DNA from: Myxococcales bacterium
GTDB taxonomy: Bacteria > Myxococcota_A > Polyangia > Polyangiales > Houyiibacteriaceae
Assembly (NCBI GenBank): GCA_024640845.1
Contig: JAHEEE010000007.1
Coordinates: 141 to 64,140 of the forward strand
Direction of reading: 5' to 3'
Length of the DNA: 64,000 nucleotides
The notes under the pieces were generated by a model. It had not been told where the DNA came from. It did not search any database and worked only from the letters and a program-made list of their open reading frames with translations. This document shows positions 1 to 64,000 of this stretch, one piece after another. How positions within the stretch are numbered: position 1 is the first letter of the stretch; each line of letters opens with the position of its first letter. The position numbers and the translations under genes were made by a program.

Positions 1-300
1 CTGTCTGAACGCGGCATCCTCACGATGATCACGCTCCGGATCGTACCGGTGGCGCCATTCAGCGTCATCAACGTGGTAGCCGGAGTGTCGGACATCCGCA
101 TGCGTGACTTCGCGATCGGCAATCTGATCGGCATGCTTCCTGGAGTCGTCGCAGTCGCTTTCGTCACGGATTGGGTGGTGGCTTCTCTACGAGAACCGAG
201 CACCACTACGATCACGGTTACCCTCGCAGTCGCAGCCACCGCCATCACCGCAGTGGCGGCCGCGCGCCACTGGCTACGCCGCAGAGGTCACCGCTCGTGA
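1..300 (+). CDS. VTT (TVP38/TMEM64/DedA-like) domain membrane protein, C-terminal part (runs off left edge)
   Basis: Frame open from base 1; LRIVPVAPFSVINVVAG...GNLIGMLPG is a VTT/SNARE-associated motif; TGA overlaps the next GTG start. Confidence 0.8.
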   Translation: MSERGILTMITLRIVPVAPFSVINVVAGVSDIRMRDFAIGNLIGMLPGVVAVAFVTDWVVASLREPSTTTITVTLAVAATAITAVAAARHWLRRRGHRS

Positions 301-983
301 AGCTGCGTATTGCCACCTACAACATCCATCGCTCTGTCGGGGGTGACGGACGAGCGGATCCCTCGCGGATCGCCTGCGTCCTCACGGAGCTGGACGCCGA
401 TTTGGTGGCTCTTCAGGAGGTCAGCTTCGGGGCGCAGCTGCCTGGCGAGCTTCTCGAGCGTCTCGCGGACTCGATGGGGGCTGAGGTGATCGCGGGCACA
501 ACCCTTCACGATGCGCGCGGGCACTATGGGAACGCCGTAGTGAGCCGCCTTCCCGTGGCAACGGCCCGCAGATTCGACCTCAGCGTGCGGGGACGAGAAC
601 CGCGAGGCGCGATTGAGATGACGACGAGCGCTAACGGCGTTAGCCTGCAAGTGGTCGCGACCCACCTTGGGCTGCGACCGGCGGAGCGACGTCACCAAAT
701 CGCTCAGCTTCTTCCGCTTTTCGATGCCTCTACGGCGGACCTGAAGATCCTCCTCGGCGACCTCAACGAGTGGTTCCTATGGGGGCGTCCGATCCGCTGG
801 TTGCACCGTGTTTTCGATCCGGGGCCCGCGCCTGCGACGTTTCCCGCGCACCGACCCTGGCTCGCACTCGACCGAGTGTGGGTCACACCGTCCCGCGTCC
901 TCGAACGTCTATACGTGCACGACAGCGCAAGCGCGCGCGCTGCGTCGGACCACCTGCCACTCGTCGGAGAGCTTCAAATTTGA
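297..983 (+). CDS. Endonuclease/exonuclease/phosphatase family protein
   Basis: ATYNIH, ALQEV, GDLNEW and SDHLP motifs; GTG start at 297 overlaps the upstream stop (GTGA). Confidence 0.9.
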   Translation: MKLRIATYNIHRSVGGDGRADPSRIACVLTELDADLVALQEVSFGAQLPGELLERLADSMGAEVIAGTTLHDARGHYGNAVVSRLPVATARRFDLSVRGREPRGAIEMTTSANGVSLQVVATHLGLRPAERRHQIAQLLPLFDASTADLKILLGDLNEWFLWGRPIRWLHRVFDPGPAPATFPAHRPWLALDRVWVTPSRVLERLYVHDSASARAASDHLPLVGELQI

Positions 984-1061
984 AGATGCGCGCCGCAGGT
1001 TCACGCCGGGCGAGACTCGAGGGCGGATTCAAGCCTAGGGCGAACGCTTTCAACTCCCGCA

Positions 1062-1370
1062 CTAGTCTTCGCAGACCCTCAGTATCACTTGGGTCGCGCT
1101 CGCTTCGACCAGCCTTGCCTGGCAACCGAGGCGAACCTTGTCTGGCGTGTCCCCGAAGATCTCGAGGACTTCGAGCTCGAACTCATCTGCTGTAGAAAGG
1201 GCGTCGGCGCCTTGAACCACCTCGACCCTGCACGTGCCGCAGGTGGCCGCCCGGCACGAGTACGGCACCGCCGCCTCAGGATTTGCATCCGTGATGTCCA
1301 TGATCGCCTCGCCCGGCTCCGCGTCGACCTCGAAACCAGCGGGCTCGAAACGTACTCGAATGCTGCTCAT
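1062..1370 (-). CDS. 2Fe-2S ferredoxin
   Basis: SCRAATCGTC...RLGCQ ligands; start trimmed to MSSIRVRF at 1370. Confidence 0.9.
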   Translation of the reverse strand: MSSIRVRFEPAGFEVDAEPGEAIMDITDANPEAAVPYSCRAATCGTCRVEVVQGADALSTADEFELEVLEIFGDTPDKVRLGCQARLVEASATQVILRVCED

Positions 1371-1501
1371 GCCCCGATCAGAATGGGGAGCTTGGTGAAG
1401 CCCCGCGTGAAGGCCGAACGGCGGTGCACCGCGCCGATCGCTTCCTGCACGTCTGGATTGAAGGGATTGCAAACGGAATCGTAGTTGATTTCGGATGTCA
1501 T
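1367..1501 (-). pseudogene. 44-codon ORF, probable internally deleted cytochrome P450 remnant
   Basis: MTSEINYDSVCNPFNPDVQEAIGAVHRRSAFTRGFTKLPILIGA; ATGA overlaps with both neighbours; N-half resembles P450 N-termini (NPFxPxVQ) and C-half resembles P450 C-termini (SxFxRGFxxLP). Confidence 0.5.
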
Positions 1502-2160
1502 GCAGCCGTGTCCTCGGTGAGCTTCTCGATGGCCGAGACGAACACGTCTGGATTCTGCGCGCCCGGGATCAAGTAGCGACCATCGAGAATGAAAGCGGGC
1601 ACCGCTTGGATGCCCTTGCTCAACCAAAGGCGCTGGTGCTCTCGGACATCGGCTGCGTACCGGCCGTCTTGGAGCACCGCGGCGGCTTCCGCTTCGTCGA
1701 GCCCTACCCGGCCCGCAACCTCGGCCAGCACCTGTTCATCGCCGACGTTCTCCTGCTTCGAGAAATAGCTTTCGAACAAAGCAAGCTCGAGCTCGGATTG
1801 TTTGCCCATTTGCTCGGCCCACTTCAGCAACTGGTGCGCGAGGAACGTATTGTAGATGCGCTGGCCCTCGTAAAAATTGAACGAGAAACCGAGTGAATCG
1901 CCTATTGCGGTCAAGCGGCCCCGTGCAGCATCGCTTTGCTCGCGGTTGGTCCCGTACTTCTGCCCCATGTGCTCGCGAAGCTCCTGCCCTTCGGGCGGCA
2001 TCATCGGGTTGAGCTCGAATGGATGCCAATGGATCTCGGCTTCGACCGCGCCATCGAGCCGCAATAGCGCCTCCTGCAACTGCTTGTAGCCGATGACGCA
2101 CCAGGGGCAGACCACGTCGGAGACGATGTCGATGCGGATCTTCGCGCGCTGGGTGTTCAT
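1498..2160 (-). CDS. DsbA family oxidoreductase (FrnE-like)
   Basis: SDVVCPWC, PFELNP, VPAF motifs. Confidence 0.92.
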   Translation of the reverse strand: MNTQRAKIRIDIVSDVVCPWCVIGYKQLQEALLRLDGAVEAEIHWHPFELNPMMPPEGQELREHMGQKYGTNREQSDAARGRLTAIGDSLGFSFNFYEGQRIYNTFLAHQLLKWAEQMGKQSELELALFESYFSKQENVGDEQVLAEVAGRVGLDEAEAAAVLQDGRYAADVREHQRLWLSKGIQAVPAFILDGRYLIPGAQNPDVFVSAIEKLTEDTAA

Positions 2161-2317
2161 AACTCTCAACCTAGGAACGACACATGGTCACGCAAGACGC
2201 GCCCGTCAATCCAGCTCACTCACTTCCGAAATAAGCCACGCCGATTCGATCCTCGGCGAAAGTCGGTACCCAGTCATTGCTGCTCCCCTGCGAGCAGTGC
2301 TGACGGCCTGCAAGTCG

Positions 2318-3136
2318 CTAGGAGCGTCGGCCGGGCAAGCCGAACTCGCGCCGAAGGATCGCGTCACGCAACGAACCTGGAAGGCGCGCTGCGGTCTGAA
2401 GCGCGGCGCTCCGGCCGCCCCCTCGGATCACCCGTGGGGGTTCCTTCGCGAGAAGCTGGCCAGCCACGAAAGACGCGTAGTCGGTGGCCGTCATCGGCGA
2501 CGTTTTCGCGGTGCTCACTCGCCGCTCGACCGCATCGAAGTAGGGAGCATAGCTCGAGTCCCGGTACTCCTCGAGACCGGCAGCGGCGCGGTCTTCGATC
2601 TCGGTGGTGACCTGCGCAGGCTGCACCTCGGTGACCGCGATACCAAACGGGGCGAGCTCGAGGCGAAGCACTTCGCTCAACATGTGAACACCCGCTTTGG
2701 ACGCGCAGTACGCAGCGGTAAACGGCGCGGGCAGCAACCCGACGACGCTGCTGACATTCACGATGTGCCCTCCCCTCTCCACCATGTGAGGAAACACGGC
2801 TTGAATCATCGCGATCACGCCCGTGAGGTTCGTGTCGATGAGGTTCCTCACCCGAGCCATGGGCGCCTCGACCAGCGGCGCGGTCATACTAACGCCGGCA
2901 TTGTTGACGAGCACGTCGATGTGGCCGCCACATTCGATGACGGTTTCAACCGCTACCTCGATGCTTTCCGGGTCGGTCACATCGAGCGCCAGCGGCAGGA
3001 GGTTCTCCCCGGCAATCGCCTGCAAGGTCTCCGACCTTCGCGCGGTTGCAAACACCCGTTGCCCTCGCTCCGCAAGCTCGATGGCGAGCGCTCGCCCGAT
3101 GCCGGTAGAACAACCGGTGATCAGAAATGTCTTCAT
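2318..3136 (-). CDS. SDR family oxidoreductase
   Basis: TGCSTGIG, NNAG, YCASK. Confidence 0.92.
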   Translation of the reverse strand: MKTFLITGCSTGIGRALAIELAERGQRVFATARRSETLQAIAGENLLPLALDVTDPESIEVAVETVIECGGHIDVLVNNAGVSMTAPLVEAPMARVRNLIDTNLTGVIAMIQAVFPHMVERGGHIVNVSSVVGLLPAPFTAAYCASKAGVHMLSEVLRLELAPFGIAVTEVQPAQVTTEIEDRAAAGLEEYRDSSYAPYFDAVERRVSTAKTSPMTATDYASFVAGQLLAKEPPRVIRGGGRSAALQTAARLPGSLRDAILRREFGLPGRRS

Positions 3137-3212
3137 GTACCGGGTCTACGCTTCGAGGCCGAGAAATGCCAGCCTGGGCGCCGCGTTGAACGCGGCCGCG
3201 GTCGGTCCTCCC

Positions 3213-4010
3213 TTAGGACGCCTTGGTTGCGGTGGCCACGAGCGCTGGGTGATCAAACGTGACCGAGCCGTCCGATGCGACGAAACCATCGAGCTCCTTT
3301 TCTGCCTCGGCGACCAAGAGCTCGAGCTCGGCATCGCCTAGCTTGTCCGCCAGCGTCCATCCGCGAACATCACACTCGACCCATGCACGGATGGAGGGGA
3401 AGCGGGCCTCTCCCGCCACCGACTGAACTTGGGGTTCGGCGGTCTCGGCCGAACGCAGGAACAACGTCAGCAACTCGGGGTCGCCGAGGGAGTACGGCGA
3501 TCTCAAAAGGTCCGCGATGGGAGCACCGAAAAGCCTGCTCAGGAGCGACACCATCCCTGCATATCCGGGGGTTGCTTCCAGCGGTCCCCAGACGGCAACG
3601 ACGAGCCGCCCGCCCGGACGCAGCACTCTCCACATCTCGGCAAGTGCTGCTTTCCTCTCCGAGAAGAACATCAACCCAAACTGGCTGAGCACTGCATCGA
3701 ACGAGGCTGAGCCGAAAGGCAGCGCCTTGGCTGCTCCCAAGAGCCACTCCACCTCGTCGGACTTTCGTCGAGCGACGGCCAACATGCCGGGATTGAGGTC
3801 GACACCGACCACCGTGCCTCCCGGAGAGACCGCGGCATGGGCTTCCACCGTGGCGACGCCAGTTCCGCAAGCGACGTCGAGGACTCGCATTCCGGGTCTT
3901 AGGTCGGCCGCAGCGACCACACGCGGCGCCCATTCGCCGAAAAGCGCCGGCACGAAGAACTCGTCGTAGAACTCCGCAGCTTTCGAGGTCAATTGCCCGG
4001 TGTCACCCAT
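3213..4010 (-). CDS. Class I SAM-dependent methyltransferase
   Basis: VLDVACGTG motif I, GVDLN, FDAVLSQFGLMFF. Confidence 0.9.
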   Translation of the reverse strand: MGDTGQLTSKAAEFYDEFFVPALFGEWAPRVVAAADLRPGMRVLDVACGTGVATVEAHAAVSPGGTVVGVDLNPGMLAVARRKSDEVEWLLGAAKALPFGSASFDAVLSQFGLMFFSERKAALAEMWRVLRPGGRLVVAVWGPLEATPGYAGMVSLLSRLFGAPIADLLRSPYSLGDPELLTLFLRSAETAEPQVQSVAGEARFPSIRAWVECDVRGWTLADKLGDAELELLVAEAEKELDGFVASDGSVTFDHPALVATATKAS

Positions 4011-4025
4011 GCCTGCCCACCATGG

Positions 4026-5027
4026 CTAGTTGGCGGCTGCCGCTCTGACCGCGTCGACCAGGTCCTTCGAAAATACTCGGCCGGTCATGCGCTCGAGGAT
4101 CTGCTTCGAAACGGCGTCCCACTCGGCCTTGTGCCGGCTGGTGTCGGTCGCCGCGATGCCCTTCTTCATCACGACGTCATAGGCCGTCTGGTCGTCGCGG
4201 CGGATGGACTCGTTGAGCAAGGTCTCGACCCGCTTGGCGGTGCTGTAGAACGCCTCCTGGAGCTCCGGCGGCAAGGCGTCCAGCTTGTCCTTCTTCATCA
4301 CGACGCCGCCAGCAATGATGGAAAGGTTGTGACCGGTCATGTAGTTGACGCGCGTGTGCCACTGCAACGCCACCGCGGTCAGAGCCGATGATGTCACGAC
4401 GTCGACCATCTTGGTCTGAAGACCGGGATACACCTCGGGCACTCCGAGGCGCACACCCGGCGCGCCAACCACGTCGTAGAACTCGATGAAGTTCAGGTCG
4501 TCTTTCCAGACCCAGGGGCGCATGGACTTCAAGTCGGACGGCTTGGCGACTTCCTTGACTGAGAAAAGCCGCGTCTTGCCGGCGTCACCCCACGCGACCA
4601 TCTTGAAGCCTTCTTCTTCGAACATCTTCTCGAAGCGATCAGCCAGCTTGGTGCGAACGCGGTCGAGCTTCTCGTAAGTCTCGAGAAACCCTGGAACTCC
4701 CAAGATGACCATCGGCCGTACGAGCATGGCAAGACCGACGATGGTCACGACGCCACCATCGAGCTGGCCGACGCGCATCTTTCGCACGAAGTCCCGCTCA
4801 TCTCCCTGTGAGCCACCTGGATAGAAGCGCAGCTTCAGCCGACCGTCGGTGTTGTCCTGAATGGTTTTGTTCCAAGCATTCAAGACTTTCATCCACGACG
4901 ACCCGGCGGGCGCAAGAGATGCGATGCGAAGCATCGTGGCCTCTTCGGCACGAGTTTTGGTAGCGGCGCCTGGCAACCCCGAAAGGACGATGGCAAGCAA
5001 CGCAACCAGAGGGAAGCACCGGTTCAT
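4026..5027 (-). CDS. dctP: TRAP transporter substrate-binding protein (DctP family)
   Basis: Signal peptide; LRIASLAPAGSSW, FYPGGSQGDE, VYPGLQTKMVD. Confidence 0.85.
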   Translation of the reverse strand: MNRCFPLVALLAIVLSGLPGAATKTRAEEATMLRIASLAPAGSSWMKVLNAWNKTIQDNTDGRLKLRFYPGGSQGDERDFVRKMRVGQLDGGVVTIVGLAMLVRPMVILGVPGFLETYEKLDRVRTKLADRFEKMFEEEGFKMVAWGDAGKTRLFSVKEVAKPSDLKSMRPWVWKDDLNFIEFYDVVGAPGVRLGVPEVYPGLQTKMVDVVTSSALTAVALQWHTRVNYMTGHNLSIIAGGVVMKKDKLDALPPELQEAFYSTAKRVETLLNESIRRDDQTAYDVVMKKGIAATDTSRHKAEWDAVSKQILERMTGRVFSKDLVDAVRAAAAN

Positions 5028-5128
5028 GGCAGCATGATATTAGGACTCGGCCACACCGGTCCAGCGTTTCCTTCCACCCAACGAGGGCACGAGCTGCAAG
5101 GTTCGCTGACCGTGCTATCAGCAGGCCT

Positions 5129-7087
5129 ATGCATAGCTTTTCGCTGCATTCCTCGTGGCCGACACGATGGGCCGCGGCTATCTTCTTCATCACCTCGATC
5201 GCGTCCCTCGGTTGCTCGTCGGAGAGCGGGACGACCGAATCGACCGTAGAGCTCCCGGCTTCGGTGACCCAGTGGGCGCCCGTCGGCGCTCGAACCGTGG
5301 GCGACTACGCCTACGACGTCATCCCGGAACCAAACGGCTTCCACACCATGCACGTCGGACCGAACAACACCGACAATGTGTGGATCGCGCTCGCGCCCGA
5401 GCTCGAGCTCGATTGGGTGGCTGAGCAGAGGTTCTACGTGCCCGAGGGCCCCACGTACGACAACCAGGGGAACCTTTACTTTAGTCCGCTCTTCCCTCAG
5501 GAGAACGTCTCGCTCGTCTCGCTCGACGCCGAGACGGGCGAACGAAACTGGGCGGTTGCCGGCAACGACAGCAACGCCGGGAGCGGCGCGATTCTCGTCC
5601 TGAACGATCCGGACAACCCCGGGGAGCAGATCATCTATCACGCGACCTACACAGAAGCGATGGCGCTCCAGCCAGACGAAACGATCCTCTGGCAAACCTC
5701 CACGGAGCTCTCCCTGCCGCCGGTGATCCCCGGCGAGCGATCGACGACACACTCGTTTGGTTTCAACTATCACCCACAGACCGACACACTCGTCGCACTG
5801 ATGATGGGCGGCGAAGTCCTGGCCTTTGATCGGGTTAGCGGCGATCGCGTCGCCACGAGCCAGATCCCGGGCTCACCGGCCGTCAGTGCACCGGTCGAGC
5901 TTCCGCAAAACGTGATCGACGCGAGCAATGCTCTAACGGACGCGGTGTTTGGGCAAACCCCGAGCGGCTTGAGCTTCTTCTCCGCGATCGTCGAAGTGAT
6001 CTTTGGCGGTGGCTCAGTCGTCACCAACTATTTCGCGATCGATCCCAACACAGGTCGGATCTACATCGCGGCAACAGCGGAAGACGCTGAAGACGGCACG
6101 ACCGACGGTCGATCAGAGCTCGGAGCGCTGTACTCCCTCGACCTCGTCGCCGATGGCAATGGAGGCCTCGAGTTCGAGCCACGCAATCGAATCACTTTCA
6201 TGGGTGGCACCGGTTCAACGCCTACCGTCAGCGAAGACGGCAACCGTGTATTCGTGTCTGACAACGTCGGCAACGTGATCGCCCTCGACCGCGACCTGAA
6301 CGAGCTCTGGCGTTACGAGCTCGACGCACCCGCTGCCGCGTCAATTGCGGTGTCCCCGGACAATGACGAGGTCTACGCCGTCACACGTAAAGACGTCTAC
6401 AAGCTGATCGACGAAGGCGACGCTGCCGAGCTCGGCTGGATCGCAACCCTCGACGCGTTCGCCGACGACCCAGACGTCGAAGTCGAGTTCCAGGCGCTCA
6501 CCCCGACGATCACAGCAAACGGAATCGCGATCAGCATCGGCGGTGGCGTCTTGGTGTCCGATCGGGAGGTGATGCTGAAAGTGGGCATGGGCCTCCTCGA
6601 CCGCGAGACAGGCAGACTCCGATCGTTTGCGCTCGGTCGCGAGGAGTCGATCGCCGTAACGAGCGTTGCGCCGGACGGTGGCATCTACACGGCGAGTTCG
6701 CCGGTGAGGCGCGCGGGCGGCAAGGCGCTCTACCCTTCCCTCGCCGAGGATATCATCGGTGGCATCTCGCGCTACAAGCCGGTGCGCCACCATCTGCTCG
6801 CACGTGACGCCACGTGCGCAGCGGGTGGACGGGCGCGTAACGCGGCGACCATCGCCGAGGATTCGCCCAAGTCCGCGGAGCAGGACATCCGTCAAATCCA
6901 GATGTTGATCGACCAAAGCCGCGGGGCTCTCGACCGCGCGGTCGCCGACGGCGACTTGGGTGCGAACGCGGCCGCCTTACTCGACGCGGATCTCGAATCG
7001 ATCGCGGCTGAGCTCTCGCTGTTGGGGCTCGATGCCGCAGGGAACTCATTGGTCCGCGTCTGCAATCAACTAGAGGTGCCGCAATGA
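5129..7087 (+). CDS. Lipoprotein with PQQ-like beta-propeller and helical C-terminal extension
   Basis: Lipobox SLGC; repeated blade-like segments (PTYDNQGNLYF, TGRIYI, STPTVSEDGNRVFV); start uncertain. Confidence 0.7.
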   Translation: MHSFSLHSSWPTRWAAAIFFITSIASLGCSSESGTTESTVELPASVTQWAPVGARTVGDYAYDVIPEPNGFHTMHVGPNNTDNVWIALAPELELDWVAEQRFYVPEGPTYDNQGNLYFSPLFPQENVSLVSLDAETGERNWAVAGNDSNAGSGAILVLNDPDNPGEQIIYHATYTEAMALQPDETILWQTSTELSLPPVIPGERSTTHSFGFNYHPQTDTLVALMMGGEVLAFDRVSGDRVATSQIPGSPAVSAPVELPQNVIDASNALTDAVFGQTPSGLSFFSAIVEVIFGGGSVVTNYFAIDPNTGRIYIAATAEDAEDGTTDGRSELGALYSLDLVADGNGGLEFEPRNRITFMGGTGSTPTVSEDGNRVFVSDNVGNVIALDRDLNELWRYELDAPAAASIAVSPDNDEVYAVTRKDVYKLIDEGDAAELGWIATLDAFADDPDVEVEFQALTPTITANGIAISIGGGVLVSDREVMLKVGMGLLDRETGRLRSFALGREESIAVTSVAPDGGIYTASSPVRRAGGKALYPSLAEDIIGGISRYKPVRHHLLARDATCAAGGRARNAATIAEDSPKSAEQDIRQIQMLIDQSRGALDRAVADGDLGANAAALLDADLESIAAELSLLGLDAAGNSLVRVCNQLEVPQ

Positions 7088-9297
7088 GGCGGACTTTCGA
7101 GTGGGTGCGTCTAACCCTGTTGGTTGCGCTTGCCGGATGTTCGAGTCACGCCGGCAGCACGGAGACCGTTTCGGCGGAACGAGCGCTCGTTGGGCGGCTG
7201 TTGCCTGGGTACGAGGGGCAGATCGAGGTCGAGAGCATTCCTAGCCAGGAGGGACTCGACACGTTCGAGCTCGAAACGCGCGGGCAACGGCTCGTGATTC
7301 GAGGGTCGAGCGGGGTCGCCGTGGCAAGCGGGCTCAACCACTATCTGAAGCATTTCGGAAACGGCCATTTGTCGTGGGGCGGAGATCGGGTCGACCTCGG
7401 TGAGTCCCTCCCTCCCGTCGATACCGTGGTGCGTGTGACGTCGCCTCACGAGAATCGCTACATCTACAACTTCACCGTCACGGGCTATACGAGCCCTCAT
7501 TGGGACTGGACGGACTGGGAGCGCGAGATCGACTTGATCGCAGCGCACGGCTTCAACATGGCGCTGGTCCCAATCGGCAACGAGCAGGTGATGATCCAAG
7601 CGCTCGCGGGCTACGGGTACACGTCTGAGGAGATCCGAGAATGGATTGTCGGCCCAGCATACCAGCCGTGGCAGTGGATGGGGAACATCCAAAGCCAAGG
7701 CCCTCCACTCTCTGCGGAGCTGGTCGAGCGCCGCGCGGCCTTGGGCCGAACGATCGCGGATCGGATGCGCGAGCTCGGCATCACGCCCGTCGTGCCCGGC
7801 TTCTACGGCGTCGTGCCACCAGGCTTTTCGGAGCGAAACGGCGAAGAGTACGACGTCAAGCAGACAGGCCTCTGGAACGGGAGCTTCGTACGACCCGACC
7901 TCCTCAACCCTGCCCAGGGCGAACGCTTCCAGGAAGTCGCCGACGCGTTCTACCTTGCGATCGAGGAAGTGTTCGGCGAGGTCACGCACTTTGCGGCGGA
8001 CCTTTTCCACGAAGGAACCGTCACGCCGGGCGTCGAGGTGAGCGCCGCAGCGACAAACGTTCAAGAGGCGATGCTTCGCGCCAACCCGGACGCGATCTGG
8101 GTCATTCAAGGTTGGTTCAGCAATCCGAAAGCCGAGCTTTTGGCCGGCCTCGATCCGAAGAGCGCGTTGATTCTGGACCTCTGGGGGGACGAAAATCCTC
8201 TTTACCCGACCTACACCAATCGAGGCGCGGCCCCCTTCGATGGGGTCCCGTGGGTCTGGTCGTTCCTTCAGAACTTCGGCGGCCGTACCGCGCTCCATGG
8301 AAACCTCGACACCGTGACCGGCCTTTATGGCGACGCCGGGCTGTTCGCCAATCCCTCGCGCGGCGCGCTCACAGGCCTCGGCGTGCTCATGGAGGCCACT
8401 CATCAGAACCCGGTCGTTCTCGATCTCGTCTCGGAGATGAACTGGCGGGCGCCGGCTGATGGCGCCCTCGAATTGCGGGAGTGGATTCGTGAGTACTCGG
8501 ATCGACGTTACGGTCAGGAGCTCGCAGTAACACGCGACGCTTGGGTGTCCCTTCTCGAAACCGCCTACTCGACGACGCCCGGGCTTCAATTCGGTCCGAA
8601 CGAATCGATTCTATGTGCCCGACCCGACCTCGACGCCGAGAACGTGTACGAAACCGGCCCGCCTGCGGACCCGTACTACGACATGCCTCGACTGGAAGCC
8701 GCGTTGGGCGACCTGCTCGCCGCGCGGGGCCAGCTTGGAGCCGAAGACACCTACCGCTACGACTTGGTCGACGTCGCCCGACAGGTCGTCGCCAATCGCG
8801 CCCGGCTCCTCCTGGATGATGTGCGCGCCGCGTACGGCGCAGAGGACCGCGCTCGCTTCGTCGAGCTCAGCGCTCGCTTCCTTCAGCTCATCCGCGACCA
8901 AGAGCGGCTCGTTGCGACCCGGCAAGAGCTCTTGCTGGGGACTTGGATCCAGGGGGCCCGCGCGCTGGCCGGCACGTCGACCGAAGCAGACCGCTTTGAA
9001 GCGGAAGCCCGCAGGCTGCTGACAACCTGGTCCGAGGAGGAGTCGATCTTGAGCGACTACGCCCACCGTGAATGGGCCGGCCTGCTGGGCGACTACTACC
9101 ACGGCCGCTGGCAGCTCTACTTCGACTACCTAACCGACCAGCTGGACGGCGGCAGCCCGGAACCGCCGGACTTTTTCGCGTACGAGTCCGCTTGGACCCG
9201 CGAGACCGACCCCGACGGAACGGACCACGCGTCAGCTCCGGTTGGCGATAGCATCGCGATTTCGCATGAGCTCTACGAGCGTTACGCAGCGCAATAG
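7084..9297 (+). CDS. Alpha-N-acetylglucosaminidase (GH89) lipoprotein
   Basis: Lipobox LAGC; RYIYNFTVTGYT, WEREID, PAYQPWQWMGN, FHE, WVIQGW, NFGGRT, GVLME, DYAHREWAGLLGDYYHGRW are NAGLU-family motifs; ATGA overlap with upstream gene. Confidence 0.92.
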   Translation: MRRTFEWVRLTLLVALAGCSSHAGSTETVSAERALVGRLLPGYEGQIEVESIPSQEGLDTFELETRGQRLVIRGSSGVAVASGLNHYLKHFGNGHLSWGGDRVDLGESLPPVDTVVRVTSPHENRYIYNFTVTGYTSPHWDWTDWEREIDLIAAHGFNMALVPIGNEQVMIQALAGYGYTSEEIREWIVGPAYQPWQWMGNIQSQGPPLSAELVERRAALGRTIADRMRELGITPVVPGFYGVVPPGFSERNGEEYDVKQTGLWNGSFVRPDLLNPAQGERFQEVADAFYLAIEEVFGEVTHFAADLFHEGTVTPGVEVSAAATNVQEAMLRANPDAIWVIQGWFSNPKAELLAGLDPKSALILDLWGDENPLYPTYTNRGAAPFDGVPWVWSFLQNFGGRTALHGNLDTVTGLYGDAGLFANPSRGALTGLGVLMEATHQNPVVLDLVSEMNWRAPADGALELREWIREYSDRRYGQELAVTRDAWVSLLETAYSTTPGLQFGPNESILCARPDLDAENVYETGPPADPYYDMPRLEAALGDLLAARGQLGAEDTYRYDLVDVARQVVANRARLLLDDVRAAYGAEDRARFVELSARFLQLIRDQERLVATRQELLLGTWIQGARALAGTSTEADRFEAEARRLLTTWSEEESILSDYAHREWAGLLGDYYHGRWQLYFDYLTDQLDGGSPEPPDFFAYESAWTRETDPDGTDHASAPVGDSIAISHELYERYAAQ

Positions 9298-9354
9298 GCG
9301 CGCATCGCGCGGCAGCCCATTGGCGATTCGCATGAGCTGTGTAATGAATGTGCC

Positions 9355-9957
9355 ATGCACCGATCCCTCGTGGTCACCGGGCTCGCGATCCTGCTAGGGC
9401 TCGGGCTTAGCGCCTGCAGCCAAGACGACGTGCGTCCCGCACCTGGCGCTGGCGGCACGCGTCCACCACCTCCCGGTACGGGCGGCACGGGAGGCTCGGC
9501 CGGGACGGGGGGGACCGGCGGGACCGGCGGGACCGCAGGGGGAGGAGGGACCGCGGGCACTGCCGGAAGCGCAGGAGCCGGCGGCGTGGGAGGCAGCCCG
9601 TTGCTAGGGGAGTGTAGCAACCCGGACGATTTCGCTCAGCTCGCGAGCCTGCAGCCGAGCAACCCGCGAACTTTGGCAGCGTCGATCGCCGTCACTCAGT
9701 GCTTCAATGATCCTCGGAAGGACTCTTTCATCGAGTGCGTCTCGGCGGGGATGCAAACCGCTCTGACGAGCCTCTCGGCGACGTGTGCGAACTGCTATGG
9801 CGAGTTGGCCTGGTGCAGTATTCCCTTCAACTGCAACGTGGCGTGTCAGAGCGACTCGTGTTTGCTCGGCTGTCTCAATTGCACCAACTACGACGCCTGC
9901 CTCGAGGCGCTCAACCTCTGCACGGGCCGCACCCCCCCGGAGTGCAGCGAATCCTGA
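9355..9957 (+). CDS. Cys-rich lipoprotein with Gly/Thr linker
   Basis: Lipobox LSAC; GGTGG repeats; 14 Cys in the C-terminal domain. Confidence 0.75.
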   Translation: MHRSLVVTGLAILLGLGLSACSQDDVRPAPGAGGTRPPPPGTGGTGGSAGTGGTGGTGGTAGGGGTAGTAGSAGAGGVGGSPLLGECSNPDDFAQLASLQPSNPRTLAASIAVTQCFNDPRKDSFIECVSAGMQTALTSLSATCANCYGELAWCSIPFNCNVACQSDSCLLGCLNCTNYDACLEALNLCTGRTPPECSES

Positions 9958-9973
9958 GGAGTAAGAGGACAAG

Positions 9974-10918
9974 CTACTTCTGCACCCCGAGAACGCCCGC
10001 ACCTATCCGATACATTTGGGTGGTAAAGAGACTGGTCACGTAGAGGGAGCACGGGTCGAAATCACCCTGCCCGAAGGCAATGCTTGCGGGGCCAACACCA
10101 CGCAAGTCGTCCGCGAGCGTCGTAGAGCTGCCGTCCGCATCGACCTTGGCGATTTGGCCGGCAGTATTGAGGGCCACATAGACGTTGCCCTCGCTGTCGA
10201 TCGCCACGCCGTCCGGTGCGGACGTCTCGTAGGCGACCCACTTCTCGGCAGCGCCAGCCGTCACTCCGGAAACCGGAATACGCCAAAGGCCCGCCTCTTG
10301 GAACGTCGCGGCCACGTAGAGCGTGCTGCCGTCGAGCGAAAACACCATCCCGTTCGGCGTCGGCACTTCGTCGGACCAGACGGTGACGTTGCCGTCCGCA
10401 TCGACCTCGAGGATCGAGCCCACGTCCGGTCGATCGTCCGAGACGAGAGTCGTGCCCCAGGGCGTGTTGACCACGAAGTTCGGCTCGCCGAGATCCATCG
10501 CGACCTCGACGTTGCTGCCGTCCGCAGGATCGATGAGCAAGAGGTTGCCGGTTCGAATACCCGCCGCCAGGATCCCTGCCGGCAAGCTTTCTAGGCCGAG
10601 CAGCGACTCGGCCTCTGCGACGCTTTCGTTCGAACCGTCCGAGGAGATCTCGAGGAGCTGGTCGGGACCGTCGTTGTCCTGTGCTGACACGTAGAGCGTG
10701 CCGTTGGCATCGAAAACGAGGCCCTCCGTCCTGGTCGGCGTCGGATCGCCGAAGGCCTGCACCTCTCCAACTGCGATGTCAGTCGCACAGGCACGCGCGT
10801 CGCCGCCAGCGCCCCCACTGCCGCCGGCTCCGGCGGTGCCGCCCGCTCCCGAATCGCTCGAGCTACAACCAGCCACCGCTGCCAAGACAGCGAGGAAAAG
10901 CATCGCACCTTTGTTCAT
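9974..10918 (-). CDS. SMP-30/gluconolactonase family lipoprotein
   Basis: Lipobox VAGC; TEGLVFD, PNGMVFSLDG, PDGVAIDSEGNVYVA. Confidence 0.88.
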   Translation of the reverse strand: MNKGAMLFLAVLAAVAGCSSSDSGAGGTAGAGGSGGAGGDARACATDIAVGEVQAFGDPTPTRTEGLVFDANGTLYVSAQDNDGPDQLLEISSDGSNESVAEAESLLGLESLPAGILAAGIRTGNLLLIDPADGSNVEVAMDLGEPNFVVNTPWGTTLVSDDRPDVGSILEVDADGNVTVWSDEVPTPNGMVFSLDGSTLYVAATFQEAGLWRIPVSGVTAGAAEKWVAYETSAPDGVAIDSEGNVYVALNTAGQIAKVDADGSSTTLADDLRGVGPASIAFGQGDFDPCSLYVTSLFTTQMYRIGAGVLGVQK

Positions 10919-10963
10919 CGGACCACCTCCACGCGCGGAGCCTAGCGATCTAGGTCCGTTCTG

Positions 10964-11587
10964 TCACGTGGCTAGAAGCATGCGCAACTGCGTCTTCCAA
11001 CGCTTGAGCAAGTGCGCGTAGTGAGCCTCGTTCTGGCGAAAAATGCGCTCCATGGCGAGGCCGCGCATGAAGTAGAGGGTCATCTCTAGTGAGCCTTTCG
11101 TCTCGCGTCCCTGTCGACCCGTCAGCTCCTTGAACGCCGCGTAGAGACGACCGCCGAGGCTTCGTTCAAACCCTTCGAGCTTCTCGAGAAGCTCGGGATC
11201 GGTCCGCGCAGCGACCATTAGCTCGATGACAGCCCAGTAGATGGGATCCGAAAACATCATCCACAACATGTCGACCATCGCATCGACGGGGTCGTCTCCC
11301 TCGTCGAGCCGCGCCTGGAGCGCCACCTCGAACTCCTTCGATCGCTCGTCGGCCAAATGCTCGATCGCGGCGACGAGGAGATCCGCCTTGCTCGGGAAGT
11401 GATGAAGCTGCGTACCGCGTGAAAGACCGGTCCGCTCTCCAACCTCGACCGTGGTGGTCCGCGAGTAGCCGATCTCGATCAGGCTATCGATCGTGGCATC
11501 GAGCAGCTTGCCCCGGGTGATCCGACGCCGCTCCGCTTGCGGCACACGTTCCCGCTTCACCGGGGCGCCGGTTCCCGTCTTCTTCAC
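10964..11587 (-). CDS. TetR/AcrR family transcriptional regulator
   Basis: HTH GYSRTTTVEVGERTGLSRGTQLHHFPSKADL; GTG start at 11587 chosen. Confidence 0.92.
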   Translation of the reverse strand: MKKTGTGAPVKRERVPQAERRRITRGKLLDATIDSLIEIGYSRTTTVEVGERTGLSRGTQLHHFPSKADLLVAAIEHLADERSKEFEVALQARLDEGDDPVDAMVDMLWMMFSDPIYWAVIELMVAARTDPELLEKLEGFERSLGGRLYAAFKELTGRQGRETKGSLEMTLYFMRGLAMERIFRQNEAHYAHLLKRWKTQLRMLLAT

Positions 11588-11597
11588 TCGCTGTCCA

Positions 11598-12776
11598 TCA
11601 GTCGCGGCGGTACATCGTGACGACCGCGGCGCCACCCAGGCCGAGGTTGTGCTGTAGTGCGATGCGGGCGCCGTCGACTTGGCGGCCCTCGGCTTGCCCC
11701 CGAAGTTGCCAGACGAGCTCGGCGCATTGTGCGAGGCCGGTCGCCCCGAGCGGGTGTCCCTTCGAGAGCAGACCGCCGCTCGGGTTGGTTACGAATTTTC
11801 CGCCGTACGTGTTGTCGCCTTCGTCAATGAACTTCTCTGCCTCGCCCTCGTTGCAGAGGCCGAGCGCTTCGTAGGTGAGCACCTCATTGGTCGTGAAGCA
11901 GTCATGCAGCTCGACGACATCAACGTCTTCAGGACCGATGCCGGCTTCTTCGTAGACTGCTTGTGCGGCGTTCTTGGCCATGTCGAAGCCCACCATCTTG
12001 ATCATCGAATCGCCGAAGCTCGACTCGTAGTCGGTGCGCATCGTCTGGCCCGCTATATAGACCGGATTGCCGATGCCCTTCTTCTTGGCGAAGTCGTCCG
12101 AGCACACGATGGCCGCCGCCGCACCGCAGGTAGGAGGGCAGCACTGGTAGCGGGTGAGCGGATCGAAGACCTCGGGTGAGGCCAGGATCTCGTCGACCGT
12201 GAGAGGGTCGCGGAAAAGCGCATAAGGGTTCTTGGCCGCATGCCTGCGCGCCTTGGCGTTCACCTTGGCAAAGGTCTCGCGCTTGGTGCCGTACTTCCAT
12301 CGGTACTCGCGACCGGCGCCGCCAAACATCTGCGCTGCGGGAGGCGCGGAGGTAAAGCCCTGGCTCTCATTCATGACGTTGACGTGAAGGTTCAACGGAT
12401 TGGGCCGATCGTCCCACGCCGAGGCAAGCGCACCTTTCTTCATCTGCTCGAAACCTACGGCGAGCGCACACTCGACGATGCCGCCTTCGACCATTTGCTT
12501 TGCAAGCATGAGCGCGCTCGACCCGGTAGAGCAGTTGTTGTTTACGTTGTAGACCGGAATCCCAGTGAGTCCGACGTCGTAGACGGCGCGCTGCCCGCAC
12601 GTGCTATCGCCGAAGACGTAGCCCGCGACAGCCTGTTCGACCTCCGCATACTCGACCCCGCCGTCCGCGAGGGCAGTCTTGATCGCCTTGGCGGCCATCA
12701 CGTTGTAGTCCTCGCTTTGGCCTGGCTTGGCGAAGGGCACCATGCCGACTCCGATTACATTTACCTTGCGTCCCAT
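11598..12776 (-). CDS. SCPx-type (lipid-transfer protein) thiolase
   Basis: NVNNNCSTG (catalytic Cys), ELHDCF, SKGHPLGATG. Confidence 0.93.
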   Translation of the reverse strand: MGRKVNVIGVGMVPFAKPGQSEDYNVMAAKAIKTALADGGVEYAEVEQAVAGYVFGDSTCGQRAVYDVGLTGIPVYNVNNNCSTGSSALMLAKQMVEGGIVECALAVGFEQMKKGALASAWDDRPNPLNLHVNVMNESQGFTSAPPAAQMFGGAGREYRWKYGTKRETFAKVNAKARRHAAKNPYALFRDPLTVDEILASPEVFDPLTRYQCCPPTCGAAAAIVCSDDFAKKKGIGNPVYIAGQTMRTDYESSFGDSMIKMVGFDMAKNAAQAVYEEAGIGPEDVDVVELHDCFTTNEVLTYEALGLCNEGEAEKFIDEGDNTYGGKFVTNPSGGLLSKGHPLGATGLAQCAELVWQLRGQAEGRQVDGARIALQHNLGLGGAAVVTMYRRD

Positions 12777-12806
12777 CGTTGCTCCTTGTCGAGTCCGTGC
12801 GCGCGC

Positions 12807-15407
12807 CTAGATCAGGCCCTTGAGAAAGTTGAGTCGACGTGCGGGCTCGACTTCGCCGTCTATGCGGAGCTTGCCCTTCTGGAAAAGCGTTTGTGCTGTG
12901 GCCTCGCCGCTTCCGAGTGCAGCGAGATCGGCGTCGGCGATCGTGATGGTCGTCGTTGCGCCATCGGTCTCTCCGCTCTTCAGCGCGGGCGGTCGGTGCT
13001 CGAGGTCGACGACCCACTTGGAGTCGGGGTCCCGTACGTAGAACTGCAGGACCGCGCCCACCTCATCAGCGAGGCGCGGCTGCTCCTCTAGGCGCTTGGC
13101 GAGCGCCTCGAACAGCGTCGGCGCGAGCGGCTCATAGGCTGCCGGAGCGCTAGGTGGAGGAGGTGCCAAGGCACCACCACGCACCCTCGCTTCGGCCTTC
13201 TCGAGCACGAGCTCGAACGGCATCTCAGCGAGCAGCTCTAGCTTGTTCACGGCCATCATGTCGCCTGCCACCTTGACCTTGCCAGTGGTAAAGAGCTTCA
13301 TCGCGTCTGCCTCCCCCTTTTGAAGTGCGATGTAGTTCGCCTCGGAGAGCTTGAGCGTGACATCGGGCTTGGCGATTTCACCGGGCCCGGCGGAGCCTCC
13401 CTTGAGGTCGATCGTCCAGACGCTGTCGGGGTCGCTGAGCTGGAGCTGGAATACCGTTTGACCCTTTTCGGCGATTCCTGGGTTGTCTTTCAAGTGCTGA
13501 TCGATCGCCGCGATGATGTCGGCTGCCATCGCTTCGACAGTTGCCTCCTCGGCTGCCTCGGTTGCCAGTGCCTCGGACTTCTTCTCCTTGGGTTTTGGGA
13601 GCTTCTCGAAGAGCTCGATGGCCGCATTCGAGATGACCACCGCGTCCCGCTCCTTGACCTTGCACTGAAACACGATCCGCTGGTCGGACTCTTTCCACAT
13701 CTCGGTGACGAGGGTGTCGCCGGGGTAGACGTTGTCGGCGAAGCGCACCCTGATGCTCTTGAAGAAATCGGGATTGCCTTCGGGGGCGTACTTCTCGAGC
13801 ACGCGGCGGCCGGCGTAGCCGAACGTGCAGAGGCCATGCAGAATCGGGCGCTCGAACCCAAACGCCCGCGCCATGTCGGGGTCGGCGTGAAGCGGGTTCC
13901 AGTCTCCGCTCAACCGATAGAGCAGTGCCTGGTTCGCAGGGATCGCGTCCTCGACGACCACGTCAGGCGCACGGTCTGGCGGCAGGTTGACCTCTGCGCT
14001 CGGGCCGCGCTCGCCGCCCCAGCCGCCAGCGCCGCGAACGAACATCGTCATCTCGCTCTTGATCAGGAGGTCGCCATCCTCGTCGTACGAGTCGCCGCCG
14101 ATCACGACGAGCGCGCCCTTTCCTTTGTCCCAGATCTCTTTGACCACGCTCTTGGTGGTCAACGTCGCCTTGAGCGGCAGCGGGCGGACGACCTCGACGT
14201 ACTGCTCGCCGTGCAACACGCGGTCGAGCCCGTAGTTGAGCCCGGGAGCCGTGACTCCCTCTTTGGCGAGCCCCAGAAAGGCGTTGACGCCGGGCATGAC
14301 AGCGTAGGTCGCAAGTGCCTTCATCCCGCCACTCGCGCCTTCGTAGACCAGTTGAAGATCTCCTGTTTCGTTCGGGTCGCTAGCGGCGCCCACTCCGAGG
14401 GCGTAGAGCGCCAGGTCGCTCTCGTCGTAGCTCGACACGACGTCCGGGTACTTGGCGCCGAGCGCGGCATCGACATCGATGAGCTCGTTGCCCCCCTTAC
14501 TCGGACCCGCCTCGACGTTCCGAATGACCGGGCCGAGCGACTCCATGAGCGTGCTGATGTGCTCGGTCTCGCTGAAGTCGTTGATCTGAGACCAGCTCTC
14601 CCGCAGCGATTCCGGCGTCACCTCACGACCGAGGCGAAAGACTTTGCCCTTGGTGCGCTCCCAGCGAAGGCTCGAGTAGAGGCCTCCACCGACTTCGTAG
14701 AGCCCGCCGGTCGCGTCGCTCTCTTCGCTGCAGAGATACGCAACGAGCGGGGATACATAGTCGGGCTTCAGCGCATCGAATACCGCTGGCGGAAGTAGCC
14801 CCTCGGTGAGTCGCGAAGCGGCGACTGGCGCGATAGTGTTCACGAGGATGTTCTTGCGCTGACCCTCGAGCGAGAGCGTGTTGGCGAATCCGACCAAGCT
14901 GAGCTTTGCGGAGCTGTAGTTGGTCTGGCCGAAATTGCCGTAAATTCCTGCGGCCGATGTCGTGAAGATGATTCGGCCATAGCCCTGCTCGTTCATGATC
15001 GGCCAGGCGGCTTTCGTCACTTTGTATGCGCCGTAGCTGTGTACACGAAAGATGATGTTCCAATCCGCATCGCTCATGTTCTTGAACGACTTGTCGCGGA
15101 GGATGCCTGCGTTGTTGACCACGATATCGACGCGTTCCCAGGCATCCATCGCCGTCTTCACGATGGCGTCTCCGTCCTCGACGGAGTCGTAGTTGGCGAC
15201 CGCCTCGCCACCGGCCTGCTTGATCTCCTCGACGACTCTATCGGCGCTCTCCGAGGACTTCCCGTCGCCGGCCTTCGAGCCACCGAGATCGTTGACGACC
15301 ACCTTGGCGCCGCGCGCTGCCAGAAGGAGCGCATGCGAGCGGCCAAGCCCCTGCCCTGCCCCCGTGACAATCGCCACACGCCCATCAAACCGCAGGTCTT
15401 TGCCCAT
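12807..15407 (-). CDS. Peroxisomal multifunctional enzyme type 2-like fusion: SDR + enoyl-CoA hydratase 2 (MaoC) + two SCP2 domains
   Basis: TGAGQGLG, NNAGILRD, YSSAK; YRLSGDWNPLHADP, LHGLCTFG; two SCP2-like segments (WTIDLK...PDVTL...LFTTGKVKVAGD; WVVDLE...LFQKGKLRIDGE); start at MGKDLRF with RBS GAGGG. Confidence 0.92.
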   Translation of the reverse strand: MGKDLRFDGRVAIVTGAGQGLGRSHALLLAARGAKVVVNDLGGSKAGDGKSSESADRVVEEIKQAGGEAVANYDSVEDGDAIVKTAMDAWERVDIVVNNAGILRDKSFKNMSDADWNIIFRVHSYGAYKVTKAAWPIMNEQGYGRIIFTTSAAGIYGNFGQTNYSSAKLSLVGFANTLSLEGQRKNILVNTIAPVAASRLTEGLLPPAVFDALKPDYVSPLVAYLCSEESDATGGLYEVGGGLYSSLRWERTKGKVFRLGREVTPESLRESWSQINDFSETEHISTLMESLGPVIRNVEAGPSKGGNELIDVDAALGAKYPDVVSSYDESDLALYALGVGAASDPNETGDLQLVYEGASGGMKALATYAVMPGVNAFLGLAKEGVTAPGLNYGLDRVLHGEQYVEVVRPLPLKATLTTKSVVKEIWDKGKGALVVIGGDSYDEDGDLLIKSEMTMFVRGAGGWGGERGPSAEVNLPPDRAPDVVVEDAIPANQALLYRLSGDWNPLHADPDMARAFGFERPILHGLCTFGYAGRRVLEKYAPEGNPDFFKSIRVRFADNVYPGDTLVTEMWKESDQRIVFQCKVKERDAVVISNAAIELFEKLPKPKEKKSEALATEAAEEATVEAMAADIIAAIDQHLKDNPGIAEKGQTVFQLQLSDPDSVWTIDLKGGSAGPGEIAKPDVTLKLSEANYIALQKGEADAMKLFTTGKVKVAGDMMAVNKLELLAEMPFELVLEKAEARVRGGALAPPPPSAPAAYEPLAPTLFEALAKRLEEQPRLADEVGAVLQFYVRDPDSKWVVDLEHRPPALKSGETDGATTTITIADADLAALGSGEATAQTLFQKGKLRIDGEVEPARRLNFLKGLI

Positions 15408-15422
15408 GATCCCTCGCTTCAG

Positions 15423-15444
15423 AAACAATCAGGTTTGACGGTTT
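15423..15444. promoter_or_regulatory. Imperfect palindrome, candidate TetR operator
   Basis: AAACaaTCAggttTGAcgGTTT (14 of 22 positions symmetric), 16-37 bp upstream of the MFE-2-like start. Confidence 0.4.
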
Positions 15445-15496
15445 ATAGGAACCTGCGGAGATGTCAATGCAGATCGTGGCTGCTGCGTCGTCGGCG

Positions 15497-15970
15497 CTAT
15501 TTCTTCCAGCGGCTCTCGGTGAGGGTCATGCCCTCGATCGACTTGCGGGGAAGCATCTGCTCGTAGGTGCGGATGTAGCCGGTCTTGGCGATGCGCCAAA
15601 CGCCATCGTCGCCCTTCCGGTACTCGTCTTCATAGAAGGCGGCGCCGTGGATCATCATGTCGAAGCCTGTCTCGATCACGCTGTCCTGCAGGCACCAGCG
15701 CCCGGTGGCCGTGCGCTCATCGACGAGATCGATTTCGGGTTGGCTGACCGCGTGGCAGGAATGAAAGGTGTCGGCGCCCATCGCCCCTTCGAGGAACTGC
15801 ATGATCGCGTCCCGATTGTCGAAGGAGAACTTCCCGCCGCTGTAGGCCGCCCTGGCGTCCTCCGTGAAGCACTCGCGAAGCTCGTCCCACTGCTTGGTGT
15901 CGAGGCACCGCTGGTACTTGTACTTGAGGCGCTTGATCGCCTCGAGATCCTGCCATTGGATGTCGGCCAT
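15497..15970 (-). CDS. NTF2/SnoaL-like protein (BaiE/LinA-type fold)
   Basis: AIKRLKYKYQRCLDTKQWDEL, HSCH...PEID, ATGRW, YEDEY...WRI. Confidence 0.85.
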   Translation of the reverse strand: MADIQWQDLEAIKRLKYKYQRCLDTKQWDELRECFTEDARAAYSGGKFSFDNRDAIMQFLEGAMGADTFHSCHAVSQPEIDLVDERTATGRWCLQDSVIETGFDMMIHGAAFYEDEYRKGDDGVWRIAKTGYIRTYEQMLPRKSIEGMTLTESRWKK

Positions 15971-15979
15971 GGGCCGAAT

Positions 15980-17089
15980 CTACTCGGAAAAGCGCGCCAC
16001 GTGGTGCTCCGCGTCGCCGAAGAGCGCGTTTAGCGCGTACATGCGCTTGAAATACAGCCCTATATCGTGCTCGTCGGTAACGCCGATGCCGCCGTGGAGC
16101 TGCAGCGACTGCTGCGCCACCCAGATGCCGCCGGTCGCGAGCTGGTACTTGGCGGCAGAGATGTCGGCGCGCCGGGTGCTGGTATCGTCTTCGTCGGCAC
16201 GTACCATGGATGCCATCGAGATCGAGCGCAGAAGCTCCGTCTCCGCGTACATGTCCACTGCGCGGTGCTGAAGGGCTTGAAAGGACCCGATCTTGACCCC
16301 GAACTGCTCACGTGTGCCGAGGTAGTCCACCGTCATGTGGAGCATCTTGGATGCAAGCCCGACGCTTTCGGCGACCGCCGCCGCCGCGGCATAGTCCATG
16401 ACCCGGTCGAGGACCCGGGCCCCGGCGCCCTCTTCACCGAGCCTCGCGCCTCGTTCAACCGCAACTTCGTCGAGCTCGATGAACGCGGCTTTGTGCCCGT
16501 CGATGGTCTTCGCGACCGTCACCGAAACCCCCTCCGCATCACGGGGCACGACGAACAGCGTCACTCCAGCCGGCGCTCTCGCCGACACGATGAGATGATC
16601 GGCGTTGTGGCCGTTCAGCACCCACACCTTCTGCCCCGAGATCTCGTAGCCACCGCCCTTCGTCGTGGCGGTGGTTTCGATCGCGCTCACGTCGAAGCGG
16701 CTTCGTGCCTCGGCGTAGGCGAGCGCGAGGGTGGTGTCGCCCTCGATCATCGGGGTGAGGTACGCCGCGTGCTGTTCCGCGGTTCCGGCGCGCAACAAGG
16801 CCATGCCGCCGAGCACGACCGACGCGAGGTAAGGCTCGGGCACCAGATTCGTCGCAAGGTTTTCGAGAACGATGGCGCACTCGACGAAGCTGCCGCCGAA
16901 ACCGCCGACCGGCTCGGGAAATGCCACACCAAGCCACCCGAGCTCACCCATCTTCTGCCAGACGGCCGGGTCGTACCCGATGTCGTCATCTCGAAGCTGT
17001 CGAAAGCGCTCAACGGGCGACTCGTTTTTCGCGAAGTCGGCCACCGTCTTCGCAAGCATTTGCTGATCTTGATCGAGCTCAAAGTCCAT
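15980..17089 (-). CDS. Acyl-CoA dehydrogenase, small/beta-type subunit (PimD/FadE27-like)
   Basis: ACAD fold; REQFGVKIGSFQALQHR, QLHGGIG, C-terminal LFGDAEHH. Confidence 0.88.
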   Translation of the reverse strand: MDFELDQDQQMLAKTVADFAKNESPVERFRQLRDDDIGYDPAVWQKMGELGWLGVAFPEPVGGFGGSFVECAIVLENLATNLVPEPYLASVVLGGMALLRAGTAEQHAAYLTPMIEGDTTLALAYAEARSRFDVSAIETTATTKGGGYEISGQKVWVLNGHNADHLIVSARAPAGVTLFVVPRDAEGVSVTVAKTIDGHKAAFIELDEVAVERGARLGEEGAGARVLDRVMDYAAAAAVAESVGLASKMLHMTVDYLGTREQFGVKIGSFQALQHRAVDMYAETELLRSISMASMVRADEDDTSTRRADISAAKYQLATGGIWVAQQSLQLHGGIGVTDEHDIGLYFKRMYALNALFGDAEHHVARFSE

Positions 17090-17114
17090 GGTGAGTCATT
17101 CCTCGGCGCGCCGC

Positions 17115-18293
17115 TCAGCTGCTCGGCAGTTGCAGGATCATCTTCGCGATGACGTTGCGTTGAATTTCGTTGGAGCCGCCGTAGATCGTTGCGGCTCGCT
17201 CGTAGCAGAAGTAGGGCCCAATCGATTCTTCGACCGGCGTGCACACGCCTTCGTTGTACCAGGTGAGCGAGCTCTCCCCCATGATCTCCATCGCGAGCTC
17301 GGTCATCTCTTGAACGAGCTTCGTGCCGACGAGCTTCAGGATCGAGGACTCGGGACCTGGCATCTTGCCCTTTTGCTGGTCGGCAAGCGCACGGTAGCTG
17401 ACCATGAGGTGCGCGCGGAAGCGCATCTCGAGGCGAGCGATCTTTGCCCTCCAAATGGGGTGCTCCAGCATCGGGCGCCCGTCGACCGTCTTGGTCGCTG
17501 CGATGCGCTTGATCTTCTGAAGCACATTGCGACAGGGGCCGACCATGGCAAGAAGCGTTCGCTCGTGGCCAAGCAGCGCTTTCGCCATCGTCCAACCTTG
17601 ATTGACTTCGCCGATGACGTTCTCTTTTGGCACTTTCACGTTGTCGAAGAACGTGTCGCAGAACGCCGGCGTGTGCCCGAGCGTCAGCATCGGCTTCACC
17701 TCGACGCCAGGGGTCTTGAGATCGATGAGCAAAAACGTGATGCCGGCTTGCTTCTTCGCGTTCGGATCCGTCCGCACGAGGCAGAAGATCCAATCTGCGT
17801 ACTGCGCGTAGGTCGTCCACGTCTTCTGCCCGTTCACGATGAAGTGGTCACCGGCGTCCTCGGCCGTCGTGCGAAGCGACGCCAAGTCGCTCCCGGAGCC
17901 AGGCTCGGAGTAACCCTGGCACCAGAACTCTTCCGCGCTCAGGATCTTCGGGAGGAATCGCTTCTTCTGTGCGTCCGTTCCAAAGCTGATGATCAGCGGG
18001 CCCACCATCGAAAGCCCAAACACGGAGAGCTGTGGGGCGCCCGCGGACTCCATCTCTTCGTTGAAGATGAAGCGCCGAGCTGCATCCCAGCCGGTCCCGC
18101 CTACTTCCTTCGGCCAGTGGGGGGCGACCCAACCTTTTTCGTAGAGGATCCGATGCCAAGTTGCCGAATCCTCGGGCGTGAAGCGGCCAGAGCCCGCAGC
18201 ACGCTCGCGCATGTCAGCTGGCATGGCGTCCTGAATCCATGCGCGCACCTCGAGCCGAAACGCCTCTTCTTCTTCCGTGAAGGTGAGATTCAT
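17115..18293 (-). CDS. Acyl-CoA dehydrogenase, large/alpha-type subunit (PimC/FadE26-like)
   Basis: WCQGYSEPGSGSDLASL, NGQKTWTT, LLGHER, TIYGGSNEIQRN; start trimmed to MNLTF. Confidence 0.9.
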   Translation of the reverse strand: MNLTFTEEEEAFRLEVRAWIQDAMPADMRERAAGSGRFTPEDSATWHRILYEKGWVAPHWPKEVGGTGWDAARRFIFNEEMESAGAPQLSVFGLSMVGPLIISFGTDAQKKRFLPKILSAEEFWCQGYSEPGSGSDLASLRTTAEDAGDHFIVNGQKTWTTYAQYADWIFCLVRTDPNAKKQAGITFLLIDLKTPGVEVKPMLTLGHTPAFCDTFFDNVKVPKENVIGEVNQGWTMAKALLGHERTLLAMVGPCRNVLQKIKRIAATKTVDGRPMLEHPIWRAKIARLEMRFRAHLMVSYRALADQQKGKMPGPESSILKLVGTKLVQEMTELAMEIMGESSLTWYNEGVCTPVEESIGPYFCYERAATIYGGSNEIQRNVIAKMILQLPSS

Positions 18294-18382
18294 GCCGATA
18301 TCCCTGACACAATCCGAGGCCGAATACCAACCTGTACGAACGCAGGGAAACCCTGTAGGAAGCTCGGCAGCGGAAGCCCATC

Positions 18383-19144
18383 GTGACGATCGATCTCGCA
18401 TTTCTCCTCTTCGCTCTGGTCGTCGTCGCCGCCTATGCGGTTCAGACGGCGATCGGGTTCGGGAGCACCCTGATTTGTGTGACGTTCGGCGCTCAGCTGA
18501 TCGGGCTGCAGGAGGCGATCCATCTCGTCGTGCCGATCTCGTTTCTCCAAACGGGGTACATCGTCATCCGGCACCGGGACGGCATCGAGTGGAGACTTCT
18601 GCTGAGCCGTGTGCTGCCCCTGATGGGCCTGGGAATGGGGTTCGCGTTCCTCCTGCTCACGCGTGTCGGCGGTCCCTGGCTCGGCCTCGCGTTCGGCCTG
18701 ATGGTGCTGGCATTGTCGGCCCGCGACCTTTACGAGCTGCGCGCGGCGAGCCCCGTCGTGAACAAGCCGATCCAGCCTCTTGCTTCGGTCGCCGCCCTCT
18801 TCGGGGCCGGTATCGTCCACGGCATCTACGCGTCCGGCGGCCCCTTGCTCGTGTACGCAGTCGGCCGCGAGGGACTCTCCAAGAAGGCGTTCCGAAGCAC
18901 GCTCAGCATGGTCTGGATCCTGCTCAACTCGATCCTCGTGACCCGATTCGCGGTATCGGGAGACTACGACCGATCGGTCATCGTCGGCGTTTTGCTGCTG
19001 GTTCCCGCGGTACCGCTCGGGGTGCTGGTTGGAGAATGGGTGCACGATAAGGCCGACGAACAAGGCTTCAAGGTGGCAGTCTTGGTGCTTCTCATCGCAG
19101 CTGCAATCTCGATCATCGTGCGATATAGTGCGCAGCTCGCCTGA
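18383..19144 (+). CDS. Sulfite exporter TauE/SafE family protein
   Basis: About 8 hydrophobic segments; GFG..., GIYASGGP. Confidence 0.82.
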   Translation: MTIDLAFLLFALVVVAAYAVQTAIGFGSTLICVTFGAQLIGLQEAIHLVVPISFLQTGYIVIRHRDGIEWRLLLSRVLPLMGLGMGFAFLLLTRVGGPWLGLAFGLMVLALSARDLYELRAASPVVNKPIQPLASVAALFGAGIVHGIYASGGPLLVYAVGREGLSKKAFRSTLSMVWILLNSILVTRFAVSGDYDRSVIVGVLLLVPAVPLGVLVGEWVHDKADEQGFKVAVLVLLIAAAISIIVRYSAQLA

Positions 19145-19159
19145 CCCGGGAGAATTCGA

Positions 19160-20914
19160 ATGTATGACCTGAAAATCGTAGGCGGAACGATCGTCGATGG
19201 AACCGGGAACGACCGGTACACGGGGGACATCGGCATCAAGGATGGAACGATCGTTGCCGTTGGCACCGCGGACGAAGGCGCGAAGGAGACGCTCGACGCC
19301 AAGGGCGCGGTGGTCGCGCCGGGCTTCGTGGACATCCACACGCACTACGACGGGCAGATCAGTTGGGACGAGGAGCTGGCGCCCTCGTCGATCCACGGCG
19401 TGACGACATGCGCCATGGGAAGCTGCGGCGTTGGGTTCGCGCCCGTTCGCCCTTCGGACCACGACAAGCTGGTCGAGCTCATGGAAGGCGTCGAGGACAT
19501 CCCGGGCACGGCGCTTTCCGAAGGGATTAGCTGGGGATGGGAGAGCTTCCCCGAGTACATGGAGGTGCTCGATCGAATGCCTCACACGATCGACTTCATG
19601 GCTCACGTTCCGCACGACGCGCTGCGAGTGTACGTCATGGGTGAGCGCGCGGTTGCGGAGGAAGCGGCCACACCGGACGACATCATGCAGATGCGTCAGT
19701 TGCTTCGCGCCGCGCTCGAGGCCGGCGCTGCGGGCTTCAGCACTGGGAGAAGCGACAACCATCGAAGCGCCGTCGGCGATTGGACGCCGGCCTCCGAAGC
19801 CGACGGCAAAGAGCTCGCCGGGATCGCAGAGGCGTTCCAGGGCTTGAGTCACGGCGTCCTCCAAGCGGTGAGCGATTTCAACATCATGCACGGCGACGAG
19901 CACTTCGATGCCGAATGGGGGGTTCTCGAGGAGATGCTTGGCGCTGCCGGCGGGCGCCCGATGAGCGTTTCGACCATGCAGCGCGACCACAACCCAAACC
20001 AGTGGAAGTGGATTCTGGATCGGGCCGCCAAGGCCAACGAGAAGGGACACGAAGTGCGCTGCCAGGTCGGAGCGCGCGGCATCGGCGTCATGTTGGGGCT
20101 CCAAGCGACGTTCCACCCATTCATGGGGTTCCCGAGCTACAAGAAGATCAGCCAACTGCCGCTCGCCGAACGGGTCGCGGCGATGCGCGACCCCGAGCTT
20201 CGCGCGCAGATGATTCACGAGAAGAGCGATCCCGTCGCAGGTGATGGGAGCATGCTTCCGCCACTCGCGGACTACTTTCTATCGAATCTCGAGATGGTGG
20301 CGATGCGCCTCTTCCGTCTAGGCGAGAAGCCGAACTACGAGCCCTCGCCCACAGAGAGCTTCGGCGCTGCCGCGATGGCAAGCGGGGAGCCGGTCCTCGG
20401 GTTGATCTACGACGCCATGCTCGAGCAGGACGGAGAGGCCTTGCTCTACTTTCCGGTCTACAACTACACGGGCATGAGCCTCGACGCCGTGCACGAGATG
20501 CTCACGCACCCGCTCGCGCTTCCCGGCCTGAGCGACGGCGGTGCGCATGTCGGCACGATTTGCGACGCGAGCTTCACCACCTTCCTGATGACCCACTGGG
20601 CCCGCGACCGCGAGCGAGGACGCATCCCGCTCGAGCGCATCATTCAAATGCAAGCCGCCGATACAGCGCGCTTCATCGGCCTGAACGACCGTGGCTTGGT
20701 GAAGCCGGGGTTGCGCGCGGACCTCAACATCATCGACTTCGACAACCTGGAGCTCTTGCCGCCCACGATGCTGAAAGACCTGCCCGCAGGCGGCCAGCGC
20801 CTGATGCAGTACGCAAACGGCTATGTCGCTACACTCGTCCGAGGCGAGGCGATCGCTCGCAATGGCAAGCTGACCGGCGCGCGCCCTGGGCGCCTCGTAC
20901 GAGCAGGACGCTGA
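19160..20914 (+). CDS. N-acyl-D-amino-acid deacylase family amidohydrolase
   Basis: GGTIVDGTG, PGFVDIHTHYD, SDGGAH, GLRADLNIID. Confidence 0.9.
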   Translation: MYDLKIVGGTIVDGTGNDRYTGDIGIKDGTIVAVGTADEGAKETLDAKGAVVAPGFVDIHTHYDGQISWDEELAPSSIHGVTTCAMGSCGVGFAPVRPSDHDKLVELMEGVEDIPGTALSEGISWGWESFPEYMEVLDRMPHTIDFMAHVPHDALRVYVMGERAVAEEAATPDDIMQMRQLLRAALEAGAAGFSTGRSDNHRSAVGDWTPASEADGKELAGIAEAFQGLSHGVLQAVSDFNIMHGDEHFDAEWGVLEEMLGAAGGRPMSVSTMQRDHNPNQWKWILDRAAKANEKGHEVRCQVGARGIGVMLGLQATFHPFMGFPSYKKISQLPLAERVAAMRDPELRAQMIHEKSDPVAGDGSMLPPLADYFLSNLEMVAMRLFRLGEKPNYEPSPTESFGAAAMASGEPVLGLIYDAMLEQDGEALLYFPVYNYTGMSLDAVHEMLTHPLALPGLSDGGAHVGTICDASFTTFLMTHWARDRERGRIPLERIIQMQAADTARFIGLNDRGLVKPGLRADLNIIDFDNLELLPPTMLKDLPAGGQRLMQYANGYVATLVRGEAIARNGKLTGARPGRLVRAGR

Positions 20915-20923
20915 GCCCCCGAC

Positions 20924-21607
20924 ATGGACCGGATGGCACCCACTTTTCTTTTCATCGCAGCCTTGTTGTGCATGTCCTGCAGCGAAAGCAGCGCGGCGCC
21001 TGACGGCGGGATGGACGGCTCGATCGAACCGGACAGCGGCGAGCCCACCCTGACGTGCAACGGACACGAAGGTCTCGGTGAGATCGAAGGGTTCCTCGCC
21101 GACAATCCGAACGAGGTGGTTTCGATCATTTTCGAGAACTACATCACGCACGCTCAGACGGCGAGCACATTCGAGTCCAGCGGTTTGATCGACTACGTGT
21201 ACGCGCACGAGGCAGGGGAGCCCTGGCCGACGCTCGGTGCCCTGATCGATGCCGGAACGCGTTTGCTCGTTTTCCAAGAGAAGCTTCCTGAGGAAGCCGA
21301 GTACCCCTGGCTGATGCGCATCTGGGACCACGCGTGGGAGACGCCGTTTTCGGCTGCTACGCCGGAAGACCTCTCATGCGACGTCGGTCGCGGCAATCCG
21401 GAAAATCCGCTCTTCCTTCTCAACCATTTTCTCACCGGGCTCGGCGGAGATCCTGCGTTGGCGGAGATGGTCAACTACAACCCCTTCTTCATCGACCGTG
21501 CCCGAGAATGCGAAGACATGGACAGTGCGCTGCCGAACTTCGTCGCGGTCGATTTCTACGACATCGGCGACCTATTCGAGGTCGTCGACGCGCTGAATGG
21601 CGTTTGA
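20924..21607 (+). CDS. PI-PLC X-domain-like lipoprotein, apparently internally deleted (possible pseudogene)
   Basis: Lipobox-like CMSC; CNGH directly followed by EGLGEIEGFLADNPNEVVSIIFE; C-terminal LNHFL, PNFVAVDFY; the HN-containing segment usual in this family appears absent. Confidence 0.6.
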   Translation: MDRMAPTFLFIAALLCMSCSESSAAPDGGMDGSIEPDSGEPTLTCNGHEGLGEIEGFLADNPNEVVSIIFENYITHAQTASTFESSGLIDYVYAHEAGEPWPTLGALIDAGTRLLVFQEKLPEEAEYPWLMRIWDHAWETPFSAATPEDLSCDVGRGNPENPLFLLNHFLTGLGGDPALAEMVNYNPFFIDRARECEDMDSALPNFVAVDFYDIGDLFEVVDALNGV

Positions 21608-22744
21608 CTACTGCCCCGGAACACCGTCGATACCCGGCTTGAAGCGGAAGACGTAGTACGGGGCCATCTCTTTCATGTGAGCCTTTGACCGCAGCATTTG
21701 ATCGGGGATCGCGCTGTCGGCCACGTAGAGCCACCCGTCGGGTCCATAGCTGAGCGCGTCTGCCCATCGAACCCGTGGGCTCGTGACCAAGGTCGTGAGC
21801 TCGCCCTGCGGGCTCATGCGCACGACGGATCGGTGCTCGACGTCGGTGATGAGAAGATTGCCCTCGCTATCTGTGCTCAGCCCGTCGTTTAGCGGCTTCT
21901 CGCCGACCGGTTCGACACGGGCGGCGAGCGCACCTGGGCTCAACGACGCATCGAGGAGGTCGGCGACCTTCACGCGAAACATCGTGTCGTGCGCCATTGC
22001 TCCGTAATAGATCCATTCGTCGCTGCGATCGATAGCGATGCCATCAACACCTGGTTTGAGCACGACGAGCCCACCAAAGAACTTCATGTCTTTCGTTGGG
22101 TTCCGTATCAACCAGTCTTGAGGCGATACCGACTCGTCTCCGTCGAGCACCCTGCGCGCGCTCTTCGCTTCTACGTCGTAAATGACGAGTCCGGGGTTTT
22201 TTCGCCAGAAGCTGACATCGGCGATGAACACGTGCTTGCCCGTCGAGTCCACCTGAAGGTCCTGCAAGAACGAGCCGAGCTCTGCGACCGACGAATCGAG
22301 CTCGTGATCGTGCACGACGGCGCCGGTCTCGAGGTCGAACGCTGACAACCGCGGCGTGCCTGTACCGTGGTTGCCGTGATCGATGACCCAAAGTCGATGC
22401 TGCTGGTCGACCACCACGCCGAGTGGTGTCTCGAACAACGCCTGCGCCTCCTCGCTGGGGAACGCCGTGGGCACCCCGTCGACCCACTCGAGGAGCTTTG
22501 CTCCTTTCGGTCGGCTCTCCGGGTGAATCGTGTAGAAGATCCGACCGTTGGCAGACACGGCGACATTGCCGATTGGCTCGGGGCTGGTCACGACGACCTC
22601 CAAAGCGCTCTCCTCCAAAACGGGCGTACCGCTCAGGTTCGGGTAAGGCTGGCCCCCGCCGTAGCGGCCGTAGAGGACCACCGCCAGCACGGCGACGATC
22701 GCGGCGAATGAAAACACCAGGCGCATCAGAACGAGGCGAAGCAT
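21608..22744 (-). CDS. Major royal jelly protein / L-dopachrome tautomerase-related beta-propeller
   Basis: GNVAVSANGRIF, VDQQHRLWVIDHG, FLQDLQVD, DGLSTD, WADALS. Confidence 0.85.
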   Translation of the reverse strand: MLRLVLMRLVFSFAAIVAVLAVVLYGRYGGGQPYPNLSGTPVLEESALEVVVTSPEPIGNVAVSANGRIFYTIHPESRPKGAKLLEWVDGVPTAFPSEEAQALFETPLGVVVDQQHRLWVIDHGNHGTGTPRLSAFDLETGAVVHDHELDSSVAELGSFLQDLQVDSTGKHVFIADVSFWRKNPGLVIYDVEAKSARRVLDGDESVSPQDWLIRNPTKDMKFFGGLVVLKPGVDGIAIDRSDEWIYYGAMAHDTMFRVKVADLLDASLSPGALAARVEPVGEKPLNDGLSTDSEGNLLITDVEHRSVVRMSPQGELTTLVTSPRVRWADALSYGPDGWLYVADSAIPDQMLRSKAHMKEMAPYYVFRFKPGIDGVPGQ

Positions 22745-22848
22745 CGGTCGACGCTAGCATGGCGGCACTGAGCACGACACTCGCGTGGGCGTCGGTACAT
22801 GCTCACGCTGCTTGACAGGCTGCGGTGTTGAGGGGCACGTTCACTCGA

Positions 22849-23502
22849 ATGAATCAGGCACTCCCTTTCGTGCTTTGCTTGTGTGTTCTCTCTCCGTCTG
22901 CGGCCGGCGCTGAAGAGCGGCAGGAGCAACCGCAGAGCGAAGAACAATGGCTCAAAGCGCTTCGCGGAAGCGATACCTATAGAGAGGGGCGTGACAATGT
23001 CAGCCGATTCGTCGACCAGGCCTACGACCTTGGCGCTATTGCCGGCGCATCTCATTGGGAGGATATGAACGAGTACTACGCCGGGCTCGCTCGAGCGAAG
23101 GGCTGTGAGACGGGCAAGCCCTTTGCGGACGGGCCGGTCAAAGCATGCCATCGTATGGAAGGCCCCGAGCCAAAGCTCGTCGGGCGCGACCACGCTGAGG
23201 GCCTGGCCAAGGCCGTTGCGCTTGCCGAGGAGACCTCGTACCCCGACCGCATCGAGCCGGTGCTCGTCCTGCTCTACGACTACGGATACATTCAAGGCTT
23301 GAAGCACGGCATTCGCATCAACGACGAGAGCATCCGCCTCAGGCAGACCTACTTCCGGGCTTGCATGGCGCGGGCGAACGGCGGTAAGGGAGAACCGGCT
23401 TGCGCCGAGGGCGCCAAGACGTGGACCGCCAAGCTCCTCGATCGCATCCATCAACGCGTCGAAACGCACGCGCTGCCAGCGCGGAGCAAGCCGGCGCGCT
23501 GA
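22849..23502 (+). CDS. Hypothetical secreted protein
   Basis: Signal-peptide-like N-terminus (MNQALPFVLCLCVLSPSAAGAE); fills the gap between genes; no family recognised. Confidence 0.7.
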   Translation: MNQALPFVLCLCVLSPSAAGAEERQEQPQSEEQWLKALRGSDTYREGRDNVSRFVDQAYDLGAIAGASHWEDMNEYYAGLARAKGCETGKPFADGPVKACHRMEGPEPKLVGRDHAEGLAKAVALAEETSYPDRIEPVLVLLYDYGYIQGLKHGIRINDESIRLRQTYFRACMARANGGKGEPACAEGAKTWTAKLLDRIHQRVETHALPARSKPAR

Positions 23503-23546
23503 TCGGGTCGGTCATGTAGCCAGCGCCCCCGAGGCTCGCCTCCAGC

Positions 23547-24398
23547 TCAGCGCAGCATTCTCGGAGTGCTTGGGTCAGGTTCGACGCTCGCCGGTTCGTG
23601 CCGCCGGACGTGCTCGCGGAGCGCCGCGTTGAGCTCGGCCGCTTTTTGGAACGTCACTCCGTGCCCTGCGTCGTCGAATCGCAGAACCTCTGCATTCGGG
23701 ATACGCGCCGCCAGCCGGTCCGTCTGGCTCGGACGGATCAAGATGTCCAGGCCTGGCCGCACGAGAAGCGTCGGTGTCTGGATCTGCGACAAGCGCGACT
23801 CGGTCGAGTGGCGCATGACTGCGTAGAGTTGACCTAGCACTGTCCGGAGCTTTGGAGGGCGGCCGAGGCGCAAGTCGAGATGGTCGCGAAGGCCGCTCCC
23901 CATCGATTGAACGAATGCGTCCGAATAGAGCAGCCGCGGAAGCGTCTTCAGACGTGCTTCCCTGCCAGCGAAGAGCCCCTTCAAGAACAGCCACATGCCC
24001 TTCGCGGTTGGCATCGAGGCAATTGGGGCGCCGCCATGCGTCGCCACGAGCGTCAGGCTCTGCAGTCGGTCCTGAGAGCGCAGCGCCAGCTCCTGCGCAA
24101 TCATGCCGCCCATCGAGACGCCCACGATGTGAGCGCGGTCCCACGCGAGGTCGTCCATGATTCGAAGGGCGTCGTCGGCCATCGCCGGAATTGTTCGGAG
24201 AAACGGCCCGCGATCGCTGCCACCAACACCGAGGTGATCGTAGTGACAACAGCGGTGGTCTCGCTGAAGGTCGTCGACCTGCGGGCCCCAAACGATCCCG
24301 GGCATCCCAAAACCCATGATGAAGAGGATCGGGGGGCCTTGGGTGCCGAACGACTGATAGGCGAGACGGGGGTAGGATTCTGTGCGGGCTGCTTTCAT
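23547..24398 (-). CDS. Alpha/beta fold hydrolase
   Basis: YDHLGVGGS, VGVSMGG nucleophile elbow, AGHG. Confidence 0.9.
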   Translation of the reverse strand: MKAARTESYPRLAYQSFGTQGPPILFIMGFGMPGIVWGPQVDDLQRDHRCCHYDHLGVGGSDRGPFLRTIPAMADDALRIMDDLAWDRAHIVGVSMGGMIAQELALRSQDRLQSLTLVATHGGAPIASMPTAKGMWLFLKGLFAGREARLKTLPRLLYSDAFVQSMGSGLRDHLDLRLGRPPKLRTVLGQLYAVMRHSTESRLSQIQTPTLLVRPGLDILIRPSQTDRLAARIPNAEVLRFDDAGHGVTFQKAAELNAALREHVRRHEPASVEPDPSTPRMLR

Positions 24399-24641
24399 TT
24401 CGACGCTGGCACTGGCATTGGCACCAACACTATCACTACTCCTTCAGCGGGCCGATGAAACGCCCCGAGCCAGCTCATGGCGGATGCGACGGTCGTTGTG
24501 CACGGTGCCGCCGTCCTTCGAGGGGCCGCGCAGCAGTGGCCTGATATTGAATGCGATTTTCAACGTCAGCCCTTTTCGGCGTTTGAAGCGCTGAACCCTC
24601 TGCCTTTCTCGGCACAATTTCGAGCTATCCTGAGCGCCACG

Positions 24642-26048
24642 ATGCCGACGAGCTTCTTCAACGATGTAAATCACTATTTCGACGCGGCCTGCCGCCATAC
24701 CGACGTGCGGCCCGATATCTTGTCTCAGATCCGTGCCGTCAACGCGGTCTATCGAATCCGATTCCCGGTTCGTCGGGACGACGGGGAGGTGGAGGTCGTC
24801 GAGGGGTACCGCGCCGAGCACAGCCATCACCGGCTACCAACGAAGGGCGGCATCCGATACGCGCTAGACGTGTCACAAGACGAGGTCATGGCTCTGTCGG
24901 CGCTGATGACCTACAAGTGCGCCGTCGTGGACGTGCCCTTTGGTGGCGCCAAAGGCGGCGTCGTGGTCGACCCGCGCAACGAATCGGCAAGCTTTCTCGA
25001 GCGCGTCACTCGCCGCTATGCGAGCGAGCTCATTCGCAAACGCTTCATTGGGCCGGACGTCGATGTTCCCGCTCCGGACGTGGGAACTGGCGAGCGTGAG
25101 ATGGGTTGGATTTACGATACGTACAAGGTGTACGGACCAGATACCCTGAACGCGCTTGCTAGCGTGACGGGCAAGGCGCTCGGCGTTCACGGGATTAGTG
25201 GGCGGCGAGAAGCAACGGGTCTCGGCGCGGTGATTGCCCTCGAGCATCTCCTGTCCGAACCGGAAGACCTCAAGCCCCTCGGTCTGCAGACCGGGGTTGC
25301 GGGCAAACGGATCATCGTCCCCGGCCTAGGCAAGGTTGGCCTTCACGCTGCTCGAGCGGCGGTCGAGCGAGACGCGATCGTCGTCGGCGTGTCGGTGAGT
25401 GACGGCGCCCTCTACGACGCGGGCGGACTCGACATCGAGGCCGTGCTCCTCCACCGAGCTGAAGCCGGATCGCTCCGCGATTTCCCCGGCGCGCGGTTCA
25501 TCGCCGACCCGGACCTCATCCTCGAAGAGCCCTGCGACGTGTTGATTCCGTCCGCCCTCCAACACCAAATCACGGCGGCAAACGCGTCGAAGCTGCAAGC
25601 CAAAATCATCGTCGAAGCTGCGAACGGGCCCGTCGACCCCGAGGCCGACGCGATCTTGCGCGAGGCCGGGGTCGTAGTGCTCCCCGACATCTATGCCAAC
25701 GCCGGCGGTGTAGTCGTCTCGTACTTCGAGTGGATCAAGAACCTCCAACACGTGAGCTTCGAGCGGATGACGCGCCGCTACCAGCAAATCGCGAACAACC
25801 GCTTGATCGACCTGATCACCCGGCTCACCGGAAAGTCACTGCCACCCGGCGACGCCGCCCTGTTTCTGCAGCCCCCTACCGAGATCGACTTCGTTCGAAC
25901 CGCGCTCGACAATACGATGGCCATTTCGTACGAGCAGATCCGAGACTCATGGAAGCAAAGATCACTCCCGGACTTGAGGACCTCAGCATACATCACCGCA
26001 ATCGAAAGCGTCGCCAACGCCTACGCCCTCGACGGCATTTACCCCTAG
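24642..26048 (+). CDS. Glu/Leu/Phe/Val dehydrogenase (NAD(P)-glutamate dehydrogenase)
   Basis: PTKGGIRY, FGGAKGG, DVPAPDVGT, VTGK, EAANGP, NAGGVVVSYFEW; start trimmed to MPTSFF. Confidence 0.92.
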   Translation: MPTSFFNDVNHYFDAACRHTDVRPDILSQIRAVNAVYRIRFPVRRDDGEVEVVEGYRAEHSHHRLPTKGGIRYALDVSQDEVMALSALMTYKCAVVDVPFGGAKGGVVVDPRNESASFLERVTRRYASELIRKRFIGPDVDVPAPDVGTGEREMGWIYDTYKVYGPDTLNALASVTGKALGVHGISGRREATGLGAVIALEHLLSEPEDLKPLGLQTGVAGKRIIVPGLGKVGLHAARAAVERDAIVVGVSVSDGALYDAGGLDIEAVLLHRAEAGSLRDFPGARFIADPDLILEEPCDVLIPSALQHQITAANASKLQAKIIVEAANGPVDPEADAILREAGVVVLPDIYANAGGVVVSYFEWIKNLQHVSFERMTRRYQQIANNRLIDLITRLTGKSLPPGDAALFLQPPTEIDFVRTALDNTMAISYEQIRDSWKQRSLPDLRTSAYITAIESVANAYALDGIYP

Positions 26049-26049
26049 A

Positions 26050-26179
26050 GGGTTTAGTCGGTCATATCCGCCCGCCCACCCCCACCGCGTAGTCCTCCCT
26101 CCGCGGCGTTCGCTCTGCTCCGCCGTGGCGGCGCGCTCGCGCCGGGCTTCGCCGTTCCGGCTCGCGCTACCGCGCATGT
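26050..26179. repeat. REP-like dispersed palindromic element, copy A
   Basis: Core 26126-26179 shares identical blocks of 9+17+10+10 nt with 46680-46732; GGCTTCGCC hairpin; lies between convergent genes. Confidence 0.75.
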
Positions 26180-27090
26180 CTTGCAGCGTCAGCGAAGTGT
26201 GACTGCAAGAACTCGCCGATCTCTGCGGCCGCTTCGTCTGACTCCTTCAGCAAGCCCGCGTGGATCTGGAACTCATGCCACATCCCCTCGAAGACTTTGA
26301 GGGTCACATCCACCCCCGCCTCTCGGCAGCGCTCGGCGAGTCGCGTCGAATCGTCGAAAAGCACCTCGTCTGTCCCGACGTGGATGAGGATCGGGGGCAA
26401 GCGCTCATGGTTGGCGAAGAGTGGTGAACACGCGGGATCGTCTGGGGCCCTTCCACCCAAGTAGAGGCTTGCGCATAGGTGGAACCAGCTCGGTCGGATC
26501 ATCGGATCCTTGCGCGCGTTCTGCCTCATCGATGGATAGTCACCGCTCAGGTCGACGCCGGGTGACAAGAGCACGATGGACGCCGGAAGCGGCAGGCCGG
26601 AATCGCGCACTGCAACGGCCGTCGCGAGCGCGAGCCCGGCGCCGGCGGAGTCACCCGCCAACGCGATTTGCCCGGGTCGGATCCCCTGGTCGAGCAACCA
26701 GCGATAGGCAAGCATGGCATCTTCGAGTGCCGCAGGGTGCGGATGCTCGGGCGCCAATCGATAGTTGGGCGAATAGACGACTGCATCCGCTTCTACTGCA
26801 AGATGCGTGATTAGACCGCGATACGTCTGCCAACTTCCGATGCAGTACGCGCCCCCGTGAAGGTAGAGTACCGCGCGGCTTGCCTCGCTCGATCTTGGCC
26901 ACGCGCGCACCGCGGACATGCCCTCGATTTCGAGGGTCGACGTCGAGGCAGCCCTGGACACCGGATTCGCACTCGAGACCAGTCGCACCCAGAACCGCTG
27001 AAACCCGATCGAAAACGGTGGCCCGAGAAAGGGCTTGAGCAGGATGCGGAGGACCGTGCGGAGTAGTCCGGCCGGAAGTCGAATCGCCAT
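26167..27090 (-). CDS. Alpha/beta hydrolase (HSL/Aes-like esterase)
   Basis: LHGGAY, YRLAPEH, GDSAG, GMWH. Confidence 0.92.
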   Translation of the reverse strand: MAIRLPAGLLRTVLRILLKPFLGPPFSIGFQRFWVRLVSSANPVSRAASTSTLEIEGMSAVRAWPRSSEASRAVLYLHGGAYCIGSWQTYRGLITHLAVEADAVVYSPNYRLAPEHPHPAALEDAMLAYRWLLDQGIRPGQIALAGDSAGAGLALATAVAVRDSGLPLPASIVLLSPGVDLSGDYPSMRQNARKDPMIRPSWFHLCASLYLGGRAPDDPACSPLFANHERLPPILIHVGTDEVLFDDSTRLAERCREAGVDVTLKVFEGMWHEFQIHAGLLKESDEAAAEIGEFLQSHFADAARHAR

Positions 27091-27216
27091 CCGGTCCCAT
27101 ATAGCGTGAAACAACCGCTAGCGTCAGCGTCAGCCCGTAAAGCCAATGCTTCGCGTCGCCCACGGGCCTTCGCCGCGGAGCCCCGTCGTGACGAAGTCAC
27201 TCTACGGGGTCAGCGC

Positions 27217-28830
27217 CTACGACCTGAGCACTTCACCCGCGCCGCGCACGTGCGAAATGCGACCCCGGTCGAAGATCTGCTTCCCATTTACAAACACATG
27301 CTCGATACCGACCGGGGAAGCGTTCCCTGCTTCGTTCTCCTGGTCACGAACGCCCTCCCAATCGAACACGGTTACGTCCGCCGCATAACCCTCCCGAACC
27401 TCTCCCCGTTCGCTCAAGCGGAAGCGCTTGGCGGCAGCGCCGGTCATCTTGTACACGGCCTCTTCGAGGGCGATGTTCTTCCGCTCGCGAGAGGTCCGCA
27501 GGAACTTCGGGAACGTGCCGTAGGCGGCTGGATTCTGGTGCCCCCCGGGCTCGGGCCAGGAGTCGGAGGCAAAGATCGCGGCAGGGTGCCGCATCAAGCG
27601 TTCGATGATCTCGTCGTTGTAGTAGTCGTGAAAGAGAACGCGCGCTTCGGCGTTACTCTCGTCGAGGATGTCGAGCATCGTGTCGAAGTGCGACATGCCG
27701 ACCCGCTCCGAGATCTCCGGCAAAAAGCAGCCATTGTATTGGTCGTACTTGGAGCAACTCGCATTGGTGATCTGGATCTGCGGGTAGCCGAAGCCGACCA
27801 GACGAAAGCCGACCTCCGCTTCGAGGCGCAGTCTCGCCTTCGCGAGAGGGCTGTGAAGCGCTTCCGGCATCCCCGCCATGAACCACTCCGGAAGCAGCGT
27901 GTTCAGTAGCGTGGCGCCGCATCCATACGGAAACATGTCGAAACAAACGTCGACGCCGTCCGCGATCGCTCGATCGAAGAGCGCAATCGCCTCGTCTACC
28001 GTCTTCCACGTGCGCGATCCTACGAAGATTAGGTGAGAGAACTGAAGGCGCACACCAGTGCGGCGGCCGACGCCGAGCATGTCGTCGATCGCTTTCAGAT
28101 TGTGCGCGCGGCCGAAAGGGATCATCGGATAGGTGCCCGAGAAGGACGAGTACGCCTTAGCGTGCACGGTGAGGAGCTTATCGTGGCGCTTCACCAGCCG
28201 TGCGACATCATCGAGCTCTTCGAGCTTCGCGAAGATGCCGGGCTTGTACTGAAGCCCGAGAGAGACGCCGGCCGCGCCTTCATGCATCGCGCGGTCGAGC
28301 ACCTCGAGCATCTCGCGATACTCGGCGTCGCCGAGCGGTCGAGCCTCGAATCCGCTCAGCGACGTGCGTGCCGCGCCGTGCCCGACGAGGTGCACGAAGT
28401 TGTGTGTCAGGCCGAGATCGTCGAGTACCGCGGTGTATTCGGCGAAGCTGTTCCAATCGAGCGTCTTCCGCCCGGCCTTGAACAGGGAGCTTTCGAGTAA
28501 TGCGCGGTGCTTGGTCCCCGGTGCAAAGCCGAACGGACTGAAGCCGCAGTTGCCGGCAACGAACGTGGTCACGCCTTGCGCAGTGAATGAGTCGAAGTGA
28601 CCGGAATCACCGCTCGCGGAAAAGAAGTCCATATGCGAGTGCGCGTCGATGAACCCGGGAGCGACGACCTTGCCCGCGCAATCGACAGCGAAGCCTGCGT
28701 CGACGGGCACCTCTCCGACTGCCTCGATACGATCGCCGCGAAGCAGCACGTCGCCTTCCCTCGGTGATGCCCCTGTACCGTCGACGACGATGCCCCCTCG
28801 AAGTACTGTTGAATCGCGATTGCCATCCAT
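27217..28830 (-). CDS. N-acyl-D-amino-acid deacylase (D-aminoacylase family)
   Basis: GGIVVDGTG, PGFIDAHSH, NPAAYGTFPKFL, GYAADVTVFD. Confidence 0.9.
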   Translation of the reverse strand: MDGNRDSTVLRGGIVVDGTGASPREGDVLLRGDRIEAVGEVPVDAGFAVDCAGKVVAPGFIDAHSHMDFFSASGDSGHFDSFTAQGVTTFVAGNCGFSPFGFAPGTKHRALLESSLFKAGRKTLDWNSFAEYTAVLDDLGLTHNFVHLVGHGAARTSLSGFEARPLGDAEYREMLEVLDRAMHEGAAGVSLGLQYKPGIFAKLEELDDVARLVKRHDKLLTVHAKAYSSFSGTYPMIPFGRAHNLKAIDDMLGVGRRTGVRLQFSHLIFVGSRTWKTVDEAIALFDRAIADGVDVCFDMFPYGCGATLLNTLLPEWFMAGMPEALHSPLAKARLRLEAEVGFRLVGFGYPQIQITNASCSKYDQYNGCFLPEISERVGMSHFDTMLDILDESNAEARVLFHDYYNDEIIERLMRHPAAIFASDSWPEPGGHQNPAAYGTFPKFLRTSRERKNIALEEAVYKMTGAAAKRFRLSERGEVREGYAADVTVFDWEGVRDQENEAGNASPVGIEHVFVNGKQIFDRGRISHVRGAGEVLRS

Positions 28831-28857
28831 GATCCGGTAGAGCTACCCTGTCCGGCG

Positions 28858-29472
28858 ATGAGCCGGCAAGGCAGAAATCAAGTCCGGATCGTGCTTACCG
28901 GTGGTCCCGGCGGAGGGAAGACCACGGCAGCCGATCTGTTTCGCCGCGAAATCGGTGAGAAGGTCGTGGTCGTGCCCGAAACTGCGACCATGCTCTTCAC
29001 GGGGGGCTTCCCGAGAGTCGCCGAGCCGAAGGCCCGCGCGGCGACGCAGCGGGCGATCTTTCACGCCCAAGTCGCGCTCGAAGAGATCCAAGGAGCACTC
29101 TACCCGGGCCGCATGCTCCTCTGCGACCGGGGTACAATCGATGGCGCCGCATACTGGCCTGCCGAAGCGCCCAAGGGGTTCTTCGAGACGATGGAGACGA
29201 CGTTGGAAGACGAGCTCGGCCGTTATGACGCCGTGATCTTCTTCGAATCTGCGGCCGTCGGCGACATCTCGATCGAGGGTGGCAACCCGGCGCGGACCGA
29301 GGGCAACGAGGAGGCCCGCCAGCTCGACATCCGTCTGCGCTCGCTTTGGTCAAAGCACCCGAGTTTTCATTTCGTCCCCCACACCACGTCGTTTTTCGCA
29401 AAGCTCGGGGACGGCCTCAAACAGCTCCAGGAGATGGTCGATCACAGCGGCTGGCTCGGTCCGGACGCATAA
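28858..29472 (+). CDS. AAA_28 (NadR/Ttd14-like) P-loop ATP-binding protein
   Basis: LTGGPGGGKTT, VPETAT, CDRGTIDG. Confidence 0.8.
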   Translation: MSRQGRNQVRIVLTGGPGGGKTTAADLFRREIGEKVVVVPETATMLFTGGFPRVAEPKARAATQRAIFHAQVALEEIQGALYPGRMLLCDRGTIDGAAYWPAEAPKGFFETMETTLEDELGRYDAVIFFESAAVGDISIEGGNPARTEGNEEARQLDIRLRSLWSKHPSFHFVPHTTSFFAKLGDGLKQLQEMVDHSGWLGPDA

Positions 29473-29511
29473 AATGGCCTGACTAACCCATCTATACTAA
29501 ACCCCGAATCA

Positions 29512-30333
29512 ATGGGGATGATGAGCGTGTGTATGGGGCGCCCGGTCCTTCGTGCCGGGCTAACGGCGATACTGGCTTTCGGTTTGGCTGCGCCAGGCTG
29601 CATCAGACAGATGCGGACCGACATCGTAGAAAACCAGAGGCGCCTCGACGAGCTCGAGGACGACCTCGAGGCCAAACGCAAAGAGCTCGAAGAAGCGCTA
29701 GCCGAGGCAAGCCGCGTGCTTCGCCGAAATAGCGCTGACCAGGGCTTGCAGATCGAAGAGATCCAGCAGCGGCTGGCCGCGATGGAAGGTCAGTTTGCCG
29801 AAGTCCGGATGGAGCTCAGTGGCGCGTCGGAGGCGCAGGCGCAACGAAGCCTCGAGATCCAGCAACAGCTCAGCGAAGTCGCGCGGGCCGCGGGGATGGA
29901 CGTCCCTCTCGAGTCGAGCGAGATCCCGGAGGACAAGGCCGCCCACTGGGACGCGCTTCAAAAAGCGTACCGCATCAACAAACACTCTTACGCGAGGGCG
30001 CTCGCGCGCGCCTACGTGGCCCGCTACCCGAAGGACGAACACGCGGATAACGCGCAGTACATGATCGGGTCGAGCTACCTGTCGCAGGGGCAGGCAGCCG
30101 CTGCGCTCGGCGAGTTCCAAAAAGTGATCTCGAAGTACCGAACCAGCGACGCGATCGACGAGACGCTTTACGACATGTCCCAGGCGTTCCTCAAGGTCCG
30201 CGCGTGCAACGACGCCGGTACCGCGCTCAAGGCTCTCTTGAAGAACCATCCGAAGTCTCCGCTCTACCGCCAGGCACAAAAAGATCTCCGAAAGGTGAAG
30301 AGCTTCGGCCCGGCCGAGTGCGATGACCGTTGA
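29512..30333 (+). CDS. cpoB: CpoB/YbgF-like coiled-coil plus TPR lipoprotein
   Basis: Lipobox-like APGC; N-terminal coiled coil; YPKDEHADNAQYMIG and TPR pairs; next to tol genes. Confidence 0.7.
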   Translation: MGMMSVCMGRPVLRAGLTAILAFGLAAPGCIRQMRTDIVENQRRLDELEDDLEAKRKELEEALAEASRVLRRNSADQGLQIEEIQQRLAAMEGQFAEVRMELSGASEAQAQRSLEIQQQLSEVARAAGMDVPLESSEIPEDKAAHWDALQKAYRINKHSYARALARAYVARYPKDEHADNAQYMIGSSYLSQGQAAAALGEFQKVISKYRTSDAIDETLYDMSQAFLKVRACNDAGTALKALLKNHPKSPLYRQAQKDLRKVKSFGPAECDDR

Positions 30334-30334
30334 A

Positions 30335-32524
30335 TCAGCGAAGGTAAATCGGCGACGACCAAGCACGCTCTTCGGTCATCGCGAGGCAGTCGTCGTCGAA
30401 CGCAACCCGGTAGTCGCCGTAACATGGATTGCACGCGTCGCCCTCGCAGCGCAGCCCGCCGGCGTTCACCGCCGGGCTCGGTTCTTGGATCGCGCGAACG
30501 TAGTACACGAGCTCGCGGTCGGCTGACGCGAACCAGGGATCCTCGAACTCGACGTCACAAACCTCCTTGTCCTGAGGGCACGGGATCGTGAGCCAGGGAT
30601 CCTCGATCAGCTCGCCGACCGGCTCGCTCTCTTTCATCTGCCGCCCGATGCGCACGACCTCGATGCGGGTGATTCGCTTCCGACGATCGGACGGGTTGTA
30701 ACACTCCCCGGCGCAGACCCGCTCGATCCGCTCCGCCCCGAGCGCATTCGCGACTGCCTCGGGACAGCCGGGCAATTGCTCGAACGCGCCTGCCGCGCGC
30801 ACACGAAACCTAGGGGTGCCATCGAATTCGAGCTGACTTCCCATCGGGACCCGAGCATCGCCTGCGTTCACGAGATCGAACCACAACAACATGCGATCGC
30901 CAGAAGTGCCGTAGACCTCCCGATCGAACAATGCTTTCCAAATCGCGTCACGCGTGCGCTCTTTGGCATGGACCGCCACGAGGCCACCGGTGAGGAAAAA
31001 CGAGGCTTGGCGTTCCAACCACACACGCTGAAACGGGCGCATCGCCATGACGTCGTCCGGCGTCAGAGGCTGCGACTCGTCTGTCTTGTCGGGCATGCCG
31101 AAAATGATCTCCCGCCATCCTTCGTTCACGGCACCACGAGCTTCGGTCATCTTGCGACGCTCGTACTCCTTGTAGCCAGTGCCCGGTCGCGCCGAGTGAT
31201 TGTCGCTCGACGCAATGAAGCCTAGCGTCGCGTGGCGCGGCTCCTCCGCCTCGAAGCTTCCGCGGGAGAGGATGTATTGCACGGATCCGCCGGGTCGATA
31301 GGCGTAGCTCGGCTGGAAGCAATCTGTGCACTGGCCGCAGTTGCCCCACTCGACGATCTCGGTTCCGGGCAATGTTAATTGCCCAGACGGGCCGAGGCGC
31401 ACGAAGTTCTCACGAGCGTCCCGAACGCGTTGCTCGCATTCATCGGAGAGCGGGTCGTCACATCGACTTCGAACGATCTCACCCGCTCGCCAACAGCACG
31501 GCTCGAACGTCTCGGACGGTTCGGGGCACTCCACTCCCTCCGCGGTGCGCTCGACCGCTCGAAAATCACGGTACTCCTCGGAGTTGCCATGTCCAGAAAA
31601 CACCTCGATGAGCTGCTGCCAGCGCGGATCGTCGTGCTTGGCCTGGATCTGTTTGTCATAAAGGTAGCCTTCCGGGGTGTAGAAGCCCCAGGTGGTGCCA
31701 TGCGGAATGACCATCGCCTCGAAGCCCCACTCGTCGAGCTTGCGGAAAAGCGCTGCTGGTGTGTCCGCGAGCTCCCTGCAATCGGCCGGAAGGTCAGGCG
31801 CCGCTGCGCCTTCGGCGCAAAGTGAGAGGGCTGCGATCTCACGGACATGCCGGCCAACGTCGATGTACGGCTGCTGATTGGGAAACGCGCGGAGCGGAAT
31901 CCCGAGATTCGCGGTGATGGTCCTCTGATCGCGAAACGCTTGCGAGGCGAGACCTGGCGCCGCGATCGGGCGCGTAGGAAGCTCGTCGTCACTCGTCTCC
32001 TTGAAGATCACGTTGCGGTGGCCGTAGTGGTCCTCCGGGGTCGTCCCGATTTGGGTCCACTCGAAACCCGTAAACGCGACGAGATCCGGTTGCTCGCTCT
32101 CTGTGTCGACCGCGTTGCACTGACGCACCGACTCACGAACCATCTCCCAAGTCCGCGGCGTGAGCGATTCGGCATGATCTGTCAGCGAATAGAAATCGAG
32201 CTGCGAGCAGAAGCGTGCGAAGTCGCAGGCGTCGGCTGGTGGATGCACGCCCTCCCCGCCCATGAGTGGAAGGCTCCACTGAAACGCGTCGACCGACAAA
32301 GTCGAGTGCACGTGCAGATCACCAAAGAGAATCCGGGTGTCGGAAGCATTGCTGACCGCCAGTTGCCCGCTGTCACGGGCGTTCAATAGGTCGCGGTCGA
32401 GTGGGTTCGCGTTGATTTCACCATCGGTCTGTAGCTTTCCGCCGCCGAAGACGACCCAGACCCCCAGCGCCAAGAGCGCGAGGACCACGATCGCAGCAAG
32501 GCACCCGCGCTTCCAAATCGCCAT
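30335..32524 (-). CDS. DUF3604 domain protein (PHP-like metal-binding motifs)
   Basis: FGDLHVHS, LTDHAE, GFEWT, GHRNVIF, SSDNHSARPG, EVYGTSGDR, YYVRAIQEP, ERAWSSPIY. Confidence 0.85.
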   Translation of the reverse strand: MAIWKRGCLAAIVVLALLALGVWVVFGGGKLQTDGEINANPLDRDLLNARDSGQLAVSNASDTRILFGDLHVHSTLSVDAFQWSLPLMGGEGVHPPADACDFARFCSQLDFYSLTDHAESLTPRTWEMVRESVRQCNAVDTESEQPDLVAFTGFEWTQIGTTPEDHYGHRNVIFKETSDDELPTRPIAAPGLASQAFRDQRTITANLGIPLRAFPNQQPYIDVGRHVREIAALSLCAEGAAAPDLPADCRELADTPAALFRKLDEWGFEAMVIPHGTTWGFYTPEGYLYDKQIQAKHDDPRWQQLIEVFSGHGNSEEYRDFRAVERTAEGVECPEPSETFEPCCWRAGEIVRSRCDDPLSDECEQRVRDARENFVRLGPSGQLTLPGTEIVEWGNCGQCTDCFQPSYAYRPGGSVQYILSRGSFEAEEPRHATLGFIASSDNHSARPGTGYKEYERRKMTEARGAVNEGWREIIFGMPDKTDESQPLTPDDVMAMRPFQRVWLERQASFFLTGGLVAVHAKERTRDAIWKALFDREVYGTSGDRMLLWFDLVNAGDARVPMGSQLEFDGTPRFRVRAAGAFEQLPGCPEAVANALGAERIERVCAGECYNPSDRRKRITRIEVVRIGRQMKESEPVGELIEDPWLTIPCPQDKEVCDVEFEDPWFASADRELVYYVRAIQEPSPAVNAGGLRCEGDACNPCYGDYRVAFDDDCLAMTEERAWSSPIYLR

Positions 32525-32570
32525 CGGGGCCGAGGATAAGGGCCCACGGGCAGGACCGCAAATCCGTCTA

Positions 32571-33884
32571 TCAGTGCGACCAACGCACGGTTTCAGCAAC
32601 GCCGCCAATCACCAAGTTCTGGTCGAGGCCGTCCTGCCCGGAGAGATATACCCCAGAGGATCCCTGCCGATCCGACGCGAACGCGATGAGACGGCAATCC
32701 GGCGAGAAGGCCGGATCCTTGTTGTCGCCCTGCCCCTGGGTGAGGCGCTTGTACTCCTGCGTCACGACGTTGACTGTGAAGATGTCGAAGTTCCCGTCCC
32801 GACCACTGAACGCGATGAGCGGCTGTTCCGGGTCCTGACACCAAACCGGCGTTTGGTTGTGACTTCCCCTGAAGGTGACCCGCTGTACGTTGGTGCCGTC
32901 GTTGTTCATCGTGAAAATCTGCGGGCTGCCATGACGATCAGATACGAATGCGATGCGACCGCCGGGCCCACAAGTCGGGCTCACATCGATACCGCGACTG
33001 CGAGTGAGTTGGCGCAAGCCGGACCCGTCGGGCTTCGAGCTGTAGATCTCGGCGTTGCCCGAGCGCGATGATGTGAAGTACACGCGCTCGCCGCAAATCG
33101 TGGGAGCCATCGTGATGCCCTTGCCTCCGATGACGCGCCTTCCACCGGCGCGGGTGTTGGTGATGAACATGCCCTGCTTGGTCATCCGCGTGTACCAGAT
33201 CGAGCCCTTGCCAAAGCTCGGCAGCATGGACACCCCTTGGCCGCTCGACACCCTGCGAACGCCGTACCCGTCCATATCAGCGGCGTAGACACTCTTTTGG
33301 CCGGGCCCATGCTTGCGGGCGAACGCGATCTCGGTTCCGAACGGACCGTATGTACCAGTGACGACCCCGATGACTTTGTTGACGAAGTCGTGCATCCAGC
33401 GCCGAAGATCCTTCGGCGAGCCTTGGTAGGTCTGACGCAGCACGGGAACCTCGCCCCCGCTCGCTTGGTAGAACCGAAGCTCGACTCGAAGCGCCGTGTC
33501 GTTGCCCCCGACCAATCCCTTGATGACCCCGTTGGCTCCGAGCAGGGCCCACGCGCCCAAATCGACGCCGAGGCCTTTCGCGTCGGAGTCGTGACGGACC
33601 GATGCCGGGCCGATGACGCGGAACCCCGGCATCAACCGGAAATCGTTCTGCAGCACAGAGCCGCCAATCGCGGCATCGCTCGCTGGTTCACCGATCAGCC
33701 TTGCGATGCCGATCCGGTATGCGTCCTCATCGGGAGCGTCGATGTCGACGACGAGCATGTCTTCCGGCAGCGGCTGCGCTTCCTCCTGCCCAATGGCGGG
33801 CCCTACAGGAAACGCTAACGCCGCGAACGCAGCGCCTGCCACGATCGCTCCCCAAACCATCCGTCGAAACACAATCAAAGCCAT
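32571..33884 (-). CDS. tolB: TolB-like beta-propeller protein
   Basis: N-terminal domain plus PD40 repeats (IAFVSDRHGSPQIFTM, DPAFSPDCRLIAF); follows tolQ, tolR and a TolA-like gene. Confidence 0.85.
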   Translation of the reverse strand: MALIVFRRMVWGAIVAGAAFAALAFPVGPAIGQEEAQPLPEDMLVVDIDAPDEDAYRIGIARLIGEPASDAAIGGSVLQNDFRLMPGFRVIGPASVRHDSDAKGLGVDLGAWALLGANGVIKGLVGGNDTALRVELRFYQASGGEVPVLRQTYQGSPKDLRRWMHDFVNKVIGVVTGTYGPFGTEIAFARKHGPGQKSVYAADMDGYGVRRVSSGQGVSMLPSFGKGSIWYTRMTKQGMFITNTRAGGRRVIGGKGITMAPTICGERVYFTSSRSGNAEIYSSKPDGSGLRQLTRSRGIDVSPTCGPGGRIAFVSDRHGSPQIFTMNNDGTNVQRVTFRGSHNQTPVWCQDPEQPLIAFSGRDGNFDIFTVNVVTQEYKRLTQGQGDNKDPAFSPDCRLIAFASDRQGSSGVYLSGQDGLDQNLVIGGVAETVRWSH

Positions 33885-33892
33885 CCGTCACC

Positions 33893-34717
33893 TCAGCGGG
33901 CGTGACGCCCAAAGAAACGCAAAGAAATCGTCTCGCCCAAGACCTGCTCCGCCACCGACTCCGGCGGGTCCGGGAGATCCGCCCCCTTCGCTTGATTCAC
34001 CCTTCGACGAACGGAGTCATCGAATGCTTCATTCCCACTCGGTCGCGTCACTTCGTAGCCCCCCACGCGGCCGTCGTCGGTAATCGAGAGCTCGATCACG
34101 CAGGTGAGCTTCTGCAGCTCGTCGTCGGGAATCAGTGTCGGGACCTGCCAGCCTCTTCGAAAATAAGTGTAGAGCTTTCCGAGGTAGAGGTCCGTTTCGT
34201 CGCCGGTGGCCTTCGTGCCCTCGACGATGCCTTCTTCGTGCCCTTCGAGCTCAGGTCCCTTTCGAAGGTCGGATATCGCTCCTGCGCGTTGCCCGAGCGT
34301 GGCCAGGAGGTCTTCATCCTGGCGCTCTCGCTTCTTTTTGGGCTTCGCGAGACCCTTCTCTTGGTTGCCGCTTGGCACTGGCGCAGCGGCCTCGGATTCC
34401 GGCGCCGCCGGAGCGCGCGCGCTCTGTTGGGCCGCAGGCACCTCTTTGCTCGGAAGGCGGCGCTGGGGCCTCTGTTTCCCGAGCCGGACGAAACGCGTCT
34501 CGATCACCTCGATCGGTGGAGGCGGCAGATCGTCCGCACCGATCCCGAAGATCGCCTGCATACCTCCGAGCAGAAAGCCGCTCAAGAGCACCAACGCAGG
34601 AAGCGCGACGAACGCCGCAAGCGCGAAGCCGACCCCACCCGCGATCTCGATCGCGGTCGGCTGCTCCGTCTCGAGAAGAGAAAGTGCCCGCCAATCGCTC
34701 ACCTCCGCGCGGGTCAT
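33893..34717 (-). CDS. TolA/TonB C-terminal domain protein
   Basis: N-terminal TM, Pro/Lys-rich linker, SGNEAFDDSVRR; position between tolR and tolB. Confidence 0.8.
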   Translation of the reverse strand: MTRAEVSDWRALSLLETEQPTAIEIAGGVGFALAAFVALPALVLLSGFLLGGMQAIFGIGADDLPPPPIEVIETRFVRLGKQRPQRRLPSKEVPAAQQSARAPAAPESEAAAPVPSGNQEKGLAKPKKKRERQDEDLLATLGQRAGAISDLRKGPELEGHEEGIVEGTKATGDETDLYLGKLYTYFRRGWQVPTLIPDDELQKLTCVIELSITDDGRVGGYEVTRPSGNEAFDDSVRRRVNQAKGADLPDPPESVAEQVLGETISLRFFGRHAR

Positions 34718-34720
34718 CTT

Positions 34721-35146
34721 CTATCTCGGCTCTCGCGTGAGCGGGTCGGTGACCAAGCCCATCTTCCCAATGCCTGCCTGACGCACGAGTGCGAGCACTT
34801 GCGCAACGGCGCCATAGGGGACCTGCTCATCGGCCTGGACGAACACTTCATCGACATTCCGAATGCGTTCGTCGGTGAGCAAGCGCTGACGCAGAACGTC
34901 GAGCGACACCTCTTCGTCGAAGAGGAAGATCCGCTGATCGCGCTGCACGGTGATGAGAGGGTGGTCTTGATCGATGTCCATGCGCGGCGCGTCAGCCTTT
35001 GGAAGGTCGACGTTGACCCCAGTGGTGAGCATGGGCGCGGCGATCATGAAGATGATCAGGAGCACCAACATGACGTCGACCAGGGGCGTGACGTTGATTT
35101 CGCTGAGCGCTCTTCCTTGTCCGCCGTCGCCGTTCGAAAACGCCAT
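34721..35146 (-). CDS. tolR: TolR/ExbD
   Basis: [31 protein letters not shown]. Confidence 0.9.
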
Positions 35147-35149
35147 GTT

Positions 35150-35872
35150 CTACTCAACCAACAGGTGGCGCCGGATGATGTTCAGATAGTCACTTGCAAA
35201 GGCCGCCGTCTCGCTATCGACGACACGAATGCGCCGGACGAAATAGTTGTACGCCATCACGGCTGGGATCGCCGCTGCCAACCCGAGAGCCGTTGCGATC
35301 AGGGCCTCGGCGATGCCCGGGGCTACGACGTCGAGGCCTGCGCTCTTTTGACCATGAATCGCGATGAAGGAATTCATGACGCCCCATACGGTGCCAAAAA
35401 GGCCGATGAACGGCGCGGTCGAAGCGGTCGTCGCTAGGAACGAGAGCTTGTTCTCGAGCCGCATCAGCTCGGCGCTCTGGGCGCGGCGGAGGGCGCGTTC
35501 GACGTTCTCTACATCCGCCTTGGTCGGCCGCCCCGTTCGTGCGATGCGGGCAAGCTCGCGGTAGCCCGCGCGGAATACCGTGGAGATGGGCGATCGCTCG
35601 TAGCTCATCGCCTTGGCGTGGATGTCGTTCATCGCCTTGGCGTTCCAGGCGCGCGCCTTTTCCTCCGACCAAAAGACCTGAAGGAATGCGCGGCTCTGGT
35701 CGGTCACCTGCTTCAAGCGAATCCACTTCGCGCCGATGATGTACAAACACATCACCGCCATGAAGACGAGAATGAGCATGACCAACTGGACCACCGGCGA
35801 GGCGCCGACGATCAGCTTCCAAGGGTTGAGTTGCTCGGGTGCGCTCGTCTGAAGGAAGACGGAAAGCATCAA
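35150..35872 (-). CDS. tolQ: TolQ/ExbB
   Basis: [34 protein letters not shown]. Confidence 0.92.
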
Positions 35873-35906
35873 TGTCTACCCCCCAAAGAGCGCACCCCCG
35901 AACGCG

Positions 35907-36404
35907 TCAGTTCTCAGAGGCGGAGACGTTGCGGTCGAGCGCCCAGCCGGCCTCGTCGGTCCCGGTCGCCATCTCCTCGCCCACCGAGGTGATCGAGATA
36001 CGGCTGCTGTCCATACCGAGAGAGGTCAGGTAGCTGCGAACCGACTGCGCGCGGCGCTCGCCGAGCGCGATGTTGTACTCTTCCGTCCCACGTGGATCGC
36101 ACGCCCCTGTGAGTAGGAGTGAAAGGCCCGGATCGGGCTGGCCGCGGTAACATTCGACCGCCTCTTGCAGAGTGGCGCGAGCGCTGCTGTCGAGCTCTGA
36201 GGAGTCGAACGCGAAATACACGGTGCCGACGACGCAAGGCTCGGCCACGGGCTCCACGGGTTCCGGTTCCGGCTCGGGCATCTCCGCACCCGTGGTCGGC
36301 TCCGGTTCCGGCTCCTCCGCCTCCTCCTTACAGCCGGTTAGCATGGTCGCAAAAAGCGTGAAGCACACCAACATGGTGAGAGATGAATGCAGATGTCTCT
36401 TCAT
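35907..36404 (-). CDS. pal: Peptidoglycan-associated lipoprotein
   Basis: Lipobox LTGC; VYFAFDSS, GACDPRGTEEYNIALGERRA; RBS AGGAA before MKRH. Confidence 0.88.
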   Translation of the reverse strand: MKRHLHSSLTMLVCFTLFATMLTGCKEEAEEPEPEPTTGAEMPEPEPEPVEPVAEPCVVGTVYFAFDSSELDSSARATLQEAVECYRGQPDPGLSLLLTGACDPRGTEEYNIALGERRAQSVRSYLTSLGMDSSRISITSVGEEMATGTDEAGWALDRNVSASEN

Positions 36405-36596
36405 GGAGTTCCTTTTCCTTCCCCCTCTAAACTCAGGGAACACGGTCGCCAGCATAACCCCGGGGTACTCACGCGCAATTCTTCTCATGCTTGCGTAGGG
36501 TTATGTGGCGCACTTTTGTGAGGTCTAAATATGCGAAGTCACTTGCAGAGGTCAACATGTCACCAATTGTATGGTCCTACTACTGGAGGCCCGAGA

Positions 36597-37292
36597 ATGA
36601 CACGCAAAGCAATTCCCTTACTCGCGCTTGTGACAGCCCTCTGCGGCGGGTGCAATGCGAGATCGTCTCAAAGCGCACCAGACAGCGCGGCGAGCCAAGG
36701 GCGCTCCGCGGGAGCCGAGCGCGGCTTGCCCGAGGTCGAGACCTATGCGCCCAGGCTCGACGACGCATCCCGGGATGCCTGGCAGAAGCCCGAAGAGGTC
36801 ATCGCCCTGCTCGACTGCCGTACGGGCGCCACGGTCGTCGATTTGGGCACTGGAACGGGGTACTTCGTCCCGTTTCTCTCCCACGCGGTGGGGGAGCAGG
36901 GGCGCGTCTTGGGCCTCGACATCGCTCCTGCGACGGTCGAGTGGATACGGAACAGAGCAGACGAAGACGCTCTACACAACGTCGAGGCGCGGACAATCGC
37001 AGCGGACGATCCGGAGCTGGAGCGCAGGTCGGCCGATCGCATCCTCGTGGTCAACACCTGGCACCACATCGAGGCCCGGCAGGCCTATGCCGCGAAGCTT
37101 CTGCCAGCGCTTCGAAGGGGCGGCATGCTGCTGATCGTCGATTTCACGATGGACGCCCCGATGGGGCCCCCGGTCGAAAAGCGGCTCACACTCGATACGG
37201 TCGTTCGTGAGCTGGAGGCCGCCGGATTCGCAACCGAGGTCCTCGAGGAGTCGCTGCCCTACCAGTACGTCGTCGCCGGCCGGGCGCGCTAG
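36597..37292 (+). CDS. Class I SAM-dependent methyltransferase (lipoprotein-like N-terminus)
   Basis: RDAWQKPEEV, VVDLGTGTGYF, NTWHHI. Confidence 0.88.
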   Translation: MTRKAIPLLALVTALCGGCNARSSQSAPDSAASQGRSAGAERGLPEVETYAPRLDDASRDAWQKPEEVIALLDCRTGATVVDLGTGTGYFVPFLSHAVGEQGRVLGLDIAPATVEWIRNRADEDALHNVEARTIAADDPELERRSADRILVVNTWHHIEARQAYAAKLLPALRRGGMLLIVDFTMDAPMGPPVEKRLTLDTVVRELEAAGFATEVLEESLPYQYVVAGRAR

Positions 37293-38371
37293 CCGGCGTG
37301 GGGGCGCTCGAGGGCATGCATGACCTTCATGCGGACCGTGGTCGCCACCATGACAGCGCGGCTTCGTTCCTTGCGCAACCGCGTCGCAAGAGAGGGACTC
37401 GAGGGGAGCGAGATCCAAAGCCGTAGAAGATGCCTTTTGCGCGCGGGCTCGGGGTGGTCCTCGTAGTCGGTGCGGGCGTGCAGGACGGTGTGATTCGAGA
37501 GCAGCTGCACGTCGCCAGGCCGGAGCTCCATGTCGAGGTACATCTCCGGCGAATCCGCGATTGCGTTGTAGAGATCGAGGAGCTCGCGATCGTGCTTCGT
37601 GAGCACCGGCTCGCCATCACGCCCGGTCGCCGAGCGAAAGTAATCCGTGTGATAAAAAGTTCGGAGCGAGCCCGAATCGTAGCAACAGGGCCGCACGGGC
37701 AAATATCGCACCCCGCCCTCACCTTTGGTGTCCATCATGAACGGCTCGTAGAGGCGATCGACCAAATCGGGGCGCTGCCGAAGGAGCTCGTTGTAGACGG
37801 AGACCGAGCTCGCGATGCGGCTCTTACCACCGCGCTTGGCTTTGGTCAGACAGAGCAACCCGACGACATCGGCGGCGTCGCAGTGGAAGTTGATGTTTGC
37901 GGAGGTGCGATAGTGGCGAACTTTGTCTGGGCTCTCGCCCGTGTCACGAACGTGACCGAGGAGGTCACGCTGTGGATTCTGGGCACCTGGGATTCCGAGG
38001 TGCTGGCCGAGACACCAGAAGAACAGCTCACTATCCGACTCCGGCCAGCGTTCGACGGGCACCCCGCGGAGCACCTGGAAGCCACGTCCCTCACTGATTT
38101 CGGCGCGCCATCGATCGATCTTCGCGTTCAGCGTCGGCAGCGGAAAGTCGGCTTTGGTGAGCCGGCCGAGCGTCTTGCCGGTCTTCTTGGCGGCGGCCAC
38201 CGCCCGGTCGAGCTCGGCGACATCCTCGTCGGTCAGCACCTCGCGCCAATCCTCTCGCGCGGCCAGGCCGCTGCCCGTCCAAGCTGCCGGAATGCGGAGC
38301 GGCTCGCGAAGCACACGCTCCTGCGGGCGGGAGAAATAGTGAAGGGTCTGCGCGGTGAGGGTCTTGTACAC
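37289..38371 (-). CDS. TauD/TfdA family Fe(II)/2-oxoglutarate dioxygenase
   Basis: FHCD (HxD), NHTVLHAR, RHLLRLW. Confidence 0.9.
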   Translation of the reverse strand: MYKTLTAQTLHYFSRPQERVLREPLRIPAAWTGSGLAAREDWREVLTDEDVAELDRAVAAAKKTGKTLGRLTKADFPLPTLNAKIDRWRAEISEGRGFQVLRGVPVERWPESDSELFFWCLGQHLGIPGAQNPQRDLLGHVRDTGESPDKVRHYRTSANINFHCDAADVVGLLCLTKAKRGGKSRIASSVSVYNELLRQRPDLVDRLYEPFMMDTKGEGGVRYLPVRPCCYDSGSLRTFYHTDYFRSATGRDGEPVLTKHDRELLDLYNAIADSPEMYLDMELRPGDVQLLSNHTVLHARTDYEDHPEPARKRHLLRLWISLPSSPSLATRLRKERSRAVMVATTVRMKVMHALERPHAG

Positions 38372-38386
38372 GGGAGAGCGCGAAGC

Positions 38387-40660
<2,274 letters not shown>

Positions 40661-40771
40661 GTACAGACCTCGCGCTTTCGCCACCCGGGAGGGGCTCGCT
40701 CACTTTAGTCGTGCACGCTCCCCAACGCGACTCCCGATCGCCTGCGTTTCGCCAGGCGATGCTGCGTCGTC

Positions 40772-42016
40772 TCAGGTCGACAGAGCGACGCCGAATTCAT
40801 CGGCATACTCGGCGAAGCGCCTACGGATATCGTCGATCTCCAGCCCAAAGTCCTCGGGCGCGTAGCGGTGCACGCCACGGCTGCCGCGCGGATTCGCGGC
40901 GAGGAACGCACTCATGCGGCCGCGCGCGACATCGCTTAGCTCGAGCCCAAAATGCTCATAGGCGCGTCGCAACAAGTCAACCGGGTCCGCGAGTGTGTCT
41001 TCGAAATGAGCGTCGAAGAACTGCTCCGGCTTGTCACGATGCCTGCGTCGCGCCTCGACAGCTCTTTGAAGGTGGATGGACCATGCATCCATCACGTTGC
41101 GCCCAATGCGGGCTGGATTGACGGAGTCCGAGTTCATGCCGCGAAACGCGTAGTGCAGGCTCGCGAGCGATGGCATTACGTAGCCTGGATCGCGGTGCGT
41201 GTGGATGATCAACGCGTCCGGGTACACTTCGAGCAACTCGTCGATCGCGGGGAGGTGCGCCGGGCTCTTCAACGCCCATCGCTTCTTCCTGTACTTACTC
41301 TGTAGGTGCTGCAGGAACTTCCTGTGGAACTCGTACGAGCGCACCATATTCTGTTCGTTGAGCCAAGCTTGGTAGCTCGGCACGTGGAACGTGATGTGGA
41401 ACTGCATGCTCAGGAACTCGTGGGCATTGATGGGCACGCACTCCTGCGGAAGCTGCGCGCCGAACTCGTGAATGGCAGGCAGTGTGGGAATGAGGCGATC
41501 TAGATTGCCGAAGAGCTTCTCTGCATCTTTGATCCGTGGATCGGTCTCGTAGGTCTCCGGCTCGGGAGGCGGCACCGGCCACTCGACCTCCCAACTGAGC
41601 GGCACGCGGTTGTCCGGGTCCTGGGCGAGCAGATTGAAAAGGAGCGTGGTTCCGGTGCGCGGCAAGCCAACGATGAAGAGGGGGCGCTCGATCGCCTGTT
41701 CGGCGACGTCCGGATGCTGCGTTCGATACTCGGTGAGCCGCAGACGATTCTCGAGGTAGCGAAGGAGCGTCTCTCGACAACTCACGCGGCCGAGGGTGCT
41801 CAGGTCGGCTTCGCGCTCGACCGAGTCTAAAAGAACGCGCATGCCCTCGAGGAAATCATCGCCTCCAAAGTCGCTCGAGCCCGCGCGGCGAATGGCGGCG
41901 TCGAGCAGGCTTTGCTCGTCGAGCGAGGGCAGAGCCAGCCCAAGACGCCCGAGGCCACCGCCAACGAGATTGAGCGCTTTGATGGCAAACGGACGGTGCG
42001 GTGGCGCAAGTGACAT
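40772..42016 (-). CDS. Sulfotransferase family protein
   Basis: IVGLPRTGTTLL (5'-PSB loop), WALKSPAH, THRDP; start trimmed to MSLAPP. Confidence 0.88.
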   Translation of the reverse strand: MSLAPPHRPFAIKALNLVGGGLGRLGLALPSLDEQSLLDAAIRRAGSSDFGGDDFLEGMRVLLDSVEREADLSTLGRVSCRETLLRYLENRLRLTEYRTQHPDVAEQAIERPLFIVGLPRTGTTLLFNLLAQDPDNRVPLSWEVEWPVPPPEPETYETDPRIKDAEKLFGNLDRLIPTLPAIHEFGAQLPQECVPINAHEFLSMQFHITFHVPSYQAWLNEQNMVRSYEFHRKFLQHLQSKYRKKRWALKSPAHLPAIDELLEVYPDALIIHTHRDPGYVMPSLASLHYAFRGMNSDSVNPARIGRNVMDAWSIHLQRAVEARRRHRDKPEQFFDAHFEDTLADPVDLLRRAYEHFGLELSDVARGRMSAFLAANPRGSRGVHRYAPEDFGLEIDDIRRRFAEYADEFGVALST

Positions 42017-42073
42017 CGGTCTTCGGCATGCCGCCTTTTGCTCGGCAGCGCGGCGGCGTGTTAGCACGCAGTC

Positions 42074-43696
42074 ATGAGCACCGTAAAGAGCCGGTGGGCC
42101 CGTTGGGCGATACCGCTCGTGTTGACGATGATCGCGGTCGCCGTCGTGAGCGCGCGCAGAAGTCGGACCAAACCGGAGGCGCCGCTTTCGGACCCGGTGT
42201 TGGCCGATGGTGCGCCTCCCTTCAGGCAAGCCAAGACCAATGGCAACCTCAGCCCACAATACTTCGACAGTCTCTGGCCCGCCGGGCATCGCGACAGCGC
42301 GAACACCGATTTCGTTCCGGTCGAGCTCGGCACCTCGTTTGCGCTCAAGAAACATTTCCTGCAAGGGCATCCGATCTTCTGGCCGCCGACGATCGGCCTC
42401 CAGGGCACTTCGTACGTCGTCACCGGAGCACCTCCTGGGAACAGCCACTTGTTCGCGATCTCGCCCGACGGCGAGGTGCTCTGGTCGGCCAAGCCGCAGG
42501 AGTCGCTCGAGGACCTCGACTCCTTCGCGATCATGAACGCGCCGACGATCGACGCGGAGGGCGATCTCTACGTCGGCGACCGCGACCAGCTCTGGGCGTT
42601 CAAGCCCGACGGCGAGGTGAAGTGGGTCGTCGACCTCAAGCAGTACGGCGTCGACTGGGGCTTCATGACGGTCGTGCTGAGCCGGCAGCGCTATGTCGGC
42701 GGCGTGACGACCAACGGCAAGGTCCTGTTCTTCTGGTCACACGACGGCAAGCTCGCGATGCCCCCACTCGATCTGCCAGGAGGGGTCGGGCCGCCTGCGG
42801 AGGACGAGCCCCCTGAGTTCCTGTGGAAGGACCTGATGGACCCCGAGCTCATCCCGTTCTTATTCAATCTGATCCAGGGTTGGGAGCTCGAAGTGGCCAA
42901 CACTCCAGCGCTCCACCCAGAGACCGGGCGGCTCTACATCACGGCCGCCGGCGCAACGGTGGGGACTGGCATGCTCTATGGCATCGACATCACCGACGAC
43001 GCGCTCACGATCGCATTCCAGGCTCCGATGGGCGGCGGAAGCGGAACGAGCCCGGCGGTTTCGCACGACGGGACTCAGGTGTACGCGGTCGACGAGCGCG
43101 GCCGCATGATCGCGATCGACGCGCGCACCGGAAGACGCGTGTGGCAAAGCCCTGAAGGTGGCGGCGGCTCGGCGTCTCCCAGTATCGGCTCCGACGAGAC
43201 GATCTATACACCGTTCCAGGATCACATCACGGCGTACACGAGGGACGGAGAGCTCAAGTGGGAAGTCTCATACAGCACGATCTGCCGCGAGCGACTGCCT
43301 GACCCGGGCGGCGTCTGGGACTACATTCTGTCGGAGCCGGTGGCCTTCATCGACAGCATCCTGACGTTGGGCAAGACTCGCGGTTGGATGAACGTAGTCT
43401 GTGGCTATGACCTGCCAAAGATCCTTTCGCGCAGCGACCGAACGCGCGTTCCGGTTCCGCAGGAATCCTTGTTCGTCGCGTTCGATCTGGAGAGCGGCAA
43501 GTCCGTCGGGAAGCTGCTGGCGCTGCCGGAGACGAGCGAGGGCTTCGTGACGCCGCTCTCTAACGGGAACGCGATGGTGACGGCCTCGGGCGCGATCAGC
43601 TCGATCTTCTACTACATGGTGAACCGCATTCTCCCGGAGCGTTTGCAGGTCGCGGGGCCGCCAAAGGCCGGGCTGCTGCTCTTGGAACCACGATGA
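42074..43696 (+). CDS. Exported PQQ-like beta-propeller protein
   Basis: N-terminal hydrophobic segment; blade motifs DGEVLWS, DGEVKW, TGRRVWQS, DGELKW. Confidence 0.78.
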   Translation: MSTVKSRWARWAIPLVLTMIAVAVVSARRSRTKPEAPLSDPVLADGAPPFRQAKTNGNLSPQYFDSLWPAGHRDSANTDFVPVELGTSFALKKHFLQGHPIFWPPTIGLQGTSYVVTGAPPGNSHLFAISPDGEVLWSAKPQESLEDLDSFAIMNAPTIDAEGDLYVGDRDQLWAFKPDGEVKWVVDLKQYGVDWGFMTVVLSRQRYVGGVTTNGKVLFFWSHDGKLAMPPLDLPGGVGPPAEDEPPEFLWKDLMDPELIPFLFNLIQGWELEVANTPALHPETGRLYITAAGATVGTGMLYGIDITDDALTIAFQAPMGGGSGTSPAVSHDGTQVYAVDERGRMIAIDARTGRRVWQSPEGGGGSASPSIGSDETIYTPFQDHITAYTRDGELKWEVSYSTICRERLPDPGGVWDYILSEPVAFIDSILTLGKTRGWMNVVCGYDLPKILSRSDRTRVPVPQESLFVAFDLESGKSVGKLLALPETSEGFVTPLSNGNAMVTASGAISSIFYYMVNRILPERLQVAGPPKAGLLLLEPR

Positions 43697-44100
43697 ACGA
43701 GTTGCCGCCGCACGTGCTGTTCTACGATGGCGTGTGCGCGATGTGCAACGGCATCGTCAAAGCGATGCTCAGCATGGACCGCGACGCGCGGTTTTATTTT
43801 GCGCCGCTGCAAGGCGAAACCGCAGCGCGCGCGAGAGAGCTTTGCCCGAACTTCCCGAGTGAAATCGAAACCGTCGTCTATTTGCGACAGGGCGAGGTGT
43901 TCCTCCGCTCACGGGCGGCAGCCTTGGCGATGGCGGAGCTTCCATACCCGGCCAAGGCGCTCTCCTGGTTCCGCTTCCTCCCTGCATGGCTGACCGATTT
44001 CTTCTATGGAATCGTGGCGCGTGTGCGGTACCGGGTCTTCGGCAAGTATGAACAATGCCCGGTTCCGCCAGCCGAGGCGCGTTCGCGCTTTCTCCCGTAA
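43693..44100 (+). CDS. DCC1-like thiol-disulfide oxidoreductase (DUF393)
   Basis: FYDGVCAMCNG, FAPLQG, YGIVARVRYRVFG. Confidence 0.9.
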   Translation: MNELPPHVLFYDGVCAMCNGIVKAMLSMDRDARFYFAPLQGETAARARELCPNFPSEIETVVYLRQGEVFLRSRAAALAMAELPYPAKALSWFRFLPAWLTDFFYGIVARVRYRVFGKYEQCPVPPAEARSRFLP

Positions 44101-44178
44101 GTCGACTTGCTCAGATCGATGTAAGCAAGTGTCTCACCCGTTTGGTTTCACCCTGATGGGTTGCTACTTTGATCTTCT

Positions 44179-44940
44179 ATGGGGACTCGGGCCTGGCTGG
44201 TCGCGCTGCTCGCACTGACCTTGTCGTGTGAGGGCGCCGAGATCGGCGAGAGCGCCCGAACGGAGCCGCCAAGAAATCTGGGCACCGGTGGAACGACCGG
44301 CAGCGGTGGAAACACGAGCACCGGCGGGACCAGTGACGCAGGCACTGACGCTGATGCTGGCACTGACGCTGGCACTGACGCTGACGCTGGCACTGGCGCC
44401 GACGCAGGCACTGACGCTGATGCTGGCACTGACGCTGGCACTGACGCTGACGCTGGCACCGGCGGCACAGGGGGGGCGCCCGGTTCTTGCGCGGGCGGGC
44501 CGCTCTCCGCGCCGCTTCCCGGCTGCAACCCGACACCGCTGCCGAGCACGGGCGACATCCACGCGGACTGCGTAGCGCGAATCAATCAGTTTCGCTGGGA
44601 GTGCCAATGCCTGCCGCCGCTCATGCGCTGGATCGACGGCGAGAGCTGCACCGACAGCAACGCGGAGTACGACAGCACAAATGGTGTGCACGCAAGCTTC
44701 TACGATATGCCGTGCGGCAGCGGAGCGCGCGCGCAGAACGAATGCCCCGGCTGGCCCTCGAACGACCACGTGATCACGGGATGCCTACGGGACATGTGGG
44801 ACGAGGGACCCGAAGACGGAAACCCCAACACCGTAAACGGGCACTACGAGACAATGGCGACGAGCACCTACACGCGGGTTGCCTGTGGTTTCTATACGAC
44901 GCCGGCGGGGGACGTGTGGGGCGTACAGAATTTCGATTGA
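44179..44940 (+). CDS. CAP (SCP/Tpx-1)-like domain lipoprotein with DAG-repeat linker
   Basis: Lipobox LSC; INQFR, HASF, AQNEC, GHYETM, VACGF, VQNF. Confidence 0.78.
   Translation: MGTRAWLVALLALTLSCEGAEIGESARTEPPRNLGTGGTTGSGGNTSTGGTSDAGTDADAGTDAGTDADAGTGADAGTDADAGTDAGTDADAGTGGTGGAPGSCAGGPLSAPLPGCNPTPLPSTGDIHADCVARINQFRWECQCLPPLMRWIDGESCTDSNAEYDSTNGVHASFYDMPCGSGARAQNECPGWPSNDHVITGCLRDMWDEGPEDGNPNTVNGHYETMATSTYTRVACGFYTTPAGDVWGVQNFD
44335..44466 (+). repeat. Two tandem 66-bp coding repeats (DAGTDADAGTDAGTDADAGTG)
   Basis: 44335-44393 is identical to 44401-44459; built from shorter GACGCTGGCACT units. Confidence 0.9.
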
Positions 44941-44949
44941 GGGGGACGC

Positions 44950-45534
44950 ATGCGCTTTTTGGTCACGATCATTGGAATCTGCACCCTAGCGGTCGGTTGC
45001 GGCGATTCGCCCTTCTGGGACCAAGGGACGGGGGGCACGGGCGGCGGGACTGGCCTCACACAAGGCGACCCGCGGTTCCTTGCAGACTGTAGCGGCGGGG
45101 CTCTCGCATCTCCGCTCGACGACTGTCAGCCCACACCGCTTCCGAGCACGGACGACCCATACGCGGACTGTGTCACTCGAATCAACCAGCTCCGTTGGGA
45201 ATGCCAATGTCTCCCGCCACTCGCGCGGTGGACGGAGGCAGAGGGTTGCGCGGACCAGCACTCGGAATACGACAGCACGCGCAGCGCTCACTCGGGCTTT
45301 CGGGACAAGATCTGCACGCCCGGCGGCTGGGCACAAAACGAGTGCCCGGGTTGGGGATCGACCGAGCAGGTGATCCAGGGCTGCCTACAGGCGATGTGGG
45401 ACGAGGGCCCTGGCGAGCCCTACTCGGCCCACGGGCACTACATCAACATGACCAATCCGTCGTACACGATGGTCGCCTGTGGCTTTCACGAGACCAACGA
45501 GGGCCGCTTCTGGTCGGTCCAGAACTTCCAGTAA
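44950..45534 (+). CDS. CAP-like domain lipoprotein, tandem paralogue
   Basis: Lipobox AVGC; CVTRINQLRWECQCLPPL, HSGF, AQNECPGW, GHYINM, VQNF. Confidence 0.8.
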   Translation: MRFLVTIIGICTLAVGCGDSPFWDQGTGGTGGGTGLTQGDPRFLADCSGGALASPLDDCQPTPLPSTDDPYADCVTRINQLRWECQCLPPLARWTEAEGCADQHSEYDSTRSAHSGFRDKICTPGGWAQNECPGWGSTEQVIQGCLQAMWDEGPGEPYSAHGHYINMTNPSYTMVACGFHETNEGRFWSVQNFQ

Positions 45535-45543
45535 GCGCGTCCC

Positions 45544-45834
45544 CTACTCTTCGGGCGGGGTCCACGCAGTCGCGGCTAGATCCCCTTCTTCGATGCCGAG
45601 CCAGATCTTGAGCTGCTTCATCATGAAGTCGGTGCCCTCGCGCGAGGAGAGGTCGACGCGGTACGTGTTGATGTAGCGAACACTTTCCTGCAGCCACATG
45701 TCCCATGCTTCTTTGGAAACCTTTTCGAAGACCATCTGCCCGACCTCGTTGGGGAACGGCGGCCGCTTGAGACCCGGCAGCTCCTTGTCGAGCTTGATGC
45801 AGTGGACGAGACGATTGGGATCCGCTTCAGGCAT
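45544..45834 (-). CDS. yggX: Oxidative damage protection / Fe(II)-trafficking protein
   Basis: VHCIKLDKELPGL..PPFP..G...FEKVSKEAW..W. Confidence 0.85.
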   Translation of the reverse strand: MPEADPNRLVHCIKLDKELPGLKRPPFPNEVGQMVFEKVSKEAWDMWLQESVRYINTYRVDLSSREGTDFMMKQLKIWLGIEEGDLAATAWTPPEE

Positions 45835-45870
45835 GGCTGATGTGGTACCTAGCACCGGCCTGGTGGGTGG

Positions 45871-46452
45871 CTACCCCAGAATGCGGAAGAACGACCGGAG
45901 CATCTGGTAAGTCAGCCCCCAAACGACCCGGCCGTCGACGTCGTAGGCTGGGAAGTCGATCTGCGTGCCGTGCCACTGGTACGGCCGGATCGTGTCGGCC
46001 TCGCCACGATACAGCGGCAGGAGCGGCGTCCATAGGGCTTCGGCGACTTCCTTCTCGTCAGGTCGAATCGGCGACTCGCGGTGCACTTCGAACACGAAGG
46101 GGCGGATCACGGTCTCTTGCGGCTTTCCACGCGCGATCGCTTGAAGATCATCGAGCTGCCCGATGTGGTCGGCCTCGGCGAGAAGATCGAGCCCAACCTC
46201 CTCACGGGTCTCGCGAACCGCCGTATCCAAGAGCGAATGATCGTCGGACTGCCGACGGCCGCCCGGAAACGCCATATGCCCGGACCATGGGTCGCTCGGA
46301 TGCTCTGCCCGGCGGATGAAGAACACCTCCGGCCCCGCCGCGCCATCCCGCAACAACATCGCTACGGCCGCCCACTTTTCGTGCTCCGCAAGCTCCCGCG
46401 CCGCTCGAGCTTCGAGCACATTGCGAACGTCTGGAAGGCCGATGAGCGTCAC
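45871..46452 (-). CDS. NUDIX hydrolase (CoA pyrophosphatase-like)
   Basis: WSGHMAFPGG...TAVRETREEVG. Confidence 0.92.
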   Translation of the reverse strand: MTLIGLPDVRNVLEARAARELAEHEKWAAVAMLLRDGAAGPEVFFIRRAEHPSDPWSGHMAFPGGRRQSDDHSLLDTAVRETREEVGLDLLAEADHIGQLDDLQAIARGKPQETVIRPFVFEVHRESPIRPDEKEVAEALWTPLLPLYRGEADTIRPYQWHGTQIDFPAYDVDGRVVWGLTYQMLRSFFRILG

Positions 46453-46524
46453 GCGGATCCGCTAGCACAGGTAAGGCTCAGGGTCAGTCTGCATGCCGGT
46501 GCTGGTGAACGCGGTTGGCGTCGG

Positions 46525-46732
46525 GAGGTTTAGTTACATCCGACCCGCCCGGCCGCCTTCGGCGTCTGTTGGTCCCGCCCCACCGCCCCCACACTATCTC
46601 CTACCCCCGCCGCGTAGTCTCAGAATCACTCTCACGCGAGTGAACAGCGTGCCTCCGCGCGCTTTGCTTCGCTCGGGCTTGGCGGCGCTTCGCGCCGGGC
46701 TTCGCCCTACGGGCTCGCGCTGCCGCGCATGT
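46525..46732. repeat. REP-like dispersed palindromic element, copy B (longer)
   Basis: Matches copy A in GGTTTAGT, CCGCGTAGTC and the 53-nt core; reads GTAGGGCG on the - strand. Confidence 0.75.
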
Positions 46733-46796
46733 GTTGGGGAATGGTTTTGCATACATACAATGCCGCAGCCCTTCTGATGCACAGAGTCGTCCATAA

Positions 46797-46980
46797 GGGG
46801 CTCGGAAAAACGCGACAGGGGGTGGAGCGGGCGTACGAAGTGCCAATCGCAAGACAGCAACCACCGCGATTGGCGCGCTGTCCGAGGGCGGCTTGCGCGG
46901 CCTGACCTACCCAGTCCTCCGAGGCCGCATCTGCAAGTCGCCCGTCCCGTGAATCCCCCTGTCGTGTTTTTCCGAGACCC
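46797..46980 (+). ncRNA. 184-nt structured element (candidate ncRNA, or MITE-like)
   Basis: 26-nt terminal inverted arms (46797-46822 / 46955-46980) enclose hairpins 46840-46876 and 46886-46943; four of five non-Watson-Crick stem positions are G.U on the + strand. Confidence 0.55.
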
Positions 46981-47027
46981 GCGTGCACCTCGACGCCCGG
47001 GCGTTCAGCGTAGCGACCGTCTTCCAG

Positions 47028-47270
47028 TTAGTCGACGATTTCGTAGTGGAAGTCTTCGATAACCGGATTCGCCAAAAGTTTTTCGCACATCGATTGGATG
47101 TGGCTCTCGGCGTTGGCGCGGTCGTTGCCGTCTAGCTCGAGCTCGATGAGCTTGCCGACGCGGGCGGACTTCACCTCCTCGAACCCGAGTGAGCTCAGCG
47201 AGCGGCGGACGGCATCGCCTTGAGGATCGAGGACCTCGCGCTTCAGTGTCACGAAGATATTGGCTTTCAT
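47028..47270 (-). CDS. purS: Phosphoribosylformylglycinamidine synthase subunit PurS
   Basis: [12 protein letters not shown]...VGK...[14 protein letters not shown]; start MKANIF overlaps purC stop. Confidence 0.95.
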
Positions 47271-48238
47271 GGTGTCTCCAAGCCGAGGTTCTTGGCGATG
47301 CGCGGCAGGGGCTCGCTCTCGTCCGGCGCGAACGCCGTGCCTCGGATCTCGTCGCACGCCTGGATGTAGCGGCGCGACGCCTCGACGCGGACTTCGTCGG
47401 GAATCGTGGGACTCGGGCCGTCGCCGGTGTATCCGTTGCTGGCAAGCCATCGACGGACGTACTCTTTGTCGAAGCTCTCGGGGTCTTCACCAGCCTCGAA
47501 TCGCTTCAGATAGCTGTTCGCGTACCAGAATCGCGAAGAGTCCGGCGTGTGGATCTCGTCGATGACGACGATCTTCCCTTCCGGCGTCTTGCCAAACTCG
47601 TACTTGGTGTCGACCAGAATCAGCCCACGGTCGGCGCACACCTTTTGGCCGTGGGCGAACAATGCCATCGCGTACCCAGCTGCTTCGTCGAAGTCCTCCG
47701 CGCTCATGCGCCCCATCGCGAGGATCTCTTCGCGCGAAGCCGACACGTCGTGCTCGCCCTTTTCTGCTTTCGTGCTCGGCGTGAGGATCGGATCGGGGAG
47801 CTTCTGGTGCTTCTTCAAGCCGTCGGGAAGCTCGTGCCCGCAAAACACACGGGTGCCCTTGTTGTAATGAGTCCAAATGCTGGTTGAGGTTACGCCCGTG
47901 ATGTACGCGCGCACGACCATCTCGACCGGAAGCGGCTCGCATTCGACGCCGACCATCACGTTCGGATCTGGCACGTCGATCACGTGATTCGGAACGATGC
48001 TCTTCGTCTCCTCGAACCACCATCCCGCAAGCCCATTGAGCACCTGCCCCTTGTAAGGCAGCGTGCCAAGCACCCGGTCGAACGCGCTGATGCGATCGGT
48101 GACGACGATGTAGCGTTTCCCGTCCGCGATGTAGCAGTCGCGGACCTTGCCCTCGTACTTATGCCCGAGTGATTCGAAGTTGGTTCCCTCTAGGGTTTTC
48201 GAAAGCCCCTTCTCGAGGGTTTCCTGCGACACCGTCAT
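47267..48238 (-). CDS. purC: SAICAR synthase
   Basis: [41 protein letters not shown]. Confidence 0.95.
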
Positions 48239-48239
48239 C

Positions 48240-49541
48240 TCATGCTCCTTTCAAGACGCGATCGATGATCGTGTCTACATGGGCAAGCGCGTGATTCAAG
48301 TCGAACTGGTGCGCGATTTCTTCTTCGGACAAATGCTTGCGGATTTCCGGGTCCTCTTGGAGGAGCGCCCGAAACTCGCCCTCCCCCTCGAATGCCTTCA
48401 TCGCGTTCCGCTGAACGAGCACGTACGCCTCTTGTCGGCCGAGCCCTTGCCCAACCAAGGCGAGCAGAATGCCCTCGCTGGCCCAAAGCCCGCCCGTCTG
48501 GTCGAGGTTTTGGCGGAGCCGCTCGGGGTAGACCACCAAGTCGGCAACCACGGAGCGCACGCGGTCGAGCATGAACGCGAGGGTTGCCGTCGCGTCAGGC
48601 ATCATCATGCGCTCGACCGACGAATGGCTGATGTCGCGCTCATGCCAAAGCGCCACGTTTTCGAGCCCGGGAACGACTGCAGCACGAACGACACGGCCGA
48701 GGCCACATAGGTTCTCGGTGAGCACCGGGTTGCGCTTGTGCGGCATGGCACTCGAGCCCTTTTGTCCCTTTTTGAAGTGCTCCTCCGCCTCTCCAACCTC
48801 GGTCCGTTGCCAGTGGCGAACGTTCGTCGAGAATCGCTCGATGCCCGCGGCAATGACGCCAAGCACGGCAAGGTACGCCGCATGACGATCCCGTGCGACG
48901 ACCTGAGTGGAGGCCGACTCCGGGCGAAGCCCGAGCGAGCTCAACGCCTCGGCCTCGATCGAAGGAGTGAGATGCGCGTAAGTGCCGACGGCTCCGGCGA
49001 TCTTCCCAACGGCGATGTCTTCACGGACGATGAACAGGCGCTGTCGATCGCGAGCGAGCTCCGCGTAGTGTCCAGCTAGGATGAGGCCAAAAGTCACGGG
49101 TTCCGCGTGTATGCCGTGCGATCGACCAATCGCGGGCGTGCGGCGGTGTTCTTCGATTCGGCCGCGAAGTGCATCGAGCACCGCGTCGAGTCGGACCAAG
49201 AGCAGGTCCGTCGCTTCGGCCAGGAGGAGCGCAAGCGCCGTGTCGAGCACGTCTGACGAGGTCATCCCGCGATGAAGCCAGCGTGCCGGCTCCCCCGCGA
49301 GCCCCTCGACGTGCGTCAAGAAGGCGATCACGTCGTGACGCGTGACCTTCTCGATCTCGTCGATCGCGTTGGGGTCGAGCTTCTCACGAAACGGGGCGAC
49401 TTTGTCCGCCGTTCCCGGAGGCACGATGCCCGCGCCTTCCATCGCACGACACGCGGCCACTTCGACATCGAACCACGCCTCGTACTTGCGCTTCTGGGAC
49501 CAAAGATCTCTGAATTCTGCGGGGGTATAGCGTGGAATCAT
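48240..49541 (-). CDS. purB: Adenylosuccinate lyase
   Basis: [37 protein letters not shown]. Confidence 0.96.
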
Positions 49542-49627
49542 GACAGCGCGCCGGATCTAGCAGACCGGTCGCCCGCACGCGAACCTGTGCCGATTAACCC
49601 TTCCCGAGAGGGGTCTAACCTCCTCCT

Positions 49628-49927
49628 TCAGACTTCGAAGTTCCAGGCTTTGCGGACCTCGATGCGGGGCATCGCGTAGCCGTCGACGTAGCCACGATGG
49701 GCCGGGTCCGGAATGTAGGCCTTCACGTCTTCCATCGAATCGAAGCAGACGGTGATCGCGATGTCCCAGCTTGCTTCGGAGGCTTCATCGGCCGGGGCGC
49801 CCACGGTGACGCTTCGAACCTGACTCAGCGCACCAAGGTCCTTGCGCGTTCGCTCCACGAACTCGGCGCGGGCCGCGTCGTTGGAGTATTCGTTCTTGAG
49901 CTTGAAGAGCACGATCCGTTGAATCAT
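49628..49927 (-). CDS. Dabb family (stress-responsive A/B barrel) protein
   Basis: MIQRIVLFKLK...FDSMED..AY...PAH. Confidence 0.85.
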   Translation of the reverse strand: MIQRIVLFKLKNEYSNDAARAEFVERTRKDLGALSQVRSVTVGAPADEASEASWDIAITVCFDSMEDVKAYIPDPAHRGYVDGYAMPRIEVRKAWNFEV

Positions 49928-49931
49928 CCCT

Positions 49932-50984
49932 TTATCCAATCCCGACGAGGCCGCAGGCGATCGCGGCGAGGTGCGGCACGGCGGCGCCAAACATCGAGGC
50001 CTCCGTCGAGCTCGCGTTTCCGTCGATGCTGCGCTTGTACACGCCCTGCGCGATCGCGGCGAGGCGGAACAACGAGAAGGCCTTGTAGTAATTGAGGTCT
50101 GGAACACCATCGCGTCCGACGAGCTCGCAGTAGCGCGCGACGAACGCATCTTCCGTCGGGATACCGCTCGTGTCGAAGTCGACGCCCGCCAAGCCACCGA
50201 TCTTCGGAAGAGTCACGTCGTACAACATGCAGGTGTACGCCAGGTCCGATAGAGGGTGACCGAGCGTGGAAAGCTCCCAGTCGATGACCGCGAGCGCGCG
50301 CGGCTCCGTCGGGTGAAAAATGAGGTTGTCCAGTCGGTAGTCACCGTGGACGAGCGACGTTGCCTCGTCATCGGGGATGTTTGCGGGCAACCACTCCATC
50401 AGCCGGTTCATCGGCGCCACGTCGGCCGTTTGGGACGCGACGTACTGCTTGGTCCATCGGTTCACCTGACGCGCGACGTAGGCGTCCGGCCGTCCATAGT
50501 CCGCAAGGCCCGTGGCATCGAGATCAACCGAATGAATGGCCGCCAAGACCCGGGTGAGCTCCTCGTAAACAGCCGCCCGCTCACTCGATGCTAGCTCGGG
50601 CAGCTGCACGTTCCAGAAAATCCTTCCTTGGACATACTCCATCACGAAGAACGGCGTGCCGATGACGGAGTCGTCCTCGCAAAGCGCGTACATCGTTGCC
50701 GTCGGCACGTCGGTGTCACGCAAGGCGTGCATCACCCGGTATTCCCGGTCGACCATGTGCGCCGACTGCAAGAGCTTCCCGGGCGGCTTCTTGCGGAGCG
50801 CGTACTGACGCTCGCGATCCGCAAGCCAATACGTCGGGTTCGATTGGCCTCCCTTGAACTGACACACCTGGAGCGAGCCGGTGTAGCCATCCACGTGCTC
50901 CGACATCCAAGCGTCGAGCCGCGCTTCGTCGAAGCGATGGGCTTCGCGAACGGGTCCTGCATTTTTCGGGGGCACCGGCGGCAT
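49932..50984 (-). CDS. Phosphotransferase family protein (ACAD10/11 kinase domain / LvaA-like)
   Basis: QFKGGQSNPTY, KKPPGKLL..AH.VDREY, HGDYRLDN, DWELSTLGHP. Confidence 0.9.
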   Translation of the reverse strand: MPPVPPKNAGPVREAHRFDEARLDAWMSEHVDGYTGSLQVCQFKGGQSNPTYWLADRERQYALRKKPPGKLLQSAHMVDREYRVMHALRDTDVPTATMYALCEDDSVIGTPFFVMEYVQGRIFWNVQLPELASSERAAVYEELTRVLAAIHSVDLDATGLADYGRPDAYVARQVNRWTKQYVASQTADVAPMNRLMEWLPANIPDDEATSLVHGDYRLDNLIFHPTEPRALAVIDWELSTLGHPLSDLAYTCMLYDVTLPKIGGLAGVDFDTSGIPTEDAFVARYCELVGRDGVPDLNYYKAFSLFRLAAIAQGVYKRSIDGNASSTEASMFGAAVPHLAAIACGLVGIG

Positions 50985-51044
50985 AGGTCCTCGCTTTCGG
51001 AAGGTCGGGAGCTTATCATGCCTCGCCATATCCGGAGGATGTCG

Positions 51045-52256
51045 ATGGACTTCAGTACACCGCCCGAGCTCCAGGATCTCCTACAACGCGCGGGCGCGTT
51101 CATGGAAGCGGAGGTCTACCCGCTCGAAGACGCCGCGCGCGAATCCTTCGAGGACGCGCTCGAAGCCTGCAACGAGGCTCGCGAGCGCTGCAAAGCAGCC
51201 GGACTCTGGGCGCCGCAGATGCCTCCCGAGTACGGCGGCATGGGCCTTGGCTTCTTGCCGCACGCGCACATGAGCGAAATCCTGGGCCGAAGTCCCCTCG
51301 GCCACTACGTGTTCGGCTGCCAGGCGCCCGACGCGGGCAACATGGAAATCCTACACAAGTTCGGCACGGCCGAGCAGCAGGATCGATGGCTTCGTCCGCT
51401 CGCCGCCGGCCAGATTCGGAGCTGCTTTTCGATGACCGAGCCCGGTCGCGCCGGCTCCAATCCGACCTGGATGGACACCACGGCAGTCCGAGACGGCAAC
51501 GAGTGGGTCATCAACGGCCGCAAGTGGTTTACGAGTGGCGGCCACCTAGCCGATTTTGCCATCGTCATGGCGGTCACCAGCCCGGACACGACACCGCACA
51601 AGCGCGCGAGCCAGATCATCGTCCCGACCGACACGCCCGGCTTCAGGCACGTGCGGCGTCTCTCGATCATGGGCGACCTCGGCTATGGCTGGCAGAGCCA
51701 TTCGGAGATCGCCTACGAAGACTGCCGCGTGCCCGTCGACAATCTCCTCGGACAAGAGGGGTTCGGCTTCATGATCGCCCAAGAACGCCTCGGTCCGGGC
51801 CGAATCCACCACTGCATGCGATGGTTGGGCATCTGCGAGCGAGCCTTCGACATGATGTGTGCGCGCGCGTCCGAGCGGCTCATTGCGCCGGGGCGCCCGC
51901 TCGGTAGTCAGCAGGTCATTCAGCACTGGATCGCCGAGAGCCGTGCCGAAATCGATTCGGCGAGGCTATTGGTCTACCAAGCCGCATGGAAAATCGATCG
52001 CGAGGGGACACGGGCGGCCCGAAACGAGATCTCCGCCATCAAGTTCCACGCGGCAGGGGTTCTTCAGCGTGTCATCGATCGCGCGATTCAGGTGCACGGC
52101 GGTCTCGGGATGACCGACGATACCCCCCTCTCCTGGTTCTTTCGGCACGAGCGAGCCGCACGGATCTACGATGGCCCGGATGAAGTTCACAAAACCGTCC
52201 TCGCTCGAACGATTCTCAAGAAGTACGGCATTGAGCTAGGGTCCCAAGGGAGCTAG
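51045..52256 (+). CDS. Acyl-CoA dehydrogenase (ACAD10/11 / LvaC-like)
   Basis: APDAGNME, FSMTEP, QERLGPGRIHHCMR, DGPDEVH; RBS GGAGG. Confidence 0.92.
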   Translation: MDFSTPPELQDLLQRAGAFMEAEVYPLEDAARESFEDALEACNEARERCKAAGLWAPQMPPEYGGMGLGFLPHAHMSEILGRSPLGHYVFGCQAPDAGNMEILHKFGTAEQQDRWLRPLAAGQIRSCFSMTEPGRAGSNPTWMDTTAVRDGNEWVINGRKWFTSGGHLADFAIVMAVTSPDTTPHKRASQIIVPTDTPGFRHVRRLSIMGDLGYGWQSHSEIAYEDCRVPVDNLLGQEGFGFMIAQERLGPGRIHHCMRWLGICERAFDMMCARASERLIAPGRPLGSQQVIQHWIAESRAEIDSARLLVYQAAWKIDREGTRAARNEISAIKFHAAGVLQRVIDRAIQVHGGLGMTDDTPLSWFFRHERAARIYDGPDEVHKTVLARTILKKYGIELGSQGS

Positions 52257-52266
52257 GTTTCCCCGC

Positions 52267-53718
52267 GTGAGGTGGGCCACGAACTCGCGCTTGAGCTTCA
52301 GGGGCTTTCTGGTCGCCTGTGTGTTCCTGTGCGGAGCGCAGGCCGCCTTCGGTCAAAAAGCTGAAAAGAAGGACGCCGCCGACTCGGGCTACAGACCCGC
52401 GCCGAGCGCCAACGTCGCTGGCGACGTGCAGTCGCTTCCCATCGACGCGCCATCTGGAAGTAAGGTCGTCGTGGTCGCGATCGACCGAACCGTCGAGCTC
52501 GGCCTGGCAGCCTTCGTCCGTCGCGCCATCGAGGACAACACGGATGCGGCCGCCATCATCCTCGAAGTGAACACCCTCGGCGGGCGGGTCGACGCGGCCA
52601 TTCAGATTCGCGATGCGATCCTCGAAGCCAAGCCCCGAACGGTGGCCTTCATTCATCCACGGGCGATCAGCGCAGGTGCCTTGATCAGCCTCGCCTGTGA
52701 CAACGTCCTGATGAGCGAGGGCGCAACCATCGGCGCGGTGACCCCGGTTCAGGCAGGCGGCGGACAAGCCGAAGCCGTAGGCGAGAAGATGGTCTCCTAC
52801 ATGCGCGCCGAGATGCGCACGACTGCCGAAGCCAACGGGCGACGGGGGGACATCGCCGAAGCGATGGTGGACCGCGAAGTCGTGATCGACGGCGTCGTCG
52901 ACGCCGGGAAGCTTCTGACGCTCGATACCGACCAAGCGATCAAGTTGGGGATGGCCGACGGCCGAGTCGACGACCTCGACTCCATATTCGAAGCGCTGAC
53001 GCTGACGTCGCCGCTGGTCGTCAACTCGACGCTCAACTGGGGCGAGGAGATCGCTCGTTGGCTGACCGAGCCCACCGTGAGTGGCCTCCTGCTGTCAGTC
53101 GGCATGCTCGGTCTGATGATCGCGTTCTACACGCGCACGGTCGGGGCCTTCACCGTTGCCGGCTTCGTCGCGCTCGCGCTGTTCTTCGGAGGGCACGCGG
53201 TCGTTCATCTGGTCGGCTGGGAGGAGGCCCTGCTGTTCTTGACTGGCGTCATTCTCGTGATCGTCGAGATCTTTTTCGTTCCGGGATTCGGTGTGCCCGG
53301 CGTACTCGGGTTGATCTGTGTGATCAGCGCCCTCGTGCTTTCATTGGTCGGCATGCCGATCAACGTCTCGTTTCAAACCGGGCTGCTCGCGGATGCCATG
53401 ACCCGCGTTCTGCTCTCGCTCCTCGGGGCGTTCGTCTTGGCATTGGTCGTAATGCGCATGCTTTCGCGGACGTCGTTCGGCAAAGCGTTGGTTTTGGAGC
53501 AAGCAGAATCGGGCTGGCTGTCGGCGCCGACGGCGTCGGACCTCGTCGGCCAGGTCGGTGAAGCCTTGACCGACCTTCGCCCGGCGGGGAAGATCGTGAT
53601 CGACGGAAAACGCTACGAAGCCGCCAGCGAGCGTGAGTTCGTGCCGCGGGGCTCTCGCGTCCGTGTCGTCGGCAAAGACGGGCCGGAGCTCATCGTCCGC
53701 GCCGAGGAGGACGGATGA
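52267..53718 (+). CDS. nfeD: Long-form NfeD (ClpP-like serine protease domain + TM region + OB fold)
   Basis: NTLGGRVDAA, AISAGALI, EKMVSYMRA; FFVPGFG; TDLRPAGK. Confidence 0.88.
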   Translation: MRWATNSRLSFRGFLVACVFLCGAQAAFGQKAEKKDAADSGYRPAPSANVAGDVQSLPIDAPSGSKVVVVAIDRTVELGLAAFVRRAIEDNTDAAAIILEVNTLGGRVDAAIQIRDAILEAKPRTVAFIHPRAISAGALISLACDNVLMSEGATIGAVTPVQAGGGQAEAVGEKMVSYMRAEMRTTAEANGRRGDIAEAMVDREVVIDGVVDAGKLLTLDTDQAIKLGMADGRVDDLDSIFEALTLTSPLVVNSTLNWGEEIARWLTEPTVSGLLLSVGMLGLMIAFYTRTVGAFTVAGFVALALFFGGHAVVHLVGWEEALLFLTGVILVIVEIFFVPGFGVPGVLGLICVISALVLSLVGMPINVSFQTGLLADAMTRVLLSLLGAFVLALVVMRMLSRTSFGKALVLEQAESGWLSAPTASDLVGQVGEALTDLRPAGKIVIDGKRYEAASEREFVPRGSRVRVVGKDGPELIVRAEEDG

Positions 53719-54185
53719 CCGCAACCGTGATCATCGTCGTCCTGGTGATCGGCCTACTGCTCCTCTTCACCGAGGTCGCGGTCGTCCCAGGCTTCGGTGT
53801 TGCGGGCGTCCTCGGCGTTCTCGCCCTCGGCGCCGGCGCAGTGGCAGCATGGACCGAGCTCGGCCCTCTTTGGGGCGGGGTCTCCGGCGGCGTATCGGTA
53901 CTCGCCGCGGTTGCCATGCTGTTCTGGCTGCCGAAAAGCCGTGCCGGCCGAAAGATGATCTTGGAGCACAGCCAAGTCGACGCTCATTCTCAGCGAGACC
54001 GAAGTGAGTTACTCGGGCAGCGGGGCGTGACGGTGACGCCGCTTCGCCCCGTCGGCCGAGTGCGCTTTGGATCGACAGAAGTCGATGTGATGACCGAAGG
54101 CGAGTACGTCGACAGCCACCAAGAAGTCGAAGTCACGACCGTGGAAGGTTCACGCGTGGTCGTCCGAATCCCCGATGCCACCTAG
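53715..54185 (+). CDS. Short NfeD-like protein (TM + OB fold)
   Basis: EVAVVPGFGVAG, GVTVTPLRPVG; ATGA overlap with upstream gene. Confidence 0.88.
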   Translation: MTATVIIVVLVIGLLLLFTEVAVVPGFGVAGVLGVLALGAGAVAAWTELGPLWGGVSGGVSVLAAVAMLFWLPKSRAGRKMILEHSQVDAHSQRDRSELLGQRGVTVTPLRPVGRVRFGSTEVDVMTEGEYVDSHQEVEVTTVEGSRVVVRIPDAT

Positions 54186-54197
54186 GAAGGAAGCCCA

Positions 54198-55181
54198 ATG
54201 CAATTCGCTCCCCTTGCCCTGATATTTCTACTCATCATCGTCGTTTTCGTCCTGTTCGTCTGGCTGATCCCGGTACGGCTTTGGATCGCCGCCTGGTCGA
54301 GCGGCGCACGGGTCGGCTTCGGCGAGCTGATCGGTATGCGCCTACGCCGGGTTTCCCCGGGAGCGGTCGTCAATCCCCGCATCGCAGCGGTCAAGGCGGG
54401 CATCGCCACCGAGACGAACATCCTAGAATCCCACTATCTCGCCGGCGGGAATGTCGAGCGAGTGGTCAATGCGCTCATCAGCGCGGACAAAGCGGGCATC
54501 GACCTCGAGTTCTCGCAAGCCGCAGCGATCGACCTCGCGGGCCGCGACGTTCTCGAAGCCGTCCAGACGAGCGTCAACCCTCGCGTCATCACGACGCCGA
54601 AGATCACCGCCGTCGCGAAAGACGGAATTCAGCTTCTAGTCGTCACGCGGATCACCGTGCGGTCCAACATCGACCGCTTGGTCGGCGGGGCCACCGAGGA
54701 AACCGTCGTCGCGCGTGTTGGCGAGGGCATCGTGTCGACGATCGGTTCTTCCATGAACTACGCTGAGGTACTCGAGAACCCGGACAGCATCTCCAAAAAC
54801 GTGCTCGCGCGCGGTCTCGACAGCGGTACTGCGTTCAACATCCTCTCGATCGACATCGCCGACGTCGACGTAGGCACCAACATCGGCGCCAAGCTGATGA
54901 CCGAGCAGGCGGAAGCCGACAAGCAGGTCGCCCAAGCGCGGGCGGAAGGACGGCGCGCGTTGGCCGTCGCAGCCGAACAGGAGATGCGGGCGAAGGTCGA
55001 GGAGATGCGCGCCCGACTCGTCGAAGCCGAAGCGAAGATTCCCGAGGCCATGGCCGAGGCGCTCAAGGCAGGCAACCTCGGGGTGATGGACTACTACAAC
55101 CTTCGGAACGTAGCGGCCGACACCGAGATGCGAGACGCGATCGGCAAAGCGACGGGCGGCGACGATGAAGGCCAAATCTAA
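54198..55181 (+). CDS. floA: Flotillin-like protein FloA (YqfA family)
   Basis: [56 protein letters not shown]. Confidence 0.93.
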
Positions 55182-55317
55182 GGCCCGACCTCTCGCCAAG
55201 CTCAGCGCGCAACCACATACGTTCGTCGCGCGTCTGATCCTCGCGGACCTCATTTCGAAGCGCGGCGAAGGGCCGCTCGAACGCAAGCGGCTGCTGTACT
55301 GGCCGAGGAAGCGCTGA
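55165..55317 (+). CDS. 50-aa basic small ORF (not in the ORF track)
   Basis: [50 protein letters not shown]; overlaps floA end by 17 nt and stops 6 nt before the next ATG. Confidence 0.45.
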
Positions 55318-55323
55318 GCCGAG

Positions 55324-56952
55324 ATGCCGGACTGGCTCAGCGAGCACGTCGGTGAGATCGCGCTGCTGATCTACATCGTCTATCCGTTGATCAAACGATG
55401 GTGGGACCGGCGGAAGGAGCGACGGGAGCGGAAAGAGACACGGACGCAGACACCAAAGCAGACGCAGACGAAGACGAGCACACAGGCAAAGACGCGTGCG
55501 ACCACACAGGCAAAGACGCGGACGAGCGCGCAAGCGAAGACGGCGCAACAAACAGAGAGTCGCCCTAAAGAGGCTCAGTTTCTCGAGGCTGCTCGGAAGC
55601 GACTCAACCGATTGAAGCAAGAGACCTCGCGCCTCTTGCTGAGGGCGCAGACCGATCCGCGGCTCGCTCGCTTGGCGCCTGCGCTCGGGAAGGACTTGCT
55701 CGGGCGCATCGAGCCGATCGAGCGCTCCCTGCGGGGAAATCCGACGATCTCGACCGTCGTGCAAGACGCGACGCTGATCCAGGGGCTCGAAGAGCTCCTT
55801 CGGTACCTGAGCGCGATGGCGCAGCAGCGCACGTCGGGACGATCCTCGTTCCTCGCAGACGCCGATGCGATGGCAGATGCCTGCTACGCGCCCATCCTCG
55901 AATTCGCAGCCGTCCAGGGACTCGACCTTCGAACCACCCGGCCCGTGTCGGTGGCGGGAGATTGGAGCCTGTCGATCGTTCCGCGATTCGCGTCCACGCG
56001 CGTGGCTCCTCTTCGCCTACCGGCTGGGTTCGACGACAACCTCTGGCGTTGGCCCGCAATTGCACACGAGGTCGCGCACGATTTCTACTTCAGCTTGGAG
56101 ACCATCGAACGCGACCTTCGCGGCCGTCTTGGCCTTCCTCATCGTGTCGAAGTGCCGATGTCGGAGATGGAGCTCGATGGTGGCTGGCTTCGCCGGATCT
56201 ACGGCGCTTGGCTGCCGGAAGTGTTCGCCGACCTGTTGGGAGCCCTCATGCTCGGACCTGCCTACGTGGAAACGATGGTCCGCTCGTTCCGAAACCCGGG
56301 CTCCCCGCAAAGAACCGCCGCGATTTTTCAGGACGGCGGGGTCATCGACGAACATCCGCCAGAGCGACTACGTGTCTACATGGCAACTCGGGTGCTGCAC
56401 CACCTCGGACGGCACGAATCGGCCGACGAGCTTTGGGAGCGCTGGCAGAACGACCACCCCGATGTTCGCTTCTACTACCTGCCGCTCGGCGGAGATTGGG
56501 TCGGCCTCTCGGAAGAGAGCATGCATGCAGTAGCAGACTCGATGCTAGACGTCCTCTTGCAGCAACCTTGGCCGGAGCTCGACGGTTTTCAGCTCCTCAA
56601 CATCCCGGGCCTTGCATACCTTCACGCTGAGCATGCCAAGGTCGAACGCTTGATGAGCCCCCTCGCAGATGGCGAGCTGGTCGATGCCGACCCACGGTGG
56701 ATCATCGCGGCCGCGGTGCTGGCGGCGAAGGCGCAACCGACGCTGCACGACAGGATCCTCGACGCGGCGCGGCGCTCGATTCGGGGGATCGGGGAGCAAA
56801 TCGAGCTCGAAGAGACTGCGCCGAAGGAACGCGCGCCCGCCGGCAACATCGGAGCGGAGTTGGTTGCATCCTCGAGGCGCCCGGACGCGATCCGGGAGGC
56901 GGTCGCGCTCGGAGCCGCGTTGACGCCCTACCGACGCCCCCGCTGGCGCTGA
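55324..56952 (+). CDS. Membrane-anchored protein with HExxH motif (putative zinc metallopeptidase)
   Basis: N-terminal TM, TQAKTR-type repeats, HEVAH (248-252), EVFAD (299), HPPERLR (344). Confidence 0.65.
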   Translation: MPDWLSEHVGEIALLIYIVYPLIKRWWDRRKERRERKETRTQTPKQTQTKTSTQAKTRATTQAKTRTSAQAKTAQQTESRPKEAQFLEAARKRLNRLKQETSRLLLRAQTDPRLARLAPALGKDLLGRIEPIERSLRGNPTISTVVQDATLIQGLEELLRYLSAMAQQRTSGRSSFLADADAMADACYAPILEFAAVQGLDLRTTRPVSVAGDWSLSIVPRFASTRVAPLRLPAGFDDNLWRWPAIAHEVAHDFYFSLETIERDLRGRLGLPHRVEVPMSEMELDGGWLRRIYGAWLPEVFADLLGALMLGPAYVETMVRSFRNPGSPQRTAAIFQDGGVIDEHPPERLRVYMATRVLHHLGRHESADELWERWQNDHPDVRFYYLPLGGDWVGLSEESMHAVADSMLDVLLQQPWPELDGFQLLNIPGLAYLHAEHAKVERLMSPLADGELVDADPRWIIAAAVLAAKAQPTLHDRILDAARRSIRGIGEQIELEETAPKERAPAGNIGAELVASSRRPDAIREAVALGAALTPYRRPRWR

Positions 56953-57032
56953 CCCCGTAGAGTGCCTTCGCCACCACGGGGCTCCGGGCTGTCCCCGTAG
57001 AGTGACTTCGTCACCACGGGGCTGCGCGCTGT
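56953..57032. repeat. Two tandem 40-bp palindromic units (REP/BIME-like)
   Basis: CCCCGTAGAGTG(C/A)CTTCG(C/T)CACCACGGGGCT(C/G)CG(G/C)GCTGT twice; 4 differences. Confidence 0.85.
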
Positions 57033-57075
57033 TTGGGGGGTATCGGTTCGGGTGGCTCGGTGCTAGAGAGGGTCG

Positions 57076-60000
57076 ATGAGTCTTGCTGGGTTTCACCCTG
57101 CTGTTGCGACCTGGTTCGAGCGCACATTCGGCGAGCCGACGCCGCCGCAGGTCGAAGGTTGGCCGGCCATTCGGGAAGGCAGGCACACGCTGATCGCGTC
57201 CCCCACGGGCTCAGGGAAAACACTCGCTGCCTTCCTTTGCGCCATCGACGAGCTCGTGCAGCGCGGCCTTCGCGGCGGTCTCGATGATGTGGTGAGCGTT
57301 CTCTACATCTCGCCGCTGAAGGCGCTCAGCAACGACATCGAGAAGAACCTGCAGGCTCCCCTCGAAGGGATTCGGGGAACGCTCGAAGAGCTCGGTTACC
57401 GGGACATCGACATCCGCACTGCCGTTCGCACGGGGGACACCCCGTCTCACAAACGCGCCAAGATGGTGAAGAAGCCGCCACACATCTTCGTGACCACGCC
57501 CGAGTCGCTCTACATCCTGCTCACGAGCGAGGGCGGGCGACGCATGTTGTCCCACGTGCGCACCGTGATCGTGGACGAGATCCATGCGGTCGTGACCAAC
57601 AAACGGGGCGCCCATCTCGCCCTCTCGCTCGAGCGACTGCAAGAGCTCGTCGGTCGCGACATCACACGAATTGGTCTATCCGCAACGCAGAACCCGATCG
57701 AAGACGTCGCTCGCTTCTTGGTGGGCGCTGGCGGCGAGTCGGGTCCTGAGCACGTCTGCCGGATCGTCGATGTGGGGCATCAGCGTGAGATGGATGTGTC
57801 GATGGAGCTGCCCGGATCGCCCCTCGAAACGGTGATGTCCCACGAGGTATTCGAGGAGATCTACGGGAAGCTGGCCGCTCTGATCGAAGCGCACCGGACG
57901 ACCCTCGTGTTCGTCAATACGCGAAAGCTCGCGGAACGCGTCACCCGACACCTCGCGGAGCTTCTCGGCGAAGACGAAGTGGCCGCACACCACGGGAGCC
58001 TCTCGCGGGCGCATCGTTTGGACACCGAGCGCCGACTGAAGTCGGGACAGCTTCGTGCAGTGGTGGCGACAGCCTCGCTCGAGCTGGGAATCGACGTCGG
58101 CGACGTGGACCTCGTGTGCCAGCTCGGTTCTCCGCATTCGGTCGGAACGTTCCTGCAACGCGTCGGGCGCTCCGGCCATTGGCATGGCGGCACACCGAAG
58201 GGCCGACTCTTCCCGTTGAGCCGCGACGACCTCGTCGAATGCGCAGCCCTCATGCGTTGCGTTCGGCGCGGTGAGCTCGATCGCATTCGAATCCCCGAGG
58301 GCTCGATCGACATCTTGGCACAACAGATCGTGGCATCGGCCGCGGCCCGGGAGGAGTGGGCCGAGAGCGAGCTGCTGCAATGGGTGAGGCGCGCATGGCC
58401 CTACCGAAACCTCGGCGAGGACAGCTTCAATCAAGTGCTCGAGGTGCTATCGGAGGGCTTCGCAACGAGCCGCGGACGGCGCGGGGCATATCTCCACCGA
58501 GACGAGGTCAACCGCCGCATCCGCCCGCGACGGAGCGCTCGCCTCACCGCCATCACGAACGGGGGCGCGATCCCGGACAACTTCGACTACGAGGTCCGCC
58601 TCGAGCCTGAAGGACTGCGCGTCGGCACTGTGAACGAAGACCTGGCCCTCGAGAGCGCGGCGGGCGACATCTTTCAGCTCGGCAACCATTCGTACCAAAT
58701 CCTCGGTGTCCAGACGGGTGTGGTGCGGGTCGCGGACGCAGCCGGGAAGCCGGCGACCTTACCATTCTGGTTCGGCGAGGCACCGGCTCGCGCGGACCTT
58801 CTCTCCGAATCGGTCAACGAGATCCGGGAAGGAATCGAGGCTCGGCACCATGACTTGACCGAGGTCATCTCGTGGCTGAGCGCCGAGACGTCGATCGGCG
58901 ACATCGCTGCGAGACAGCTCGGCGAGTACCTTGTCGGGGCGCGCATCGCGCTCGACGCCATGCCGACCCGCAACAGGGTGGTCCTCGAAAGGTTTTTCGA
59001 CGAGACCGGCGCCATGCACCTCGTGCTCCACGCGCCATTCGGAAGCCGCATCAATCGCGCTTGGGGCCTCTCGCTCCGGAAGCGCTTCTGCCGTAGCTTC
59101 AACGTCGAGTTGCAGGCGGCCGCCACGGAAGACGCGATCGTGCTCTCTCTCGGTCCCACCCACAGCTTTCCACTCGAAGACGTCTTCCAGTTTTTGCGTC
59201 CGGAAAACGTTCGCCAAGTACTCGTCCAGGCGATGCTCGACGCGCCGATGTTCCAAACGCGATGGAGGTGGAACGCCACGCGAGCGCTCGCGCTGCTTCG
59301 TTTCAGGGGTGGGAAGAAAGTGCCGCCCCCGTTCCAACGCATGCAGGCGGACGACTTGCTGGCCTTGTGTTTCCCCGACCAGGTGGCCTGCCTCGAGAAC
59401 GTCGCCGGCGACCGCGAGGTTCCGGACCACCCACTCGTCCGGCAAACGATCGATGATTGCCTTCACGAGGCGATGGACATCGAGGGCCTGGAGGCGTTGC
59501 TTCAGCGCATGCAGGGGGGCGAGCTCGATCTGGTGGCGCGCGATTTGACGGAGCCCTCCCCTCTCGCTCAAGAAATTTTGAACGCCAAACCCTACGCATT
59601 CCTCGACGACGCCCCGCTCGAGGAACGGCGCACCCACGCAGTGATGTCGCGCCGATGGCTCGATCCGACCCGGGCGTCCGACCTCGGGGCACTCGACCAG
59701 GACGCCATCGATCGGGTTCGCGGCGAAGCGTGGCCCGACCCGCGGGACACGGAAGAGATGCACGACGGTCTCTTACTTCACTATTGCGTGACCGAGGCGG
59801 AGGCGCGCGCTGGAGGGTGGCTCGGGTGGTTGGACGAGCTCGCAGCGGCCGGTCGGGCAACGCGGTTCATCGTCGAGAGCAACGTCATGTGGACCGCTGC
59901 AGAGCGGCTGCCAGTCCTCGAAGCGGCGTGGCCGTCGGGCCGGCCGCAAGCTCTCGTGGCCGTGCCTGAACGCCATCGCGCGGAGCGCTGGACGACCGAG

Positions 60001-61353
60001 AACGCGACGAGGGAGATCGCCCGTGGGCGCCTGCAGGCCTCGGGTCCGGTGACAGCGGAGCTCCTCTCGGGCACGCTGCAGCTTCCGCGAATCTCCATCG
60101 ACGCCGCTCTCTCGGCGCTCGAAGGCGAGGGTTTCGTGCTTCGCGGGAAGTTCACGCCGGAGTCGACCGACACGGAGTGGTGTGAGCGGGGTCTACTCGC
60201 GCGGATTCACCGCTACACGCTCAACCGGCTCCGAAAGGAGATCGAGGCTGTTTCCGCCGCGGATTACCTTCGCTTCCTGCTCGGTTGGCAGCACGCCTCG
60301 CCGGACGCGCGCATGGAGGGCCCGGAAGGTCTGGCCGCGATCCTCGAACAACTCGAGGGCATGGAAGCCGGCGCAGCGGCGTGGGAAGCCGATATCTTGC
60401 CGGTTCGGATGCGCGGGTACGACCCGAGTTGGCTCGACCAACTATGCATCTCGGGTCGCGTCACGTGGAGCCGCCGCACGCCGCCGACCGGCCGTGCTTC
60501 GAGCCCGATCCGAACGAGCCCGATCGCCTTTGCGCGTCGCGCACAAACCGGGACTTGGCGCTTTCGAGCGATCGGGGAGGAGCCACCGTCGAGTGACGCC
60601 TCGCTCACCCTCGAGGTGCTCCGCCGGGCGGGGGCCAGCTTCTTCGACGACATCGTACGGGACACCGGCTTGCTTCCGACCCAGGCGGAGGGAGCGCTTG
60701 GGGAGCTCGTGTCACAGGGCCTCGTAACCGCGGATGGTTTCACCGGCCTTCGGGCGCTGCTTGCCCCCGACGCCAAACGTCAACGGAGAGGACGGCGCAG
60801 TGTGGCGGCCTACAGCATGGAAGCGGCGGGGCGGTGGACCGTGCTCCCAGAGCCAGCCGAAGAGCACGACATCGAAAGCATCGCCTGGGCGCTACTGCGC
60901 CGATGGGGTGTCGTGTTCCGGCGTGTGCTCGACCGCGAGGGCGACCTTCCACCTTGGTACATGCTCCTTCGCATTTACCGGCGACTCGAAGCACAGGGGC
61001 TCATCCGCGGCGGCCGCTTCATCGCGGGCTTCGCAGGTGAACAGTACGCGCTGCCCGAGGCGGTGACTGCGCTCCGAAAAGCCCGCCGTGCGTCGAAGAC
61101 GGGCGAGCTCGTATCGATCAGCGCTGCCGATCCGCTGAACCTCGTGGGTATCATCACCCCGGGCCACCGCGTCCCGGCAACCCCGAAAAACCGCGTCCTC
61201 TTCCGTGACGGCGTTCCGATCGCATTCCAGGAAGGAAGCGAAACCCACTTTCTCGACGAAGAGCCGGCAGCCGACCGCTGGACGCTGAGGCGCGCACTAC
61301 AACGCCAGCCCGTTCCGAGAGCCGTGCAGGCCTACCTCGGCAGCCGACCGTGA
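57076..61353 (+). CDS. lhr: Lhr-like SF2 (DEAH) helicase, full length
   Basis: [32 protein letters not shown]; long C-terminal region (EGPEG, WGVVFR, GGRF..G..GEQYA). Confidence 0.92.
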
Positions 61354-61376
61354 CCACTGGCGCTCTTGGAGTCAGC

Positions 61377-63155
61377 TCACGGCGGCGTGAGCACGACTAG
61401 CTTGCCAGAGGTTGGCCACGGCTCGTCGACGTGGACGAACGTGACCCGCTTCTCGTCGTCTACGACAAACAATGGCACCGAATCTCGACCCAATCGTTCT
61501 CGGACGGCGTCGAGATTCGTGGCCTCCCGTGCGGGGATTGCCATGGCCACCGCGCGGGCTTTCAAGAGCGCCTCGAGCTTGTCCAGCGGGACACCGGTGG
61601 CGACTTTTGCGGCTTGGAGCTCGCTCGCGTAATGGGGCTGCGGGTGCCCGAGAGACGTACTGGGCCGAATCTGGTGAACGTTCGACGCTCCGAAGAGCTT
61701 GCGAAAACGGGCGACTGCGAGCGTATTGAGATCGTCGTTGGAAGTCAGCGCAACGAAGTGCCCGATCTCATTCAAGTCGAGGTCGCGCAGTAGGCGACGC
61801 GACAAAATCTCTCCCTTCTTGGCGATCAGCCCGGAGCGTCGCGCCTCGTTCACTTTCGCTGGATCGGAATCGATGTTGAGGGTGCGAACCCCGTACTGGT
61901 TCAGGGCTTGAGCAAGTAGGCAGCCGACTCGATTTGCGCCCAAGATCATGACGCCTTGTGGTTCATGCTGCGCGAGTCCGAGCCGGTTCACCAACGGCAC
62001 TGCGGAAAGGCCTGACACCAAGACGGTGAGTGCAATTACCGTAAACGTGACGGGCATCAGTATCGAGGCCTCTCGATATCCGGCATTGACGAGCTCCAGT
62101 GAAAAGAGCGAGGAGACCGCAGCGGCCACGACACCTCTCGGCGCCATCGCTCCGATGAAAATCTTCTCGCGCGTCGAAAGATCCGAGCCTACTGTCGACA
62201 ACGCGACCGAAAGAGGACGAGCAACAAGGATGACGACCGCCGCAAAACCAAGCACTGCAAGAGGAAGCGCGGTGATGTCGGAGAGCGCCATGCGCGCCGT
62301 CAGCAGGATGAAGAGGGTCGAGATGAGAAGAGTGCGAGCGTGCTCGGTGAACTCCAAGCTCTGCTCCATGTCGATCTTCTTCTGAGACGCCAAGGCGATT
62401 CCCATCACGGTCACCGCCAGCAGGCCTGATTCCGCCTGGATGTGGTTGGCCAACGCGTATACGACGAGAGCGAACGGCAGAACGACGGCGTTGTGTAGAA
62501 ACTCAGGCAGGAGCTCCCGTTCCCGAACAGCGACGAAGAGCAGCGCTGCGACGAAACCCAGTAGCCCGCTAATCAACGCAGCTTTCAAAATTCCGATGCT
62601 GACGACCGAAAACGCGTGCTCGACCTGCTCCGCCCGGATGCCCTGAAAGACCAAGACCGCGAGGATGGCGCCGATCGGATCGTTGATGATTCCTTCGAGC
62701 TTCAGAACCGATCCCACTGAACCTCGTGGGCGCGCGTGACGCAGCAGCGGGCCGATGACGGTGGGTCCAGTGACGACCAGAATCGCGCCGAGAAGAAGCG
62801 AGAGCTCGATGCTGAGTCCCAAGAGATGGTGCGCTGCAGCCGAGAGAACGCCCCAGGTGACTGGGATGCCGATGAAGATCAGACGCCGCACTGGCTTCGC
62901 CACCCCCCGGATCTCTTCCCAGCTCGCGCTGAGCCCGCCCTCGAAGAGAACGATCGCTGCCGCCAATGAAACGAAGGGAAACGTGAGCGACCCGAGGACC
63001 TGGTCAGGTCTGAACAGGCCGGTCAAGGGACCTGCCACGAACCCTACGGCCAAGAGCACGAGAATTGAGGGGATCCGGAGCCGCCAGGCGAGCCATAGTG
63101 ACCCCGCGCCGAGCGCGATGAGGATGACGATTCCATTCATCGTTTCGTGGTGCAT
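61377..63155 (-). CDS. CPA1/NhaP-type cation:proton antiporter with TrkA_N-like C-terminus
   Basis: VLFEGGL, VTGPTVI, EGIINDPIG, APRGVVAAAV; ILGANRVG. Confidence 0.9.
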   Translation of the reverse strand: MHHETMNGIVILIALGAGSLWLAWRLRIPSILVLLAVGFVAGPLTGLFRPDQVLGSLTFPFVSLAAAIVLFEGGLSASWEEIRGVAKPVRRLIFIGIPVTWGVLSAAAHHLLGLSIELSLLLGAILVVTGPTVIGPLLRHARPRGSVGSVLKLEGIINDPIGAILAVLVFQGIRAEQVEHAFSVVSIGILKAALISGLLGFVAALLFVAVRERELLPEFLHNAVVLPFALVVYALANHIQAESGLLAVTVMGIALASQKKIDMEQSLEFTEHARTLLISTLFILLTARMALSDITALPLAVLGFAAVVILVARPLSVALSTVGSDLSTREKIFIGAMAPRGVVAAAVSSLFSLELVNAGYREASILMPVTFTVIALTVLVSGLSAVPLVNRLGLAQHEPQGVMILGANRVGCLLAQALNQYGVRTLNIDSDPAKVNEARRSGLIAKKGEILSRRLLRDLDLNEIGHFVALTSNDDLNTLAVARFRKLFGASNVHQIRPSTSLGHPQPHYASELQAAKVATGVPLDKLEALLKARAVAMAIPAREATNLDAVRERLGRDSVPLFVVDDEKRVTFVHVDEPWPTSGKLVVLTPP

Positions 63156-63216
63156 GGGCTATGCCTGCGACGTCGCTGCTTTGCGGAGCGTCGCATGAGG
63201 ACGTACAACGGCGAAG

Positions 63217-63471
63217 GTGATACCGGAAGACATCGATCTCGAGGAGCTTCGGGCCAAGCTGTCCGCGCGCTTTGCCGGAGCCGCCCCCGCGGGATACGTG
63301 AGGGGCAAAGGCGATTTGCGCGGGGCGGTAGTCGCGCTCCTCGGTTGCTCTGCACTCGAGGCAGAGCAGCTCGTCGACACGATGGAGGCGCGCGGCATGA
63401 TTCGATACGAGGGCGACCGGCGAGACGAAGTCGACCAACTCGAGCGCCACTGGAAGCTTGGACGAGACTGA
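63217..63471 (+). CDS. Small hypothetical protein (84 aa)
   Basis: GTG start; fills the gap between the antiporter and gdhA; GY.RGK..., EAEQLVDTMEARG. Confidence 0.65.
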   Translation: MIPEDIDLEELRAKLSARFAGAAPAGYVRGKGDLRGAVVALLGCSALEAEQLVDTMEARGMIRYEGDRRDEVDQLERHWKLGRD

Positions 63472-63480
63472 CGCAGCGCG

Positions 63481-63999
63481 TCACATGACGCCATAGGCCA
63501 ACATCGCGTCAGCTACCTTGCGAAAGCCGGCGCGGTTCGCTGCGTCCGCGTAGTCTGCTTGGTCGTCTCTTTCCATCTCGCTTACGCACTTGTCGTGGAT
63601 CGTCTTCATGATGTCTTTGAGACGCCGGTCCACCTCTTCGCGGGACCAACTCAGGCGAGTTGCATTCTGGGACCGCTCGAAGCCGCTGACCGCGACGCCG
63701 CCTGCGTTCGCTGCTTTGCCCGGAGCGATCTGGACGCCGTGCTGTCGGAAGCGAGCGACTGCGTCGTCGGTCGTCGGCATGTTGGCGCCTTCCACCACGA
63801 CCTGAACCCCGTTGTCGACCAGCGTGCGCGCCGCTTCGTCGTCGAGCTCGTTCTGCGTCGCGCAAGGCATGGCTACGTCACAGGACACCCCCCACGGCGC
63901 CTTTCCGTTCTCGTATCGCACGCCCGCAAGCTCTCCGTCCAGCTCGCTCAAACGACCTCGTCGTTGAAGCTTGAGCGTCTTGATCGCGTCAAGACCGTC
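63481..63999 (-). CDS. gdhA: NADP-specific glutamate dehydrogenase, C-terminal part (runs off right edge)
   Basis: PCATQNEL, EGANMP, PGKAANAGGVAVS, GF.KVADAM; frame open to the window end. Confidence 0.92.
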   Translation of the reverse strand, partial: DGLDAIKTLKLQRRGRLSELDGELAGVRYENGKAPWGVSCDVAMPCATQNELDDEAARTLVDNGVQVVVEGANMPTTDDAVARFRQHGVQIAPGKAANAGGVAVSGFERSQNATRLSWSREEVDRRLKDIMKTIHDKCVSEMERDDQADYADAANRAGFRKVADAMLAYGVM

Positions 64000-64000
64000 C

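Follow-up and report, generated by a model that had tools for sequence, protein, structure and literature searches.

A 44-codon open reading frame (ORF) lying between a DsbA-like gene and a 2Fe-2S ferredoxin gene in an uncultured myxobacterial genome is almost certainly the scar of a ~404-codon, CYP130-like class I cytochrome P450 gene that formerly stood at this position, in an operon whose genes overlapped closely. As a P450 pseudogene, it represents ordinary gene decay. What the scar does at present is a separate matter. From sequence comparison with relatives, we lean slightly towards its being a translational bridge that may deliver ribosomes to the ferredoxin start codon; the other serious account, in which the open frame is a neutral leftover, shares the same near-certain P450 origin.

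Results

A 44-codon ORF overlaps its neighbors at both ends

The window (the whole stretch of DNA analyzed, 64,000 nucleotides; G000:C39:141-64140) belongs to a 4.1-Mb metagenome-assembled genome (MAG), G000, that comprises 145 contigs and is 95.6% complete. The features of the locus are listed in Table 1. A 4-nt ATGA joins the scar ORF to each of its neighbors: at 1498-1501 it contains the DsbA stop (TGA, 1500-1498) and the start codon of the scar, and at 1367-1370 the stop codon of the scar and the ferredoxin start (ATG, 1370-1368). Both ends thus have the stop/start overlap of termination-reinitiation pairs, and these coordinates confirm the layout described in an initial annotation of this DNA, which had placed a 44-codon ORF between dsbA/frnE and the ferredoxin gene with an ATGA at either end. 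No promoter or terminator signals were found between the genes of this locus.

Table 1. Features of the window locus, pieces and deletions that make up the scar, and loci of the genus that lack the P450. Coordinates are window positions unless a contig is named; L121 is the metagenome contig described in the text.
Feature	Coordinates	Strand	Description
DsbA/FrnE-like thioredoxin-fold gene	2160..1498	minus	220 aa; PF01323, E 1.9e-37
44-codon scar ORF	1501..1367 (ATG 1501-1499, TGA 1369-1367)	minus	peptide MTSEINYDSVCNPFNPDVQEAIGAVHRRSAFTRGFTKLPILIGA, then stop
2Fe-2S ferredoxin gene	1370..1062	minus	102 aa; PF00111, E 3.2e-12
Piece 1	1448..1501	minus	scar codons 1-18 = P450 codons 1-18 (MTSEINYDSVCNPFNPDV)
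Piece 2	1427..1447	minus	scar codons 19-25 (QEAIGAV); 28/29 nt identical to L121 gene 544-572, E 1.3e-10
Piece 3	1367..1426	minus	scar codons 26-44 plus stop = P450 residues 386-404 (HRRSAFTRGFTKLPILIGA, then stop)
First deletion			495 nt = 165 codons (19-183); direct repeat GACGTG
Second deletion			585 nt = 195 codons (192-386); direct repeat GCGC(G/C)GTGC
Window-type locus			upstream of ferredoxin: scar formed via two in-frame deletions
G011 locus (L089)			DsbA-scar-ferredoxin layout as in the window; 38-aa scar MTSEIEYDPIYDPFNPDVISDPYPFYAGLHEDPIQIKA
L087	JABDJF010000149.1, 699-2449		second upstream P450 ends ...DVRFRIKT, then stop, at the ATGA of the ferredoxin, with a relic of ...RIKA, then stop, as its last four codons
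L085	DATIUW010000260.1, 5900-6010		no P450; an FtsX-like permease gene ends within GAGTGAGG, its stop 9 nt 5' of the ferredoxin ATG
L088 (G010)			about the last 55 P450 codons left

Orthologs of both neighbors occur in the genus. Those of DsbA (62-89% identity) are present in 9 congeneric genomes, and no synteny around DsbA is conserved in the other congeners. Ferredoxin orthologs (66-85% identity) were found in >30 congeneric genomes by searching 24 same-genus genomes together with a species-representative genome collection. The four Cys of the ferredoxin are invariant across the ortholog alignment, and pairwise dN/dS is ~0.1 whether or not a lineage has the P450, including in all five that have lost it (see below).

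The scar consists of three collinear pieces of a P450 gene

Searched against Pfam, the 44-aa ORF matches no family at E-values up to 10, because it is too short and too fragmented; the same Pfam P450 model (PF00067) finds seven real P450s in G000. A profile of 13 orthologous full-length P450s from relatives, on the other hand, aligns with scar residues 3-18 at profile positions 9-24 and with residues 24-43 at positions 390-409. The whole-sequence E-value of this match was 1e-5 among 8350 decoys (5000 peptide shuffles and 3348 44-aa tiles from the six frames of the window), the best of which reached only 0.62. At the DNA level, blastn-short of the scar against the intact P450 gene of the metagenome contig L121 returned three collinear matches (scar nt 35-54 to gene 35-54, 49-77 to 544-572, and 85-121 to 1165-1201) with E-values of 0.008, 1.3e-10, and 3.2e-8, respectively. 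The collinear similarity is thus above chance at both the protein and the DNA level, and the scar comprises P450 codons 1-18, 182-191, and 384-404.

Piece 1 was delimited by the first of these DNA matches and by codon-by-codon comparison with the 13 orthologs and L121. Its last two codons, GACGTG, constitute the microhomology at junction 1. Five of its residues (N6, S9, V10, C11, and N12) are altered, in or beside the IEYDPIYDPF block of the orthologs, which in the scar reads INYDSVCNPF, a pattern of decay expected from relaxed selection.

Piece 2, taken with the DV that precedes it, corresponds to internal residues 182-190 of the L121 P450 (LDVKEAIGAVQ), and the first two bases of scar codon 26 still match Q191. 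The scar reads GAC GTG CAG GAA GCG ATC GGC GCG GTG CA, where the L121 gene (544-572) reads GAC GTG AAG GAA GCG ATC GGC GCG GTG CA. The segment LDV(K/Q)(E/Q)AIGAVQGL (P450 residues 180-193) is conserved in most of the orthologs listed, and a search for piece 2 allowing up to 5 mismatches gave a sole match, at the homologous place, in each of 7 other loci and in L121. The GCGGTGC at its end is the microhomology at junction 2. Piece 3, which was placed by profile positions 390-409, the third blastn-short match, and codon alignment, includes the stretch immediately 5' of the ferredoxin start.

The initial annotation had taken NPFNPDVQE and the second half of the peptide for the two ends of a P450 that had lost roughly 350 internal codons in one deletion. 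When compared with P450s, as it had proposed, both halves do align to P450 termini by profile and DNA matches. A model with the N- and C-terminus only is nevertheless rejected, since codons 19-25 fit neither terminus and match the internal segment; DVQEAIGAV is instead a third, interior piece (residues 182-191). The loss amounts to ~360 codons, and it occurred in two deletions rather than one. Both are multiples of three, and the frame has been kept as the annotation stated.

The scar gives no family profile match over ~400 aa and has no heme loop FxxGxxxCxG: its sole Cys is C11, in SVCNPF, and the heme-binding loop FAQGPHFCIGAH of the orthologs falls within the second deletion. Without this loop the scar cannot be a P450. 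Elsewhere in G000 there is no intact ortholog of the lost gene, the best other matches being paralogs, two other class I P450s that are 32-35% identical to it. Given the completeness of the genome, a small residual doubt attaches to true loss from G000.

Relatives retain an intact P450 at the same position

The gene directly upstream of the orthologous ferredoxin gene in 24 congeneric loci encodes a P450 of 404-421 aa, and in nearly all of them the P450 stop and the ferredoxin start share an ATGA or GTGA. These relatives are uncultured Myxococcota/Polyangiales MAGs. Their P450s are 76-100% identical to the L042 reference, with an N-terminus of the form ...(I/V)xYDPIYDPFNPE(L/V)IADPYPFYxRLRDEHP and a C-terminus of the form ...FEIDWDRAERRQSAFTRGFTKIPIxIKA, followed by the stop.

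The upstream side of the locus is preserved in L121 (Ga0209536_100001973), which was found by scanning metagenome contigs with the DsbA protein. In L121:3001-4960, a DsbA ortholog (83% identical) is followed, through a GTGA overlap, by a full 404-aa P450 starting MSSEIKYDPIYDPFNPDVILDPYPFYARLRDEHP; this order of DsbA and P450 is the arrangement expected in the ancestor of the window locus. The ferredoxin gene of L121 starts with TTG in place of ATG and breaks off after codon 7 (TTGAGCGGCATTCGAGTACGG, followed by unrelated sequence). This reciprocal loss, in which the P450 was kept and the ferredoxin lost, suggests that in this group the partnership of P450 and ferredoxin is not obligate.

The scar thus occupies, relative to its orthologous neighbors, the position of the intact gene, as judged from the ferredoxin in the 24 loci and from DsbA in L121. 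Relatives with the 44-aa ORF intact and no P450 at this place had been named in the initial annotation as evidence that would speak against a P450 remnant; the P450 is present there in the 24 loci and in L121.

Two further P450s that appeared truncated, in L068 (CP070650.1, 5663-5780) and L080 (CP070713.1, 4980-5180), were set aside: these are 100-N scaffold gaps, not deletions. Both loci come from 'chromosome' MAGs, and in L080, the only one of the two that was read, the gap is flanked by homopolymer junk.

The P450 was lost at least five times in the genus

Five of 29 informative species have no P450 but an intact ferredoxin (the last five rows of Table 1). Since the junctions all differ, these losses are independent, and the P450 has been lost at least five times in the genus. 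The ferredoxin is intact in all five, and in four of them an upstream frame with a clear start ends close to it. It may be that translational coupling limits the routes by which operons decay.

The G011 locus has the layout of the window and a different history. A deletion of 1097 nt has fused P450 codon 26 to the gene's 3' end at ACGCGGGGCTTCACGAAGAT, a stretch that is read out of frame, and an extra 1-nt deletion (CCCGATC to CCC-ATC) returns the frame to the original ATGA. Two simpler descriptions were rejected: (i) that the G011 scar is a single N-terminal run to ...FYAGLHEDPI, since the 3'-end register matches at 15.1/18 nt vs 9.6/18 nt for the N-terminal one, and (ii) that the window genome and G011 share one ancestral deletion, since each retains P450 codons absent in the other. 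The N-terminal part of the G011 scar is still conserved as protein despite a dS of ~1.1 between species (dS between species of the genus is ~1.2), which indicates that the G011 deletion is recent and separate from those in the window. No other ortholog of the lost P450 was found in G011 or G010.

Between the two genomes, DNA homology is confined to window 1056-2209, which begins shortly 5' of DsbA and extends to the ferredoxin stop, and to the 3' end of a short-chain dehydrogenase gene that neighbors DsbA in the window. This 3' end (window 2316-2436 = L089:1-121) is separated from DsbA by a further 5 kb in G011, where a 719-aa ORF fills part of the dehydrogenase-DsbA interval, and there has been an insertion or a deletion between the two species. 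A second, class-II-like P450 (72-88% identical) lies 0-3 kb upstream in 13 other loci; this is the gene that is fused in L087.

Initiation signals before the ferredoxin gene

We searched the 30 nt 5' of the ferredoxin start for complementarity to the anti-Shine-Dalgarno (anti-SD) sequence. Across the 24 full-length loci it amounts to 0 to -3 kcal/mol, with the exception of L084 (-5.3). The window has a GGGG run (-5.0) that lies 1-2 nt from the ferredoxin ATG, a spacing too close for an SD site to serve. The only strong SD-like site before any ferredoxin ortholog seen is GAGTGAGG in L085 (-7.3 kcal/mol), and L085 is the one locus without an upstream frame that overlaps the ferredoxin start. The RNA of the scar has no unusual fold (z = 0.74).

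Variation of the scar among sister contigs

Two contigs from other samples carry the same scar. In L115, which stems from another metagenome, DsbA is 96% and the ferredoxin 93% identical to those of the window, and the 44-aa ORF has 2 amino acid changes; L111 has identical junctions and 6 amino acid changes in the ORF. Between the window and L115, 5/132 nt of the scar differ, compared with 10/149 four-fold sites in the flanking genes (p = 0.30), and the scar changes are 2 nonsynonymous and 3 synonymous. Considered in the scar's own frame, 3/24 four-fold sites have changed vs 2/108 other sites. The comparison with L111 gives 6 nonsynonymous and 2 synonymous codon changes. The C-terminal 16 residues of the scar are identical in the window, L115, and L111. 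With these substitutions, constraint and neutrality cannot be separated.

The L111 scaffold (ENA ERZ23491561 scaffold_59417, 1-1437) is chimeric, with unrelated low-GC DNA joined 23 nt before the DsbA stop. Eleven of its 12 mismatches to the window fall in scar nt 17-84, and there is 1 in 198 nt of ferredoxin; this cluster could result from recombination, a strain chimera, or a local hot spot. Given the chimeric scaffold and this odd clustering, we give L111 little weight as a sign of rapid scar evolution. Just 3' of the ferredoxin stop, the window and L115 differ in length by 63 nt (window 983-1062 vs L115:1231-1241).

What the scar may do

There are at least two accounts of the scar that deserve consideration. 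In the one that we favor by a little, translation of the ferredoxin would formerly have relied on ribosomes finishing the P450, and two deletions between short direct repeats reduced that gene to the scar. Ribosomes finishing DsbA would now re-initiate on the scar at the ATGA, terminate after its 44 codons, and re-initiate on the ferredoxin, which itself has no SD site; ferredoxin translation would then depend on ribosomes finishing the scar, supplied by DsbA, while the peptide itself is probably idle. Only deletions that keep such a bridge would survive where the ferredoxin is still needed, presumably by the two class I P450s left in G000 (C53:146258-147457 and C117:48662-49804). These two P450s are candidate clients of the ferredoxin, and no ferredoxin match was found within ~1.5 kb on either side of them. 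The initial annotation had asserted that coupling to the ferredoxin is preserved. As far as the frame and both overlaps are concerned, this stands; functional coupling is something that we infer.

The bridge is consistent with the frame being kept in the window type, G011, and L087, and with the SD site of L085. Retention of the frame in three or four of the five losses, at a chance of 1/3 per event, is only suggestive. Initiation at the ferredoxin start could also be SD independent, which would run contrary to the bridge, as does the remnant frame of L088 (G010), which has no clear start and whose translation is doubtful.

The second account, whose probability we place not far below that of an even split, keeps the P450 origin and holds that the open frame is accidental and has no role, the ferredoxin being initiated directly at its own start. 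The deletions would merely have spared the last P450 codons because those hold the ferredoxin initiation region, and the frame would not yet have acquired a stop. A 44-codon open frame is cheap, since stop codons are rare in any frame of GC-rich DNA, and other frames upstream of the ferredoxin are open too, over 90-200 codons. The substitution patterns are indistinguishable from neutral, the conserved residues of piece 1 have decayed, the RNA has no special structure, and the L088 remnant frame, served by no clear start, fits this account as well. Four observations count against a neutral leftover: (i) in the overlapped loci there is no usable SD-like motif 5' of the ferredoxin, whereas the non-overlapped L085 has one; (ii) the frame in G011 was rescued by a compensating 1-nt deletion; (iii) both deletions in the window are in frame; and (iv) the fusion in L087 is in frame as well.

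If the bridge reading is extended to the whole genus, the ferredoxin would have no initiation signal of its own, and every surviving P450 loss would have left a translated frame ending at the ferredoxin start or immediately 5' of it. The solutions would then comprise an in-frame scar, a compensated frameshift, an in-frame fusion to an upstream gene, or a new SD site. We regard selection of this kind across the genus, and this set of solutions, as a real possibility that stops short of being probable. If true, it would constitute a natural, repeated demonstration of translational coupling constraining gene deletion from operons.

It is very improbable that the 44-aa peptide is instead a functional small protein, for instance a partner of the ferredoxin or of DsbA, that was carved from the P450 and whose sequence is under selection. 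Such a protein would account for the higher share of changed four-fold sites in the scar's own frame relative to L115 and for the identical C-terminal 16 residues, but the conserved C-terminal part coincides with the ferredoxin initiation region. L111 differs at 6/44 scar residues, yet at none of the 66 ferredoxin residues that it carries. G011 retains a different, non-homologous 38-aa fusion whose middle is read in another frame, and L085, L087, and L088 do without such a peptide. The peptide matches no family and falls into just two clusters among 5.8 billion proteins.

Finally, the collapse of a full-length P450 during metagenome assembly or binning, conceivable for a MAG in 145 contigs, has a negligible probability: the same 44-codon ORF and its flanks, from DsbA to the ferredoxin, occur in three independent per-run assemblies (SRR12825431, SRR12825427, and SRR12825424) at 99.8-99.9% nucleotide identity, L115 and L111 share the junctions and each have substitutions of their own, the microhomologies of just 6-9 nt are too short to make an assembler collapse, and a collapse would not yield the decayed conserved P450 residues seen in the scar.

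Discussion

The locus provides a clean worked example of how a bacterial gene becomes a mini-ORF through two in-frame deletions flanked by microhomology, with the ancestral-type layout surviving in a relative. Mini-ORFs such as this scar are better annotated as relics than as hypothetical small proteins.

Among solved structures, the best match of the full-length orthologs is CYP130 (Mycobacterium tuberculosis P450 130; PDB 2UUQ, 2WH8), with E 6e-94 over residues 24-408. Like class I P450s of the CYP130 kind, the scar retains an N-terminal stretch of the (I/V)xYDPIYDPF type and a C-terminal SAFTRGFTK(I/L)PI strand. Unlike CYP130, it has only 44 residues and lacks the heme-binding Cys loop, the ExxR motif, and the I-helix; it is a relic and not a member of the family. 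The relatives conform to the known pairing of class I P450s with ferredoxins, in that the P450 directly precedes its presumed redox partner and the stop and start overlap. Unlike such pairs, the window genome, G011, G010, L085, and L087 have kept the ferredoxin without the P450, and L121 shows the reverse.

In bacterial genetics, non-polar in-frame deletions take out nearly all of a gene and leave a short ORF bounded by its native start and stop codons, which preserves expression of the genes that follow in the operon. The scar likewise leaves a short in-frame ORF with the original start and stop. Unlike an engineered deletion, it is natural and arose in wild populations, in two steps between short direct repeats. 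A literature search of limited coverage found no paper on natural gene remnants kept for coupling.

Overlapping gene pairs of the ATGA type showed strict termination-reinitiation coupling in 13 of 14 cases tested (Huber et al. 2019, PMC6728339). Although the middle member of the present arrangement is a 44-codon leftover without a product of its own, the scar resembles those pairs in having a 4-nt overlap at both ends and in preceding a downstream start that has no usable SD-like motif.

What the first reader, a model, noticed from the sequence alone, without database searches (positions are those of the whole stretch)
11598..15407. Peroxisome-like MFE-2 plus SCPx module, with both SCP2 domains on the MFE
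Seen: SDR-hydratase2-SCP2-SCP2 fusion immediately followed by an NNNC/HDCF/GHP thiolase lacking SCP2. Known: animal peroxisomes use HSD17B4 (SDR-hydratase2-SCP2) and SCPx (thiolase-SCP2) for branched-chain fatty acids and bile-acid intermediates. Inferred: this operon holds the same total domain inventory, with the second SCP2 moved onto the upstream gene. That bears on the bacterial origin of the peroxisomal pathway and implies (R)-specific beta-oxidation of bulky or branched lipids. MFE-2-like genes are already annotated in myxobacteria; the double-SCP2 form and the linkage are the parts to test.
Basis: partly seen in the sequence, partly recalled or inferred. Interest (0 to 1): 0.62.

Follow-up and report, generated by a model that had tools for sequence, protein, structure and literature searches.

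The report
Myxobacterial MFE-2/thiolase operon with SCP2 array
An uncultured myxobacterium carries a repressor-controlled gene pair closely resembling the animal peroxisomal fat-burning enzymes MFE-2 and SCPx; the pair is real and common in its relatives, but the extra lipid-carrier domain is a local duplication and was not borrowed from SCPx.

Summary
Gene 15407-12807(-) encodes an 866-aa protein: SDR, hydratase-2 and two SCP2 domains. Gene 12776-11598(-) encodes an SCP2-type ("lipid-transfer protein") thiolase without SCP2.

The pair is ordinary within its group. It is adjacent in essentially every Polyangia locus examined, and 22 of 55 genomes of the window's genus have it. It has its own conserved promoter with a 22-bp palindrome and a TetR gene.

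The domain rule is (I)n-T: one to three "internal" SCP2 copies followed by one divergent "terminal" copy. The three-SCP2 form is commoner than the two-SCP2 form among species representatives.

The idea that the second SCP2 is the SCPx domain moved upstream is not supported:
- I and T are sister clades.
- Both human SCP2 domains resemble I more than T.
- Tandem SCP2 arrays also occur on chelicerate MFE-2 and on bivalve and protist SCPx.

The SDR-hydratase core is sister to opisthokont MFE-2 (support 100/98). The thiolase is not close to SCPx; it groups with actinobacterial and proteobacterial Ltp thiolases.

Most likely function: (R)-specific beta-oxidation of bulky or methyl-branched acyl-CoAs. 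Verdict: a bacterial variant of a known kind, of moderate interest.

The parts
12807..15407 (-). MFE-2-like multifunctional enzyme, 866 aa: SDR, hydratase-2, SCP2(I), SCP2(T). It has no PTS1; the C-terminus is ...KGLI.
   Evidence: Pfam. PDB: Drosophila MFE-2 3oml, 551 bits; rat and human HSD17B4 SDR, about 373 bits; human hydratase-2 1s9c, 247 bits. Motifs.
14508..15407 (-). SDR, (3R)-hydroxyacyl-CoA dehydrogenase domain, residues 1-300. Motifs TGAGQGLG and YSSAK.
   Evidence: BLAST identity to the human HSD17B4 SDR domain is 58%.
13605..14477 (-). Hydratase-2 double hot-dog domain, residues 311-601. Hydratase-2 motif YRLSGDWNPLHADPDMA and HGEQY.
   Evidence: Identity to human hydratase-2 is 45%.
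13215..13556 (-). SCP2 domain of the internal type (I), residues 618-731.
   Evidence: It lies in the MyxI clade, SH-aLRT 96.
12810..13154 (-). SCP2 domain of the terminal type (T), residues 752-866. It is about 31% identical to the I domain.
   Evidence: It lies in the MyxT clade, SH-aLRT 99, which is sister to MyxI.
11598..12776 (-). SCP2-type (Ltp / 'lipid-transfer protein') thiolase, 392 aa, without an SCP2 domain. Motifs NNNCSTGS, HDCF and GHP.
10964..11635 (-). TetR-family regulator. It overlaps the thiolase 3' end if it starts at 11635; an alternative GTG start lies at about 11587.
   Evidence: Pfam TetR_N and TetR_C_31. It is conserved downstream in close relatives and upstream in Kofleriaceae-like loci. 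N-terminal sequence.
15423..15444 (-). Probable TetR operator: the 22-bp imperfect palindrome AAACCGTCAAACCTGATTGTTT. The family consensus is AAACAGTCAG-CT-CTGATTGTTT. It overlaps the -10 region.
   Evidence: It is conserved upstream of MFE-2 in 16 relatives whatever gene lies upstream. It occurs once in the 4.1-Mb genome.
15442..15467 (-). Sigma-70-like promoter of the MFE-2 gene: TTGACA at 15467-15462 and TATAAA at 15447-15442.
   Evidence: Read directly from the sequence. Conserved in relatives. Coordinates.
15497..15970 (-). SnoaL_4 (NTF2-like) protein, 157 aa.
   Evidence: Pfam PF13577, 1e-29. It is present only in the closest relatives L001, L052 and L062.
15980..17089 (-). Small subunit of a heteromeric acyl-CoA dehydrogenase (PimD / ChsE5-like), 369 aa.
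   Evidence: Pfam ACAD domains. TIGR03203 pimD_small, 324 bits, below cut-off. PDB 6wy8_A and 4x28_D.
17115..18401 (-). Large subunit of a heteromeric acyl-CoA dehydrogenase (PimC / ChsE4-like), 428 aa as an ORF. The true start is probably about 35 codons downstream.
   Evidence: Pfam. TIGR03204 pimC_large, 424 bits, below cut-off. Best PDB match 4x28_A, annotated only 'acyl-CoA dehydrogenase' (I recall it as the M. tuberculosis FadE26-FadE27 heterotetramer), 217 bits.

Best explanation
The core is a three-gene, self-regulated unit: MFE-2-like enzyme, thiolase and TetR repressor. It supplies steps 2-4 of an (R)-specific beta-oxidation cycle.

Proposed steps:
1. The hydratase-2 domain adds water to a 2-enoyl-CoA, giving the (3R)-hydroxyacyl-CoA.
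2. The N-terminal SDR domain oxidises this to the 3-ketoacyl-CoA.
3. The Ltp/SCP2-type thiolase cleaves off acetyl-CoA, or propionyl-CoA from 2-methyl-branched substrates.

The C-terminal SCP2 array is one internal-type plus one terminal-type domain here, and up to three internal copies in relatives. It most likely holds the hydrophobic tail of poorly soluble substrates and presents them to the catalytic domains and the thiolase.

The TetR protein probably binds the 22-bp palindrome over the -10 region and is released by an acyl-CoA.

In this lineage only, a heteromeric PimCD/ChsE4-5-type acyl-CoA dehydrogenase and a SnoaL-like protein lie just upstream. They supply step 1. Their type hints at bulky substrates such as isoprenoid acids, sterol side chains or very long chains.

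Shown here: domains, motifs, folds, conserved adjacency, and the conserved promoter and palindrome. Inferred: stereochemistry, substrate class, the role of SCP2, and the regulator-operator pairing.
For: Domains and catalytic motifs of all three activities are intact.

Similarity to characterised enzymes is very high:
- MFE-2 SDR to rat HSD17B4, 374 bits; full core to Drosophila MFE-2, 551 bits.
- Thiolase to zebrafish SCP2-thiolase, 498 bits.

Genomic context:
- The thiolase lies 20-500 nt downstream of MFE-2 in essentially all of about 60 Polyangia loci and in six further Myxococcota families.
- TetR is linked in about 28 loci.
- The promoter and palindrome are conserved in 16 relatives and the palindrome is unique in the genome.

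SCP2 domains: two SCP2 folds at pLDDT 88, with sterol carrier proteins as top structural matches.

Upstream ACADs: their best matches are the two chains of 4x28, and 6wy8. I recall 4x28 as the M. tuberculosis cholesterol side-chain ACAD ChsE4-ChsE5.

Parallel operons elsewhere:
- Unfused sets ltp-MaoC-MaoC-SDR(-ACAD)-TetR in Rhodococcus and Tsukamurella.
- ltp+SDR+TetR inside an acyclic-terpene (Atu) cluster in Sulfitobacter.

The genome also carries 7 KshA_C-type Rieske oxygenases.
Against: - No biochemical data exist for any bacterial member, and none was found in the searchable literature.
- The ACAD pair and the SnoaL gene accompany the core only in the closest relatives, so they say little about the family's general substrate.
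- No KstR-type box is present in the window.
- KshA-like genes occur in all 21 genomes sampled from the genus, whereas MFE-2 is found in only 22 of the 55 genomes held for that genus. There is therefore no sign of co-distribution with steroid-ring genes.
- The window's palindrome departs from the family consensus at 4 of 22 positions.
Confidence: 0.7

Rival explanations
1. This is a general auxiliary beta-oxidation module for ordinary straight-chain, long or very-long-chain fatty acids, for example from prey or detritus. It has no specialisation for branched or steroidal substrates, and the SCP2 domains simply solubilise long acyl chains.
For: - The core pair occurs without the special ACADs in most relatives.
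- It is patchy and accessory within the genus, in 22 of 55 genomes.
- From prior knowledge, eukaryotic MFE-2 also handles straight very-long-chain substrates.
- There is no steroid operator here.
Against: - From prior knowledge, SCP2-type thiolases are the class that accepts 2-methyl-branched 3-ketoacyl-CoAs.
- A related ltp+SDR+TetR set sits in an Atu terpene cluster.
- The ACADs next to this copy have as their best solved match 4x28, which I recall as a steroid side-chain ACAD.
Confidence: 0.22
2. The terminal SCP2 is the counterpart of the SCPx SCP2 domain, relocated from the thiolase gene to the MFE-2 gene, so the operon preserves the ancestral peroxisomal domain inventory as one unit.
For: - In single-sequence phmmer searches the window's SCP2-2 scores higher on rabbit and human SCP2 (46.7 and 45 bits) than on the HSD17B4 SCP2 (31.3 bits). 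SCP2-1 shows the reverse (38.6 against 33.5 bits).
- The AU test does not reject a T + SCPx-SCP2 clade (p = 0.15).
Against: - Family profiles reverse the single-sequence result. Both human domains fit the I-type better: 87.7 and 86.9 bits against 61.8 and 66.6 bits.
- The best tree puts T sister to I inside Myxococcota, SH-aLRT 94.
- The number of SCP2 domains varies from 2 to 4.
- The MFE-2 and thiolase trees disagree. Eukaryotes group with fused Myxococcota for MFE-2 but away from Polyangia for the thiolase. The pair was therefore not inherited as a unit.
Confidence: 0.07
3. The module runs in the synthetic direction. It would supply (R)-3-hydroxyacyl-CoA, for example for polyhydroxyalkanoate or a secondary metabolite, or it would elongate acyl chains through thiolase condensation.
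For: From prior knowledge, hydratase-2/MaoC enzymes (PhaJ) feed PHA synthesis, thiolases are reversible, and myxobacteria are rich in lipid-derived secondary metabolism.
Against: - No PHA synthase, PKS or reductase gene is linked.
- The neighbours are catabolic ACADs.
- From prior knowledge, a TetR gene with acyl-CoA catabolic genes is the usual catabolic arrangement. Homologous operons also contain CoA ligases and ACADs.
Confidence: 0.04

Closest known systems
Eukaryotic peroxisomal multifunctional enzyme type 2 (MFE-2; HSD17B4, D-bifunctional protein, Drosophila CG3415, fungal Fox2)
   Same: - Same domain order: SDR, hydratase-2, SCP2.
- Same catalytic motifs.
- 58% identity in the SDR domain and 45% in the hydratase domain to human.
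- Sister clade to the opisthokont enzymes, support 100/98.
   Different: - No PTS1.
- Two SCP2 domains of two distinct subtypes, in the pattern (I)n-T.
- Encoded in a bacterial operon with its thiolase and a TetR repressor.
- No biochemical data.
SCPx / SCP2-thiolase type-1 (zebrafish 6hsj) and bacterial 'lipid-transfer protein' (Ltp) thiolases, NCBIfam NF006102
   Same: - Full-length match to NF006102 at 685 bits.
- 53-63% identity to eukaryotic SCPx thiolase domains.
- NNNCSTGS, HDCF and GHP motifs are conserved.
   Different: - No C-terminal SCP2 domain.
- It falls in the subclade with Rhodococcus, Tsukamurella, Cupriavidus, Variovorax, Sulfitobacter and Sporosarcina. It does not fall in the subclade that holds eukaryotic SCPx, other Myxococcota and Dietzia.
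Unfused bacterial operons: ltp-MaoC(N)-MaoC(C)-SDR(-ACAD)-TetR of Rhodococcus and Tsukamurella; TetR-SDR-hydratase-thiolase of other Myxococcota; and, from prior knowledge, the mycobacterial Hsd4A/Hsd4B/ChsE4-ChsE5 cholesterol side-chain enzymes
   Same: - The same set of activities, usually with a TetR gene.
- The window's ACAD pair has 4x28 as its best solved match; I recall that entry as ChsE4-ChsE5.
   Different: - Here the SDR and hydratase are fused and carry SCP2 domains.
- The SDRs next to the actinobacterial and proteobacterial ltp genes are only 34-38% identical. Their hydratases are not detectably of the MFE-2 type at E <= 1e-20.
Eukaryotic enzymes with tandem SCP2 arrays: chelicerate MFE-2 (Ixodes 1143 aa, Limulus 1140 aa; four SCP2 domains), bivalve SCPx (Mercenaria 671 aa; two SCP2 domains), protist SCPx (two or three SCP2 domains)
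   Same: Several SCP2 domains in tandem at the C-terminus of the same enzyme families.
   Different: - These arrays arose independently by lineage-specific duplication.
- They end in a PTS1.
- In Myxococcota the last domain is a distinct, conserved subtype.

Membership tests
MFE-2 (peroxisomal multifunctional enzyme type 2 / HSD17B4 family) | N-terminal SDR domain with TGxxxGxG and the catalytic YxxxK | tested here: met
   TGAGQGLG at residue 15 and YSSAK at 164. 373 bits to the rat and human HSD17B4 SDR domains.
MFE-2 (peroxisomal multifunctional enzyme type 2 / HSD17B4 family) | Hydratase-2 double hot-dog domain with the motif [YF]-x(1,2)-[LVIG]-[STGC]-G-D-x-N-P-[LIV]-H-x(5)-[AS] | tested here: met
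   YRLSGDWNPLHADPDMA at residue 497 and HGEQY at 399. PF22622 and PF01575 hits. 247 bits to human 1s9c.
MFE-2 (peroxisomal multifunctional enzyme type 2 / HSD17B4 family) | Domain order SDR, hydratase-2, SCP2-like in one polypeptide | tested here: met
   The order is the same, but with two SCP2 domains.
MFE-2 (peroxisomal multifunctional enzyme type 2 / HSD17B4 family) | Groups with bona fide MFE-2 in a phylogeny, apart from other SDR/MaoC pairs | tested here: met
   Fused Myxococcota + opisthokont MFE-2 form a clade at 100/98. It excludes split Myxococcota genes and four proteobacterial and actinobacterial pairs. Sampling outside Myxococcota was thin.
MFE-2 (peroxisomal multifunctional enzyme type 2 / HSD17B4 family) | Peroxisomal targeting signal PTS1 (-SKL-like C-terminus) | tested here: not met
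   The C-terminus is ...FLKGLI, as expected for a bacterium.
MFE-2 (peroxisomal multifunctional enzyme type 2 / HSD17B4 family) | (3R)-specific hydratase and dehydrogenase activities | not testable with these tools
   Needs an enzyme assay.
SCP2-thiolase / Ltp thiolase (NF006102) | Score above the curated family cut-off over the full length | tested here: met
   684.7 bits against a cut-off of 436, residues 1-391.
SCP2-thiolase / Ltp thiolase (NF006102) | Nucleophilic Cys in NNNCSTGS, the HDCF motif and the GHP motif | tested here: met
   Residues 79, 291 and 340. Aligned with zebrafish 6hsj.
SCPx (animal thiolase-SCP2 fusion) | C-terminal SCP2 domain on the thiolase polypeptide | tested here: not met
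   No SCP2 hit in the 392-aa protein.
SCPx (animal thiolase-SCP2 fusion) | Falls in the same thiolase subclade as eukaryotic SCPx | tested here: not met
   It groups with the Actinobacteria/Proteobacteria Ltp subclade. The AU test rejects Polyangia + eukaryotes at p = 1e-4.
SCP2 sterol-carrier fold (PF02036) | Two independent alpha/beta SCP2 folds in the C-terminal 250 residues | tested here: met
   Pfam finds two stretches. AF2 pLDDT is 88 with a repeated H-H-E-E-E-E-H-H-E-H pattern. Foldseek TM-scores normalised to the target are 0.74-0.80 to 1ikt, 1c44 and 8af3.
Heteromeric alpha2beta2 acyl-CoA dehydrogenases (PimCD; ChsE4-ChsE5/FadE26-27) | Adjacent large and small subunit genes that each match the corresponding subunit | tested here: inconclusive
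   The best NCBIfam hits are pimC_large (424 bits) and pimD_small (324 bits), both below their cut-offs. The best PDB hits are 4x28 chains A and D and 6wy8 chains B and A. Catalytic residues and heteromer formation were not examined.

The most novel reading that the evidence does not exclude
The whole SDR-hydratase-2-SCP2 fusion may have been exchanged once between a myxobacterial lineage and the eukaryotic stem. The fused Myxococcota enzymes would then be the closest living prokaryotic relatives of peroxisomal MFE-2. That would add (R)-specific peroxisomal beta-oxidation to the proposed myxobacterial contributions to eukaryotes: mitochondrial beta-oxidation (PMC3131387) and plasmalogen synthesis (bioRxiv 10.1101/2025.10.10.681575). 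It would revise the alpha-proteobacterial origin assigned to Fox2 in 2006 (PMC1472686). The SCPx thiolase would have come from a different donor. The present trees show reciprocal monophyly only, so the direction could equally be eukaryote to bacterium.
Probability: 0.3. Interest if true: 0.7.

Novelty: new variant of a known kind. Interest (0 to 1): 0.42.

Why it matters
Bacterial counterparts of the peroxisomal D-specific beta-oxidation enzymes have not been studied biochemically. This family offers three things:

1. **A soluble prokaryotic model of MFE-2.** Its natural series of one to three near-identical SCP2 copies plus a fixed terminal subtype lends itself to testing what SCP2 domains do for a beta-oxidation enzyme.
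2. **A defined regulator-operator pair.** It could be used to find the inducing lipid.
3. **A concrete phylogenetic result.** The MFE-2 core is sister to opisthokont MFE-2, while the thiolase is not sister to SCPx. This makes the origin of this peroxisomal pathway testable gene by gene.

It also corrects an attractive but unsupported 'domain moved between genes' story.

Tried and rejected
- **Single-sequence searches misled.** phmmer of each SCP2 domain against the PDB suggested SCP2-1 matches the HSD17B4 type and SCP2-2 the SCPx type. Family HMMs and a 87-domain tree did not bear this out.
- **The one representative-library search was mostly wasted.** It used the I+T profile and returned mainly fragments of the same family. 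It did reveal eukaryotic multi-SCP2 proteins, which were followed up.
- **A mislabelled outgroup.** I first treated genomes reached through L074 as Proteobacteria. True outgroups came from the plasmid collection.
- **No KstR-type operator.** The pattern TnnAACnnGTTnnA has no match in the window.
- **Patchiness was first overstated.** The phylum-wide draw showed only 2 of 15 genus members with the gene. The full genus search gives 22 of 55.
- **No co-distribution with KshA-like oxygenases.** They are in all 21 genomes sampled.
- **Neighbour clustering was uninformative.** Beyond the MFE-2/thiolase pair, the only recurrent neighbour family with a copy in the window was the TetR family (28 loci); every other recurrent cluster was either restricted to a subset of relatives or an overlapping opposite-strand or alternate-frame ORF, as is common in high-GC DNA.
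- **Tool limits.** 'of' accepts only G handles. Control genomes of family searches get no handles.

Full report
**What is there**

On the minus strand the window carries, in order:
- a large ACAD subunit (18401-17115)
- a small ACAD subunit (17089-15980)
- a 90-nt spacer
- the MFE-2-like gene (15407-12807)
- a 30-nt gap
- a thiolase (12776-11598)
- a TetR gene (11635 or about 11587 to 10964)

**The MFE-2-like protein (866 aa)**

Pfam finds adh_short (10-195), MFE-2_hydrat-2_N (326-459), MaoC (476-593) and two SCP2 stretches. My own HMM delimits the SCP2 domains at 618-731 and 752-866.

AlphaFold2 on a 61-sequence alignment gives mean pLDDT 88 and two repeats of the SCP2 secondary-structure pattern. 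Foldseek's top hits are human SCP2, the human MFE-2 SCP-2L domain and rabbit SCP2, with TM-scores normalised to the target of 0.74-0.80.

The catalytic signatures are intact: TGAGQGLG, YSSAK, HGEQY and the hydratase-2 motif YRLSGDWNPLHADPDMA.

**The thiolase**

It matches NCBIfam NF006102 ('lipid-transfer protein') at 685 bits against a cut-off of 436. It matches zebrafish SCP2-thiolase type-1 at 498 bits, with NNNCSTGS, HDCF and GHP conserved. It has no SCP2 domain.

**How common it is**

A scan of species-representative genomes returned 80 loci, and 77 of them carry Polyangia or unresolved myxobacterial/deltaproteobacterial labels. They cover Sandaracinaceae, Kofleriaceae, Polyangiaceae, Labilithrix and cultured Polyangium species. 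The other three are L080 (a Planctomycetaceae MAG with only a 34%-identical SDR match), L074 (labelled Gammaproteobacteria at NCBI but in the window's phylum by GTDB) and L078, which carries split SDR and hydratase genes.

- The thiolase lies immediately downstream of MFE-2 in essentially every locus with enough DNA.
- TetR lies downstream in close relatives and upstream in a Kofleriaceae-like set.
- The ACAD pair and the SnoaL gene are upstream only in the nearest relatives.
- Six further Myxococcota families have the same arrangement.
- In the window's own genus 22 of 55 genomes carry the gene, 14 of 39 among high-quality genomes. It is an accessory trait.
- About 25 of 301 genomes sampled across the phylum have the fused form.
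- Another set of Myxococcota has separate SDR and hydratase genes next to a thiolase, often with TetR.

**The SCP2 array**

Of 62 complete proteins from species representatives, 44 have three SCP2 domains, 17 have two, and one, an 804-aa ORF from L062, has none. Among the 120 nearest protein clusters the patterns are I-T (102), I-I-T (16) and I-I-I-T (2).

The last domain always belongs to one clade, T (SH-aLRT 99). The preceding domains belong to another clade, I (96).

I copies within one protein are 44-99% identical. The median is 62%, and 9 of 44 pairs are at least 90% identical. This points to repeated duplication or gene conversion. I and T are about 31% identical.

So 'double SCP2' is one state of a variable (I)n-T array.

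**Is the second SCP2 the SCPx domain?**

Single-sequence searches hinted so. Four results argue against it:

1. Family HMMs score both the human HSD17B4 SCP2 and the human SCPx SCP2 higher on I (87.7 and 86.9 bits) than on T (61.8 and 66.6 bits).
2. In a tree with 44 eukaryotic SCP2 domains, I and T are sisters (94).
3. In that tree most eukaryotic tandem copies (bivalve, and the protist MMETSP1 and protJGI1) group by lineage; the four chelicerate positions each group across species, which points to a duplication in the chelicerate ancestor.
4. Eukaryotes have their own arrays: chelicerate MFE-2 with four SCP2 domains, bivalve SCPx with two, and protist SCPx with two or three.

The AU test cannot exclude T + SCPx-SCP2 (p = 0.15). 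The reading is therefore unsupported rather than disproved.

**Relation to eukaryotes**

*MFE-2 core.* I used concatenated SDR + hydratase, 598 columns, with IQ-TREE (LG+C20). Opisthokont MFE-2 (100/97) and fused Myxococcota MFE-2 (100/98) form a clade at 100/98. Split Myxococcota genes lie outside it. The root was placed on Cupriavidus, Sphingomonas, Polaromonas and Nonomuraea pairs. Gabaldón et al. 2006 called Fox2 alpha-proteobacterial and SCP2 unresolved (PMC1472686). Schlüter et al. 2011 do not list either protein (PMC3131387).

*Thiolase.* The window and Polyangia group with Ltp thiolases of Rhodococcus, Tsukamurella, Cupriavidus, Variovorax, Massilia, Sulfitobacter and Sporosarcina, which are 61-68% identical to the window. 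Eukaryotic SCPx thiolases (93/97) group with the other Myxococcota set and with a Dietzia plasmid gene. An AU test rejects Polyangia + eukaryotes at p = 1e-4.

The two genes therefore have different histories. The operon as a unit does not mirror the eukaryotic pair.

*Caveats.* Eukaryote sampling for MFE-2 covers opisthokonts only. Bacteria outside Myxococcota come only from plasmid records. The thiolase root rests on long outgroup branches.

**Regulation**

Sixteen relatives share the following sequence upstream of MFE-2, whatever gene precedes it: TTGACA-N15-ATAAAC overlapping the palindrome AAACAGTCAG-CT-CTGATTGTTT.

The window's copy, AAACCGTCAAACCTGATTGTTT at 15444-15423, differs from the consensus at four positions. 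It is the only match to the degenerate pattern in the 4.1-Mb genome.

This marks MFE-2, thiolase and TetR as a transcription unit of their own, probably autoregulated. No KstR box is present.

**Function**

The simplest reading is steps 2-4 of an (R)-specific beta-oxidation cycle, with SCP2 domains that handle poorly soluble substrates.

Hints towards bulky or methyl-branched substrates:
- the thiolase class
- the ACAD pair, whose best solved matches are 4x28 (recalled as M. tuberculosis ChsE4-ChsE5) and T. curvata 6wy8
- a related ltp+SDR+TetR set inside an Atu terpene cluster
- seven KshA_C-type oxygenases in the genome

None of these is specific to the core pair. KshA-like genes do not co-vary with it.

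**Literature and limits**

No paper on bacterial MFE-2 with SCP2 arrays was found.

Noticed in passing
window 15497-15970 (-): A 157-aa SnoaL_4/NTF2-like gene sits between the ACAD pair and MFE-2. It is present only in the closest relatives (L001, L052, L062). Its role is unknown; an isomerase or dehydratase acting on the same substrate is possible.
   Followed up: partly
L151 2047-8365; L152 1448-7626: Other Myxococcota carry a permuted hydratase-SDR-SCP2 protein of about 730 aa. Next to it is a protein of about 915 aa with an unassigned 500-aa N-terminus followed by SDR and SCP2, and then a distant thiolase.
   Followed up: no
P0183 (528 aa, Logan assembly): A protein with SDR followed directly by I-type and T-type SCP2 domains, with no hydratase domain.
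   Followed up: no
P0401, P0406, P0413 (chelicerate MFE-2); P0292, P0297 (bivalve SCPx); P0280, P0239 (protist SCPx): Eukaryotic enzymes with tandem SCP2 arrays and a PTS1: four SCP2 domains on chelicerate MFE-2, two on bivalve SCPx, and two or three on protist SCPx. Most arose by lineage-specific duplication.
   Followed up: partly
G000 and 20 other genomes of the same genus: Every genome of the genus holds 5-13 KshA_C-domain Rieske oxygenase genes (7 in this genome). This is an unusual expansion for a myxobacterial group.
   Followed up: partly
L165 (Sulfitobacter alexandrii plasmid) 1-13179: An Ltp thiolase, an SDR and a TetR gene lie inside an acyclic-terpene-utilisation (AtuA / biotin carboxylase) cluster. 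This links the thiolase class to methyl-branched isoprenoid breakdown.
   Followed up: no
L174 (Dietzia kunjamensis plasmid pDK313-98) 4995-6194: This Ltp thiolase is 60.8% identical to zebrafish SCPx thiolase. It falls within or beside the eukaryotic clade with weak support. It lies next to an IS21 element.
   Followed up: partly
L074 / G301: A MAG labelled 'uncultured Gammaproteobacteria' at NCBI is placed by the genome tool in the same phylum as the window. 'Phylum of G301' returned the same contigs as the Myxococcota sample.
   Followed up: yes
window 7084-9297 (+): A full-length NAGLU-family alpha-N-acetylglucosaminidase with all three Pfam domains. Another eukaryote-like (lysosomal-type) enzyme in the same window.
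   Followed up: no

Follow-up and report, generated by a model that had tools for sequence, protein, structure and literature searches.

Between the purS gene and a NUDIX hydrolase gene of an uncultured member of the Polyangiales lies a noncoding element of 184 nucleotides (nt) whose predicted secondary structure is branched. What this element is, and how it came to stand between these two genes, is the question raised by the locus. The initial annotation, made from the letters of a 64,000-nt window (the whole stretch of DNA analyzed here), offered three options: a new ncRNA class, an orphan retron-like RNA, or a MITE. Here, we follow the element, designated H, through the genome from which the window derives (G000; 4.14 Mb in 145 contigs, 95.6% complete) and through related genomes of its genus and order. 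We weigh these options and others against the fold of H, its copy number, its insertion sites, its substitution pattern, and the enzymes encoded by its hosts.

A branched hairpin without a match in Rfam

The fold of H at positions 46797 to 46980 is real and far beyond chance. Folding of both strands, as the initial annotation had proposed, gave an RNA minimum free energy for the + strand of -114.9 kcal/mol, compared with -73.5 ± 4.6 kcal/mol for 200 dinucleotide shuffles (z = -9.0), none of which folded as well. The minus strand reached -105.8 kcal/mol (z = -7.3), and folds with DNA parameters gave -65.3 kcal/mol for the + strand (z = -8.9) and -60.2 kcal/mol for the minus strand. The outer arms, of 26 nt each, form 24 Watson-Crick pairs, one G.U pair, and one G.A pair. 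Above this closing stem, an internal loop of 4 × 4-5 nt leads to a 5-bp junction helix (46827-46831/46946-46950) and two hairpins, one at 46840-46876 with the conserved loop GCAAGACAGCAAC and one at 46886-46943. Sequence and RNA fold agree on each of these parts (outer arms, internal loop, 5-bp helix, and two hairpins), all of which had been recognized by inspection. The window copy matches a covariance model of the family, R1, at 177 bits over model positions 1 to 189. The features of the locus are collected in Table 1.

Table 1 Features at and around the window copy of H, with positions counted from the first nucleotide of the window
Feature	Position	Strand	Description and evidence
Element H	46797..46980	+	Branched hairpin, 184 nt, three-way junction closed by a long stem; fold z -9.0, genus BLAST span, CM R1 177 bits, covariation
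Closing stem, 5' arm	46797..46822	+	Partner 46955-46980; sequence and fold
Closing stem, 3' arm	46955..46980	+	Occurs without the rest of H as well: together with the trailer behind hairpin element E2, or as solo remnants
Conserved core of H	46823..46954	+	Invariant columns in alignments A1 and A3
Leader	46738..46796	+	Common to H copies of the window's genome only
Trailer	46981..47004	+	Common to copies of the window's genome; ends in the palindrome ACGCCCGGGCGT (46993-47004)
Separate repeat unit A-(B)-C	46505..46737	+	Repeat alignments within the genome
Module A	46505-46550		C-rich, hence G-tracts on the minus strand
Module B	46600-46651		Optional insert
Module C	46652-46737		GCTTCGC-rich, small hairpins
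purS	47026..47270	-	PF02700, 109.8 bits; the insertion hot spot ends on the right at its stop codon, 47026-47028
NUDIX hydrolase gene	45871..46452	-	PF00293, 55.4 bits; start is the left edge of the hot spot

Searches of Rfam 15 returned no match over H even at E ≤ 10 and none at the gathering score across the whole window, in keeping with the first impression that signatures of SRP, tmRNA, RNase P, and riboswitches are missing. With no Rfam 15 match at strict or permissive thresholds, the identity of H with a known RNA family (6S, Y RNA/YrlA, HEARO/omega-RNA, IS605-orfB, group II intron, and others) is ruled out.

A dispersed family of the order

H is a small, noncoding, dispersed, insertion-polymorphic repeat family of uncultured Polyangiales. 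G000 contains ~40 copies in two subfamilies, one of 184 nt at 91 to 100% identity and one of 186 to 187 nt at 81 to 85% identity; many of these copies lie at contig ends, and their flanks are also conserved. The DNA run of the source sample has a depth of 300 to 545 over the repeat, compared with ~10 over the flanking genes. BLAST located H in 19 of 24 genomes of the genus, at 73 to 77% identity, and because these matches cover exactly the 184-nt hairpin, 46797-46980 is a discrete unit.

Related genomes carry 20 to 65 copies each. The ~65 copies of G005 include a subfamily of ~240 nt in which the stem and junction are kept around an unrelated interior hairpin. The option of a single syntenic ncRNA, for which copy number had been named as the check, does not survive counts of ~40 (G000) and ~65 (G005) insertion-polymorphic copies. 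The same high copy number and insertion polymorphism bear out the option of a miniature mobile element in the broad sense.

Among 121 genomes of the order, 26 have full-length matches to R1, which was built from 53 H copies; they belong to 11 of the 64 genera sampled and to at least five other families. Across members, H is ~185 to 195 nt long (184 nt in the window copy), and the stem that closes its junction measures 20 to 26 bp. A pattern scan of species-representative genomes placed H in uncultured Polyangiales/Myxococcota MAGs of sediments and soils, examples being "Myxococcales bacterium SG8_38," CP070713.1, and Microflora Danica bins. In two genomes (G076 and G070), two H subtypes stand head to head at five of six loci, 120 to 400 nt apart, and the spacers contain AAAGGGGACGTTCCCCTTT hairpins. 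In G052, the strand of H is consistent contig by contig.

A mosaic of modules at sites that can be empty, filled, or collapsed

The window copy lies within a ~500-nt block of repeat modules (46505-47004) and is antisense to both adjoining genes; purC is also among the neighbors. Twenty-three alignments stop at the end of the trailer (47004), and the purS stop codon lies 21 nt beyond. Module C, present in ~78 copies in the genome, is often, not always, directly 5' of H, and it is absent beside H in G002. The repeats around H are mosaic, since most of H can give way to a hairpin element, E2, with the last ~55 nt of H and the trailer retained. An SD-ATG look-alike in E2 is not kept as an open reading frame (ORF) between genomes. 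G042 has three identical 379-nt units in tandem, each composed of E2 in reverse and then H.

The TACAAT noted upstream of the window copy is indeed present at 46756-46761, but it is private to that copy, the family consensus being CACACT. Scans called no sigma-70-like promoter before the window copy, nor before distant copies. On these two grounds, a conserved promoter for H is ruled out.

Orthologous loci reveal the units by which these sites differ. The distance from the purS stop to the NUDIX start is ~5 nt in eight genomes of the genus and 30 to 70 nt in others; because eight relatives have only ~5 nt here, the window copy is an insertion. Other fillings of the same site are a small hairpin (G024), A-B-C with E2 in place of H (G011), and, in G023, a gene for a RAYT-like Y1 transposase with AAAAGGGGACAGTCCCCTTTT hairpins on its flanks. 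A small hairpin distinct from H, AAAGGGGAC-N-GTCCCCTTT, flanks the RAYT copy of G023. Copy number and empty orthologous sites rule out H as a single-locus regulator of purS or of the NUDIX gene.

A second locus, between convergent stops, has a 9-nt spacer in G023 and 45 nt in G016; G019 has the 45 nt of G016 plus a solo 3' arm, and G005 has a full mosaic that ends 9 nt from the stop codon. At a third locus, G005 and G019 both have a solo 5' arm followed by A, C, and H. G023 has there only CGGGGCGCGGCGGAACGCG/CCCCGG, in which the 5' arm is fused to the final 6 nt at a CGCG microhomology, and G020 has a bare palindrome, AACCGGGGCGCCCCGGTT. Collapsed copies of H thus keep the 5' arm and about the last 6 nt. 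No target-site duplication (TSD) was found at either candidate boundary of 80 copies, nor at filled, collapsed, or empty orthologous sites, so the early remark that none is visible holds for every boundary definition.

Crude ORF calls, filtered by GC3, place about half of the copies in G000 between convergent genes, and the stop of the downstream gene is typically 38 to 72 nt from H. Stop-codon scoring of the 100-nt flanks of H is noisy, and noncoding left flanks score too; the position of H relative to stops is taken here from the aligned loci and the filtered ORFs. The orientation of H relative to neighboring genes is not fixed, and in G000, where GC skew is weak, it has no association with that skew.

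Comparative evidence for selection on the folded + strand

We aligned 53 distinct H copies from six genomes (alignment A3). RNAalifold recovered from them a three-way junction of 62 pairs, 29 of which have compensatory double changes. Paired cells make up 98.8% of A3, compared with 89.2 ± 0.3% in shuffled alignments; double changes affect 29 pairs and 299 cells, compared with 16.4 and 88; and the covariation score is 0.291, compared with 0.118. None of 500 shuffles reaches A3 in any of these measures, and slid 3' partners give at most eight pairs. In the closing stem (helices 1 and 2 of A3), 14 of 25 pairs have double compensatory changes, and the internal helices covary as well.

Distance across the order sharpens this pattern. 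Families f14 and f3, which are distant members, keep the closing stem paired although its sequence there is wholly different. The core, in turn, retains a set of strings throughout the order: GGCGUC.CGAAUGCCAA, UUGGCAUGAG.GCCGAGG, CUUGC...UGCAAG, and CCGUCCCC. The internal loops, including the one above the closing stem, are purine-rich (GAA/UGA), and one U.G pair, at columns 50/88 of the alignment, is nearly invariant, being present in 51 of 53 copies. Variable paired arms around a conserved core are the opposite of what is expected of terminal inverted repeats (TIRs) bound by a transposase.

The mismatches that remain in the helices have a strand. Over 23 pair positions of the 53 copies in six genomes, G.U outnumbers A.C by 237 to 5, and a larger, earlier set of copies had 367 G.U and 40 A.C. 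Standard pairs account for 98.8% of A3 when it is read as the + strand and for 91.7% when it is read as the minus strand. Random decay of a double-stranded inverted repeat would give both mismatch types equally, so the excess of G.U points to selection on the + single strand. Purifying selection that maintains the single-strand fold of the + strand is therefore strongly supported by the alignments. The initial annotation had drawn the same conclusion from a wobble in each of four helices, and the wobble ratio and covariation now extend it to the family. Its wording, an RNA on the + strand, fares less evenly: selection on the + single strand is strongly supported, and that strand may act as ssDNA or as RNA.

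H in metatranscriptomes

At least four metatranscriptome assemblies contain H-like contigs, such as a 197-nt contig spanning 46795-46991. These contigs are strandless, the assemblies break at repeat boundaries, and read-through or DNA carry-over, multiplied by the copy number, could account for the depth in those RNA runs. In three small metatranscriptomes made from the samples of the MAG itself, two single-copy genes of the organism are seen, with no H (~30 copies) and no C module. Thin as these data are, the lack of H beside single-copy genes argues against an abundant, stable RNA.

Search for a mobilizing enzyme or an autonomous parent

H encodes nothing, leaves no TSD, shares its ends with no autonomous parent, and spreads in the absence of a reverse transcriptase (RT). 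The RT family (PF00078, RVT_1) is absent from G000 and from 40 of 47 genomes of the genus, including all of the element-rich ones (G005, G023, G042, G047, G052, G053, and G057). The retron branch of the initial annotation, which called for an RT somewhere in the genome, is thereby closed for G000 and every H-rich genome of the genus. TnpB (PF07282) is likewise absent from G000, while control genomes were positive, and a derivative of an IS200/IS605 element bearing a TnpB omega-RNA is ruled out on that basis.

One Y1 (HUH) transposase ORF is present in G000 (C81:14124-14780). It is weakly similar to REP-associated tyrosine transposases (RAYTs), at 55 bits on NF047646, under the 80-bit cutoff, and it has no flanking H. 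The Y1 family occurs in 37 of 47 genomes of the genus irrespective of H. Direct searches with the protein found no homologue in H-rich G047 (99% complete), G061, or G070, and a homologue is present in the H-free G008. A partnership of H with a RAYT, re-tested in this way with the protein itself, is ruled out by the lack of flanking and of co-occurrence.

A self-BLAST repeat inventory of G000 revealed no IS that shares the ends of H; IS-like repeats are almost absent from this genome, and its only multicopy coding unit is a 23S_rRNA_IVP four-helix-bundle gene. No ORF is enclosed by H ends in G000, G005, or G023. Inverted pairs of arms in G005 and G023 are all 100 to 350 nt apart save for one 1.3-kb pair, which consists of unrelated remnants around a tRNA gene and a zinc-ribbon gene. 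By self-BLAST and arm-pattern scan, an autonomous parent of H is ruled out in these three genomes.

Comparison with described systems

REPINs, mobilized by RAYT Y1 transposases (PMC3116915, PMC3337134), are the closest described system to H. They are extragenic, hairpin-forming inverted doublets with compensatory changes, singlet remnants, and tandem clusters (Bertels and Rainey 2011, PMC3116915; PMC3733652), and their excisions leave ~6 bp of the right arm (PMC3116915). Both REPINs and H are non-autonomous, extragenic hairpins in tens to hundreds of copies without TSDs; both have compensatory hairpin changes and are predicted to fold as ssDNA or mRNA. They further share solo arms as decay products, excision-like products in which ~6 nt remain from the end of the right arm, clusters in which unit and flank are repeated in tandem, and sites downstream of genes or between convergent genes. 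However, H is about twice as long (185 to 195 nt) and branched, with a three-way junction. It is conserved in its interior core, whereas REPINs are conserved in the terminal REP 16- to 25-mers, and its arms are neither self-palindromic nor REP palindromes. H thus has the doublet hairpin with compensatory changes but lacks both REP palindromes and a cognate, flanked RAYT, and its membership in the REPIN-RAYT system is ruled out.

Correia elements of Neisseria and ERIC/IRU elements of enterobacteria resemble H in their TIRs of ~26 nt, in the folding of the whole element as a hairpin, and in their intergenic location. Such bacterial MITEs with activity at the RNA level are often cotranscribed and can be substrates of RNase III or stabilizers. 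Correia elements have TA duplications, a transposon-like ancestor, and a conserved TIR sequence, whereas H has no TSD and a variable TIR. H also differs from Correia and ERIC elements in its conserved branched core, its strong one-strand wobble asymmetry, and its host range.

Variable mosaics of modules, composed around H of A-B-C, E2, and a small palindrome, link H to REP/BIME, BOX-type mosaics, and CGTC/GTAG-tagged REPs (Di Nocera et al. 2013, PMC3733652). These repeats and H are found downstream of ORFs, between convergent or unidirectional genes, often with units close together in opposite orientation, and some classes have no dedicated transposase. GACG/CGTC ends are found in the trailer palindrome, GACGCCCGGGCGT(C), and in end extensions in G002, GACGTAAG...CTTACGTC, as in CGTC-tagged REPs, but the tag is inconsistent at H ends and occurs in only some genomes. 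REPs are simple palindromes of 20 to 40 bp, whereas H is a 185-nt multihelix fold with a conserved junction.

The remaining likenesses are more distant in kind. Retron msr-msd RNAs (Mx162 and similar) share with H the inverted repeats around stem-loops, a length of ~150 to 250 nt, and myxobacterial hosts, a resemblance confined to the fold; H, for its part, has dozens of copies, no RT anywhere in the genome, and no effector genes. Integron attC sites and the ends of IS200/IS605 elements are recognized as ssDNA hairpins, as H may be, and they share with H strand-specific folding that is conserved over sequence and the lack of a TSD. In contrast to attC, H has no GTTRRRY/RYYYAAC core sites (its ends are GGGGC... 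and ...GCCCC(GGT)), and its copies are single and dispersed between housekeeping genes, not set in cassette arrays; on these grounds, attC identity is ruled out. IS200/IS605 elements have two separate subterminal hairpins on one strand, whereas H is one whole-element hairpin, without TnpB.

How H may spread, and alternative readings

We favor, at slightly better than even confidence, the reading that H is a REPIN/MITE-like non-autonomous element, most likely spreading by way of an ssDNA hairpin and a trans-acting enzyme. H would then be a selfish element mobilized in trans, whose active form would be the folded single strand rather than double-stranded TIRs to which a DDE transposase binds; most likely, one strand would be extruded or exposed as a DNA hairpin. 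An enzyme encoded by the host and specific for the structure may cut at the base of the closing stem, where both ends of the element meet, and the element may be pasted just downstream of stop codons, as in REPINs and in the "peel and paste" of the IS200/IS605 type. Decay or excision would then account for the solo arms and for the collapsed hairpins, in which the 5' arm is followed by the final ~6 nt. Read-through transcripts would fold too, and between convergent genes the RNA could plausibly have a secondary role, as a terminator or as a barrier at the 3' end.

Several observations count against this reading. No enzyme that tracks H was found, and the RAYT-like Y1 is neither flanked by H nor co-occurring with it. 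Lagging-strand targeting of the IS200/IS605 type predicts an orientation bias with GC skew, and none was found in G000, although the skew there is weak. The conserved interior, variable ends, near-invariant U.G pair, and purine-rich loops are more typical of functional RNAs, and H-like contigs are present in metatranscriptomes. The data are contigs rather than raw reads, so intermediates of excision or insertion are not directly observable.

These same features sustain a second reading, which we hold to be possible and distinctly less probable: that H is primarily a functional structured RNA (a multicopy ncRNA or a cis-acting module) whose multiplication in the genome is secondary. A + strand transcript, made from its own promoter or by read-through, would have its closing stem processed, for example, by RNase III, and the released or protected core would bind a conserved host protein or serve as a 3'-end barrier or terminator. 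The order-wide pattern of covarying stems with conserved junctions and loops is that of an RNA family, and the G.U:A.C ratio of 237:5, the U.G pair at columns 50/88 in 51 of 53 copies, and the purine-rich internal loops all fit. So do the H-length contigs in four metatranscriptomes and the head-to-head copies of other families, whose 5' ends face a shared spacer in the manner of divergently transcribed genes. However, there is no conserved promoter upstream and no terminator after H, the window copy is antisense to both neighbors, and orientation to neighbors varies. H went undetected in the MAG's own metatranscriptomes, where two single-copy genes appear, and elsewhere the contigs are strandless and RNA-run depth fits copy number times carry-over or read-through. 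Furthermore, the ~240-nt subfamily exchanges the interior for an unrelated hairpin with stem and junction kept, and a functional RNA leaves spread without an RT unexplained.

Bolder, and in our judgment unlikely, is the proposal that H represents a new class of structured nucleic-acid "replicator," present across the order, whose functional part is the junction core. It might be a transposase-less mobile element, the core of which recruits a universal host enzyme for cutting and rejoining at the stem base or itself takes part, or it might be a multicopy ncRNA with a cellular role in Polyangiales. If so, the head-to-head subtype pairs and the pairs of H with E2 would be a functional two-part unit.

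It is improbable that H is a classical MITE, a deletion derivative of an IS with a DDE transposase in which the hairpin is a by-product of the TIRs. The element is small, noncoding, multicopy, and intergenic, with 26-nt TIRs, and its arms start with GGGG, which may resemble the ends of the Tn3 family. Against this, TSDs are absent at every boundary definition, no ORF lies within such ends in G000, G005, or G023, and G000 is nearly without IS-like repeats. The TIR sequence varies across the order while the interior is conserved, the internal helices covary, and the 237:5 ratio departs from the equal numbers of G.T and A.C that random decay of TIRs predicts. Of the MITE option first put forward, the mobile miniature element stands; the textbook MITE, with its TSD and parent IS, does not fit an element that has neither and whose arms are variable and core conserved. 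An orphan retron-type msr-msd RNA that templates msDNA through an RT in trans, suggested by long TIRs around stem-loops, a similar length, and a myxobacterial host, is scarcely credible given that RVT_1 is missing from G000 and all H-rich genomes of the genus, that none of the 40 to 65 copies per genome stands beside an RT, and that retron-associated effector context is absent.

Significance

H constitutes a new family of structured, non-autonomous repeats that extends across the order and is under selection as a folded + strand. It inverts the usual logic of MITEs, in that the interior is conserved and the ends merely covary, with a wobble asymmetry of 47:1, and it offers clean comparative evidence for a mobile repeat selected as a folded single strand. 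For annotation of these lineages, the consequences are practical: H hairpins mimic riboswitches, sRNAs, and retrons wherever they are inserted, and recognition of the family with R1 avoids such false leads. MAGs of the H lineage fragment because many of their contigs end inside H.

The persistence of H across the order without an RT, a transposase of its own, or a RAYT that tracks it makes it a tractable case for the movement of "orphan" structured repeats, and how H moves is the same question as for CGTC-type REPs. Since collapsed copies leave GC-rich hairpins exactly between convergent stops, the H family may be a source of terminator-like structures in the genomes that it inhabits.

Repeat units that accompany H

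The most abundant repeat in the source genome, G000, is a separate unit, A-(B)-C, which is frequently found 5' of the branched hairpin repeat H and yet is separable from it. On the + strand, the unit opens with a C-rich part, corresponding to GGGGGTGGGCGGGTGG G-tracts on the minus strand, and continues into a GCTTCGC-rich stretch with small UUCG-type hairpins; its depth is very high in certain metatranscriptomes, for example 665 in run X32. E2, another structured repeat, is closed by a stem of 13 to 15 bp (GGAGAATCGGTCG...CGACCGATTCTCC) around ~110 nt and occurs in two arrangements, either taking the place of most of H while retaining the last ~55 nt of H or lying in reverse orientation immediately upstream of H. 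At locus L253 of the related genome G042, at least three identical 379-nt units, each consisting of a reverse-oriented E2 and then H, are repeated in tandem. The start of E2 resembles a Shine-Dalgarno sequence with an ATG, and no conserved ORF is present there. In several genomes, the repeat modules are repeatedly adjoined by microsatellites of up to ~25 hexanucleotide units: (GTCAGC)n, (GCCAGC)n, and (GCCAGT)n.

Locations of repeat elements and genes
Feature	Location	Strand	Remarks
A-(B)-C repeat unit	Window 46505-46737	+	~78 copies in G000
E2 copies	G000 C35:13912-14241, C56:36-360; also C26, C31, C25, C71, C53, C135; L253 (G042:C4:415118-418064)
PF05635 gene copies	G000 C93:40771-41344, C57:15518-16466, C102:1366-2314, C105:1927-2821, C6:11000-11595
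Hexanucleotide microsatellites	G000 C93:41330-41480; L214 (G011); A1 alignment flanks of G005_46/50/56 and G002_83-87		L214: upstream of module A
RAYT-like Y1 gene	L222 (G023:C15:392800-394490)		Orthologous to window ~46460-47025
Y1 (HUH) transposase-like ORF	G000 C81:14124-14780		218 aa, single, conserved; between mglA-like GTPase gene and leuS
Collapsed or solo-arm H derivatives	L234:1600-1640 (G023:C12); A7 alignment, row G023; A6 alignment, row G019

Arrangement and strand of H copies

In G076 and G070, genomes from other families of the order (loci L245 to L249), two H subtypes are paired head to head, with their 5' ends towards a 120- to 400-nt spacer that bears tandem AAAGGGGACGTTCCCCTTT hairpins. 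Copies on a given contig of G052 tend to share a strand (5/5 on C7, 5/5 on C4, 3/3 on C6, and 3/3 on C10), and the strand switches along contig C2 of G042. These strand patterns might reflect replichores or local arrays; no relationship between H strand and GC skew was seen in G000. Outside Myxococcota, the 21-base core pattern of H has one exact match, in Aggregatilineales of the Chloroflexota (L170, OY759986.1); this match could be due to chance or horizontal transfer.

Transposase-like genes and a possible mobile cassette

At the insertion hot spot between purS and NUDIX, G023 carries a RAYT-like Y1 transposase gene with the motifs NHFHLVL and RYVERNPVRA and with AAAAGGGGACAGTCCCCTTTT hairpins on both sides; G024 has only a single AAAAGGGGACAGTCCCCTTTT hairpin at this site. 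The small hairpins, rather than H, look to be the cognate REPs of the G023 RAYT. The Y1 ORF of G000 has orthologues (46 to 67% identity) in most genomes of the genus and in another family, has no flanking repeats, and appears to be domesticated. G000 also holds at least five copies of a gene for a ~110-amino-acid four-helix-bundle protein (PF05635, 23S rRNA intervening-sequence protein; 64 bits), each with an A-C module on one side and a hairpin plus a long hexamer array on the other; gene and flanks together look like a mobile cassette.

H derivatives between convergent genes

Collapsed or solo-arm derivatives of H, exemplified by GGGGCGC-TTTTTT-CCGCGCCCC and by CGGGGCGCGGCGGAACGCG followed by CCCCGG, lie precisely between convergent stop codons. 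Excision or deletion may have left them as footprints, and such footprints could act as terminator-like hairpins.
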